This document shows positions 1 through 64,000 of a stretch of 64,000 nucleotides of DNA, piece after piece (position 1 is the first letter of the stretch; each line of letters opens with the position of its first letter). Source of the stretch: Octopus sinensis (taxonomy: Eukaryota); NCBI RefSeq assembly GCF_006345805.1, contig NC_043010.1, positions 25,234,001-25,298,000 of the forward strand, written 5' to 3'. The notes below the pieces were generated by a model. It searched no databases. It saw only the letters and a list, made by a program, of their open reading frames with translations, and was not told where the DNA came from. Made by a program: the position numbers and the translations under genes.

Positions 1-1119
1 AGCAGGGGAGGGTGCACTGAAAGTGTAGCTGCTAGAATAAGAATAGCCTGGGCTAAGTTGAGAGAGCTCTTACCTCTGCTGGTAACAAAGGACCTCGCGC
101 TCATAGTAAAAGGTAGACTGTACAACACATGTGTATGAACAGCCATGCTACATGGCAGTGAAACATGGGCCGTGACTGCTGAGGACATGCGTTAGCTCAC
201 AAGGAATGAAGCCAGCATGCTCCGATGGATGTGTAATGTCAGTGTGCATACTCAACAGTGTTAGTGCCTTGAGTGAAAGATTGAACAGATGTGGTGTGCA
301 AGAGAGACGACTGCGCTGGCATAGTCATGTGGCGAGAATGGATGTGGATAGCCCTGTGAAAAAGTGCCACACACTAGCAGTTGAGGAAACTTGTGGAAGA
401 GGTAGACCCAAGAAGACCTGGGATGAGGTGGTGAAGCGTGACCTTCGAACATTGGGCCTCACTGAGGCAATGACTAGTGACCAGGACCTCTGGAAATATG
501 CTGTGCTTGAGAAGACTCAGCAAGCGCAAGTGAGACCATAACCTTGTGGCCTATGCCAGGGGTGTAACCAGCCCACTTATGCATACCTTTCCTTCATTGG
601 ACACTAAACTCTACTTGCGAAGACCTGTTGAGGCAAGTGAAATCAAAATCGAAATCAAATTCGATGACTGGCTAGTGGAGCGCTAAGAGCACCATAAGAG
701 TGAGATCGTTGCCAGAGCAACAAGCTGGCCTCCATGCCAATGGCACATTAAAAACACCATTCAAGCGTGATCGTTACCTGCGTCACCTTACTAGCACTTG
801 TGCTGGTAGCACGTGAAAAAAAAAACATTCAAGCGAGGTTGTTGCCAGTACCACTGGACTGGCTCCTGTGCAGGTGGCACATAAAAAGCACCATTTGAGC
901 ATGGACATTGCCAGTACTGCCTGACTAGCCCTCACGCCGGTGGCATGTAAAAGCACCCACTACACTCTCGAAGTGGTTGGCGTTAGGAAGGGCACCCAGC
1001 TGTAGAAACTCTGCCAGATCAGATTAGAGTCTGGTGCAGCCATCTGGTTCGCCAGACCTCAGTCAAATCGTCCAACCCATGCTAGCATGGAAAGCAGATG
1101 TTAAACAATGATGATGATG
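1..1119 (+). mobile_element. RTE-clade LINE 3' fragment (end of RT, repeat-containing 3' UTR, (ATG)n tail)
   Basis: ORF 206-541 contains ERRLRWHSHV...GRGRPKKTW, typical of the RTE ORF2 C-terminus; the UTR ends gttaaacaatgatgatgatg; near-identical family copy at 21170-22157. Confidence 0.85.
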
Positions 1120-1852
1120 TTATGGTATGTGGTGTGCTATATGTAATTACTATTCAACGAAAACTCCTGCCTAGCTAGTCTGACTTCATCATATTTTTTG
1201 TGATTAAACTATTTGTTCCTTTCTATGATCGTATTATGTATATTTGTAATGGCTTTTATGTAAGTAAGTCTCCTCATTATTTACTCCCTAGAAACTATAA
1301 AATCATACATATAACAGTACCTGTAACATTGCAACTTATAAAATTTCTTTGGTCTGAATATCTCTAACTGCCCTCACTAAGCCCATACCTACTACCTTCT
1401 CTTTTCAGGTTACCTTTATCTCTTTCCTACCTCAAATTTTAATACCTTGTCTCTTTAAATGTAGGTTATATATATTTCTTATAATTTTCTATATATTCTT
1501 ATTATTTTGTTTTCTCATTTTGATATCCTTACCTTAAATAGAGATTTTCAGCTATTTAGGTCTATGCAAGATGGTTATACTATATTCATATAGATGTATA
1601 AATATTTGTATATATGTATATATGCATATATGTGCATAACCTATTAACCTCTTATCCCTTATAAATTGTTATCTTTCTTGTTTGTAAATAGATACTTTTT
1701 AGTTGAAGTATATGTGAGATGGTTATACTTTATCCATATAAACGTATAAATATTTGTGTATGTGTACATGTGTGCACATAGATAAATATGTGTGTGTATC
1801 TGTACACATCATTATTTTTTCTGAGTCTTGGCTTATAGTTAATACATAGATA

Positions 1853-3142
1853 CGAGGGATGTTCAATAAGTAATGCCTCTGACCCACTTGCAGTTGTTTG
1901 ATCTAGCTGAAATTTTGCATGTACAATCATTTATATCTCTATAGAGTAAGTGGCAAATTACAGCTCTGAATTAATTGCGGTTTCTGATTTACAGGTGTTT
2001 GAACCGAATCAAGTGTGAAATGGAGCCTGTTGAGTGTCGAGCAGTGATCCAGTTTTTGTATTTGAAAGGATGCACACCACGGGAGACTTTTGATGAAATG
2101 AAAGTAACTTATGGTGATGATGCCCCATCATATGACCTTGTAAAACGCTGGCATCGTGAATTCAAACATGGTCGGAACTCTGTGGAAACAGCTCCCAGAT
2201 CTGGTCGCCCCTTCTGCCATTGATGAGGCATCTGTCCGTCAAGTTGAGGCTGCCATTTTGGAAGATCGATGCATAATTATTCGCCAAATAGCCCATGAGG
2301 TCAAGATTAGTACCGGGTCTGTGGAAACTATCATTCATGACCATTTGCATATGCAAAAGGTGTCTGCCAGATGGATTCCCAAGTTGCTCATGCCTTTCCA
2401 GAAGCAAGAACGCGTCGAGTGCTCAAGGGTGAATTTGGAGATGTGCCAAGAAGATGAGTCAAAATTTTTCAAAAGACTGATTACACAGGATGAAACCTGG
2501 GTCCATCACGATGATCCAGAGACCAAAGCCCAGTCAATGCAGTGGAAGCACCGTGACTCACCCCCTCCAAAGAAGGCAAGGGTGCAGCCCTCCGCTGGCA
2601 AGGTCATGCTCACAGTCTTCTGGGACCAGGACGGAGTAGTGATGACAGATTTCCTGGCAAAGGGTACCACAATTGCAGGAGCCTATTATGCTTCACTTTT
2701 GAGGAAATTAAGAGAAGCTATCAAAATCAAGAGGCGGGGCAAGATCAGCAAAGGCATCCTCCTCCTGCAGGACAACGCTCCGGTCCACAACTCGCTTGTC
2801 GCCAGATCAGGAGCACAGGCGTATGGCTATGAACTCCTCCCCATCCCCCCTACTTTCCTGACCTTGCACCCTCTGATTTTCACCTCTTCCCAATCATGAA
2901 GTTGTTTTTGAAAGGAAAGCGTTTCCCAGATGATGCAGCCTTGATTTCTGAAGTCACGTTGAGGCTGGAGGACCAAGCTGTGTTCTTCTACAAAAACGGT
3001 CTCCAGAGCCGCATCAAACGATGGGAGAAATGCGTAACTCTGGGTGGTTCCTATGTAGAAAAAGACTAATAACTGTGCCAAGTTTCATTGCTCTACTGCT
3101 ATATGAAGTGGGTCAGGGGCATTACTTATTGAACGCCCCTCG
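1853..3142 (+). mobile_element. Full-length mariner (DD34D) DNA transposon
   Basis: TIRs cgagggatgttcaataagtaatgcc / ggcattacttattgaacgcccctcg; TA on both sides (1851-52, 3143-44); 1290 bp. Confidence 0.95.
2020..3069 (+). pseudogene. Mariner transposase with frameshifts near 2210 and 2845
   Basis: HTH region, WIPK (WVPR-like), DETW, QDNAP and PYFPDLAPSD motifs spread over three frames. Confidence 0.9.
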
Positions 3143-3819
3143 TAGCATGTTTATCTTTCCAGTATTCCATAAGTAAATGCCCTGAGCAGTCTTTATAGAA
3201 ACCACCTAATAAGTAAATAATTAATTAAGTACATGAATGAATATTAAACTGATTCTATGTAATCTTTCCTTTTTAATGTTGAAAATTGATATATACACAC
3301 ATTTTGCCTATTTTGGTTATGATATCACTTTTGATAATCTTAAATTTTATCTCTGTACAACATAACAATATTGTTTATAAACAATCACCCATAGTACCAC
3401 ATAATAAAATTTTCTCTGCATTAATATCATAGGTTTTATTAGCGTCCTGCCCCTTTAACTGGTAATTAACATCTTCCCCTACCCAGCCTCCTTTATAAAT
3501 AGTTACTTTATACCCAATTTACTACTCCTAATATCTTGACAATATTTATGACCTATCAACTCACTCTTGCCTTTCATTCCAAACAGACAGAGGTCTAGTC
3601 TTCTTCCATCTTCTTGCTCTGTTAAAGTATTTGAGAAAAATTATATTAATGTGTCCAACTGATTAAAATTCTATTTATTTGTGCAGCTGATGATAGCCCT
3701 GCATTTAAAATGATGTAATGATTGCATTGTTCAATTAAATGGAGCCACTTAAAATGGTCATACTGTATCACTTCTCAATATCCTGTTGCTTATTTTGATT
3801 GTATATATATATATATATA

Positions 3820-5056
3820 GGGAGAATTCACAAAAAAACAAAAGATGAAGACAAGTAGTGTAGACAACAAACAGATATATTAGTTTAACGCTCAGGAAAT
3901 GAAAAAGTCTTTAACGTTTTGAGCCTACGCTATTCCACAGAAAGAAACAAGGAGAGAAAATAAAGAATGTGTAGTGGCTAGTGATCTCTCATGGCAAATG
4001 CCAGACAGAGGGGTCACACAGGAGAGCTAGGAAGAAGGGGAAATAATAAAGTAGTGGTGACCCCAAAATGAAGGTGTGTGTGCATGTGTATAAGAGTATG
4101 TATGTGTGTGTGGAAGAGGGCTAGTGACCTTGACATGTGTGTATGTGTAGTGCTAGTGTGTGTGGTGGTGGTGTTGTGTGGTATGGTGGTTATGGTGTAG
4201 TGTGTGATGGTGTTGGGAGGTAGGGAAAGCAAGGGTGAGGAGAGAGGTGGGTATGTCGGTAGGCTGAGGGTGGGGTATGTGCAAGTGGGTGTAAAGGATG
4301 GGGTGGGGTGGGGTTACGAGGGAGGGGTGAGAATGAAGGGGGAAGGGAGAAGGTGGGTAAGAGAAGAGAGAAGGAGAGTAGGAGTGAAGAGAAGAAATAG
4401 GAGTCAGAGCAAGAGAGGAGAGGTGGGTGGGAGGAAGTACGTGTGAGGCGGAAAGAGGAGAGGGGAGGAGGTTAGATGAAGAGTGGAGGAGAGTTGAGCC
4501 CATGTGGCACAAAGGAGCGAAGAGAGAAGATTAATCCCTGTTCACAGCGCAAACAGGAGTCCGGATACAAGGACAATCTGAACACAGACAGGTATTGCAA
4601 GGAGTGACCGGTAGAGTGGTAATATTGCGAGATCGGGTGTCATTGCCGAGTCGGATGTCTCAAAGCTGTTCCGCGAACCAGTCATCCAAGCAGTGTCCTG
4701 TTTGCCTGATGTATAGAGACGGGCAGAGAGAGAGAGAGCAGGAGATGCAGTAGATGACATTGGTAGAAGTGCCGGTGAAGGAGTTGGTGATGTGATATGG
4801 TCGATGATGGGTGCTAGTGAGGAGGGTGGTGTTGGAGAGGTAAGGGCAAGTGCGGCAGGAGCAGGGGAAGAAGCTGGGTTGGGAGGTTGGGTTAGGGAAG
4901 AAGCTGTAGACCAAGAGGTCTCATAGGTTGTGGGCTTGTTTGAAGGAGGGGAGCGGTCGGTTAGGGAATATGTGCAAAGAGGAGGGGTCAGACTGGAGTC
5001 GTCGGAAGGCTTGGAGAATGGTGCATTGGAGAGGTAGGGTGGTGGGGTGGTATTCA
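3820..5056 (-). mobile_element. Penelope-like element 3' fragment (GIY-YIG endonuclease, 3' UTR, pLTR-like end)
   Basis: Minus-strand YHPTTLPLQ..ILQAFRRLQSDP linker, then CRTC...TSTNVIYCISC...LYIRQTG (GIY-YIG); hammerhead-like fold at 3907-3946. Confidence 0.85.
3907..3946 (-). ncRNA. Degenerate minimal hammerhead ribozyme-like motif
   Basis: Minus strand reads tcttt-CTGTGGA-atagc-gtag-gctc-AAAA-CG-TT-aaaga; 5-bp stem I; core deviates from CUGANGA/GAAA. Confidence 0.45.
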
Positions 5057-5149
5057 TATATATATATATATATATATACATGAGTTGAATTGAATTGAAC
5101 CAGTTTCAGTGCATGAGCTGTGGCCATGCTGGGGCACTGCCATATGGTT

Positions 5150-5990
5150 TTGGTATATAACTTTTACGTCACTAATTCATTTTGGAACTTGACATTTGGT
5201 ACATAAGGGAGTTTGATGCCACTGCCCTCATTTGCACTTCCTGCTGTGAAGTTGGTTCATCTGGGACTCTTGAAAGTATGAGATCTAGTTTCGTTTTGAA
5301 GATACCTGGTTTCACTCCATGCAGGTATCTCAAGTCCTTCAGGAGGATATTGAAGAGCTGTTGCAGTATCTTGTCCTATATCTTGATGGCAAAGTTGGAA
5401 TCTTTGGCACTATGCAGTGGTGCCTTGTTCTAGCATTAGTGTAACTCACAATGCCAAAGTTTGGAACAAGTCCCTCCAGGATCTTCCAGATGCATATTAC
5501 AGTATATCTTTCCCACCTGCACTCCATGGAATAGAGTCTCAATTTCTTGAGTCTTTCCCAGTGGCTTATATGCTGCATAGAGGCCAGCTTCTTCGTGTAT
5601 CTTTGTTGGATTGCCTCAAGTTCTGCAATTAATTTTACACTGGCTGGTGACCATAGCTGGGAGCAATAGTCAAAGTGGGTTAGGATAAATGCCCTCCAGA
5701 AGATTTAAAAGTTCTAAGAATCCAGTCAGCTGTTTGCATTTCATTGCCATCTTAGCAACATGTACATAGAAGGATGCATCATTACTCATGTAAAGTCTCA
5801 CACTGACTGTGTCTCTGGAATTGCAATCCTTCCAGGTCCAGTGTATTTTATTGGTATTGCATTTAGTTTTGCATGCTGATAGCATAGGGCTTGAAACTTT
5901 TCAGCATTAAACTGCATGTTATTCTTCTTAGCCCACTTGTGTGTTTCATCTAACTCACATTGCAGGTGCACAGCATCTTCATGATTTTAG
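5150..5990 (-). mobile_element. Degraded CR1-like LINE ORF2 3' fragment
   Basis: HWERLKKLRLYSMECRWERYTVICIWKILEGLVPNFG resembles the CR1-group C-terminus. Confidence 0.7.
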
Positions 5991-6071
5991 ATAGATTGCT
6001 GGGAATCCATCAGAGCCAGTAACTGAGTTTGGGTTCATCTCATTTATAACCCTTAATTACATCGTCTGCTA

Positions 6072-6108
<37 letters not shown>

Positions 6109-6460
6109 TATTTTGTATGCATCCTTCAAAGAAAAATGTTAAACTTAGTTCTATAAGCTCATAATGACCTTAAAGAAGTTCTGCCCCATATAGTTAAAAA
6201 TAGTACCTTTCTTAGCATTTAATCAAATGCTTAGAATTGCATATCAACTAGGGGCTAGAACTGAAACATATATGTAGATTTTTTTCACAGCTCCCATTTT
6301 CGTTTTTTCACACTTTCCATTTTTTTTAGCTCTACAACTTATAATTTATTTGTATTGCTGTTTTTAAAAAATTTCAACATCTTTATATCATACAAATAAA
6401 TTATTCATACATCCATTTTCTCTCTTTCAGTATGTGTGTGTGTGTATATATATATATATT

Positions 6461-7085
6461 GTCATTTAACATCCGTTTTCCATGCTGGCATGGGTTGGAT
6501 GGTTTGACTGAGGACTGGTGAGCCAGAAGGCTGCACCAGGCTCAATCTGATCTGGCAAAGTTTCTACAGCTGGATGCCCTTCCTAATGCCAACCATCCAA
6601 GAGTGCAATGAGTGCTTTTACATGCCATCAGCACGAGGGTCAATTAGGTGGTTCTGGCAATGACCACACTCAAAAGGTGTATTTTACGTGCTACCTGCAC
6701 GGGAGCCAGTCTGGCAGCACTGGTAATGACCACACTTGAATCTTGTTTTTCACATGCCACTGGGACTTGTACCGATAAGGCGATGCTGGCAACAATCACA
6801 CTCGAATGGTGCTTGTTATGTGCCACCGACATGTGAGCCAATCCGTGGCCCTGGCAATGATCACGCTCAGATGTGCTTTTAACATTCATGAGTGCCAATC
6901 AGGCAGTACTGTCATCAGCCATGTCAGTGATTTTGATTTGATTTCACTTGCCTCAATAGGTCTTCGCAAGCAAAGTTTATTGTCAAACGAATGAGGGGTT
7001 TTCATAAGTGGGCTGGTTACATCCACTGGCATAGGCCACATGCTATGATCTCACTTGGCTTATCAGGTCTCTCAAGCACAGCATA
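6461..7085 (-). mobile_element. RTE LINE 3' UTR fragment
   Basis: Reverse complement of the UTR and tail seen at 540-1119. Confidence 0.8.
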
Positions 7086-7297
7086 TCTCCATATATATAT
7101 ATATATATATCATCATCATTTCACATCTATCTTCCATGCATGTACGCATATATACGTATATGATGATAATGATATACATATAATCTTTGAATTACAAGAT
7201 TATATAATGTTTCTATAGCTGTTATGTATTTGTGATACCAATTTGATGAAATGTCTGTATGTGTTGAAATAATAAATATCATATGTTTCTGTATTAT

Positions 7298-7361
<64 letters not shown>

Positions 7362-8485
7362 TACATATATCATCATCATCATCATCTTTTAACATCCAGC
7401 TTCCATGCTGGCATGGTGCAAAGCAAGGTGGAAAAAATAGTACTTGAAAACATATGGTAGAATAAAAATATTGTTCGATTAAAAACCCAAAACTCTTCAC
7501 AAACTATTACTCAGAGTCTCCTGTAACCATTTATCAGACATTTTAAATAATAAAAATTTCTTTATTAGTCTGTATTATCACACAACTGTCTGCTAAAGAG
7601 TTACATGAAACTCTGAGTAACAGTTTTTTTCAGCTCTAATAAAATAACATACATACGTATGTACAGACAGATAGATTTATATTCTTAATTTGAGTATATT
7701 AGTATGTTGATGCTCATAAACATACGACTGCATATGAACAATTACTTTGGGAATATAAGTGATTGAAATATTTTTGGCATGGTTGATATATATATATATA
7801 TATGTGTGTGTGGTGTTATGATATATATATTTTTGTTTACTCATAAACATCTTTATTCTAATTTATCAGAATTGTGATAACAAGCTGGAAGTGGAGTTGG
7901 AGTGGCCTTTCCATATCTTTCTTTATTTCTGTGTCTTTATATCTTACAATTCAATGTGCACATGCAATGGACAGAATCACCTTTTGCCTGCTTTGTCTCT
8001 CTTAAATAATCTACTGGACATTGGTGAGAGTGTTACATCTCTGTAATTAGACCTGTGCTTCTGAAACATATGACTTCAGTGTCACTGAATCTTGTATACT
8101 TTTCTATCCTCAAAAACTCAAAGTTGAACAGAAGTAGACAACTTTCTTGGGACAACTTGACCTGTAATATAATTCTATCCTGTAAAATTCTTACAAAACC
8201 AATTGAAACAATTTTAACATATTCCAATAGTATTGTTGGAAATAAAGTTATTTTTCTTCACTAATAAACTACCATACTCCTCTGGAACTTACTATTATTT
8301 CTGTTTTGTCAATATTTTACAGATTTCTTTCTTCTTGTCTTCCTTCTTTTTCAGTTTTTATTTCAAATTCTCCTTCTGTGCTTCATTCTTTTAGTGGATG
8401 TGAGTGGGATTGATATAAGACTGTGTTGCACTTACACTTTCTTTACTGCCTTATACATAGACACATATACTCTCACTCTCTCTCT

Positions 8486-8486
8486 A

Positions 8487-8559
<73 letters not shown>
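8486..8559. repeat. (ATCT)n microsatellite
   Basis: Direct tetranucleotide repeat. Confidence 0.95.
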
Positions 8560-8561
<2 letters not shown>

Positions 8562-9399
8562 ACACACACACAATAAAATTATAGCCATCACTTACAAGCA
8601 GTATGACTTAGGAGCATGTATCATACCTTTACTAATTGTTTTAAGTGCCTATGCAATTATGAGCAACCATAAAAATCTCTCAGCTTTCCCTCCCTTGATC
8701 TGGCTGAACATCCAGGATGTAACAGCATGAAGGAGAGAGGGCTGCACCCCTAATCTGCTGGTACTCGTTTTCAGCAGAGTAAACTGGAGATACTTGAAAT
8801 GAAGCACTTTTCTCAAGAACACAACACACAACTAGTTCCAGGAACTGAACTCACAAATTTGTGATCATGAACCCAGTACCCAAACCAAGTTAGAATACTG
8901 GGCTAAGCAAATAATTTTTTATTCTGATGTTTGTGTGTGTGAAGGTATGTGGCCTAATTATTAAGATGTTTGGCTCACAATCATAGTGTTTTCATTAATA
9001 AACTGTGGCATTCAATTGGGACTTACTACTCAGTTGGCTCTACAAAAGCAAACGAGTTTTTCTGTTTGTCAGTGCCTGAGCTTAAACCATCTCATCTGAA
9101 ATAAGTATGCAAATCTCAAAATTTCACTTTTATTCTCTGATCAAGAATGCAGTATTGAATCATATAAGATATCCCTTTAACATTTTTTAGTTGTTGTTGT
9201 TGTTTTGAAGCATCTATGGAAAATGTCACAAAGTTTGCCTCAGTCAGACCTTTAACAAACTCATATTAGAGTGACTTTTTAGTTATAGAATGGCAACATA
9301 GCACATTGTGAAAATAACCATTATATCCAACACAACTTGAGTGGCCCTCATTTGGCACTTTACAGCATTGTATTGTACATCATGATTTTCAAAGACGAT

Positions 9400-12300
9400 C
9401 TTATACAGAATGGGACAATACAGGACAAACAAAAGACAAAAAATGTTATATGAGTTCGAATGAGTTACATGTTAAAAATTTACTTAAAAAATATTTTATA
9501 TAACGATTAAATTTTCCTTTATATAGAACTTTTTTAAAAAATAAAACGAAAACAAAGAAAGAAAAACGAACAAAAAGATTAAGAGATCGAACCCGGCAGC
9601 CTATAAAGCCCAGCAACGATCTTTTCCTTTCATCACTCATCACATCCTTCCATCGTTTCTCGTATTCTCTCGGTGGCAGGGTCTTCCTCTCCAACCCCAT
9701 CTTGCTCTTCAGATGGTATCTGAAGTAAGACAGCAAACTGGGGCCAGAGATGAAGGACCCTTTCACCGAACCTTCCATTCTCGTTCTCCAAACACACTCT
9801 TTCAGTACTACAACCGTACAATAAAAACATATCATCTTTATTATAGATTCAGCTGACAGTTGTACTCGTCCTAGATGTGACAGCACGTGTTCGACGTAAC
9901 TTATCAAGCTAGATAGCTCACGATATTGTACAATAGCATGCTGGACAGTTTCCTTGTCCACCCCGCATCTTGGACACGTTGGTGACACTGATACTCCATG
10001 TCTGGATAACTTATCTCGATCAGGTAAAGCGTTCCTATAACACTGCCATGTCCGGGATTTTTGGAAGTTATCCAAATATCCTGGCCTGAAAGTTTTTTTA
10101 AACAGGTTGGCGAGTTGGTTCTCATCGAACCCCAGAGCCCCTCCTAGGATGTCATCGTTTTTTCCTCTACCAGCCCTCTATAGAACACCGAGGTGGTATT
10201 CCTGCTGCTGGCTTTGTGCCTGCCTTGTGGATCAGCCAGAGTGCCTGATGGCACTCCTTCTGTCATGAAGTCAGGTTTCATCTTTTAATGAGACCGGGTT
10301 TAAATCTCTCCAAGGAGGCCGGTCGCAGCAGAAACTTCTCTGCCAGTGGACTCCACACCCTATCACCCTCCAGGTGGCACTAGAGATGTCTCAGCCTCAA
10401 CGAATGTCTGCGCATCTTCAGCCAAGGCATCCCCAATCCACCCTTTAACAGTTCCTGGCAGCAAATGGAGCGCTTCACAAATGGCTTTCCTCCCTTCCAC
10501 AAAAAGCGGAAGAGGATTCGTTCCAACTTGTTTAGCCACAAATCGGGGCAAGGCACCACGGACAGGCGGTAGGTGATTACAGATGCTATAAACACCTGCA
10601 CCACCTCCGCTCTGCCCTTCAAGGACTATGGCCTCCACCTTGTTCACTACCTCACTCCAATTCTTCTCCGCCTGGGAGCCCGGACCAAACCAAACCAAAC
10701 TCCGAGCAACTTAACAGGACCATCTATCTAGTGTCTGACGACACTGGACGATTTTGGCTTGTTCCTCCAGGTGCCGAGGCGCAAACCAATGGACTTGTCC
10801 TTGTTAACTTTTGCCCCTGCCACTGCTTTGTATCTTTAGAGAGCACCTTCTCTATGAGATAGTTGTGCTTCATTAGACACAATGAGTGACGTCATCCGCA
10901 GAGGCAGAAACAGACCTACCGCATCCGATTTCATTTGGGTTGCCTCATAACTTCTCCAACCTCCATAGTAATGGCTCAAGAGCCAAAACGAACAGAAGCG
11001 GAGACAAGGGACACCCATGACGAACAGAACGCTTGATCGAAAACGGCTCTGTTAGGTAGCTGTTTATCTGGACTGTGGATTTGATGCCGCTGTACATAGC
11101 GGAGATCCACCCGCGAAAGCCAGGGCCCAGCCCAGCCGCTTCAAGGACCGCCCCCAGGTACCGATAGTCTACCCTATTGAATGCTTTACTTTGGTCTAAA
11201 TGGACCAATGCCCCTCCTTTGCCGGCTAATTTCCCAACCCTATCTAAGGTGTAGCATAGAAGGTGGAGATTATCCTGAATCGACCTGCCTGGGATTGCAC
11301 ATGTCTGTGCCTTCTCGACAAGTTTCTTCACGACAACCGTCAACCTTTTGGCTAGCACCTTGGCCAAAATCTTTAACTCTACATTAAGTAGAGTTATGGG
11401 CCTATAATTACTGATACCATCCCCCTTGCTCGGGTCTTTCTGGACCTGTGTCACAACTTCCCGGCTCACAGCACTGGGAATCCTCCCGTTCTGTTGCCAG
11501 TTTGCATAGACACCCGCCAGTATCTCCGCGAACAAGTTCGGCATACAACGATAAAACTCATAGGGCAGACCATCCATTCCCGGCGCTCTTGGCCAACACC
11601 TCTCTTACCTCCTTGGGAGTGATCGGTCTTTCACAGCATTCAGCCTCACGTGTTGAAAGTCGCGGTCCACTGGCTAGGAAGTCCCTTAAGGGCTCCCCAT
11701 GCTCAAGCGGACCACTCGCCCCAAACAACTGAGCAAAATGCTGGTGAAAGACTCTGAATCTCCTCCTGTCCATAGATCTTGCGTCCCCGTTTGTCCGTTA
11801 AAGACTTTATAGAGGACTTTTTACCTCTCTGACTCTCCACACGACGTGCCCATCCAGCAACATTAATACCTTTTTGCTTCCCTGTGCGTAGCTTGGCTCT
11901 GACTCTGCAGCCTTCATGCTTGGCGTTGAGGTAGCAGTACAAGACCGTTCTCGCTGCCAACACTCTAGATGCAGAGCCAGATTCCATTGCCTCGTCTAAG
12001 TTCTTCACTAAATCACCCTCTATTCTAGTCCTATCTAAACTTAGCTGCTTGCTAAATCTAATGGACTCTGAACAAATGGCTCTTTTGAGGGCGTTCCACC
12101 ATCTATTGTTAATTATGGTGCCACATAATGCCCTCTGAACTAACTCCTTAATCCGGGTACGGAAAGCTTCACAAGTCAAAATAGACTTGTTCATTTTCCA
12201 GTACCCAGGTCTATGTCTATGACATTTATCTACATGTACCTCACACGTCACAAGTTTGTGATCCGTGTAAGGCACAATACAAAATCGTGGACAACTAACA

Positions 12301-14200
12301 CTATTCTTATCTCCTTCCTTAATAAATACCCTATCTAGGTACGATCTGTGTGAGCCATCGTTGTTACTCCACGTCCACTGTGGAATGTTCGGCTCATCCA
12401 GTCGGTAACGGTCTACTAGATTATAGCTCTCTAGTAGACCCTTGAGGCAAGAATTCCCTTTTCTATCAGTTGAGCCCACACTATCGACCCACGCTTCGAG
12501 GATTGTGTTGAAGTCCCCTAACAGAACTAACGTTTTAGACATCACTAGAAAGTGCTCAAGGTTCCAGTAAAAACCAGACTGCCTACACTTCCCATGACAG
12601 ATACCAACCTGAAGGACTGTTTACTCACATGAGTCACATCTAGTACAACCAGCCTGCCTTCTTGGTCCAGAAGGACAGTACTTATCTGTAAATCCAAGTT
12701 CTTCCTGATAAGGACTGCCACGCCTGCACCTACTCCTCGGCTAGGAGAAATAAATTTCTCGTAACCATCCAGAAGAGGCGAGAACGCTTGAGGTCCATTC
12801 ATCTTGGACTCGGTTACAATAACAACATCTATTCTATGTGTCATGAGGTCGTTCAGAAAACAAGCTTGTTTCCATCTCAACCCCATTCCACGTACATTCA
12901 AACAACCTAACTTAATCATTGAAGAAAAGAAAATGATTTACTTACTTTTAAAAATTTTATATGGCTATTAGCCCTGATTAAATGAATTACTTTTTCGTTT
13001 TTATCATTGAACGATATTATTTTGTCTGTTTTTTAACACAGTGGGGTGGGGGTTGTTAAAAAGCTGACCTACAAATGTAGTGTTAGCTGGGAGGGATTGG
13101 GGAATTTTTTGCTGTTGTTCTTGCATGTTTGCGGTTTTTCTTTTTGTTTGGGGAGGGGAGTCCGGGGTGCTTTCTTTTTTACACTTGTATGTCACAGTTG
13201 TAAATTCCATTTGGTCGCTTTCCTTTTGTTTTTTCTTTTCTTCTTCTTCTTTCTGTTCTTCATTATGTTTTTCATTTTGTTTTTTTTCCTCTTTTTGTTT
13301 TTCATTTTGCTTTTTTTTGTCATTGTCATTTTCTTTTGTTATATTACCGCACTTCTGTCTCACTGCATTTTGGGGAGGGACTTCAACTGTTGTTTTTTTT
13401 TCTGAAACCTCTGGGCTTACATCCCTCTACCGACACATGAATTGTATGTCCCTCCCCTACGGAGATCCTATCAGGCAAACTTTCGAGGGTTTGGTTGTCC
13501 CCTTGGACAGCCATCTCTAAACTCTGGCCCCTCCAGTTCGTAGCCTCCTTCATTCTCATGTTTAGTATAGCTAACTTTGCCTCCATGTCGTATTCGGCTG
13601 CCGTTGCTGCCCACATTACATCATACCCGGCTGGTATGTCTTCTACTGATATTTTTGCTGTTCGCCGGCCTAAGTATGTCGGTAGCAACATAATTTCCTC
13701 ATTTTTCAAGGTCTGGGTGGTGATCTCTTTTGCTACGTTAGCCGACTCGAAATGTGCTTCCACTGTAGCACTTCGTTAAAGACTTTGTATACAACCGTTC
13801 TTTCACGAATTGCCTACACCATTTCCGGTGGTGGTACTAACTTTGTTTCCTCTCCATTTTTTCACTATCAAATTCCTGAACTTGAAGAGCTTGTCCATCG
13901 CTACTTCCAGTTCAATTACATTGCCTCCTATGGCTGCCGAAAAACTTGGTTTATCCTTTTCATTTCCTTTATTGCTGTTGTTGTTGCTTGTTCCCATCTC
14001 GGGAAAATCTTTTCTCGATGCAAGGTCGCACTCCATGGTAATCCAAAAAAGCACCTTGTCACAAATGACAAGAAATAATTTTTACAAATGCAGAAATTTT
14101 CGGCCCCGTAGGGCAAAAATTACTGTATGTCTCAAGACAACAGTTCAAATGACACAAATAACACAAACAGAGACGAACTCACGATAACAAATAAGCAGCA
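9400..14200 (-). mobile_element. Tx1/L1-clade LINE A: near full length, ORF1 + ORF2, disrupted
   Basis: ORF2 starts at 12919 with APE motifs (CLNVRG, LGDFN, YLDRVF, YTDHKLV); RT motifs YRPITLLN, DQSKAFNRV, GCPLSPLLF; C-terminal CPRC..ETVQH zinc-binding region; ORF1 fragments 14054-13004; boundaries approximate. Confidence 0.9.
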
Positions 14201-14509
14201 ATTGAAATATATGCAAAATGAAAATAAAGCAACCGTGCCAGGTTACTTGATATAGGAATTCTTGCAGGTAGTTCTGGACTGTTAACCTTAGTGAAGTAGT
14301 CACAAACAGAGAAATTGGGCGAATATTGTGTACGTATCGTTGAAATCGACCGTAGTGATGGCAACGGTTAATATGATGGTGACAGAGGAGAACGGTCCTA
14401 AGTTGCTGCATGTTAGCTGTTGCTGGAACTGGAACTGGTTGAGTCGCTCTGTGGTCAGAGGTTAGTCCTTAGAGTGACTAGAACCTAAGACGAAAAATAG
14501 TGATTTGCT

Positions 14510-14655
14510 GGCACCTTTTATAACCTGCTAGAGGCTCCAGAAGAAAATCCAAAAGACTGTGTCACGTGGTCTTATTGGAAGGTTCTGATTGGTTTGTTCA
14601 CACGTTGCGCGAAATAAGTCAAGAGAAAGACTATGCCAATGCCAACCAATCAGAG
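14510..14655 (-). promoter_or_regulatory. Pol II promoter-like cluster: TATA box, four CCAAT boxes, E-box
   Basis: TATAAAA on minus strand 14516-14522; CACGTG 14563-68; ATTGG at 14574 and 14588; CCAAT at 14636 and 14646 (two in ccaatcag context). Confidence 0.45.
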
Positions 14656-14759
14656 CAGTGGACACAGCAGGGTCCAAATAGCGGCCAAAAGTTAACTTAT
14701 CTGCTATGACATTATTTCTAATATATCTCTCAGTGAGGATATCACTGAGCCATGCTACA

Positions 14760-15500
14760 TACTCAAACTTTTAAGAATGAAGCTACTACACCTGATTCCA
14801 GTGTTTTGTTGCACAGAAGCAGACATACATACACTTTTTAAAGTTAGTTCAAATATCAGTATGACTGAGTTTTGAAAGTGATAATGCACCAGCTACCAGT
14901 GCATTACTGTATTTCCAAAAAATCATGGGAAATCCTTGTTCAGCGTGAATATCTTTAATTACTGGTTTTTTAAAGATTCATTCTTTGGTGCATAAAAACC
15001 GGGAAAATTTCTTCAAACATTTCAGAACTTTAAAGAAACTCATTATCCAGAATTAGAATTAGCAAGTAAACAACTATTGACTCATTCCTCAAGCCAATTC
15101 GTCCCAACCATTCTGCAGATGTTGATGATACTGTGGATATTGATGACACACCAACCGTTGATTTAATCTCTCTTCAGTCACCTGAGATTTGTATGAGTGT
15201 GAGACAAGGTACTAGTGTAGCATCATAGCTCTAACAATACAAAATGACAAGTTATACTCCCTGCCATCACCTCTATCACAAAATACTCATCTGTCGTTTA
15301 CAATGGGTAACAATACTCTTTGATTTTTATACATTTAATGTTAAATAATTTTATAAAATATATTTTTTTAATTTAATATATCTGTACGGTATTTACAGTA
15401 TTTCCTGTAATTTTGTTACTGTTTCTCATGTTAAAAACACACTGTATGGTTCCAATATTGTATATGTACACAATATTAACCTCTATCGTCGGTTTACTGG
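14760..15500 (+). mobile_element. Old pogo/Tigger-like transposon remnant
   Basis: DNAP-like motif near 14880 and a Q-T-I-D-S-F-L-K-like C-terminal remnant near 15070-15100; heavily degraded. Confidence 0.35.
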
Positions 15501-15973
15501 TACAGTCGCCTTAACTTCACATTCTTCTTTTCACCTTATAACGGGAAGTTCAGTTTATGTAGTGAAGCTGCAATGAGACTATTGCTTTGTTGACATATAG
15601 TGACCTCCCTTAGAAACCACAGGACAACTTGAATGACATGTACAGACCGACAAACGGACATACAAAGAGAAAATGCAAGATTAAAATAGAAGACAAATGT
15701 AATGTGTGATAGAGATGTGTGTGTATTTACATAGTTTATGTCTATGTAACATAACACGTGTATACTTTCTCAGCGTCTTATTAGGAATTTTCTGAGTAGC
15801 TTTTGTCGTTAACTGCCAGTAATGTGCAAGTTCTAACGACTAAGTTTCCAGCTCTTTACAGGTGGAAAGAAAGACTTGTAATTGTCATCTTTATCCACTT
15901 ACTTAACTTAGCCACCCACTCTATCTCCATAGAAGTTTATATATTCTTTTGGTGGATTTTTCTGTACCCCATA

Positions 15974-15983
15974 ATGTCAGCAA
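15974..15983 (+). CDS. FANK1: FANK1 paralog a, exon 1 (MSA, phase-1 donor)
   Basis: atg tca gca a|gtaggt; the surrounding ~300 bp aligns with the exon-1 region of paralog b (atg tca gca g|gtaagt, 58219). Confidence 0.7.
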
Positions 15984-16399
15984 GTAGGTCGAGATTATAT
16001 TTTTGTTTTGTTGCTTGTTTATCTTTAATAAGTAGTTCTCTCAGAAGAGAAAGTCAAACCACTGTGATGGTTTACGCTGGTAATTTAGTTCATTTTACAA
16101 CGTGCATCTTTTCAGAAAAGATCCTCCAAGGTATTTTTTGATCGAACCAATGAAAGAGCCTCTATGGCATCACTAGAAATATCACCTCAATTTCCTAATT
16201 ATCACCCTCTGAGTCTTAAAAAAAGGTAGAGGAAGTAAACATTCCGTTATCTTTATTTTTTTATCGAAGCACATTCGTTAATGGGTAATCTTGCCGAACG
16301 CGTTCGTAATTAGAACGTCCTTGACCTCCGGTACTAATCGAAAGTAACCTAACACATTAATCAAAACTGATACAATGGAAATAACACGTTATAATAGTA

Positions 16400-16620
16400 A
16401 TAATCCTTTCTACTATAGGTATAAGGCCTGAAATTTGTGGAGAGGGGGCTAATCATTACATCGATCAGTACTCAACTGGTACTTATTTTATTAACTTGGA
16501 AAGTCGACCGCGGCAGTATTTGAACTCTGAACCTCTGAACATAGGAGAACAGAAGAAACGTCACTAAGCATTTTACCTGGCACGATAACAATTCTGCCTG
16601 CTCACAGTCCATCAGGTCAT
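16400..16620 (-). mobile_element. tRNA-derived SINE fragment
   Basis: Same family as 25540-25745, 28050-28255 (-), 31545-31750, 56190-56520 (-) and 59120-59350; gagttcaaat B-box-like motif on the sense strand. Confidence 0.6.
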
Positions 16621-16624
16621 AACA

Positions 16625-17080
16625 GAAGGGTGTAAGGCTGGTTGCCTTTGAGATCTGCTATATGCTGATGATCTCATTAGCTGATTCTATAAAAGAATTG
16701 AAAATGAAATTCTATATGTGGAAGCAAAGCCCAGAATTAAAAGGCTTCAAAGTTTAAATTAGCAAAGACGAAAGTTTTAGTAAGTTAGAAAGCAGACAAA
16801 TTTGTATCCATATAGAAAATGGCCTTGTTCAATATGAAGGAAAAAAGTAAGCAGAAATTCTATACACTGTAGTTAATGTAAACTGTGGACACAAGAGGTG
16901 CAGTGGTATCACAGAGAGATTAACAAAGAAAATATACTTTGTATGTGGCAGATGCACAGGAGCAATAAAATTTAAGAGTACAAAGGAAATATATTTTCTC
17001 AAATGCCCAGAAAGATTCCTAGACTAGAAGCAGTAACACAAAAAAGTACCCATTACACTTTGTAAACTGGTATCAGCTGT
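16625..17080 (+). mobile_element. Degraded RTE LINE RT fragment
   Basis: ctgctatatgctgatgatctc = LLYADDL; downstream C-x2-C remnants. Confidence 0.65.
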
Positions 17081-17742
17081 AAAAATGATTCCAAAGCAGA
17101 ATACAATCCTCCAAACAATCAGATCTTGTCAAATTTCCAACCAGTGCCAACATGGAAGATGCACAATAAAAGATATTGATGATGATCTTCAAATCACACC
17201 CTGCTGTCTTTTTTAAAAATGAGTCATTGGATAATGTAGCCTAAGTACACTGATTGATAAAAGATAGAATGATTAGATTGGAGTGATTCTGATTTTAGGT
17301 CTGTTCAATCAGAAGCTAAACAACAACAAACTTATTCTCACTAGCTCTATACTTATCAGATAATTATTTTCTTCCTTTGTAGGGTTTTTTGAAGTGTTTT
17401 CGGTGTCTATATTTCTTGATCCTTCATACACAGCTTCTGTGGTAGATGGAATATATAGAAGAGTGTGTATTTCTATGGTGCTAAGCACATTTGTTGGCAT
17501 CCTTTTGTCTCAGGAGACAATGGTAGTTGCACATAAAATAATCCAATAACGAGATTGCCAAAGTGTGTGGCAGCCAACATAGTCTTCCATTTTTTATTGG
17601 TTGACATTACTCCTTTTCAAAGTTGACTTCAGTTGATCTTTGAGCTGCTCTTTGGTTCTCCAGTCATGAGTTGACCATGATGTAGTTGATCATAAGGGAT
17701 TTTCAAGGGAAGACACGAGCTAGATATAAACATTACATATCT

Positions 17743-18993
17743 GCAAGGGGGTACCCAAAAGTAACCAGAAATGTTCTGTGAGACAAGCCCATTGTAGTTC
17801 AGGCTTCCACCACTTGAAGCCACTTGGTGTGATCCTCAGGCATCAGTCTGCCAACCAGTGGCATCATGTGAAGTCGTACTGTCATATTGTGCATCTTTGT
17901 TTTGCAGTGCCTCTTCCCTGTTCATCAATTTTTGCAATGGCTGAAACAAAGGAACAGCATGAATTCTGTTTTCTGCTAGGCAAAACAGCAGCTGAAACAG
18001 TTGTCATACTTCAAACAGCTTACAAGGATGTGACCATGAGTGAAAAACAAGTTTACAAGTGGTTTTCATGCTTTAGGAATGGTCACTTGTTGCTTGAAGA
18101 CCAACCTTGTTCATCTCCTGAATGAATGAATGAAAACATCACGAAAATTCATGATGAACTTGTTGATATGACTGGTGTGTTCTGCAGCTCCTGCCAATGA
18201 ATTTTGAGTGAGGAATTGCAAATGTAAAGAGTTGCAGCAAAATTTGTGCCTTGCTTGTTCAAGGAAGATCAAAAGCAGTCATGACTGAATGTGTGTCGTG
18301 AACTGAAAGAACAGTTTGAAAATTGATCTGGACCTTTATTCAAAGGTCATCACTAATGATAAAAGTGATATGGCTGTGACCCGGAAATGAAACAGCAATC
18401 AAGTCAATGGAAGCATTTAATGTTACCATATCCCAAGAAAGCATGTCAAGTAAAGTCCAATGTCAAGCCGATGATGATTTGTTTCATCAATGTGAAAGGA
18501 ATTGTTCACACAGAATTTGTTCCTCCTGGTCAAACTGTTAACCAGACATTTTACTTGACAATTCTGAAGCATTTGCAAAATGCGGTAAGACGAAAATGTC
18601 CTGAACTGTGGCAAAGTGGAGAGTCGTGGTTTCATCTGCACATGCTGCCTTGAGTGTGAGACAGTTTTTGGTCAAAAATGGCATGACCTGCTTATCCACC
18701 CTCTCTATTCACCTGATCTTGCTCCCTGTGACATTTTTTGTTCCCCCGAACGAAAAATGTCCTTAAAGGAAAACGTTTTGCAGGTATGGAAGAGGTGAAG
18801 AAAATATGACAGAGGTATTAAAAAGCATCATTTTGCAAGTGTTCCAGAACTGCTTTGAACAGTGGAAAACATGTCTAGACTTATGCATTGCTTCATATGG
18901 AGAATACTTTCAAGGCAATAAAAGGGTAAACATGTAAAACTAAGTGAATAAAATAATATTGCAAAATTCCAGTTTCTTTTGGGTATCCCTTCA
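17743..18993 (+). mobile_element. Degraded mariner transposon (second family)
   Basis: TIRs caagggggtacccaaaagtaaccagaa / ttccagtttcttttgggtatcccttca; GKTAAET, FVPPGQTVNQ and HPLYSPDLAPCD remnants. Confidence 0.9.
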
Positions 18994-20411
18994 TAAACAC
19001 TACAGAAATTGGTGTCCTGCCAAAAGCCTTCACCAGGTGGAAGATTGCTAGCTATGGTAGATAATTCTTAACCAAAAATTTCCATAGGGAGAGGTATCAT
19101 TGGTATTGCCTTGTTCTGTCACAAAATTGAACTGCATCATCAAAGCTAATTCTCTTCTTGATTATGCAATAACTCCTGTTACTTTCATAGACTGTTCAAT
19201 CAATTTGATGCCTCTAGAGTTGCTTCTTTTTAAAACATTTTCTTCGCTCTTGTTGCAGTTGATAATGATACTGCTTTGTTGGTCATTAGAAATGACATCT
19301 TTTACTACTTGACTGACTGTAAGACTGACTGTGTCGCTATTTCATTGGATATTTTCAACATCTTAATGATGGTCCCTGATGACCCAGCACTTTCCATGTT
19401 TTTATATACTTAATCACTCTTGTTATCTCTCAATTGTTGTCAACCTCCCTAGCAAGTTCTTCTGTTGAGTTTTCTTGAGGAAGTCCCTCTCTTTTCTATG
19501 CATTCTCTTTATTCAGCAACCTCACATAGTTGTATTTCTATGCCTTTTTCTCCTTTGCATCAATGAGTATATATATATGCATCTTATCTTAAATACAGCT
19601 TTACTTTTTTGTTTAGGTTATTTGCAAATGCAAATGTGGATATCGTTACTATAGTCATCATTTCTTTTATCATCATCATAATCATCATTAAGATATGCTT
19701 ATTTGTCTGATCACTGTATGTGCATGGTTTGGGTGTGTATGTAGATGTGTGTATATCAGAATATATGTGTTTGAGTATACGTGTGCAAGAATATGTTCAC
19801 ACAAATACACACATATATATATAACTTCTCTGGTTATATGTGTGTATTAGTAGATAATTTTGTGTGAGGTCTGTAATTTAGTGAGGATGGATACATGAAA
19901 ATATTACATGCTGGTCTATATATATAGGAGTAAATATGGGTGCATGTAAGGATAAGCATGTATACACAAACGAATATGTGTGTATGTGCATGTGTGTGTG
20001 AATGCACAAGCAAATGAGTGCATGAAAAAAATGTGTATACATGAGGGAATGTTGGTTCATAACTGGTCTGTATCTTGAATTTGTGTGAACACATATATGT
20101 GTGTGAACATATTTAATCCACCCCACTGTACTTCTTGAAAACAGAACTGATACATTAATTAATATAGTCCTAGATGTCTGTAAGAAATAGGAAGATTATG
20201 GTTAGAATTGTTTTGATAATAGCTCAACTCAATTATCTTTGACTTATGATTAAACATTAACATGTCTTCTTTTTCCTTCATTTTCACATTTTTTTCTATA
20301 AGTTGGTTCTTTTTTAACACATGACTCAAATGCTTATATCTCTTCAAATTACATAATTAAATTTCTATCATCTATTTATCAAGTACAACCTCATCCCTGT
20401 CTTTTCTACAG

Positions 20412-20475
20412 ATGAGCTACAAAATTGTGTACAAAACCGAAATCTTTCGGAACTTCAGAATCTGATTATTTCTAG
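20412..20475 (+). CDS. FANK1: FANK1 paralog a, exon equivalent to human exon 4 (N-ELQNCVQNRNLSELQNLIIS-R)
   Basis: cttttctacag acceptor, ag|gtaaag donor; phase 1 in, phase 2 out; aligns to human HLHRAVSVNDEDLLVRILQG (recalled sequence). Confidence 0.75.
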
Positions 20476-21169
20476 GTAAAGAACAAAGTTTTATTTATTT
20501 ATTGTTTCCACTTTCATTGTTATTACTTTATTGCATAAAGGAAGTGTATGGGATGATTAAAGCAGAAATGCCTTTGATGATGTGGCTAAAGAACACCAAC
20601 AGCTCCTGAGAATGAAAAAGTCAGGTATCTGGGTTGATGGTAAAAGGTGGTCAGGTAAATTTGAAGTAATTCTTGTGCAGCTCAACTACAAACTCTGCAA
20701 TTTGAGGTATGATTGTTGTACTGTCATTGTTCTGTATGGTGGTATCTGGATTACAATAATCTTTTCTGAGTGTATTATTTTGTTCATATTATAAGGGAAG
20801 CCTTCTATTGTACATACAATTTATTACAGTGGATATAACTTGTTACAGCTACATTGATTTATCACCTAGCAGAGAATGTAAGTAAAATCATTGTTAAATG
20901 TTATCCTGCAATTTTGTTAATAATGAAATGAATTCATAATTTTCTTACATTAATGGATCTGAGCAGATGAATGGGCTGTTATACCAGTTTATTAACCCAA
21001 AAAACATGTCTGTTGATGAAGCAGATGCACTAGCTGATTGGTCTAAATTGTGATGTTGTAGCCAGGTTTGTTGATACCAGCCTGTCTCATGATAGATGGT
21101 TCTTGACAAAAGCAAACTATCAATTTTTGGATCAATATTTGAGCTATTTAGTCATTCTTGTTATTATAC

Positions 21170-22157
21170 CATACGTATACGGCAGTGAAACATGGGCTGT
21201 AACTGCTGAGGATATGTGTAAGCTCGCACGGAATGTACCAGTATGATCCGATGGATGTGTAATATCAGTGTGCATACTCAACAGAGTGTAAGTACCTTGA
21301 GAGAAAAGTTGGAACTAAGAAGCATTAGATGTGGTGTGCAAGAGAGACGACTGCGTTGGTATGGTCATGTGGTGAGAATGGATGAGGATAGCTGCGTGAA
21401 AAAGTGCCTCACCCTAGCCGTTGAGGGAACTTGTGGAAGAGATAGACCCAGGAAGACCTGGGATGAAATGGTGAAGCATGACCTTCGAACATTAGGCCTC
21501 ACCAAGGAAATGACTAGTGACCGAGACCTTTGGAAATATGCTGTGATCGAGAAGACCCGGCAAGCCAGATGAAACCATAACCCGTGGCCTATGCCAGGAG
21601 CATAACCAGCCCACTTATGCGTAGCTTTTCCTTCTTTGGTCACTAAGCTTTGCTTGTGAAGACCTGTTATGGCAAGTGAAATCAAAATCATTTCGATGAC
21701 TGGCATCTGTGCTAGCGGGGTGCAAAGAGCACCATACGAGTGTGATCGTTGACAGAGAGGCTATTCGAGTATGATCGTTACCAGCGTCGCCTTACTGGCA
21801 CTTATGCCTGTGCTAGTAGGGTGCCAAGAACACCATCCGATTGTGATCGTTGCCAGAGCAGCCAACTGGCTTCCGTACCCATGGCATGTAAAAGGGCACC
21901 ATTCGAGCATGATCATTGCTTCACTGGCACCTCTGTCGGTGGCATGTGTAAAAGATTCAAGCAAGGTCATTGCCAGTACCGCCTGACTGGCCCCCGTGCA
22001 GGTGGCACGTAAAAAGCACCCACTACACTTTCAGAGTGGTTGGCGTTAGGAAGGGCATCCAGCTGTAGAAACTCTGCCAGATCAAGACTGGAGCCTGGTG
22101 CAGCCATCTGGTTGCCAGCATGGAAAACGGACGTTAAACGATGATGATAATGATGAT
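21170..22157 (+). mobile_element. RTE LINE 3' fragment in a FANK1a intron
   Basis: ORF 21243-21572 QERRLRWYGHVV; same 3' UTR and gttaaacgatgatgat tail as 1-1119. Confidence 0.88.
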
Positions 22158-22447
22158 ACTAACAAGAGATATTTGTTACAACCAAACTTCCTACCTATTG
22201 TCTTTAATATTTGAGACCACATTTTGTTTTTAAGTTCTGAAATCTTATAATTCTTGTAAAATTGACAAAATGCCTTGTCTAGAATGCATGAGAAGTGGGC
22301 AGAAGTTTATTACTTTTCCTTTTAACACTGTGAACCTTGAATTAAACACCAGCCTTTAAGAATCATTCTAAGGGGCAATTGGGGAAATATATTTCTATGA
22401 CTCAAGTTAAAAATCATTGATTCTTTGTAAATGAATGATAAGGATTA

Positions 22448-23372
22448 TGAGGATGTTGAACAGTGATGGTGATGAAGCATCTAACTATTTTCCTGTCAAA
22501 ACATGGGAAAAATCTTTTGGGTGGAAGCTGTTACCACCCTTCCTGAGCATGCATGAAAATTTCACACCAATAAGCTGTGTCAGTTCCTGGCTGTTGTGCA
22601 TAGAGTACAGACATGTAATGCTCATTTGTCAGATTTTTGTCTTCACACAAGATGACCAAATGCATTGAGCAGAGATATTGCATCATGTTTTGCCGAAGGC
22701 TTGGTGATATTCAAACTCAAACCATCCAGAAGATTCAGCAGGCCTTTGGTAATGATGCTATGGGCAAAATGAAGATCAAGGAGTAGTACAACTGCTTCAA
22801 ACATGGCCACATCTCAGTGGAGAGTAATGTATGCTCAGGCAGGCCATCCACGAGCTGAAATGAGGAGCTGATTGAGAAGATTTGGCAAATAGTCATTGAA
22901 GACCATTGTGTAACAATCCAGTTGGTCACAAAATGGGAATAAGCACAGGATCAGTGCATTCCATTTTAATGAAGGATCTGTGCATGTGGAGAGTATTGGC
23001 AAAATTTGTCCCCAAAGTCCTAGCAGAGTAGCAGAAGCAACTCCACATCCTGGAAATCGTTCAGGACATGCTGGACTGTGAAAACCATGACCCAGACTTC
23101 ATGAAGACCATCATCACTGGTGATGAAACATGTGTTTATGATTTCTGTTCAATGCATTTGATCAACTTGTAGGAATACAAAAATTCAATGAGTTCACACT
23201 ACATGTCTGTACTCTAGGCATAAAAGCTGGGAACTGATACAACCTATGGGTGTTAAAATTTTCACACATGCATAGAAAGGGTGGCATTACCCTTCCACCC
23301 AAAGGATTTTGCTGGTGCAGCATTAGTTTTAGCAGGAAAAAATAAAGCTAGATACTTTTTGAACATACCTCA
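22448..23372 (+). mobile_element. Internally deleted mariner-type element with long TIRs
   Basis: TA-flanked ends tgagg.atgtt / gaacatacctca; transposase remnants (GRPST, ITGDET); same family as 28449-28944. Confidence 0.7.
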
Positions 23373-23532
23373 TATAATGATGATCATCATAATGTAGGCA
23401 ATAATGAATAATGACAATGATAGTGATGATTTAAAAAAAGAGCAATGAAGAATGATGATAATAAATAATAACAATTATCAATCATGAAGTTGTTGGTTAT
23501 GTACTATAACAATTTTCCATAATGTGTTACAG

Positions 23533-23607
23533 AAAGGTCTCAGTTGATATACCACTTGATCAAGGTCTAACTGCATTAATGATTGCAACAAAACGGAGTG
23601 ATATTGA
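23533..23607 (+). CDS. FANK1: FANK1 paralog a, ankyrin exon (KVSVDIPLDQGLTALMIATKRSDI-E), 75 nt
   Basis: ttacag acceptor, ga|gtaagt donor; aligns to human [24 protein letters not shown] (recalled). Confidence 0.9.
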
Positions 23608-26241
23608 GTAAGTACTCTCTCTCTCTATATATATATATATATGTACACACACACAGTTTTATGATGTGAAGTGATATAACAAAATAGATAAGATACAAAA
23701 CTACCAGCTCTTAATTTTTTTAGTTTAAACCCACTTCAGAAATTTCTCTCAGTTTACCTAGATGTCAGAAGTAGGAACCAGATCATACACAAATGTTACT
23801 AATACCTAAGATAGACTGATGTCATGAAACCAAAAATAAATAGTAGAATTTAAAAGATACTGTAAGCCTTTGAAACATTTACACTTGATAATTATAAAGT
23901 TTTGTGGTGTATATAAAATCTTTTGATAATGGATAATGCTTTGTGGTTATGGTGTGTATAATGCATTGCGATTATAGTTAAATGTATACAATGTTATATT
24001 TTGTCTATATAAAGTATTTTAGTTATTGCATATTTGCCATTATGAAGTGTAAATATCCTGTAATTATGATGTGTATAATTGCCTTGCAAGTATGGTGTGT
24101 ATAAGGTATTATGATAAATGTGAATGTGTGGAACATATAATGTATTTATAGTATGTGAAAGGTTTTGTTGTTAAAGGATGCATTTCCTGTCACTAACAGG
24201 TAAAGATTAGTGACAATAAATGTATTCAGTTATAAATAGTGCCTTAAGCCTTCATCCAATTCATGTCAGCTTGGAAAAAAAAGACAGAAAACTGATGATG
24301 ACAACAACAATGGTAATGTAACAATGATGATAGTACAGATGGTATACATGTGTGTGTGTGTGTTTGTGTAATATTGTGGTTATGGTGAATATAATGTATG
24401 GTTTATGTTAGGTATTTTAGCTATGGTGTGTATAATAACATCTCATGGCTATGAATGTATAAGTATTGTGGTTATGATGTGTATAATGTTATGTTGTTTT
24501 GGTCTGTATAAAGTCTTTTAGTTACAGTGTATGTAAGGTTTTGTGGTTTTGATCTGTGAAATTTATTTTTTTATGAACTGCTTTGGTGTATATGAAGTTG
24601 ATGAATAAGATGAGGTCATGTAAGGTATATAACAATATCTTAACATGTTAATTCTTATCATAGATATAACTTATATTATGTTGTATATGTGTGTGTGTGT
24701 GAGAGCGAGTATGTTTGTGTGTAAATATGTGATTTTTATTAAGTATTAGTACTTTTATTAAGTATTATACACATTCTTATAGTATGTATAAAAATTATAT
24801 TGTTAATTTTATCTGCTGGTATCCATAAATTCATGTGATGTATTTAAAGTCTGGTGACATGCATAAAATATATACAGTCTTTGTATAATGATTAATGATA
24901 CACATAATCTTACAATGAATATAAGGTTTTATATTGCATAAAGTTGACTGATAGTTCATAAAATTTTTATAGAGTATTAACTTGAATTTGCCATGTAATT
25001 CAGATCTTATTCAATTTGTCATATAGATGAAAACTAGCCTTAAGGAAATCTGGATCGAGTTTTAACAGAATAAATCTTAACATCAGATTTGACAATGAGT
25101 GCTCCAGTTGTTCAATTTTTGGAACTATGTCCTTACTGAAAAGATGCAACTATCTGAGTATTTCACAAATGTACTTCAACGAAATTCTGAATCAGTGTGA
25201 CACTGTAAACAAGACTGGCGCTTTGAGTTTTAGATATAAACTATCCAATGAGTTACCACATGATTTTCCATCTATTCAATTTTATTCACAAGGCTTGAGT
25301 TGGCTTGATGCTATAGCAGAAAATACTTTGACCTGAACCTAAGACTTCATGATTACAAAACAAACTTTTGGGCCAGTTAGTCATATATGAGTAGTTATCA
25401 AGATGGCACAAAAAAACCTGTTTACTTTTTAAAAAAATTGATTTTAGTTGATGAATACTGTTGCTAGCCATCTTAGAATTTCTTTTTATGGAGAAGAATG
25501 GTGGATGACAATAAGTAGAGCAACAAATTAAATACCTGGGTGGCCAGATGGCCAGCTAAAATACTCCATGGCATTCCTCCAATTTTACATTCTGATTTCA
25601 AGTGCCCCTGAGGTTGACTTTGCCTTTCTTCCTCTTGCGGTCAATAACGAAACTACCAGTTGAGCACTGGGTTCAATGTAATTGACTAGACCCTCCCCTC
25701 AAAGTTGCTGGCTTTGTGCAAAAAATTAAAAAGAATTATTTATTTATGTCCCTTGGTATTGTATTGAAATCCTATTTCAAGACGGATGCCTTTATCATTC
25801 ATCTGTCCAAGGTAAATATAATTTGTAGTTATTAGAAATTAATATTTAGTCAGATAAAGTAGAGCAGTGCCCATAACCCTTGCTAGTCCTCCTTGACTAT
25901 GATCTAGAATGTTTGTATGCAATAAATTTAGTCCTATATATATTTGTGAGCAGTACTATAATGTAGAGCATAGCTGAATTTTGTAGAGCCTTAGTATCAT
26001 AAAGACTGTTCCACTAGCCCTGGTACTTAACAGGTACATATTTTATCTACCCTGGAATACTTGAAAAATGGAATACAGTCTTGCAAGCTTGAACGGAGAG
26101 TATAAAAGAATTTCTCTAAATGTAGTACGTATTATTTAATCAGCATCATGTAACGAGTTTGTAATTCACTGTCCTTTGGTATTTTTTTTATGTTGCTACA
26201 GCAACTATACATATCTTGAAATATTTCCCTACATATTTCAG

Positions 26242-26307
26242 GATTATGGAATTACTGTTGTCCTTGAATGCATCTGTCACTGTTAAAGATGAGTCAGGAA
26301 AAACAGC
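26242..26307 (+). CDS. FANK1: FANK1 paralog a, ankyrin exon (IMELLLSLNASVTVKDESGKT-A), 66 nt
   Basis: tttcag acceptor, gc|gtgagt donor; aligns to human [22 protein letters not shown] (recalled). Confidence 0.9.
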
Positions 26308-26589
26308 GTGAGTATTTAAAATCTAGTTTTATTTATTCAACAATAACAAGGGAAGAAGGACAATGATTGGATGACTGCATTTTGTGTCTTGACTTATTAA
26401 TAGCTAGCTATTTTCTTTCACTAGATTTTTTCATCTCTGTGGTAAAATGCTAAATCAGAATAAGGCAATATTATTTTCCAAAGGTACAAGGTAGAATAAC
26501 ATAAAACATTTGTTTTCCATGACTCTGTATGTGTGTGTGCGTTTTCATATCACTTATATATATATATATATATATCATCATCATCATCG

Positions 26590-26940
26590 TTTAATATAAG
26601 ATTCCAATACGTTGCGAGTAAAATTCAACAGTATCTAAAAATTTTACTTGCAAGGTATTGGAAAGATTTTACTCACAAGGTATTGGAATCTTATATGTAT
26701 ACCATTCTGCCTAAATAATGAATCTACAAATGCAATATCCTTGCAATTCTCACATCTATTTTCATTACTCCACTTCACTCTCTATTTTATATCATATCTA
26801 AATTAACTATTGCTTAACCATTTACTCACACCATCTCCGATGAAGGGATATAATAAATATCCTGGAAACAGCTGTAAGACCTTCTATTTATAAATGTTCT
26901 AAAATCTTCACAGCCTTGGTTTTTTATCTCTTTCTGAAAA
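26590..26940 (+). mobile_element. Penelope-like terminal fragment with hammerhead-like motif (26834-26879)
   Basis: tct-CCGATGA-agggata-taataaa-tatcctg-GAAA-C-AGCT-G-TA-aga. Confidence 0.6.
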
Positions 26941-27348
26941 AAAAATATATATATATATATACATACACACACTGGAATATTTTTAAGTACTATAACAGAA
27001 ACTAATACTTGACTAAAATTTTGTAAAAAAAATTAAACTTGAATTAAAATTTAAAATTAAATGAAATTCAAGTGATTCTATCACTTAGAAAAATTATTTT
27101 AAAACTGAAATTCAAACTTAGGGTAAAATTTATTGTGTTTTAAAAAAATCAAATGGAAATGTGAATTTCAAATTGAAATGAAAAAGAGTTTTCATTTTAA
27201 ATTTTGAATCTTCCTTCTACTCCGTCTTACCCTCTCAGTACAGTTTTCTTTTTAAATATCTCAGCTTTATTAATTTAAAATTATAAATAAAAAATGATAA
27301 AAATTTATATGCTAAATAATTTTTTTCCCTATTTTTTTCCCTATTCAG

Positions 27349-27563
27349 TTTAATGCATGCTTGCATCTGTGACAATCTTCAAGCTGCAAAGGTCCTGCAT
27401 AGAAATGGTGCACCTTTTGAAGATTTTGATTTCGGTGGATCTAGTCCACTACATCATGCTGTTGACAGTGGCAGCTGCGAGATCATATCGTGGATGATAA
27501 GGGTTGGAGCAGATGTGGACATTCGAGACAAAAATGCTGCTTGGACTCCACTGATGCGATGTG
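27349..27563 (+). CDS. FANK1: FANK1 paralog a, ankyrin exon (LMHACICD...WTPLMRC), 215 nt
   Basis: attcag acceptor, g|gtaagt donor; GGSSPLHHAVDSG and WTPLMR align with human GGCTALHWAADGG and GWTPLMR (recalled). Confidence 0.95.
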
Positions 27564-28448
27564 GTAAGTTCTAAGTGTAGTTTGATTCCTTTTATTCTTT
27601 TCAAAGTATTGTAAAACATGTGAGGATAGGTTGTTCATGTGTGTGCAAGTGAGAGTATACACATGTGCATAACAGTAGAATTTAAGAATTACAGGATTAC
27701 ACCTACTTCATTCAGAATTGCAGAATTACATCTACTTCATTCCATTAGACATTTGTATGCTCATCAAGAACTGTGGTGTATGATCATCAAACGATGCACA
27801 AACAAATGTAAAGATGGCCATCTTTGTATTCATTAGAGAATCATAAATAAAACAAGTTCAAAGCTGCTATTACTATCTAGAAAAATTTCTATATTTGATA
27901 TAACCACAATTGCTTCTATAAATATGGTAATGTTTAGTTGCAGAAACAGAAATTCATGCTAGTAATAATATGTTAAACACATATTTCCCAATATCTTCTA
28001 TCATCATCTTGATCATTATAGAAGAAAAAAATGAATGTGTAAATAATAATAAGGGTTTTATATTTTGGCACAAGGTCAGCAATTTAAGGGAGGAGGTAAG
28101 TCAATACCAACCCCCAAGGTTCAAGTGATACTTGTTTTATAGACCCCAAAAGAATGATAGGTAAAGTCAACCTAAGTGGCATTTGAACTCAGGACAGAAG
28201 AAATACTGCTAAGCATTTTGTCCAGCAGGCTAATGATTCTGATAGTCTGCTGCCTTATAAATAATAATAATAATAATAATAATAATGACACTAATATGGT
28301 GCTTATTGTAAACAGTGCTCAGTGCACTACGACTCATCAGAAAAGGTTAAATAAGAAGATGGAAAGACAGCAATGGAAGCTAGAAAGACATACAGAGACC
28401 ATAGAATAAAACAGAAAAAGATAGAAAAGTGAACAGTAAATAGGTGTA

Positions 28449-28944
28449 CAAGGTGCATTCAAAAATTATCTACCTTTTTTTTCCTGCCAAAACTAATGTT
28501 GCATGGGCAAAATCCTTTGGGGAGGAGATGACACTACCCTTCCTGCACAAATATGAAAATTTTTGTGCTGGTAGACCATATTGGTCCCTGGCTATTATGC
28601 CTGGAGTACAGACATGTAGTGTGCACTCATCAGATTTTGATTTTCACACAAGATGATCAAACACGTCGAGCAGAGACCGTAAACTCATGTCACCTCACCA
28701 GTGATGACAGTCTTCATGAAATCTGGGTCATGGTTTGCACAGTCCAACATGTCCTCAGCGATTTCCATGTGGAGTTGCTTCTGTTGCTCCACAGTATCTT
28801 GGGAATGAATTACAGCCTACCAGTGTAAAAATTTTCTTGCATCCACAGGAAGGATAGTGTCACCTCCCACCCAAATTATTTGGCTCATGCTACTTTAGTT
28901 TTAGCAGGAAAAAATAAAGTGGGATACTTTTTGAATGCATATCA
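28449..28944 (+). mobile_element. Non-autonomous mariner-type MITE with ~100-bp TIRs
   Basis: TA-flanked; inverted arms 28449-28545 and 28845-28944. Confidence 0.75.
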
Positions 28945-29498
28945 TATTGAACTATTGATATTAGAATGCCTAAATCCACTTCATTTCAGTGGTACACTTT
29001 ATGTATGTATTTGTTTATTAATTAGGGAATGAGGTTCAGAACTCTTGGACATTATAAACCCACTCAGATTAGTGAGGTTGATGTGGTTAATGTTACTTTG
29101 AACTTCTGTTGATTTAAGAATCCTTATAAAGTGAACTTCTGCTATCCTGTGGCCAACAAAATTGGAATATCTCACAAAAATATTGATTTTATAAATTGCA
29201 AACAGTATTTCTTTCATTGAAAAACTAAAAATACATCAATAGCATTTCTTTATTTCAATGTTTAGCAATTTTATGATGTAAATCTCTGTCGATCATATAG
29301 ACTATGTTCAATTTAGGTTTGTACTCCATATTTTCACATTTTTCTTAGTTTTAGATAATGGCTTTTATGAATCTCATGTTTTCAAGTGTGAAGTATAATG
29401 GAATTTTGGCATCTACACCTCACTATATATACATTAGGCTATATTATATAAGATTCAAGAGTGTAAATTTGGTTGACACAAGAATTCTTTAAGCTATA

Positions 29499-30893
29499 TA
29501 CTGAACTGCAAAATAAATGCAATTTTATATGGTAAATTCTGAAAATTTATTTCAGGGATGTAAGTGTAAATATTCCAAGACATGGTTTAAGGCAGAGATC
29601 CAAATTGCAGGTAACCTTTCAACTTTCCCTGAAACAAGACACCAAAACACATGTGCATCTCGTGGAGGTTATGGGTGTAAAAATCAACTTAAACCGCATT
29701 CCTGGTATTCGTAATTTGGACACATCAGGATTGTCAGCAGCACAGAGGGAACAAGCTATCAGCTGATTACAAGCAGGGCTGCATGCTCTGGTTGTTGTGA
29801 AAAGCTTACAATGTCCATGTCAGCACCATCTATTGCCTGCAACAGCGATACAACAACAACAACAGCACTGCAGACTGTGCCCCCAGGTGACCATGTTCAG
29901 GCAGGACCGCTTCATCCACCTGCAACAACTCCGTGATCACTTCAGACTGGCCAGCGTGACAGTTCACAAGACCATTATCACTGGACAGAGGCCCATCAGC
30001 GATGACATGGTACGACATTGACTGGCCACCAACAACCTGCGTTGCTGTCATCCTGCTCGAAGGCCTGCCCTCACCACTCACCACTGTCAGGTATGACTAC
30101 AGTGGGCTACATAGCACCGACATTGGTGGCATCAACAATGGAGGTCAATAGTCTTCTCTGATGAGAGCCAGTACTGCATTTCCACCGTGAATAGCAGAGT
30201 GAGGGTGTGGCGTAGGAGGGGTGAACACTACAGAGATGCATGTCATGGGGAGAGACACGTGGGGTGGCCAAAGCATCATGGTTTGGGGTGCTGTAGGCCT
30301 GAATCAGAGAATTGGGCTCCTTGTGTTCCAAATTGTTGGTGCAGGCAGAGGGAGTGGCATCACAGCACAGTGCTACATTGACCAGATCCTAACACCTCTC
30401 ATCATGCCCTTCTTTGCACATCACCATAGCTACGTGTTCCAGGAGGACAATGCTCCTTCCCACACAGCCAGGGTCATCATGGACTTCCTGCATCAGCACA
30501 TCAGCCCAGGTTTGAACCCAATTGAACACCTAAGGGATGAAATCAAGAGACGGCTGAACCAGGTTGTCACAAGGCCGATAACTCATGTGTAACTGTAGGC
30601 AGCTTTCCTCAGGGTATGGGCACAGGCTTTTGTGAACCACCTCATGCACTCCATGTACCGACGGTGTATGTCCATTTTGAACACACAGGGAACATGGTAT
30701 TGAATACGTCACGCCCTACAATCTCGATGTACTGGATCCACCCACTACCAGAACACATGACAACGACCCATAGACTGTGGTCAAAGTACATCCAAGAATT
30801 TGACTTTATCAGATTTATCAAAATTTATCCCTGACATAATGAAATTAAAACATATTTCAGTTACACGTCTCGCATTTCTTTTGCAGTTCAGTG
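29499..30893 (+). mobile_element. Degraded Tc1-family (DD34E) transposon
   Basis: TIRs (t/c)actgaactgcaaaa(t/g)aaatgc with TA flanks; VFQEDNAPSH and LNPIEHL motifs. Confidence 0.9.
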
Positions 30894-31544
30894 TAGATAT
30901 AAAATCTCTACTTAATAAATTGTCAAGCAAACAAAGGAAATAATGATAATTATCACACTCAACTAACTGAATTATTGTGTGTGATTGTGTGAATTAGGGA
31001 AGAAAACATCAACACATCAATTGAAAAGTAAAACCTAAATGTGTGGAACCTGTAGTTTTTGAGTTTGCACATGATATTTTAGTATACTGTGATGTCCTCT
31101 CTAGTTGTCCACAAATCTACCATTTATTATTATTAGTGTTATTTTTAGAATGGATGATATATGGTAGAATTGATAGAGTACTAGATAAAAATGCCTTACA
31201 ACAATTTGTTATGTGTCTTTATATTCTGAGTTTAAATCCCACCAAGAATTATTCTGATTTTCATCCTTTCATGAATCAGAAAGCAATCAAGTACTAAAGA
31301 TAAACTGATCAACAATGACCAACCCAACCCCATTGTCTGCTTTTGATAAAAATCATTTAATCAATGTAGCAATAGACTAATATGTTCTCATATCCCGTCA
31401 TGCACTGATTTCAGATAGCAATGGGGCAAGCTTTGGCTTTTATCCATTTGGGATTAGAAAGATAAATCAGTCAAATCTGGGTTCAATTTCAACTATACAT
31501 CTCAAAATGTGGACATGTGCCAATGTTAGATATTATTATTATTG

Positions 31545-31750
31545 CACAGGTTGGCAGAACCATTCAAGCATTAAACAAAAATCCTTAAAATATTTGTTCA
31601 GGTCTTTATATTCTATGTTTAAACCCTGACAGGGACAACTATTCCTTTCATTCTTTCAGGGCTGATAAAATAAAATACTTGTCAATAGCTGGATCGATAT
31701 AATATGATTAACCTCTCTTCCAGTTTCTGTTCTTTTACCTAAATTAGAAA
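31545..31750 (+). mobile_element. tRNA-derived SINE
   Basis: tggcagaa A-box-like and tgtttaaac B-box remnant; family body as in the other copies. Confidence 0.55.
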
Positions 31751-32747
31751 TTATTATTGTTGTTGTTGTTGTTATTTACATTATTGTTGCTTTGTTTTAT
31801 ACAAGCTGTTCTAGGTTTTGCTCAGAGACCTCAAGTAATACCAAGTTGGATGTTTCATTATGGATGTCATTTATTATTAGCAATGACTTGTATATGTGAA
31901 AGAGACCAAGAACTAAGATTCTGTTAAATTTGTAATATTTCAGTTAGAGTTTTAAGAGAATCAAATTTCTGGTTTGTACCTATATTAACATCAGTTGTAG
32001 TTAGGTTGATTTAATAATTTAACCTCTTACCTCAAATCTCAGGCCTTTTGCATATATAGAATGTTAAAGCAATGAATTGACAGGAGCAGTATATACTACA
32101 AACTAAATACATTTTAATATTTCTTGACTTCTGTGTTCCAACCTCACTGAAGATTTAAAGTTTTTACTGAAACATTCCACTAGCATTCCTAATTTTTCAA
32201 GAGTGAATGTATTCTATTTCTATTGGACCACTAGTATTTTTGCCCCGGGTAATTTTTCCAAGAAAGGACTTACAGCACATCATTGTATGTGTAGCAGCAG
32301 CACCATTCCAAATTCAGGAGTTGTATTCCATTATGAATCTTACTTGTGCTTTGCAGAGAATCAGCAGCTTATCAGAACAAGTATTTTCTGGAACTGAAGA
32401 GCAAGTCTTGACTTTAAAATGCAGTTGTAACTATGTTATCTGTTGACAAGAAAGTTCATCAGAGGTTATGAGGCTTTGTATTTGTGGCAACTTTAAGGAT
32501 TTTAATTACCTGTTGTACAAGACTTGAGAGGGTGACATATAAAATTGTATGCTAGAGATGTGCAGTGATTGTGTCTTAGTGTTGTTGAAAGAGACAAAAT
32601 TTTTATATCCCTATTGAAATATTTGCACCCACGAACATCTTTTAGTAGGAAAACTGAATACATTAACTGAGTTTCTATTAAGGAATTCATACGTATGGAT
32701 TGACATGATGTATTCAGTGTTCTGTGTTTTCTTTTTTTTTTTCTCAG

Positions 32748-32920
32748 CTTCTCTTTCTGGTAACAAATCAGTTGCTAAGACATTGATCTTCGATGGAGCT
32801 AATATTGATCTCAGAGACAATGATGGAAAAACCTGTTTAATAATTGCAGTCATGAATGATCATGAACAATTAGTAGAACTTCTCTTGGAGAGCAACGTCA
32901 ACGTCACAATATTAAATAAG
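32748..32920 (+). CDS. FANK1: FANK1 paralog a, ankyrin exon (A-SLSGNKSVA...GKTCLIIAVMNDHEQLVELLLE...LNK), 173 nt
   Basis: Long polypyrimidine tract + cag; aag|gttagc donor; aligns to human SGNQRVASLLIDAGANV...[21 protein letters not shown] (recalled). Confidence 0.95.
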
Positions 32921-34366
32921 GTTAGCGGATTCCTGTCTCCTCTATTATTCATTGTAGATCATCATCACTGACATTGTTGATCAATTTTACTAGTCAGACA
33001 AAGTGAACCAAGAATTTTTATGTGCATTGTTTAAGGTTTAGCAAGGGAAAGTGATGTGGCTATGGCCCTGGTAATATTATAATCTGGTTTCAAACAAGTC
33101 GTGATTAAGAGCACCAAGAAATACAAAAACACGGGTTAAAATTGACAGCCAAACTGGTACGATATGAATAATACTGTTAGTAAAAATACATTGGTTCCTC
33201 GTGCAGTTTGTACATGATGATGTGCACAGGAAAAGAACAAAGTACGTTAAAGTCTTCTGCTGACAATTCTCTCTTCTCTGAGAGTAGCTTAGAGGAAATT
33301 CTTTATTTATAGTGGTAGGGTGACTCAAAACACACAATGCTTTTCTGGTCTGGCAAGTAGTCTAAATGGATAACTTAAAGCATCCAATCGGCACAAATGG
33401 GTTTGGTCATGTGACCACTTGCATAAAACAAGTGTAGAAGCTGTTATGAGCCTATTTAAGCTTAAGAAAACCAAATTGTGAATATATACTTGCTACAAAG
33501 GGTAAACAAAATGGCTGTTGTAATTTTCAATTAAACTTGTGATCACCAGGATCAGCCCATACTGTTATGATAATAATAGTGATTATGGTTTCCAAGATAG
33601 GCACAAGGAGAGTAATAATTTCATTCAACTTCCTTATATGGTAAATAGTTTTCTTCCCCTTTTTTTTTAATGAATAAAAATAATAAAGTCAATCCTGGAA
33701 AGAATTGAACTTGAAACCTAAAAGAACATAGCTAAATACTACAAGCCATTTCGTCAGGTATTCTGCCACTCATTGTCTCACTAATAATTAATGCTAGTTC
33801 AAACCAGTAAAAAAATAAGTTATTATTAATAGTTTTGTAAAATAGTGTTGTGTTATGAACTGAGTGTATTAGTTTTGATGCCTTCATAGATTTAGTCATG
33901 CTCCTTTACTTTCTTATCTCAAATCCCATCAAGGTCAAGTTTGTTTTTATTTTGATAAAAAAAAGTACTAATCAAGTATTGGAGTTGATATAATTGATTG
34001 TGCTTTCACTCCTGAAATGTGTGGCCTTATGCTTATATTAGAAATTGTTATTGTGATTGAAGACAGGAGAGGGTGTAAGGGAAGAAATGAATAAACATTT
34101 TTCAGTATTTGGTTTTGTCTCTCAATTCTAGACCTCATGGCATTAACTTTCCCAATGATCCTTTGGGTCTTAAAATATATACCAAAATTAAACTGGAACC
34201 TAGTGGCTCTATGTTCAATAAAATAAATATATTGGGGTTGATCCAGTTGATACATTCTCCTATCCCCTACCAAAAATAGCTTTGTTACTTAGAAATTAAT
34301 ATCAATGTATGAACAACCATTTACACTGGCTTCATTTTTTTCTTTTTCTCTTTCTATCCTTTTCAG

Positions 34367-34411
34367 AGTGGTCGAACAGCATATGAAATAGCAGTTGCCC
34401 TTAAAAAAACT
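34367..34411 (+). CDS. FANK1: FANK1 paralog a, 45-nt exon (SGRTAYEIAVALKKT)
   Basis: tttcag acceptor, act|gtgagt donor; phase 0/0; corresponds to human FGKGVLEMARVFDRQ (recalled). Confidence 0.9.
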
Positions 34412-35011
34412 GTGAGTAGATTTATTGTTCAAGTTAACTTTTGAAAGCAGTATGGTTTATCAGTTTCCTCTTCCTCCTTATTCTTCTTCCCTTTTTCTTT
34501 CTTCTTCTGGTTTTAGGTCAGCCCTGATTCAGTATCAAATTTTGAGAGAATAACTGTGTGATCTGTAGATGGAAAATGTTTTGGATGTGTGTTAACTGTT
34601 TTCATCATTTAACCTGCATTCCAACCATGATTATACCATCTTTTTCTCAGGAACCATATGAACAAAATAAAATAAAAACGGTATCCATTAATATAACCGT
34701 CTTTCTAAAGTCAGAAATGACTGGAATATTCATCTGTAACCACAATGTCTATTACTCAGTGTATCTAGGATTCTATTGTCCAATTATTCATTTTTAAGAT
34801 TTGAATTGATCCCTAATTTCAGCCATTCCATAGATATTGTTTAACCATAGTCAGCCTGAAACAGCAGGTCCATGGTGAAAAGTATTTTGGTTATAAACCA
34901 TCCTTTTTTTTTTGTGTTGTAGACTACTATTAGTTTCCTCTAATTATGGTTTATATTATAAGGTTATAAGTTTATTTTTTTGTTGAAGCCATTTTTCTTT
35001 TCATTTGTCAG

Positions 35012-35098
35012 GCAATAATAAAGATCTTGGATAAATATATTAAAAGTAGAAAGAATAATATTCCTAAGGAGGAGACCAGAAATGTTAGTGTTACATAA
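35012..35098 (+). CDS. FANK1: FANK1 paralog a, terminal exon (AIIKILDKYIKSRKNNIPKEETRNVSVT*)
   Basis: tcatttgtcag acceptor, phase 0; helix plus basic tail like human SVVSLLEERKKKQ (recalled); TAA at 35096-98. Confidence 0.75.
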   Translation, partial: AIIKILDKYIKSRKNNIPKEETRNVSVT

Positions 35099-35299
35099 CT
35101 TATGGAATTTAGGTATGTGTCTCTTTGCATCTTCTCAGATGTTTACAGTTTATTTTCTTCTTTATATCATCATGACATGCACACACATGCTCCTACATGC
35201 ACATATATTAAGCAGCTACTTGTTATAGTTAAGCGCAAACTAGAAGTGGCTTTAGTGCGATGCTGATGTACGAAAAGTACCTCCTCCCCACACCATAGA

Positions 35300-35950
35300 A
35301 GAACCAGGAGGAGGAAGATAATCTGGTTTAACCCATCATTCAGCATGAATGTACTTGCTAATAAAACCAAGAACTTACTAACTATTGTAGGACAATATAT
35401 TTCCTACTGGTAAACAGATGCAACACTCTTGAACATCATCAATAACTTGATAACTTTAACCTTGATCACTCACCAAAACTACTAAAAACATTGACCCAGA
35501 CAGCCAACTTGTAACTTGAGAAATTCCAATACTACCCACTCAGAGGATAATGTTTTTCCAAAACAGATAATTGAAAGGAATCATACAGTGCTCACATTGA
35601 AAACATTCAAAATCTGTTATTACCAGCATTTATGCATTAAAATCAAGAGATATGAAAATTCCATATCCTTGTTCTAATTTATCTGGAAACTTAAGGACCA
35701 TGAATTGGAATGTATTTCATTAACACAGAGTATCTTTAACAAAACCTCTCCATGCTTCAGTGGATTCTCAAACTGAAGATTGTGCTTATCTGAAATCTTC
35801 CTGATATTAAAACAACCAACAATGTAACTTAAATGGAGATCAGAAATATTATCTCACTGTGGCCACCAGAAAAAATTCCCCCTGGATAGCTCCCTACTGA
35901 TTCAAACTCATCATGGTCAACAAGCTCGAGTCAGTAGGAAGGAATGAGTA
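35300..35950 (+). mobile_element. Old Penelope-like remnant
   Basis: aggaggaagataatctggtttaacccatcattcagcatgaatgta = RRKIIWFNPSFSMNV, the typical PLE linker motif. Confidence 0.6.
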
Positions 35951-37106
35951 AGCATGCAAGCAGGCATGCATAAAAAATTTCATGTATATTTGACAAATAT
36001 ATAAATCAATGTAATATACAAGTATATTTACATTTCAGTTTTGGAAGGAGCACTATAATTTTTGCAGAAAATATCTCATAGACTGGCAAAGTTGTTGTTC
36101 AGATTGAAATTGTTTGATTGTTGCATACAAATAAAGTGTGAGTAAAAAGTAAGTTCCAGGAAGTTGTAATTCTATGGACAAAAGTTAGTTTGTACAAAAT
36201 TTTGTTGATGTACAAGATGGAGAAGAGAACTGTGAAAATATAATCTGTGTGAGTTTGGGTAGTTCACAGAAGTGTGGTGATGATAAACAAAATAAAGGAG
36301 AGATAAAGCATGTCAATATTTTAGTGGTTGTTGCGACAAATGACTTTTGGGGGCTACATATTCTAGATTGTTTGCATGCATAGCAAGACTTTAAGAATAT
36401 ATTTATTCATTATTTGATAATAGAGTATAAGTTATCAGCTTACCAATTTCAAACCAACTATATTATATCATTGTGTTTATTCTATGTATATTATCTATTA
36501 CTTCAGATCACCTAATTATCAAACATAATGTAGCAATAATATTCGCCATAGACAGGCCATCTATTAAGGAAGACAAAAGGAGTCCCCGCAAAAGCTCTTT
36601 TAGCTTAACAGATACATAAGTTGTATGTTTGTTTGAGTGTAGTGTGTGTAAAAATGTGTATCCATGTTCATGAATGCATTTAGATATATACATTTACAAA
36701 TGAATACCTACATAGGTGCTTGGAAAGAGACATATATATCTATACTATGTGCTATATGGAAAATTGATATATACTATGTATGTTTTTGTATGTGGTTTTG
36801 TGTATTCTGGGGTGAGCAATTACCTTGAGTTATGTCCCTTTAGGCAAAAATTAAGGTAGAACTTAATCATTGGTAAATAGAAATTGATAAGTACCAGACA
36901 AAGTGGTGCCCCAGCATTGCCACAGTCTACTGAATGAAACCAGTGAAATAATAAAAGAATAAAAAAAAAGTTGGGAGGATTCGAATCTCAAGTTATTATT
37001 TGGGAGTGGGGTGTCTATCAATATTAGAAAAAATATTAAAATTACTTTTTTGTTTAAATATTTTTTTAAAAATATTTATTAGCAACAGAGACAATATTAA
37101 TACCAA

Positions 37107-37673
37107 GAGGTAATATTTATATCTACTTAAATGAGGATGTTCTATTAGAACAAACCATATTGCAGTAGTTACCATGAGAGAAACTCCCATATTGGCTTTG
37201 ATGCAAAATATTTATTAGTGGTATAAACAAGAGTGCATTTTGCACCAGAATCCAATATGAGAGTTTCTCCACAGTGTAGTTTGTTCTAACAGAACATCTG
37301 CATTTACATTGGGATAAATATTACCTTTTGTTATAATTACTCCCACTGTCACTAATGAATATCTTTTAACAAGCTCACTGGCCAATCACAACACCAGTAC
37401 CTGTTCTGGCACTGTTATTCTATATATTGCTGGTAGGGAGATGAATTGCTGCGATCTCTAGTGGTCAAGTGTCCATCATTGACAAGACCAAGGAAGGTCG
37501 AAATCTGGTAGTCTCATCCCTGGAGGTGGCAAGGATTTATCTCCCCACTAGCAATATAAACAAGAGTGCATTTTGCATATCAAGCCAAGATGAGAATTTC
37601 TCTCATGGTAACTACTGCAGCATATTTTGTTCTAACAGAACATCCTTATTTAAGTGGAGATAAATATTACTTC
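37107..37673. repeat. Nested inverted-repeat (MITE-like) element
   Basis: Arm 37107-37205 is inverted at 37563-37673 and again, more diverged, at 37237-37327; internal hairpin 37430-37555. Confidence 0.75.
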
Positions 37674-38447
37674 TAAATATATTTTGTTAATTCGTAAACC
37701 TCTATATTTATCAGAATTGTAATGCTAACTAATTCCAGAATCTGGACATGCATTGGGAAAAGACCTTCAGATAATTCTCTGTCTCCATGATGTCATCATA
37801 CCTTGCAATTCAATGTGCTGATACAATGAAAAGAATCAGGCTTTTATCTGCTTGCCTGAAGTCATAAAACAATTTATGTTGTAAGACTATTTTTATCTTC
37901 TAGGATTTCAACAAAACAAATGAAAACAATTCTGACATTCCAGAAGAATCGTTACAATAAAGTTACTTCCTTCACTCATCAACTGCCATTTTGAACTGGA
38001 CATTATTGTTGTTGCTGTGATGTCTTAATCTTCTACATTTTTTTCATTTCATTTGTTTCAGTTTTATACCTTCTTTTTCTTCTTCTGTGGTAATTTTTAT
38101 TTGAGGGTTGGGGAGAGACAAGAGCTTGTGACATTAGTACATAAGCTCTTTTATTATTTCTCCTTCATGTATATAAATAGATACATATGTATGTATATGT
38201 GTGTGTGTGTGTATACACAGCTAAGTAAGATATGGGTAAAAACCTTGTAGAATGCTATGCAAAGCTTGTCCATAGTTATTGGCTACCTGATGTCATCATA
38301 CAGAGGAAATGCTCCTGCTACTGGATAAACATCAGCAATTCCAAAATAATCCTTAGAGTTTATATATAAAACAAAAAAGATGTAAAAATGTATCAAAATA
38401 ATTGTAGTGATTTTAGATAAAGAATGTTATTAGTTCTATTTTCTATC

Positions 38448-38810
38448 ATTGTGGTAAGTAGCTTGCTTACCAACCACATGGTTTGGATTCAGTCCCATTG
38501 CATGGCACTTTGGGCAAGTGTCTTCTACTATAGCCTCGGGCCGACCAAAGCCTTGTGAGTGGATTTGGTAGACGGAAACTGAAAGAAGCCTGTCGTATAT
38601 ATATGTGTGTGTGTCTGTGTTTGTCCTCCCAACATCGCTTGACAACCAATGCTGGTGTGTTCATGTCCCCGTAACTTAGCGGTTCGGCAAAAGAAACCGA
38701 TAGAATAAGTACTAGGCTTACAAAGAATAAGTCCTGGGGTCGATTTGCTCGACTAAAGGCGGTGCTCCAGCATGGCCACAGTCAAATGACTGAAACAAGT
38801 TTAAAGAGTA
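38448..38810 (+). mobile_element. tRNA-derived SINE (second family), near full length
   Basis: gtggtaagtagcttgcttacc...ttgggcaagtgtcttctactatagcctcgggccgacc...ggtgctccagcatggccacag; related fragments at 8930-9050, 36860-36960, 54868-54895 (-) and 61990-62050 (-). Confidence 0.8.
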
Positions 38811-38817
38811 AAAGAGT

Positions 38818-38942
<125 letters not shown>

Positions 38943-39299
38943 TATCGGGGTCAATAAATTGAGTACCAGTTTCGCATTGGGGTCGATGTAATCGACTTTA
39001 TCCCTTTGTCTGTCCTTGTTTGTCCTCTCTATGTTTAGCCCCTTGTGGGTAGTAAAGATATATATATATAGAGAGAGAAAGAGAGAGTATGTGTATGTAT
39101 ATAATAAAGAGGTGGTAAAAGTGTGTCATAAACTCTTGTCTCTTCCCCATGCCACCCAAAAGAATACCACATGAAAAGAAAGGTAGAAGATTGAATAATA
39201 CCTATGTCAATAAGAGACAAGGCACAAAGAAAAGGTTTCCTATATATGTATATGTGCACATGTGTATATACATATTCATACATTTGTTTATAAATATAC

Positions 39300-39333
<34 letters not shown>

Positions 39334-40410
39334 AATAAGAAATACCAGAAACATAATTGGTATTTTGAAGCTTTATAATGTTCACTCATTTCCATAAGCC
39401 ACTGGATCATATTGGTATTTCAACAAAAAATTACAGTATGTTGTTCATTGCATGCCGTTATACATTCTAATCATACATTTTATGCAGAAGGTGGTACACC
39501 AGAATAAGGGTGATAGAAGAGGATGAGGATGTAAGGGGGGGGGGCACACATGTACATACATTCATAGATGCCTACATGCATGCACATGTGCTTACACAAA
39601 GAATAGAGGAAATTGGAGAAAGTGAGGCAGAAAATCCTGGGGTTTTAATTATAGTAACTACCAGCAGTTAATGTATATTTAACAAATATATATTTAAAAA
39701 ATTAATATATATGCATATTTACATTTTAATTTTGGGTGAGAGGGTAGTGATTATAAACTTTTGTCCATAATGTCCCAATTTCCCTTATCCTCCCTTAACA
39801 ACATTGTCATTCCCTGACAAACAACTGGAAATGCTCTGTCTCCTGCCTGTTTGATAGCATCTACCTGAACAGTAGTGAACAAGTCTGGCACATTAGCATA
39901 AAGATCCTAGAGTAGACTGTTCAAACCTGACCAGTTTTCCTTCCCACAATCAGGCAGTACCTCCAACATTTCAGCTGCCATTATCAATTTTCTGTAACAT
40001 TCCACTTCTGGCAATAATTGAGATGGGCACTGAAGTTCACTGTCTCCATTCCACTGCTTCCCACAAATAGTCAGGAAAAGTGTCTCTGAAAAACTACTCA
40101 GATCTACCTGGAATTCAATTGCATGCTCTCATTGTGGTCTATCAAAGACAAGATTATGACTTTGTTGCACACTGCATTTCCACCTCAATACTTTGAATGT
40201 TTTTTTTCTTTTCATTTTAAGTCTAAGAGTATGGATTCAAACAATGCAATATTTATGTCTCATGTCAAAGAAATGGTCAGTACACATTCTTGATGCTTGT
40301 ATTTCATATATGATGACTCTACAAATAACTTTTTCCAGTTCACTTCCACCCAGTTCCTTCTCCAATTGTTCTCTAGAACAAATAAATTCTACAACAAATA
40401 AATTCTATAC

Positions 40411-40557
40411 CAGTGGTTCCCAGCCTGTGGTCCGCAAAGATAGTACTGGGGGTCTGTCAGCATGTTAAGCTGCCAGACCTTTCAATACCATGGGGTCCAT
40501 GGGAAAACTCATTTAAATAAAAGGGGTCCTTGGTAGTGAAAAGGTTGGGAACCACTG
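40411..40557. mobile_element. hAT/Charlie-type MITE, 147 bp
   Basis: TIRs cagtggttccca / tgggaaccactg; perfect 8-bp TSD ttctatac (40403-10, 40558-65). Confidence 0.92.
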
Positions 40558-40822
40558 TTCTATACTAATTTTTTCCTTTCATGGAACACTTCCAATTGTT
40601 TATAATTACCTCTATCAATTGTTACTGAATTAATTCACTAATATGGTCTCTGTATGCAAAGAACATGCTCACCTTTCTGTTGCTGGGTACCTGTCTTTAT
40701 AATCTGTCATTATACCAATCATGGAATTTTGTTTGAGTCACCAATCAACATGAATTGTAGATATCAGAACACAGAGATGGACAAAATGCTGCTAAATATT
40801 TTGTCTGGCATGTTAATGATTT

Positions 40823-41681
40823 AGTGGAGCTGTACAACAGTCACCTCACCACAAAAATCGAGCTTTTGGAAATTTTTTTTTCTCAGTGGATTCCTAGGTT
40901 TTCCATGACGGAGATTCCGAATATGCAAAAAATCATGTTTTCAAAATTTTAAATCCTGCCCCCATTTTTTTAATTTTTAACTTTTTTCGAAATTTTTTTT
41001 CAGTCTATGTGGAAAAATACAGAAATTAATAATATGGCAAACAAAAAATTAATTAATTTCAAATTTTATATAAAAAAACTCCAAATTTGATCCACACACC
41101 CCTTGCCACTCAACAAAAAAGGGTGTGCATGTGCAACAATCTCTACAGCTCACTGAAAATGAATGGTTGAAACAAGTGAAACAAAATGTTTTACATACCC
41201 GTTGTATATGTTGGTCTTGTTTTTTTCGCTTTAAAGGTAAACGATTCTCATAGAAGCAAACACAATATAAAATAATTCTGCAAAAAATCAGGTTTTCAAA
41301 ATTTTAAATCCCCCCCACCACTGGTTTCAGTCATTTATTTTCAGTGAGCTGTAGAGATTGTTGCATACATGCACCCTTTTTTGCTGGGTGGCGAGGAGTG
41401 TGTGGATCAAATTTGGAGTTTTTCATATAAAATTTGAAATTAGTTAATTTCTTGGTTGCAATACTGTTAATCTCCGTATTTTTCTACATAGATTGAAAAA
41501 AAAAGTTAAAAATTAAAAAATTGGAGGTGGGGGGATTCATTTAAAATTTTGAAAACATGATTTTTTGCATATTCGGAATAACCATCATCGAAAACCTAGG
41601 AATCCACTAAGAAAAAAATTTTTCTGAAAGCTTGGTTTTTGTGGGGGGAGGGAGGAGGGGTGACAGTCGTACAGCTCCACC
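40823..41681. mobile_element. Foldback-type element with ~350-bp inverted arms
   Basis: Arms ~40823-41180 and ~41324-41681 are reverse complements; possible 8-bp TSD aatgattt/aatgattc. Confidence 0.85.
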
Positions 41682-44584
41682 AATGATTCTTCTAGCTCCT
41701 TGCCCTCAAATCATTCATTAATATTAATGAGTGAGATGTTCTTATGAAAGTTTGCTGCTGTCTGAAATAACTTGACTGCCTGACCCTTGTTGAGGCATAA
41801 ACAACCAGAAGACTCAGAATAACAGCTTTAACTGCTGCACACATCTAGGATTCCATACTATCTAATTTCTGAAAGATCAGCTATACCTGGAGTTCCCAAA
41901 TCCTTCCAGAACAATCATTTATTTATGTGAGGTGTAAACCTTATAGTCATTTAAGTATTTTCTTGCATACAAGTTGAATTTTTCAGATCAAAATTTACAA
42001 CCCCCCAAAAATAAGTTGACATATACATTAAAATAACTTTGAAGGACTAAAGATTCCTTGTGATATGCTGTGGGATTTAGAAAGAGAATGCTGGTGTTTG
42101 AATGTTTACACCACAAACTATACCAGTTTGTATGCCATAAAATGTGATATATGTTTATTTTTAGTGCTGGGGTATTTATAAATAGCCCAGGTCCATTTTT
42201 ATAGTTCTATATACTCCAAGTATTGTCCTCAGCAGGAGTTTCTCATTTGGTCACTTTTAGGAGGAGTTGGTTCCTCTCACCTTCCTATTTGCTTTATTTT
42301 TGTTTGTAATATTATGAATTCTATCATTGCTATGATGTTCTCGTGAACAGCAGTGAAGTTGAGAAGTGTTTGTCCAAGTTCTTGCTATTGCAGCTGTTGT
42401 TCTTACTTTTTCATCTTGCAGATCAGTCACACTCCCACCATTCTCCAGGTGACTTTAGACCTACAAAGTTTTCAGGTTTGGAGGATCTTTCTCTTTTTTC
42501 AGTCTGATTCTTCAGATTCCGTTTCATGGATAGATGAGGTATCTGAGAAAGGCAGATATGTCAGCAAGAGTTTTATTGTTTGTGTTGTTTAGGAGAGGGC
42601 ACCTTTCACAGCCTTTGTACATGGTACAAGTGTTTGTCTTGAGCAATTTATTTAGCTGTTTAACCAATTTATTTTGCTTTTTTTTTTTGAGCATTTTAAT
42701 TTTGTGGCTGTTGATGTCGATTTTGTTATTGTTATTTTTTTTATTGATTTTATTAGGGAAGTTTTGTAGTTGTTACATGACAAGGGAACTGAAAATGCAT
42801 AAGTTGGTTAGTGACACTGCAATGAAATCCCTCTGCCTTTCTGTCTTTTATTATTATCATGTTTTGTATGTCTCCATTTGGAATTAGAATGAAATTTCTA
42901 CAAAGTTTTACATGTAAGAACTTCCATCTCCAGGTATTTTTCATGTAAGGAAGATTGAGGATTATTTCCCCAGTTCCTCTATAACTTCCACCAAAATTAC
43001 TGATTTAAATTTGATGGTACATTATGAATATTCACTTTAGTAGATCAACAAAACATTTTGATAAGAATTAAAAATACTACTCAGGTACACAGGAATTAGA
43101 GTGTTTTTCCTATCTCTTCCTAACTTCAGAATAAACTTCCATTAGCAGGTGAAATTTTGAAACAGCTATCACAACCTCACAGGGAAGGAAAAGAAAGAAC
43201 ACAGAATGATGTTCAGGGAGCAAAAATGTAAAGCAAAAAACTTTTTCCAGAATTATAATCTCCATTATAGAAAAGAAAGGAATAGTAAAAAAAGAAACAA
43301 AAAAAATTATGGAAACACACTGTTTGTCTTTTGTGGCACCACTTCCATTCTTCAGGTACTATTCACTGCAACAAAAAAAATGGTTTTATCCTCGTCCACA
43401 TCATTTTTTTATCACACAACTGCGGGTGATTGTTCTGGGATACCAAATGCACCACCTCACTCTCCTGGTACTTTTCTACTCACAATGGAAAATGGCTTTT
43501 GCATCCTTGTCATCTTTCTATTCAAACAATTGTAGGTGAATTCACTTCTCAGTCAGCTATTAATTCGACATGTCTGTTGATGTTGCTGTCGCTATTTCGG
43601 AGTCACTGTTATTATTACTACACTCTTCTTATTGACGAAGTTGTAGTTATTTAGTTTCATTAGCCTTGCTGACATTGTCATTCCTTTTTACTATTTGTGT
43701 TAACGCTATTATTTTTCTTCTTGGTTCTTTAGTTTCTGTTGTGGCCATTGTTGTTGGTGATAAGAGAGATTTTTGTTGCATTTCATACCAGCACTTCTCT
43801 CAGTCTCACTATTGTACTGCGCCATATCTGCATGCGTTGTCCAGTGTCTATGGAAGGAGAAAAGCAATTCACTGAGGCAGACGACAGATTTTGCCTAACA
43901 GCTACCATGCTTGTCATAGCTGCCTCCCACTGCACCTCCTTCTTCAAAGGTCAAAGGTCAATTAGTTTTAGGCACCGGTGACAAAAATGTATAAATAAAA
44001 AGAGGCATACGAGTATTATATAAATTTTTTGATTGAAAAATTGAGTATATTTTGTACATACGAATATACCAGCCTGTGGGCAAGAGTTTCCCCACTTTTG
44101 GTTTAAGCATAGATTTAAAAAATTTCTTCCCCTAACACTTTTTTATATTATGTATTAAAGAAGAAAAAACAATCTTCGGATTCCCATCAAAGATTGAGAA
44201 TCTACCAAAAATTGAATTTTCTCCATTTTTCTTTTCTTTTTTTTTTTTTAAGCAAACTTTTATTTTACAACTATTCCATGAAAATTGAGATTTGAATTTA
44301 ATAATTACATATATAACACGTATGTGTATGATACAATTATATTACAAAATCATTTATATTACAAATCCAAAATCGGAGAAAATACAGACATGAACGAAGA
44401 AAATGCTGTTTTTAAAAAAAGTATAGAATCTCAACTAGATGCTTAATAAATGGAAAAAAAAAAAACCTTTCAATGAGTGCAAATAACAATTAGTGAAAAA
44501 GAAAATAACAGCATCCTCATTCCTTCAAATTAAAAATTTATGATGTTATCTTAATCGCTCATGCTTGAATAGACAAACTCAAAC

Positions 44585-44712
44585 GTACATTATTTGCACT
44601 AGACGAATATTTGTACTCATCTTGTTTGTTGTTTCGGCTGATACACCCTCCAGCCTTCATCAAGTGTCTAGGGCAAATTTCAAAGCTGGCTTCTCATTCC
44701 CAAGGTATTTTT
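44585..44712 (-). mobile_element. Penelope-like terminal fragment with degenerate hammerhead-like core (44631-44668)
   Basis: Minus strand gacac-TTGATGA-aggctgg-agggtgta-tcagcc-GAAAc; homologous to 56560-56900. Confidence 0.6.
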
Positions 44713-44806
44713 CAATATTATTGTTGTTGTTGTTGTTGTTATTATGCAGATCATAATAATAACATAAAAAAATACCTGCATCTTTTCGGTTTGAACAGCA
44801 GTTTTG

Positions 44807-45227
44807 GGATCTTTTCGGTTCGAACGGCAGTTTTTAACATAATTTCTAGGTAACTAAAAAATTTTAAACTTCGTATGCTGGTAGAATGTATTTATAAAAC
44901 ATCTTTTTCTCTTGGCTTTATTGAGAAAATTCTATAGTTTTTTGTTGTTTTTTTTCTTCAATTTCTAAAATTTCAACCAATCACTGACGTCTATTGAGGT
45001 AAAAAAAACATTCTGTGCCGTATGAATATGTCCCTCGTTTAAGAAACAGATTGGGTTTATTTACATTTGTGAAGAAAAAAAAGATACCCTTCCCCCACCC
45101 TTAGCCCTAACTCTAACCCTAACCCTAAAAGAGATTGAAATGCAATAGATCGATACTAGGGTCATAATTATGGGTGACAATTTCATATGACACCGCTAGA
45201 AAACTGCCGTTCAAACCGAAAAGATCC
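44807..45227. mobile_element. GGATC-terminal MITE
   Basis: TIRs ggatcttttcggttcgaacggcag / ctgccgttcaaaccgaaaagatcc; extra partial TIR at 44778; family copies at 55083-55165, 56626-56817 and 56902-57866. Confidence 0.85.
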
Positions 45228-46450
45228 TAAAATATATTACATTTGTTTCAGTTAAGTTTTGAAATAATGAGGAATTTAGTAAAATAACTTTGTCATTATG
45301 AAGCTGGCGTTTGGAGCATTTTTTTTTTCCTTTGAAAAAAACTTGCAGATGCAAGTGCTGCCAGTTGAAAGCTTTGCATACCAGATGCTAGCAAGTATAA
45401 AGGGTCACCAGGAGAGAATGCGCACCGTTTGGGGGGCCTTCCTCTCAACAGCAACATTGTGCAATCCCCCCCCCCCCAACAACAACAACATCACCTCCCT
45501 GAAATGAGGCTCGCTGGCTAGACTAACTGGTTATTAGGTATCGCTCAATATTCTAGCCATTTTCATCGTCTCTTTTGAACCAAATCCAGTGGCTTGCCTT
45601 CTCCACTGTACTCGAGATATCACTTGTGGTGGTATTTGTCAAGTTCATTTCCGTATTGGTCATTGGATTTGATTGATTCTTGACCAAGCATGGGTTCTAA
45701 CATCTACCAATGTGAATCAGTAGATGTTACAAAACATTACAGAGGCGAGTATTGTAAATCCGTAGCCTCCGCCAGTCTTTCCTGGTGTCAATAGTATTTC
45801 CCATTATCAGCTTGTCTTTCCGAGCAGTCCTCTTATCTTTTCTAGATGCCTTACCGTCTTTTTTGGTATGTCAATGGATACCACCATAAGTTCTTGGATC
45901 TTTGCAAACAACTTGCTGGCGTTTGGAGCATAAATTAACATGAAGCTTTAATGGAAGATTTTAATTTAGTTCACTTTAAAATAGGAACTTTTTGTCACAG
46001 AACAAAGCCTTTTAACCATACAACCATACATATACATGCATACACACACGCACACACACATGTATGCATGCACGCACGCACACACACAACATAACTTGAT
46101 TGGCGCTCTCAGCGCTATACTATATAGAGAAACGAATTTGGTGAACTATTAAGAGAGATGTAAGCACAAACGAAGGTGATAAACATCGCAAAATGACTGA
46201 ACAGTTAGAAGTCATGCTGTCAGGCACTTAGATCAGGGCTTGGGGGACTTTTTAACCAGTTACCCCAAAATATATTATTTACTCCAACGTCACCCTCTTG
46301 ATTTGAAAAGAAGAAAATCATTGATGCTTCGAATTCAAAAGGTTTATTGAAACTATTTATATGGAGAATACAATTATAAATATAAAAAAGTATAGACATG
46401 CGATAAAATAAATTATGAAACAAAAGGATTTTTCTTGAAACTTTCTCACT

Positions 46451-46684
46451 TCAGGTTTTGGAGAAATGATTCCTTTTTGTTACAATTACAACAAAATTGG
46501 GACATTTTGATGCCAGAGCAATTTGGATGATTACTCTGCTTTGTTTTTTGTTGCATTTATCTAAATGCGAACGAGAGAAGGTATCGACGTGCGGAGTACT
46601 TTTACCCGGAACATGCTTAGTAATGAATTTGTACTGTGATTGGATCAAACCCCACCTAGTTATTTCTGTCGGAATAAGGAACAC
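46451..46684 (-). pseudogene. Old Ty3/Gypsy RNase H fragment
   Basis: ITRWGLIQSQYKFITKHVPGKSTPHVDTFSR resembles the RW..L..Y.F.I.H.PGK.N..AD.LSR motif. Confidence 0.5.
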
Positions 46685-46895
46685 GTTGTATTATATAATT
46701 TTACTTAAGTCTAAGAATTTCATTTTTACCCCACTTGGAGTAATTTACCGTTTGCCGATCCCTCCGACTTAGATAATTAACATGTGTCATTAAAAATGTG
46801 AAAGTAAAGTGCACTCGACCTGATGAGTTACGCAGGAAAATGTTTGCTAAATTAAAATCCTAGATTATGCGCGAAATACTTTGGCTCATTATAAT

Positions 46896-47135
46896 TGTGG
46901 TGTCGGTGGAGAGGACGACAGATAAGGGAGGGCGGAAGCAGGGCGCATGCGCAGGAGGAAGCGGAAGCGGTGAAGCAGCACGCACGTGTGGGATCAACGA
47001 AGCGGGCAGTTCGAGCTGAGACAACGAAGCGACTAGACGCATTGACTTTGCTGAGAGAGATCTGATCTTCGCTGAGGTAAGGCCCATTGTATTTCCTTCT
47101 CTTTTTCTGTTGTCCTCTTCATCCGTCACACTACA
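46896..47135 (+). repeat. 5' LTR (240 bp)
   Basis: tgtggtgtcgg...gtcacactaca; both ends are shared with the 3' LTR. Confidence 0.9.
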
Positions 47136-47147
47136 AGCTATTTTGGC
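47136..47147 (+). other. Putative non-canonical primer-binding site AGCTATTTTGGC
   Basis: Directly follows the LTR-terminal CA; no TGG start; 11/12 identical to the reverse complement of the tRNA-Phe 5' end GCCGAAATAGCT (tRNA sequence recalled). Confidence 0.55.
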
Positions 47148-47178
47148 ATATAAATAAAAACAAAAACAAAAAAAACGA

Positions 47179-50100
47179 ATGATGCGTGCCCGTATTTCGC
47201 ACGAAATTATAAAACCGTTTTGCGGCGACACGGATGTAATCGCTTGGCTGAAGAAAGTGAAGTTGGTGGCGAAGCTCCATGGTATAAGTGACCTGGCGAG
47301 CTTCATGCCGCTGTACTTGGATGGTCCAGCGTTGGCGCTGTATTTAGAGATGGAGGAGACAGACTAACTCAGCGCAGAGAAAGTGGAAATCCGGTTGATG
47401 GAGTCCTTTGCGGAGGGAATGTTTGAGGCATATGGTCGCTTGGGTAGAACAAGATGGACTGGGCAACAGGTGGATGTGTTTGCCAATCAACTTAGGAGAT
47501 TGGCTAAACTGGTGGGTTACGAGGGAGAGTCGCTGGACCGGACGGTTAGGTTGGTGTTCGTGACTGGCTTTCTTGACAACATGTCGGTCGAGCTACAGCA
47601 GCTTCCGAATGTGCATTCGATGCCGTTGGCGGACATCATATCTTGGGCACGCGTATTAGTTTTGTGCAGCAAGACGACGTCGGTAGCAGCGACTGCAACA
47701 TTGAAAAGTGGCCGAGCTAGGAGCAGCAGAGAGGGGCCAAAGAAAGAACATATGCGACCGTTCAAAGGACAGTGTTTCCGGTGCCAAGGTCCAAACATGG
47801 TGCGTGACTGTGTCACCCAAGCCTGAGGTGATTTGCTACCGGTGTCGAGAACCGGGGCATATAGCCAGCGAATGTCTGCGGGGAAACAGACTGCGGGAGA
47901 CTACTGCGCCGGTAGTTGTCCCTTCGGACCAGTAGAGGCGCGTTTATCGTTGCTACCTGTGGTCGACATTCTGGTGGAGGGGAAGATGTCGCGAGCCCTT
48001 GTGGACACGGGCTGTACGACAACCCTGATAACTACAGAAGTGGCAGAGACGTGGAGTGGAGAAAGCAGTGTTAGAGCTGTCGATGGAAGAGAAGTACACT
48101 GTGAAGGGGTTACAGATGCATGGATTGTAGTGCAGGGACTACAGCTGACGCTGCGAGCGATTGTGGTTGGTCACTTGGTGGACGAGATCGACGTGGTGAT
48201 GGGGATGGATGCAATCACCTGCTTGGGAGGTGTCACCGTTAACGAGGCTGGTGTAACATTTGGGTTAGCGGGGAAACCATGCACCGGCGACAACCGTGAG
48301 GAAAGGCATGCTGCGCACACCATTGAAGACCAGGATTTTCGGGCTGTCTTTGATGGCAAGAGGTGGACAGTGGAGTGGCACTGGAAGGGAGAGCCCCCGA
48401 TGTTAAAGAATAAAGTGGGCTGCTATCAGCATACTCTAAAAGGAGAAGCCAGAAGTGAGTTCGAAGGGAGGTGGAGCAGTGGATTAAGGAGGGCCTATTG
48501 ATCCCTTGGGAAAAAGAAGAGAGCAGAGTCCTGCCACTGATGGCGGTGATACAGCCCACAAAGCATAAGGTCAGGCCAGTGCTTGACTTCCGAGAGCTGA
48601 ATGACCACGTATCATGTCATACAGGCGGTGAGGCCACGGATGTCTGCGGAGACACCTTGTGAGAGTGGAGGCAGATGACAGGGTCTCCACGATTGTTGAT
48701 TTGAAGTTGGCATACCTATAGGTGCATGTGGCTGAGAAATTGTGGAAGTACCAGCTCGTCAGGTATAAGGGCTGGACGTACTGTCTGACCAGGTTGGGGT
48801 TCGGGCTGAATTCAGCGCCAAAGATTATGGCAACAATTCTCAAGGCCATCCTGGGAAAGGTGGACAGAGTAAAAAGGGCCACCAATTCGTACATTGATGA
48901 CATTCTGGTGGATGAAACCGTAATACCAGCAATGGAGGTCATAGGCCACCTGAAGAGTTTTGGACTGATCGCCAAGCCACCAGAGGCAATGGAGGGAGGT
49001 GCTGCACCGGGCCTCACGCTATGGAGAGACAAGGCCGGTGCATTGGTGTTCTGGCGAGGGAATGAGGTCCCTGAACTGGGCGCTAGCATGAGTAGACAGG
49101 AACTGTTCTCTGCGTGTGGGAAGCTGGTGGATTGCAGGTTGGCTCCGGACAGCATGTAGCTTTATCAAGAGACGAGCCGAAGGAGTGAAGTGGAATGATA
49201 GAGTGGGGGAGAAGACGATCGACATGATGCAGGAAGTCTTGGTCAGAGTAGGAGCAGAGGACCCAGTGAGGGGCAGCTGGTATGTTCCCAAATCAAAGAG
49301 CGGGATTGTATGGTGTGACGCCAGTAGCATCGCAACAGGGGTTGTCTTAGAAGTGGGAGGTGTCATGGTGGAAGATGCGGCCTGGCTCAGGAAGATGGAT
49401 GACTGCAATCATATCAACGTGGCGGAGTTGGATGCCGTGCTGAAGGGGGTGAACCTAGCTTTGAAGTGGGGGTTGCACACCATAGAAATCAGGACTGATT
49501 CGGCCACTGTACTTGGTTGGGTGACAGCAGTCATCACCGATGAGCGGAGGGTGCGGACCAAAGGGGCTGCAGAGATGCTGGTAAAGCGTCGATTAGGAAT
49601 ACTGCGTGAACTAACCACTGAGTTCAATCTGAAGCTGAGTGTGATCTTTGTGCCTTCCGAGAAGAACAGGGCAGACGTCCTGACCAGGGTAAAGCGAGCC
49701 TGGTTGCAGGTGCCAGAGGATGTGAAGCAGGATGTAGCTGCAGTATGCCATCTGAGTGACTCGGAGTTGCGGAGACTGCACACCATGCATCACATGGGTG
49801 TGGACAGGACATTGTTCCTAGCCAGAAAAGTTGACTCCGATGTAACAAGACAGAGCGTGCAGAGAGTGGTTAGCAGTTGTGACAGGTGCCAGTCCATCGA
49901 CCCTGCTCCGGGCGTACATGAAGCGGGAAGTATTCCAGTGGACCAGGACTGGAAACAACTGGCGGTGGACATAACACACTACCGGCAGGGGACATACCTC
50001 TCAATGGTTGACTGCGGACCGGGGCGGTTGGCCATATGGAGAGAGATGAAGACGGGGACAGCAGAAGAAATTGTGAAAGTATTGAATGAGATATTCCTGG

Positions 50101-50642
50101 AACGAGGCCTCATGGATGAACTGCTTCTGGATAATGGCACTGCATTTCGCTCGGATGTGCTGAAAGAAATGCTTGATGGGTGGAAGGTCAACTGCTTCTT
50201 CAGGGCGGCATACCGGCCAAGTGGAAATGGGGTGGTGGAAAGGCATCATCATACCATCAAGGCCATGGCAGAGAGGGGTCACATTTCACCAATCGAGGCT
50301 ATATTTTGGTACAATATGTCGCCCAGATCAGGACAGGCTGAGGAGTCGGTGCCACACAGGGCAATATTCAGGTATGAGTGGAGGCATCTGTGTACTGCAT
50401 CAATGCGACCCGGGGCAGAGGAAGAGCACGCCTTCGTGCAGGTTGGGGAAGAAGTTTGGGTAAAACCCCCAAACGCACGGTGTACATCACAATGGGGAAA
50501 GGGGACAATAACCTCTGTAAATTCAAAGAATAACATCTCGGTCGATGGTATGCCACGCCACGTTTTGGATATACAGAGAATTGTCCATGCCTCAGAGGAT
50601 GGGACCAGCAGCAGTGGGCAAGATGAAAACAACACAGGATGA
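47179..50642 (+). pseudogene. Gypsy gag-pol with stops and frameshifts; RNase H-integrase part 49116-50642 is open
   Basis: ORF track 47179-47367, 47383-47826, 47833-48501, 48471-48662, 48722-49159, 49116-50642. Confidence 0.92.
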
Positions 50643-50811
50643 TGAGGCCAGCAGCAACATGCCAGGAACCAGTCCTAGGGTCGCACTGCGACCACAGAGG
50701 GAACGGCACCCTCCTCCCTGGTTGGCTGATTATGAAACCAGTTAAGGTGTGAGTTCGGGAGCGGGGAGCGAGTGAGAAAGCCGGTTCAGTGATCTGTAGA
50801 TCAGGGGGGCA

Positions 50812-50870
50812 TGTGGTGTCGGTGGAGAGGACGACAGAAAAGGGAGGGCGGAAGTAGGGCTTGCACTACA
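50812..50870 (+). repeat. Internally deleted 3' LTR (59 bp)
   Basis: First 49 bp match the 5' LTR with 2 mismatches, then ttg + cactaca (LTR end) + TSD. Confidence 0.88.
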
Positions 50871-51657
50871 ATAATGCAATGGATATTAACAGGGATGTTA
50901 GTTTAGGTTATATATCGAGTTGAAAACCATTCTTTAAATTTTGTTGATCCAGTCATGAAAGCATCCATACATAGACTATCGAAGGATAGTAGGCTCCGCT
51001 CCAAGAAGAAACTAAGGTGACAATGCAGAACAAATGATGCTTTATTATGTAAAAGTATGGATCCGGAAATGAAAATTCCCCCCAAAAAAAAATATTGGAA
51101 TGGGTGTAAAACAATGGGTAGGAAACGAATATGAAAAAAAAACGCAATGGGAGGGTGGGAAGTGGACTTCGGAAAATTCACAACATCCGAACTTTTCCCT
51201 CCAATGAAATTTTATAGAAATATTTTTCAAGCGTCATACATTACTATTATAAAGAAATTTGTCGAAAAAATCTTTTCCAAGGGGGTGGGGTAAGGACTTC
51301 GGAAAATTCACAAAATACCTTTGAAATGGCATACATTAAGACTATAAAGTAATTTGTGGGGAAAATCTTGAGGTGGGTAGAGGACTTTCAGAAAATTCCC
51401 AAGATCTGAATTTTTCCTCGTTATATTCCAAAATCACATTCAACTTTCTACAGATACTACTACACTACGCAGTTTTTATTTCTATCCACTTTCAATAATT
51501 TTTAATGTTTTGGCTTCCTCGCCACAGTCTTCCATCTTCTCATGAATCTGTCTCGTGACAGGTACCTTTTCTCTAGCCTGATCTTATTACTGAGGTGGTA
51601 ACTAAAAAAGTTAATCAACCCCTGGCCTGATATAAAGGTACCCGACACTACACCTCT

Positions 51658-54600
51658 CACACATTTCTTTCAGTATGGCTACTACGCAGAAAAAGCAAGC
51701 CTTCCTTTCCCTGTTAAGGGAAGGAGGCGGCACAATCTCGATGATAGATTCGGTTGATAGCTGTACTCTTTCCATCGATGACAACAGTTGCTCTGCGAAA
51801 ACTATCAGTCCCATTAATTCCGGACACTCCACAAATGCGTGCAAAACGGTTTCCCTGTCCTGCCCACACCTCGGACATGGCGAGACGGCACTTCTGTGCC
51901 TTGACAGTTTATCACAAACAGGTAACGCCGCACGGAAGCACTGCCAAGCCAGAGATTTCTGGTAATTGTCCAGATACCCCGGCCCAAAAGTTCTCCGGAA
52001 CAGGTTGATTAACTGATTTTCATCGTAGCCCAGGGTCTCCCCCAAGGCGTCTTCGGACTTAACCTCCTCTAATCCACAATAGAAATCCGTGGTGGAACTC
52101 TTGTTGCCGGCATTGCCAGCCCGAAAGAGTAGCTGAAGTGCCTGGCGGCACTCCAGTCCTCCAGCCTAGGTCTCCGCTTGATCCAATTACCAATGTCCGT
52201 TAAGGACGTTAATTGCGGAAGGTAGAACCGAACATGTGGTGACCATACCTGCTCTCCATCCAGGTAAAGCCAGAGGTACCTCAACCTTAACGCGAATTTT
52301 CGCATCCTCAGCCAAGGCATCCCTAGCCCACTCTTTAGTGGTTCCTGGCAGCAGACAGAGAGCTTCACGAGTGGCTTTCCTCCCTTCCACAAAAAGTGGA
52401 AAAGGATTCTCTCCAACTTGTTCAGCCACAAATCGGGGCAAGGCACCACGGTCAGACAGTAGGTGATAATCGATACTGTAAACATCAGCACCACCCCCGC
52501 TTTTCCTAGCAAGGATAACGCCTGCCCAGACCAGGTCTGGGTTAGAGCAGTCACCTTACTGGCCACCGCACTCCAATTTTTCTCTATCTGGAGATCTGGC
52601 CTGAACCAGACTCCAAGCAGCTTAACATGACCTTCTGTCCAACGCCCCACGACGTTATTGGACAGCATCGGCTTGCCCCTCCAGGTGCCAAGCTGCAAAC
52701 CAATTGACTTGTCCTTGTTAACCTTTGCTCCTGCCACCGCCTCGTAACTTTTGATAGCCTCTTCCACCACTGGAAGCTGGCCCGCATCAGCCACGATGAT
52801 GATGTCATCTGCATACACCGTAGCTCCTCTTCCACACCATAGATCATGCGGTGTGCCCCCTAGTGCCTCCAACTTCCGCAATAACGGCTCGAGAGCCAGT
52901 ACATACAAAAGCGGGGACAGGGGACACCCCTGATGCACTAAGCGTTCGATCCTGAATGGCTTCAAAAGGAAACCATTTACTTTTACGACAGACTCAATGT
53001 CGCTGTACAACGCAGCAATCCAACCGCCTTAGACTGGTCGAAATGTACCAGTGCCCCCCCCCCTGCACCAGAAAGCTTCCCCACCCTCTCTAATTCTGGC
53101 CTTATCTAGTCTTAGCTGACTCAAAACGAATGGCTCTCTTCAGGGTGAACCACTATCGGTTATTAACCACCGCACCGGTTAACGCCCTCTGTACTAATTC
53201 CTCAATCCGGCTACGGTATGCTTCGCAAGTCAAAATAGACTTGTTCAGCTTCCAGTAGCCAGATCCTCTCTTAACTGTACTATCTATGTCCAGTCTACAC
53301 TTAACTATTCTATGGTCAGTGTATGCTACTTGGACAAGCTGTGGACAGCTAAAACTAGACTTATTTCCAGTTCTTATCACTATCCTATCTAAATAGGACT
53401 TGAACCTTCCATCACCACTCATCCAGGTCTACTCTGGGACGTTCGGATGGTCAAGTCTGTAACGATCTGCCAGCTGAAACCGCTTGAGTAGATCCACGAA
53501 ATGTGAGTTTACTTTCCTATAGATCGAACCAATGCTATCGATGCGCGCATCAACAATAGCGTTACAGTCACCTAACACCACTAATGTCTTCGACGTCACG
53601 AGAAAGTTCTCTAGGCGCCGATAAAAATCAGTTTGAAATCCCGATCAACCTGAAGGCCTTACTGCTGTATGTCACATCAAGGACGACCAGCCCACCTTCT
53701 GAGTCTACATAGACTGTACTTGTCTGCAGAGCCAAGCCTTTTCGAACGAGTACTACTACACCCCCTCGCCCTCCGGTCCGGCTAGGAGACATGATTTTCT
53801 CATAGTCATTCAGGAGGGGCGAGAAGGCTTGTAGACTGTCCAGCGTGATCTCTGTAGCAACCATCACATGCATATCGTGTGATCTGAGGTCGTCGAGGAA
53901 ACAAGCTTGCTTCCACTTCGAGCTCAGACCACGCACATTCAAACACCCATGGTTAAGTGCAGTCATTTAAAACAAAAGAAAAGCAAGGGTTCTACTTACT
54001 CTTTGTTTTTTTTTCTTTTATTGGTGATGCTGGGGCTGACCCCACCACATGTGGGGCAGTCCTTTCCTCATGCTCATTCAAAATCTCCCTCAAATACCGC
54101 AGAAGGTCCAGGATGTTCGTGATGGTTCTCGGATGCCTACCCTTCATTTCTTTATACAGTTTTTCCGATATCTACGCACATCTCTCTTCCGTGCCTTCAG
54201 GCTGCTGCAACAGCTCTGCGGTGTGGTGCTTTTTTAAAATGTCCGTAATATATTTATCCCTGGTATCAAACTTTACCAGGGTTTTTGTTTCGTCTTTGTT
54301 CTTTTTTATTTTTTCTTCTGGGACAGTGGAGCGGTATCTTTTTTTCTCTGCGGTGTGCTGTTTTTCTTCTTTTTTCTTTGTGGGGGATATGGATGGGGAA
54401 GGTGCAAGTGTTCGCTTTTTTCTAGGTGTCTTGAACTCCCCCTCGGTCACGTCCATGGTGTCCTCCAGAGGAGTTGCTACTTCAGAGGGGGTGGGTGTAT
54501 TTGTTTCTGTCGGGACCGATGTGTGCATGGCCTAGGGTTTTTGAGTGTTTTGTTTGGGAGCGGGTGTCACAGATGGTGGGGTGGGAGTATTTGTTTCTGT

Positions 54601-54840
54601 GGGGGCTAATTTGTGCGCGGGTTTGAGGTCTTGTTCTGTAGTTGAAGGGCCTGATGTCTGCGCACTTATTTTCTTTTTTTTTTCCATATTTCTCAGTCTA
54701 CACGAATGTGGCCTTTTTTGCCACATTCAAAACACGTAGGCTTTTTGCCCTCTACTTGAATCTTGAGGGCAATATCTTCCCCCAAGAGTACTCTTTCTGG
54801 CAACATCTCGATGTTGACGTGACATCAAGCAGCTGAAAAA
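51658..54840 (-). mobile_element. Tx1/L1-clade LINE B: truncated at both ends, internally deleted
   Basis: ORF1 zinc knuckle CFECGKKGHIRVD near 54740-54695; ORF2 starts at 53966 (CLNVRG); QGCPLSPLLY; YADD; CPRC..ETVLHAFVEC; related to but distinct from element A. Confidence 0.9.
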
Positions 54841-55523
54841 AAGACGTCCGTCTACGACAAGTGTAAGCAAGCTACTTACCACACAACCACTCTTACATTT
54901 TCATTACATTTTTCACCCTTATAAATTAAAAATGTTCAGAATCGTTAAAGAGAGAATGTCTTGTAGTATTTGTTCCATTTATTTACACTCCAAATTCAAA
55001 TCCTGCCAAGATCAATTTGCCTTTCATCACTACCGGAGTAGATAAAAATAAATAGATAAATGAATAAAGTACTAGCCGAACAGGATCTTTTCTTTTTGAT
55101 GGACGGAATGTTCTAGTTAACTAAAAAATTTGAAACTTCGTATACTGGTAGAATGTGTCAAAAGAAAACATTATTGTAAACAAAATTGAAAACAAAATTG
55201 TAATTCATAACTTTAACGTAGTTTAATTCTTCGAATTTTAACCAATGAAATCCCAGCATTTGAGCATAAATCATTTGCTGCGTTATCGATATTGATAAAC
55301 AATCATAGCAGATGCACGACACACACACACACTCTGTCACTCTCTCTCTCTCTCAAACACATGCATATACATTTGCACAAGCACATAGTAATTAATATAT
55401 AAGCGTACACACACATACAAACGGAGATATACATACACACACATACGCACACAAGCATACATACATGTTCGTGAGTTGCCCCTTGCCGCAACAAATTTGC
55501 ACAAAAGGTAAATAAACCAAATG

Positions 55524-55718
55524 GGGACCGATGTGTGCATGGCCTAGGGTTTTTGAGTGTTTTGTTTGGGAGCGGGTGTCACAGATGGTGGGGTGGGAGT
55601 ATTTGTTTCTGTGGGGGCTAATTTGTGCGCGGGTTTGAGGTCTTGTTCTGTAGTTGAAGGGCCTGATGTCTGCGCACTTATTTTCTTTTTTTTTTCCATA
55701 TTTCTCAGTCTACACGAA
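55524..55718. repeat. Exact 195-bp direct duplicate of 54512-54706 (Tx1-B ORF1)
   Basis: Base-for-base identical including the T10 run; offset 1012 bp. Confidence 0.95.
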
Positions 55719-56625
55719 AAACTCGTAAAACAGCAACAATTTCATATAGTAGCAATGAAACTTCTTGCCGACATTTTACTCCGTCGCTGTGCTGACGCGT
55801 CAGAACCAGTGTTGCCATATGTTGCGACGTTGTCATACACACAAGATGATTGTTTAACCTTTTTATATATACTATAAAATAAAACTCGTAAACCCGGGGT
55901 CTGGTAAAGTAGATCCTCGTAAAGTGAGGTATTGCTGTATATTAATTTTCGAAGTTGTAGAAGTAATATAAAGAAGGCCATGAAAGTTGGTTATGGAGGC
56001 AGCAGGTTGCCTCAAGGTGGTTATGGTCAAAAGATGTGGCCCCTGAAAAGTGTTATGCTTCTTGGAGTAATGGTTAAGGGGACACAAGTTGAGGTTTGCT
56101 CAACCTCGGCTGGGTCGCCTGGCTGAGGGTGTCTAATTGTTGAAAGACTCGAGATACCCCATGACCCCAGGAAACATCACAATAATGCATAGAAAAATTA
56201 TACCGTTCTGATTCCTAATTAAGGCACAAGTCCAGCAGTTTTAGGAGAAGGGTTTAGTCGATTCGATCGATCCCAGTGCTCGGCGGATCTGGCGGATCTT
56301 GTCCATCAAAAAGAAAAGATCCGATATTCGAGTTCTTTATTAATATACTATTTCTAGCATATGCACAAGACCTGAAATTTTGGAGGCAGCTTGCCGATTA
56401 TATCAACATAGTAGTTGACTGGTTGGTACTTAATTTTATTGGTCTCCGAAAGGGTAAAAGCAAAGCTGACTTCGGTACGATTTAAAATCAGAACGCAAAG
56501 AACTGTAACAAATACATTTTTTCCGACACTAACGAATTTACAGTTCTATATTTAGAGGAATTATGTACATTATTTACATTTGACGGATATTTGTCCTCAT
56601 CTTGTTTGTTGTTAACACAACTTTT

Positions 56626-56817
56626 GGATCTTTTCCTTTTGAACGGCACATGTCAACACAATTTCTAGTTAACTAAACACTTTTAAACTTCGTATACTGG
56701 TAGAATGTGTTTATAAAACATCATTTTTTCTTGGCTTTATTGAGAAAATTCTATATGTTATAAGATATTTCCACTTTAATTTCAAGCATTTCGGCAATTT
56801 TAAAAAGGAAAAGATCC
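56626..56817. mobile_element. GGATC-terminal MITE (192 bp) inserted in a Penelope-like terminus
   Basis: TIRs ggatcttttccttt / aaaggaaaagatcc; perfect 8-bp TSD caactttt (56618-25, 56818-25). Confidence 0.9.
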
Positions 56818-56901
56818 CAACTTTTCGGCTGATATACCCTCCAGCCTTCATGAGGTGTCTTAGGGAAATTTCGAACTTGGGTTCTCATTCCTAAGGTATT
56901 T

Positions 56902-57866
56902 GGACCTTTTCGGTCTCAACGGCACTTTTTTCTAGCGGTGACATATGAAATTGTCACCCATAATTATGACCCTAGTATCGATCTATTGCATTTTAATCTC
57001 TTTTTTTGGAGTAGGGGTGTGGGAAGGGTATCTTTTTTTCTTCACAAATGTAAATAAACCTAATCTGTTTCTTAAACGAGGGACATATTCATACGGCACA
57101 GAATGTTTTTTACCTCAATAGACGTCAGTGATTGGTTAAAATTGCAGAAATTGAAGAAAAAAACAATAGAATTTTCTCAATAAAGCCAAGAGAAAAAGAT
57201 GTTTTATAAACACATTCTAGATACTACTAGCGAAGACTGGACCCGGTTCGCGCCCACGCGCAATCGCATGTCCGCGCTAGCTAGTCGTAAGTAGTCGATC
57301 CTACAACGACTTGTGCGTATGCAAATGAGTTGAAGACAACCAATGGTTCTAATTAATGATCAACACAAGGGGGGTGGGGGTTTAGTGTCCAGTCTTCGCT
57401 AGTAGTACCGAAACAAAATATCCTTAAGATGATAAGGAATGGAAAGTTGATATCGATTGATGGATTTGATAAGTTGAAGATATTTTAGTAACAGTTCATT
57501 ACACGTGTGTATCCGTGTGTAAGAATGTCTAAGCGAGAGAGGACAGCATATTACAGCATTCCATGAAGGGTTTTGTTTTTTGGGGTTTGTTTTGATGTTT
57601 TCTTGTTTGTTTATTTACACTGAACCTGCCACCCCCCTTGTGTTGATCATTAATTAGACCCATTGGTTGTCTTCAACTCATTTGAATACGCACAAGTCGT
57701 TGTAGGATCGACTACTTACGACTAGCTAGCGCGGAACGCGACTGTGCGTGGGCGCGCACCGGGTCCAGTCTTCGCTAGTAGTACCCACTTTCTACCAGTA
57801 TACCAAGATTAACATTTTTTAGTTACCTAGAAATTATGTTAAAAACTGCCGTTCAAACCGAAAAGA
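56902..57866. mobile_element. GGATC-family MITE, inverted relative to 44807-45227 and interrupted by 57220-57785
   Basis: Continuous homology to 44807-45227 on either side of the insertion. Confidence 0.85.
57220..57785. mobile_element. Palindromic MITE with a third internal TIR, possibly Merlin- or MULE-related
   Basis: TIR G(A/G)TACTACTAGCGAAGACTGGAC at both ends and again at 57387-57409; 9-bp TSD cacattcta/cactttcta. Confidence 0.85.
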
Positions 57867-58218
57867 AACATGTTAACAAAAGGAAACGTAATACATCAAA
57901 ATGTATGTTGTGTGTGTATGTATGTGTGTGCGAGTGAGAGAAACAGAGAGAAATGTGCATATTTTTACACACATGTGTGTATCAGTGAGTAAGTATGTGT
58001 GTGTAATAAAGCACGTGCGTGTTTTCTCAATTCAAAACAGCGTCTGGTTTAGGATTTTCTGAGTTGATTTTCGTCAACTGTCAGTAGGTGAGAGTGGCGG
58101 GTTTTCTTAAAGTCCCCGACCCTACAGGGTGGGGAAAAAGTGATTGTCATCTTCATCACTTCCTCAACTACCATAAGAGTTTATATACTCTGATGGTGAT
58201 TTCTTACTGTATCCTGTA

Positions 58219-58228
58219 ATGTCAGCAG
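58219..58228 (+). CDS. FANK1: FANK1 paralog b, exon 1 (MSA-G)
   Basis: atg tca gca g|gtaagt, strong donor; phase 1 matches the exon-2 acceptor. Confidence 0.75.
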
Positions 58229-59119
58229 GTAAGTCGTCTGTGTATGTATGAATGTGTGTGTATTTAGATTCTTTATATTTAATTAGTAGTTCTCTCAAAA
58301 GAGAAAATTGTGTAATATGTTTATAATTATTTAGGTTTATTTTCCATTTTTGTGAACGAGGCTGTTATAAAAATAGCAGCAAAATCTCCTTCAAATCGCA
58401 TCTAATTGTCTTGAAAGGAGGAGGGACATTGTGTAATGCCGTCATGGATAAACTCTTGTAAAACGACGAATATTCACGATTGGATGCTTTTACTCTTTAC
58501 TATTAGGACACTTTACCATTAGGACATTTGACAGAGAAATCTAAGCGATAAAGCGTTAATGGAACCCCTGGACGTAAAAATCAGGGAAATTAAACCAAAA
58601 ATTAAATGCACCAAATTTCGTTTACATCAAATAATACAACGTAACAGAAAAAAACATTAATATATCTCTTTATCTTCTCCTTTTTGAACTTCACTATCAC
58701 CTTATTTTCTTGAATCAGTGTAAAAACTTCTACATAGTTCCTCAACCTGCCTGTTATAGCTGCCAAATCTCACCTTTGATCATAAATCTAAGGTGCAAAT
58801 CTAGAAATTAAAACAACGTATTTCTTTGGTTTACATAGACACTTGAGGGCATGCCATTTTTCCTCCTGATCTTCAAACACTACCATCATAAACAAGCTGA
58901 GTGATCCAGCATGACCATAACTAATTAGCTGAAAAGAAAATTATACAGTATTTTTCAGAAAATACTGCCGCATATTTTCAAAGATTAGGGTAGAGTCGTG
59001 TGTAATCGACCCTCGTACATCAGTGCTCCTAACCCAACGTCAGTAAATTAGGTACTTGTGCACCAGTGACATCAACACAAAGTTTATAGTGTCGTTCCAT
59101 TGTCAGATCATTCTTTAAA

Positions 59120-59350
59120 AGGCAGCAAGTAGCAGAATTGTTAAAGTGTCAGAAAATACCTTCCAGTATTTCTTCCAGCTTTTCTACATTCTGAGCTGAA
59201 GTCTCGCCCAGGTCAACTTTTGCCTTTCATCTTTTTGGTGGCTGGGGTCAATAAAATAAAGTACCAATCAAGTAATGTAGTTGACTGTATTGACTGACTT
59301 TCTTAAATTTTCTGGCCTTGTACCTAAATTAGAAACGATATTAGTACAAA
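59120..59350 (+). mobile_element. tRNA-derived SINE in FANK1b intron 1
   Basis: gtagcagaattgtta A-box-like motif, followed by the family body aggtcaacttttgcctttcatc. Confidence 0.6.
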
Positions 59351-59669
59351 TTCTGAAGATGCTGACTTTGTCATTTAACCCTTTAGAATTGATAAAACAT
59401 GTGTCAAGTGAGAAAGATCCATGCTCTAATTTGAATATTTCTTACAACAAGCATTCACGCTGGGTCTCTTGTCTAAGAATAATTTCCACTTATGAGTCTT
59501 AGAGGTTCTGAAAACATGGGCATTGTTCTTTCTCTTCTGACCAATACTCCAAAAAACAAAAATGCAATTATCCATACCTTTTTCCTACTAAATAGTGGGA
59601 CTTCTCTGATAATATAAGAAATCCTAACAACTTTTTTTGTTTTTGTTAATTTCTATTTTTTCTTGTCAG

Positions 59670-59853
59670 GGAAAACTGAAATCTCAGAGGTCGAAGTGAT
59701 TGATAAAAGCCATTCTACTGTGCATCTTGACTGGTCTTCTTCTCTACTCCAATACAACTACAGCATTCTAAATTACACTGACAGGGTCTACGCAATCTTA
59801 CAGCAAACAGTAGGGAGCTGCGAAGATGAGACTAAATGGAATGATGTATATAT
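59670..59853 (+). CDS. FANK1: FANK1 paralog b, exon 2: FN3 N-terminal half (KTEISEVEVIDKSHSTVHLDW...KWNDVY-I), 184 nt
   Basis: ttcttgtcag acceptor, at|gtatgt donor; SHSTVHLDW aligns with human THHSIELYW (recalled). Confidence 0.85.
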
Positions 59854-60080
59854 GTATGTACGCCTACGTCATAATTTGCCTAGTAAAGAAAATAACTATC
59901 AAGATTTCATTTCTCTGAAAATGGATTTTGTTGTTTAACTCCTGGTCATCTCTAATCCAGCAGACCTTTGATCAAAGATGCTCCAGCCGCAGCCAATCTC
60001 TTTTTTTTTTGTCTTTGTTTTCATTTCCTTTTAAACATATTGTATTTAGGGCCACATTATTCAATGTGCTGCTTTATTCA

Positions 60081-61617
60081 GCATACACCCACGGGTTATC
60101 AAAGCATACACCCACGGGTTATCAAAGCGTTGGCTCCGGTCATCTGCGAGCCCTTAACACGTCTATTCAATATGTCATTGGCGACGGGTGTTATACCTGC
60201 AGACTGGAGAACAGCGATAATCTGCCCAATTTTCAAGAAAGGGAGCCGCGAAGACCCGCTTAACTACCGACCGGTTTCCCTTACATCAATAATCAGCAAG
60301 ATGTTCGAAACCATCCTTAAGAAAAGTATGATGCTCCACCTCCAAAACACAGCCTCTATCTCTGATTCCCAACACGGCTTCGTGCCGAAGAGATCATGCT
60401 TGACCAACTTACTGGTAATGGAAGAATTGGTGACGCGCATCCTCGATGATAGTGATGCTGTTGACATCGTTTTATTGGACTTTGCCAAAGCTTTTGACTC
60501 GGTAAACCACCGCCTATTACTTGTCAAGCTTCAAGCATATAGTTTCCATCCGGATATTGTACGATGGGTTGGTGCCTTCCTCTCAGATCGCTCCTTCCAA
60601 GTCCAAGTTAATGGTTCGCGGTCCGACGTCTCCAGTGCGAGCAGTGGCGTGCCTCAAGGTTCAGTGCTTGGGCCCTTGTTGTTCTTAGTCTTCATAAATG
60701 ACTTGCCCGACGACCTCACGCAACACACCCTTCTATTTGCCAACGATATCAAACTGGTCGCTCCTCGCGGTGATATAGAGGATCTTCGTCGATGCCTCCA
60801 CCAAATTTGGAAGTGGTCTAACGAATGGGACCTGTGTCTGAATGTGTCAAAGTGCTGTCATCTGCCTGTTGGCTCTCCTCCTGCAACTCAACTTGATTTC
60901 GAGCCGGGTCGTCTGCTGCTGGAGAGGACCGATCAGGTAAAGGACCTGGGTATCTTGGTGGATTCCTCCTTTTCGCCTTCGGCCCAGTGCGTCCATGCTG
61001 CCAACAAAGCACGCGGAATTCTGTTCTTGATTCGACGGTCATTCGGAATGCTCACAGCAGCCATATTCCTACCACTCTATGTCACGCTGGTGAGACCCAT
61101 ATTGGAGTACGGGATTCAAGCCTCTTCTCCTTATCTCAAAGACATACAGCATCTCGAAAGAGTCCAGAAGCTGGCTACCCGCATGGTTCATGGTCTCAAA
61201 AATTTGTCCTATGAAGAAAGGCTGAGGACGCTCGACCATTATTCTCTTGAAAAACGCTGCCGCCGTGGTGATCTCATTCTCGCCCACAACATCGTAAGCG
61301 GAAAGTGTAACCTCTCGAAAGAGCTGTTCTTCACTCCTGCTCCAGAGCGTCGGCTGCGGGGTCATTCCGAAAAGCTCTACCTGCGACGATTTCATCTCAA
61401 TCGAAGGAGAGGAGCTTTCTCCATCCGGGTTGCGGATCCGTGGAACAAGCTGCCAGATGAGATGGTAAAGATGCCGACGACCGCTTTGTTCAAAGCCTCC
61501 CTTGACCTCAAGTGGCCTGAACTCTTTACATGAACACCACCCTGTACTTAACTCCATGTCCCCCTACATGGCCTTGCTATTTGCTTTTGAGCCAAATTAA
61601 CTAACTAACTAACTAAC
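60081..61617 (+). mobile_element. 5'-truncated CR1-like LINE with a long open RT frame and (TAAC)5 tail
   Basis: NYRPVSL, QHGF, DFAKAFDSV, GVPQGSVLGP, LFAND (D to N), ERVQKLATR; GC-rich relative to the flanks; no internal stops. Confidence 0.93.
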
Positions 61618-63011
61618 AGGTCTAGCAACAGCATAGAGATTTTCTCATTGATTCATCTTATGTGTTTTCAGTTGTTTAGCCACATATCAGTCTTTATTAA
61701 GCAAACCTATAATCAAAGACATTCCAACCATGATCATCTCTTGCTCATTCAAAAAGAATTCATTGAGGCAGATTTTCTGTGGTTGGATACCCTTCTTGCC
61801 ACCGACCATCACCAGTTTCCAAGCACAATTATACTTTTCATAGAGAGACTTGTTTTCCTTGTATGACAGTGATGCTTGTTTACAGCAATCACATGATGTC
61901 GAGTCAGTGACAACATGTGACATCACACACACACACGCACCTACCCACACATGCTCACACACACACACACGCATGATAGGCTTCTTTCAGTTTCCCTCTA
62001 CCAAATCCACTCACAAGGCATTGGTTGGCCCATGGCTATAGTAGAAGATACTTATTGAAGATGACATGCGCTGTGCTTGTGGAACAGACTGCTTAACCAT
62101 ACGGCCTTGTTTATGCTTATTTGGTGCACCCTGTTCTCCCCAGAATTGCAAGCCTTTGCAATTATTTCCTATCCTCTGATTTTTTATGAAGACATCAACC
62201 TGTAAAAATTCAAACTGAACATCAACCACATCAGTCTCACCTGTATGGGAGGGCATCTGTCCAGAGGCATAGCCAGGTTCAAAAGTTAGGGTGAGTCAGC
62301 ACATGAAAAAAATGTGCTTGGACACAAACCAAACAATTTTAAACCCATTTCTCTTAAATTACATGAAATATTTGTTCATTAGTTTCATGTTTCAGTAATA
62401 ATGTCATTATGTATGAAACTTATGACTACTGATATAAGTGATGCATAAAAAAAGATGAAACTCCACAAGATTGTCCGATGTCAAGAGGTAATGATGTCAG
62501 GTTCTTCAGATGTCAGCAGCCACCAACACGTCACAGGAGATTGAGCAGATAGTTCAAAAACTTGGGAGGCTGGTCAAATAAAGTCATGACTCCAGAAAGT
62601 TCTTTCAAGGCTATGCAATTTAAAAAAAGAAGAGATCCGACTTCTATTGTGCAAGTGAACTAAAGATTTTAAAATAATTTGTTGAAAAGGCACCAATTTT
62701 GAATAATGTGCCCAGGGGAAACAGTTACTCCTCCATTGCTATGCTGTTGTTTATGTCATGGGCATAAACTAATTAATTTTAATTTCCAAATATAAAAGAA
62801 GAAATTCCTTCAATTGATTCAGAAACTAATTCTGATTACAGATTGTATTTAAAAGCCATCTACCACCAAGTGTATATTTTGAATGTGAAGGGATTCCAGC
62901 ACAACTACTAAATTATATTATTCTATTTAAGTTAATGTTAATGTATTTAATACAGGAAATAGAAATAGTATGTGTTATAAGTTATAGATAGAATGATAAA
63001 CAGATATGCAG

Positions 63012-63124
63012 GTTGGCTGGTTGGTCGGTTGGTTGGTTGGCTGGTTGGCTGGCTGGTTGGTTGGTTGATTGGCTGATTGGTTGATTGGTTGGCTAGCTGG
63101 TTGCTTGGTTGGTTGGCTGGTTGG
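63012..63124. repeat. (GGTT/GGCT)n microsatellite
   Basis: Imperfect tetranucleotide run. Confidence 0.9.
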
Positions 63125-63694
63125 TTAATATAAAATTAATTTTTACGAAGCTATCTAGAATTTTATAAGACTAACTAGAAATAAGTATAGGATGAAAAAT
63201 AATCAGTTTTGGTCAATGACAAATATTTTCCTTTTTCTGGAAAACTTATGAGAGATAACTGTATATATGTTTCTGTCTAATTCTGACCATTTCAGGAATG
63301 TAAAATAATTTAGAAAGTAAGTAATTCAAAGGTATTATCCACATGGAAACACAATAGTCATGCTAGTGCTAACATATTTTATGCAAGCAGCATTTTCTTT
63401 GATATTAAATAGAAATGGATGTGTAATTAGACAAACAGAGAGATAAAGAGGTAAGTTGGTGTTAACATAGTCAATAGATAAAAGAATTAAATCCAGCCCC
63501 ATGACAGCATGGAAAATAGACAGGTGGTGATGACAATGAAGAAGAAAAACAAATACTTTAGTGATGAAACAAATAAACAGACAAATGGATAGGTGAGTGT
63601 GTACTAACATATGTATGGACCATTAAAAAGCTAATTAACAATAAATATATATTGATAAAAAAATCAAGAACTAATATTTTCTTTTTATATGTAG

Positions 63695-63822
63695 TGGATA
63701 TGGTGAAAGTAAAATTGTCGGAGACCTTGAACCAAAGCAGGAGTACAAATTTAGAATTCGCTTCCACCGAAATGATGACATTTACTCAGCCTGGTCACCA
63801 GCAGTACAAGTTATTACCGATA
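63695..63822 (+). CDS. FANK1: FANK1 paralog b, exon 3: FN3 C-terminal half (GYGESKIVGDLEPKQEYKFRIRF...WSPAVQVITD), 128 nt
   Basis: tatatgtag acceptor, a|gtgagt donor; aligns to human [21 protein letters not shown]...YSPLVSVST (recalled); gene continues beyond the window. Confidence 0.92.
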
Positions 63823-64000
63823 GTGAGTCAACATTTTTGTTTTTTTATTTCTATTTTACTCCTTTTGCTTATACTTTTTTTCTGTTTATCATTTACATTT
63901 ACAAACTCTTGATTTCTTAACATCTTCAGTTTGAAAGAAGATGACACATAGATTGTGTGTGTGTGTGTGAACGCGCACATGTGTGCATGTGTTTTTAGCC

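What the first reader, a model, noticed from the sequence alone, without database searches (positions are those of the whole stretch)
15974..35098. FANK1 duplicate appears to have lost its FN3 domain in frame, leaving an intact ankyrin-only protein
Seen in sequence: exon 1 (phase-1 donor) joins the phase-1 acceptor at 20412. Eight exons (10+64+75+66+215+173+45+87 = 735 nt) give 244 aa with no stop and canonical GT-AG throughout. Between 15984 and 20411 I find only SINE, RTE, mariner and simple repeats, with nothing resembling the two FN3 exons of paralog b. Those two exons form a phase 1-1 cassette, so removing them keeps the frame. Inference: after duplication, loss of this cassette produced a retained ankyrin-only paralog that may compete with or modulate full-length FANK1, a testis/ciliated-cell protein in vertebrates.
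Basis: partly seen in the sequence, partly recalled or inferred. Interest (0 to 1): 0.7.

Follow-up and report, generated by a model that had tools for sequence, protein, structure and literature searches.

The report
Octopus FANK1 copy without FN3 domain
One of five tandemly duplicated FANK1 genes in Octopus has physically lost its two fibronectin-domain exons yet stays an intact, conserved, ankyrin-repeat-only gene; this is a real but fairly ordinary case of domain loss after duplication, and public annotation already holds it, unremarked.

Summary
The window is Octopus sinensis chromosome CM016872.1. The eight exons (15974-35098, +) splice GT-AG into a 735-nt ORF of 244 aa, all ankyrin repeats. 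No FN3 remnant exists in window 1-23500 by protein or DNA search, although the same search finds FN3 exons of other paralogs easily. The O. vulgaris assembly is collinear here and the O. bimaculoides locus also lacks FN3, so this is not an assembly collapse and the loss predates the species split. Exon 1 and its flanks are homologous to exon 1 of paralogs b, c and d. One detail is new. The ANK1 exon lost its ancestral acceptor to a 10-nt insertion and now uses an acceptor 18 nt downstream, which trims the KEPYYG linker in frame. The ORF is intact after dS of about 0.24 on its own branch. Between species omega is about 0.5, but exon 2 evolves almost neutrally. Competition with full-length FANK1 is untested. 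Interest is low to moderate.

The parts
15771..15973 (+). Promoter-proximal / 5'UTR block conserved among FANK1 paralogs A, b, c and d
   Evidence: blastn 15771-15821 and 15927-16052 against the paralog b region. Six-sequence alignment A3 shows invariant motifs such as AACTG.CAGT and CCATA. The part from about 15925 is about 99% identical to O. bimaculoides.
15974..15983 (+). Exon 1 (ATGTCAGCAA, then gtaggt), coding M-S-A plus one base, phase-1 donor
   Evidence: Homologous to b exon 1 at 58219-58228 and to c and d exon 1. Identical in O. bimaculoides, where the called 234-aa gene starts at this ATG (L005:26692).
15984..20411 (+). Intron 1, the place where the two FN3 exons are missing. It holds a conserved block at 15984-16053, a SINE-like repeat at 16400-16605 and a mariner remnant from about 17947 to 18950.
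   Evidence: No FN3 by tblastn or blastn. HTH_48 hit. Repeat copies. Same intron in O. vulgaris. The O. bimaculoides intron is 3.6 kb and also lacks FN3.
20384..20411 (+). Relic of the 5' end of the ancestral 82-nt ANK1/linker exon, now intronic. The 10-nt insertion lies at 20394-20403. The old acceptor AG is at 20382-20383.
   Evidence: Alignment A2 with b and c. Splicing at the old acceptor would read into a TGA. The sequence is conserved in O. bimaculoides.
20412..20475 (+). Exon 2 (64 nt), the helices of ankyrin repeat 1. It equals the 3' 64 nt of the ancestral 82-nt exon.
   Evidence: Same length and splice sites in O. bimaculoides, with 9 substitutions (8 nonsynonymous).
23533..23607 (+). 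Exon 3 (75 nt). Alternative annotated starts are the intronic ATG at 23522 (O. vulgaris model) and M41 at 23579 (O. sinensis XP_036364634/5).
26242..26307 (+). Exon 4 (66 nt)
27349..27563 (+). Exon 5 (215 nt)
32748..32920 (+). Exon 6 (173 nt)
34367..34411 (+). Exon 7 (45 nt)
35012..35098 (+). Exon 8 (87 nt including the stop). An internal donor after 35083 is used by the O. vulgaris model.
37904..37960 (+). Alternative terminal coding exon (DFNKTNENNSDIPEESLQ*) of the 237-aa O. vulgaris model, encoded identically in this window
58219..58228 (+). Exon 1 of paralog b (ATGTCAGCAG, then gtaagt)
59670..59853 (+). Paralog b FN3 exon a (184 nt, enters in phase 1)
63695..63822 (+). Paralog b FN3 exon b (128 nt, leaves in phase 1)

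Best explanation
Paralog A is a protein-coding, FN3-less member of an Octopus-lineage expansion of FANK1. The paralogs are c, d, e, A and b; c-d-e-A are seen contiguous in O. bimaculoides and A-b adjacent in this window. After tandem duplication, a genomic deletion inside what are now 4.4 kb of TE-rich intron removed both FN3 exons, a symmetric phase 1-1 cassette. The next exon lost its original 3' splice site to a 10-nt insertion. It now uses a new polypyrimidine-AG acceptor 18 nt downstream, which removes the FN3-ANK linker (KEPYYG) and keeps the frame. The gene keeps the family's conserved promoter-proximal block and its 10-nt ATG exon. It is spliced exon 1 to exon 2 to give a six-ankyrin-repeat protein of 244 aa (234 aa in O. 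bimaculoides). Shorter annotated forms (204 and 237 aa) probably come from other 5' ends.

Shown here: the anatomy, the absence of FN3 in three assemblies, the age of the loss (before the O. sinensis / O. bimaculoides split), the intact ORF and moderate purifying selection.

Inferred: that exon 1 to exon 2 is the main transcript in O. sinensis, and that the protein acts as a free ankyrin scaffold. Such a scaffold would bind partners of the FANK1 ankyrin domain without whatever FN3 contributes, either as a subfunctionalised copy or as a competitor.
For: - Gene model verified.
- The window is O. sinensis CM016872.1.
- Best database hits are Octopus FANK1 proteins. The 100% hit is XP_036364634/5, 'FANK1-like isoform X2'.
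- Exon lengths match b and c: 10, [184, 128 missing], 82 reduced to 64, then 75, 66, 215, 173, 45.
- The exon-1 region is homologous in A, b, c and d.
- No FN3 remnant was found, with a working positive control.
- O. vulgaris is collinear over window 13452-47945, with 0.36% substitutions and 0 of 792 exonic differences.
- In O. bimaculoides, L005 is collinear with window 3601-23048 at 90-93%, has no FN3, and carries identical exon 1 and splice sites. A called gene with a 234-aa product starts at the orthologous ATG. The length fits: 234 = 30 + 204, where the 204-aa P0069 starts at codon 31.
- P0001 and P0069 are 'not on record' as longest products, which fits a longer isoform X1.
- The acceptor shift is shown in alignment A2.
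- Selection between species: A differs at 17 of 204 residues between O. sinensis and O. bimaculoides with no indel. The neutral yardstick is dS 0.073 (paralog c) or 6.4% noncoding divergence, which gives 31-35 expected changes (P about 0.005 or below, down to 5e-4) and omega of about 0.5.
- Selection since duplication: the ORF is intact although dS on A's own branch is about 0.24.
- Pfam finds ankyrin repeats only in A, and ankyrin plus weak fn3 in b and c.
- In the tree A sits inside the Octopus FANK1 clade (100% bootstrap).
Against: - No transcript data could be examined, so the 15983/20412 junction in O. sinensis is supported only by analogy with the O. bimaculoides gene call.
- Database proteins of O. 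sinensis and O. vulgaris begin in or just before exon 3, and no database protein contains the exon-2 peptide.
- Exon 2 shows 8 nonsynonymous and 1 synonymous change between species, which is compatible with no constraint on its peptide.
- Branch-wise omega for A since duplication is about 0.8, and A has replaced several residues that are otherwise invariant across animals, such as the ANK1 loop G changed to R. Part of its history therefore looks relaxed.
- The between-species omega uses dS borrowed from paralog c, because O. bimaculoides DNA for exons 3-8 of A was not obtainable.
Confidence: 0.8

Rival explanations
1. The ankyrin-only gene is real, but its main product starts downstream, at M41 or at other 5' exons or promoters. 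Exon 1 and exon 2 would then be untranslated or rarely used, giving a protein of about 204 aa that lacks ankyrin repeat 1.
For: Two O. sinensis RefSeq proteins (XP_036364634 and XP_036364635) are the 204-aa form. O. bimaculoides XP_014769365 is also 204 aa, from a species-specific ATG in exon 3. The O. vulgaris model starts at an intronic ATG at 23522. Exon 2 evolves nearly neutrally.
Against: - A start at M41 cuts ankyrin repeat 2 in half (alignment A4).
- The O. bimaculoides start codon is ATA in O. sinensis.
- Exon 1, its flanks and the exon 1 and exon 2 splice sites are almost perfectly conserved between species.
- The new acceptor preserves the frame, and the exon is free of indels while the 28 nt just upstream took a 10-nt insertion.
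- The longest O. bimaculoides product (234 aa) starts at exon 1.
Confidence: 0.12
2. Paralog A is a transcribed relic on its way to becoming a pseudogene, and its open frame is just not yet broken.
For: Omega on the A branch is about 0.8, it is the longest branch in the tree, it has substitutions at conserved sites, exon 2 drifts neutrally, and the C-terminal tail differs between species.
Against: With dS of about 0.24 on its branch, roughly eight nonsense changes and many indels would be expected in 735 nt under neutrality, by my own rough estimate. That estimate scales from about 0.15 gaps per mismatch in noncoding DNA. None is seen, and all 14 splice sites are intact. The between-species amino-acid divergence is about half the neutral expectation with no indel. 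There are 0 of 792 exonic differences from O. vulgaris.
Confidence: 0.05
3. The FN3 domain is not lost functionally. It would be supplied by splicing from FN3 exons of a neighbouring paralog or from exons outside the window.
For: In O. bimaculoides the full-length paralog e ends only 4.7 kb upstream of A's exon 1 on the same strand. The FN3b donor and A's exon-2 acceptor are phase-compatible.
Against: - No database protein joins FN3 to A's ankyrin exons.
- In O. sinensis, homology to the paralog e side stops about 12.4 kb upstream of exon 1, and the 16 kb upstream holds only transposons.
- A keeps its own conserved promoter block and ATG exon.
- Paralog e and the 234-aa gene are called as separate genes.
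Confidence: 0.02
4. An assembly collapse or mis-join removed the FN3 exons from the reference.
For: None found.
Against: Three independent assemblies (O. sinensis, O. vulgaris, O. bimaculoides) show the same FN3-less intron.
Confidence: 0.01

Closest known systems
[quoted passage not shown]
   Same: Common descent. A has the same 10-nt ATG exon and the same exon lengths and phases for the ankyrin exons (75, 66, 215, 173, 45). Identity over the ankyrin region is 60-65% to its Octopus paralogs. It sits inside the Octopus FANK1 clade.
   Different: A lacks the whole FN3 domain and the KEPYYG linker. It has the longest branch and replacements at sites otherwise conserved across animals. Its C-terminal tail is different and longer.
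RefSeq and ENA models of this same gene: XP_036364634/5 (O. sinensis, 204 aa), XP_014769365 (O. bimaculoides, 204 aa), CAI9732681 (O. vulgaris, 237 aa), all named FANK1(-like) isoform X2
   Same: They come from the same locus and use the same ankyrin exons 3-8. They are ankyrin-only.
   Different: They start in or just before exon 3 and omit exon 1 and exon 2. The O. vulgaris model uses an extra terminal exon. None is discussed in the literature; no paper holds both 'FANK1' and 'octopus'.
Generic domain loss after tandem duplication through deletion of symmetric (same-phase) exons
   Same: A phase 1-1 cassette was removed without breaking the frame, and the truncated paralog was retained.
   Different: Here the loss was accompanied by a compensating 3' splice-site shift of 18 nt in the next exon.

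Membership tests
FANK1 family | N-terminal fibronectin type III domain | tested here: not met
   Pfam finds no fn3 in the 244-aa product, whereas b and c give weak fn3 hits. There are no FN3 exons in window 1-23500 or in the O. bimaculoides locus.
FANK1 family | C-terminal block of FANK1-type ankyrin repeats | tested here: met
   Ank_2 E 1e-47. The best hits are FANK1 proteins. The sequence aligns end to end with the FANK1 ankyrin region.
FANK1 family | Descent from FANK1: shared exon-intron structure and phylogenetic placement | tested here: met
   Exon lengths and phases are identical to b and c for five exons and the ATG mini-exon is homologous. In the NJ tree A lies inside the Octopus FANK1 clade with 100% bootstrap.
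FANK1 family | Expression in testis or multiciliated cells, and a role in ciliated-cell differentiation or spermatogenesis (PMC5936064, PMC6486812) | not testable with these tools
   No expression data were available. Only the conserved promoter-proximal block shared with the paralogs hints at similar regulation.
Processed or unprocessed pseudogene | Disrupted ORF or splice sites, with neutral evolution | tested here: not met
   The ORF is intact and all introns are GT-AG. Between-species omega is about 0.5 with no indels. Exon 2 alone looks neutral.

The most novel reading that the evidence does not exclude
The FN3-less paralog is a retained regulator. Its free ankyrin domain would compete with the four full-length Octopus FANK1 paralogs for shared partners in sperm or ciliated cells. 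The fast change of ankyrin repeat 1, the surface next to the lost FN3, would then reflect adaptive remodelling rather than decay.
Probability: 0.15. Interest if true: 0.45.

Novelty: new variant of a known kind. Interest (0 to 1): 0.3.

Why it matters
FANK1 is a conserved two-domain animal protein linked to spermatogenesis and multiciliated-cell differentiation, and the separate roles of its FN3 and ankyrin parts are poorly understood. Octopus offers a natural experiment: five tandem paralogs, one of which has run for millions of years on the ankyrin part alone. Comparing its partners and expression with those of the full-length copies could show what each domain contributes. The locus is also a clean worked example of exon-cassette deletion with a compensating splice-site shift. 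Beyond that it is an ordinary outcome of gene-family expansion, and genome annotation already contains it.

Tried and rejected
- P0001, P0069 and P0006 are not on record as longest products. As a result the O. sinensis isoform X1 and the rest of the O. bimaculoides A gene (exons 3-8 DNA) could not be fetched, and no direct dS for A between species could be computed.
- My first idea was that the O. bimaculoides protein P0007 (70% identity) was an FN3-bearing orthologue of A. I rejected it: P0007 is paralog c with a skipped exon and a transposon-derived tail.
- I also considered that A lies next to paralog c because of consecutive XP accession numbers. In O. sinensis and O. vulgaris c lies 16-19 Mb away.
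Selected pieces confirmed only the mariner, so the 'RTE' label stays unverified.
- TRF found no tandem arrays in intron 1.
- A literature search for FANK1 plus octopus found nothing.
- A human FANK1 sequence recalled from memory served only as a first lead and was replaced by database proteins.
Full report
**What is there**

Every intron is GT-AG. The joined CDS is 735 nt and gives 244 aa plus a stop. Exon 1 (ATGTCAGCAA, then gtaggt) leaves one base that is completed by the first two bases of exon 2. Pfam sees only ankyrin repeats in the product (Ank_2 E 1e-47), whereas the full-length paralogs b and c also give a weak fn3 match.

**Source and relatives**

L004, fetched through paralog b's protein, is 100% identical to window 48219-64000. 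The window is therefore Octopus sinensis chromosome CM016872.1, at about 25.23-25.30 Mb.

The best database hit is 100% identical: XP_036364634/5, 'FANK1-like isoform X2', 204 aa, starting at M41 in exon 3. Its 90% cluster holds a 237-aa O. vulgaris model and a 204-aa O. bimaculoides protein, both ankyrin-only.

Paralog b is the 346-aa P0003. Its exons in the window are 58219-58228, 59670-59853 (FN3a) and 63695-63822 (FN3b). Octopus has at least five FANK1 paralogs (A, b, c, d, e). They form one clade with 100% bootstrap, apart from two unnamed transcript-derived relatives, the bivalves, a nemertean and a sea urchin. A has the longest branch.

**Is FN3 really gone?**

- tblastn with FN3 peptides of b, c and d from two species, and sensitive blastn with the FN3 exons plus 150-nt flanks, found nothing in window 1-23500 beyond noise. 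The best hit had E 0.04 and contained stops.
- The same kind of query finds the FN3 exons of a different paralog (e) at E 1e-14 to 1e-23. A decayed copy of similar age would therefore have been seen.
- The O. vulgaris assembly (L001) is collinear with window 13452-47945, with 0.36% substitutions and the same intron 1.
- The O. bimaculoides locus (L005) is collinear with window 3601-23048 at 90-93% and also lacks FN3.

Assembly collapse is excluded, and the loss predates the split of these species.

**Is exon 1 real?**

The 10-nt exon and about 200 nt upstream and 70 nt downstream are homologous to the exon-1 regions of b, c and d, while the rest of the introns no longer align. Between O. sinensis and O. 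bimaculoides the block from about 15925 to 16053 is nearly identical, against 7-10% divergence around it.

In O. bimaculoides a called gene with a 234-aa longest product starts at L005:26692, exactly the orthologous ATG. P0069 (204 aa) begins at codon 31, and 30 + 204 = 234. O. bimaculoides also stops ten codons earlier than O. sinensis. P0001 and P0069 are 'not on record' as longest products, which fits a longer isoform X1 in both species.

I could not see transcript evidence directly. The O. sinensis junction therefore rests on this analogy.

In b and c the exon after FN3 is 82 nt; in A it is 64 nt. Alignment A2 shows that the ancestral 5' end is still recognisable at 20384-20411. A 10-nt pyrimidine-rich insertion (20394-20403) and a GGAG to ACAG change created a new acceptor at 20411/20412. 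Use of the old AG (20382-20383) would run into a TGA. The shift is 18 nt, so the frame is kept and only the KEPYYG linker is removed; the helices of ankyrin repeat 1 remain. The arrangement is the same in O. bimaculoides. The segment upstream of the new acceptor took an indel while the 64 nt downstream did not, which fits use of the new site.

**Selection**

Between O. sinensis and O. bimaculoides:
- Paralog c gives dS 0.073 and dN 0.019. Alignable noncoding DNA differs by 6.4%, with about 0.15 gaps per mismatch.
- A differs at 17 of 204 residues with no indel. Neutrality predicts about 31-35 changes (P about 0.005 or below, down to 5e-4), so omega is about 0.5. By the same residue-count arithmetic, b and d have similar or slightly higher values over the ankyrin region.

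Among paralogs:
- dS is about 0.5.
- Omega is 0.60 for A-b, 0.48 for A-c and 0.32 for b-c.
- A three-way split gives omega of about 0.8 on the A branch, 0.44 on b and 0.22 on c.

A has therefore been relaxed or remodelled. An ORF of 735 nt and 14 intact splice sites after dS of about 0.24 are nevertheless not compatible with neutral decay.

Exon 2 is the exception. It has nine differences between species, eight of them nonsynonymous, with frame and splice sites intact. Ankyrin repeat 1 is drifting or adapting.

**Alternative products**

The O. vulgaris model starts at an intronic ATG (23522). It also uses a donor after 35083 and an extra terminal exon at 37904-37960, which is encoded identically in this window.

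**Context**

- The rest of the window is transposon-derived: a mariner at 2.1-2.9 kb, LINEs at 9.4-12.9 kb and 51.6-54 kb, an LTR retroelement at 46.8-51 kb, and a LINE RT ORF in b's intron 2.
- Intron 1 holds a mariner remnant and a dispersed repeat.
- In O. bimaculoides the order is c-d-e-A. In O. sinensis and O. vulgaris c lies 16-19 Mb from A-b (d seen next to c in O. sinensis only), and homology to the paralog e side stops near window 3570.

**Comparison and verdict**

By descent this is a FANK1 gene; by architecture it fails the family's FN3 criterion. Mouse work ties FANK1 to spermatogenesis and multiciliated-cell differentiation (PMC6486812, PMC5936064). Nothing is published on Octopus FANK1.

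This is a new variant of a known kind, already present in annotation, and of low to moderate interest.

Noticed in passing
window 1-3600; L005, L002, L003, L006: Octopus has at least five FANK1 paralogs. In O. bimaculoides c, d, e and A lie in tandem within about 70 kb. In O. sinensis and O. vulgaris c lies 16-19 Mb from A-b on the same chromosome (d checked next to c in O. sinensis only). Homology to the paralog e side of the O. bimaculoides locus stops near window 3570. This points to a rearrangement breakpoint inside the gene cluster.
   Followed up: partly
window 15925-16053: The block around exon 1, including about 70 nt of intron (TTTATCTTTAATAAGTAGTTCTCTCAGAAGAGAAAG), is almost identical between O. 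sinensis and O. bimaculoides. It is also recognisable in paralogs b and c. It is more conserved than coding exon 2, and its function (promoter, 5'UTR or intronic element) is unknown.
   Followed up: partly
window 20412-20475 versus L005 30274-30337: Exon 2 of paralog A carries 9 substitutions in 64 nt between the two species (8 nonsynonymous, 1 synonymous). That is more than the flanking intron, yet frame and splice sites are intact.
   Followed up: partly
window 35083/35084 and 37904-37960: An internal GT donor in the last exon and a downstream 57-nt exon give an alternative C-terminus. The O. vulgaris gene model uses them, and this window encodes them identically.
   Followed up: partly
window 59968-61533 (+): A 521-aa open reading frame with a strong reverse-transcriptase match (E 1e-30) sits inside intron 2 of paralog b, between its two FN3 exons. 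It may be a young LINE copy.
   Followed up: no
window 46860-50642 (+): There are ORFs with aspartyl protease, RT-like, RNase H and integrase matches in that order, which indicates an LTR retroelement copy. Two diverged LINE copies at 9834-12907 and 51735-53948 are about 67% alike.
   Followed up: no
L005 10001 (O. bimaculoides paralog e, P0076): The annotated protein of paralog e starts directly in the FN3a exon (MEILAAEV...) and lacks the MSA mini-exon that A, b and c share.
   Followed up: no
protein P0107 (206 aa, transcript-like contig of unknown organism): This is an ankyrin-only protein 48% identical to Octopus FANK1 c. It may be a partial sequence or another FN3-less FANK1 form in a different animal.
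   Followed up: no
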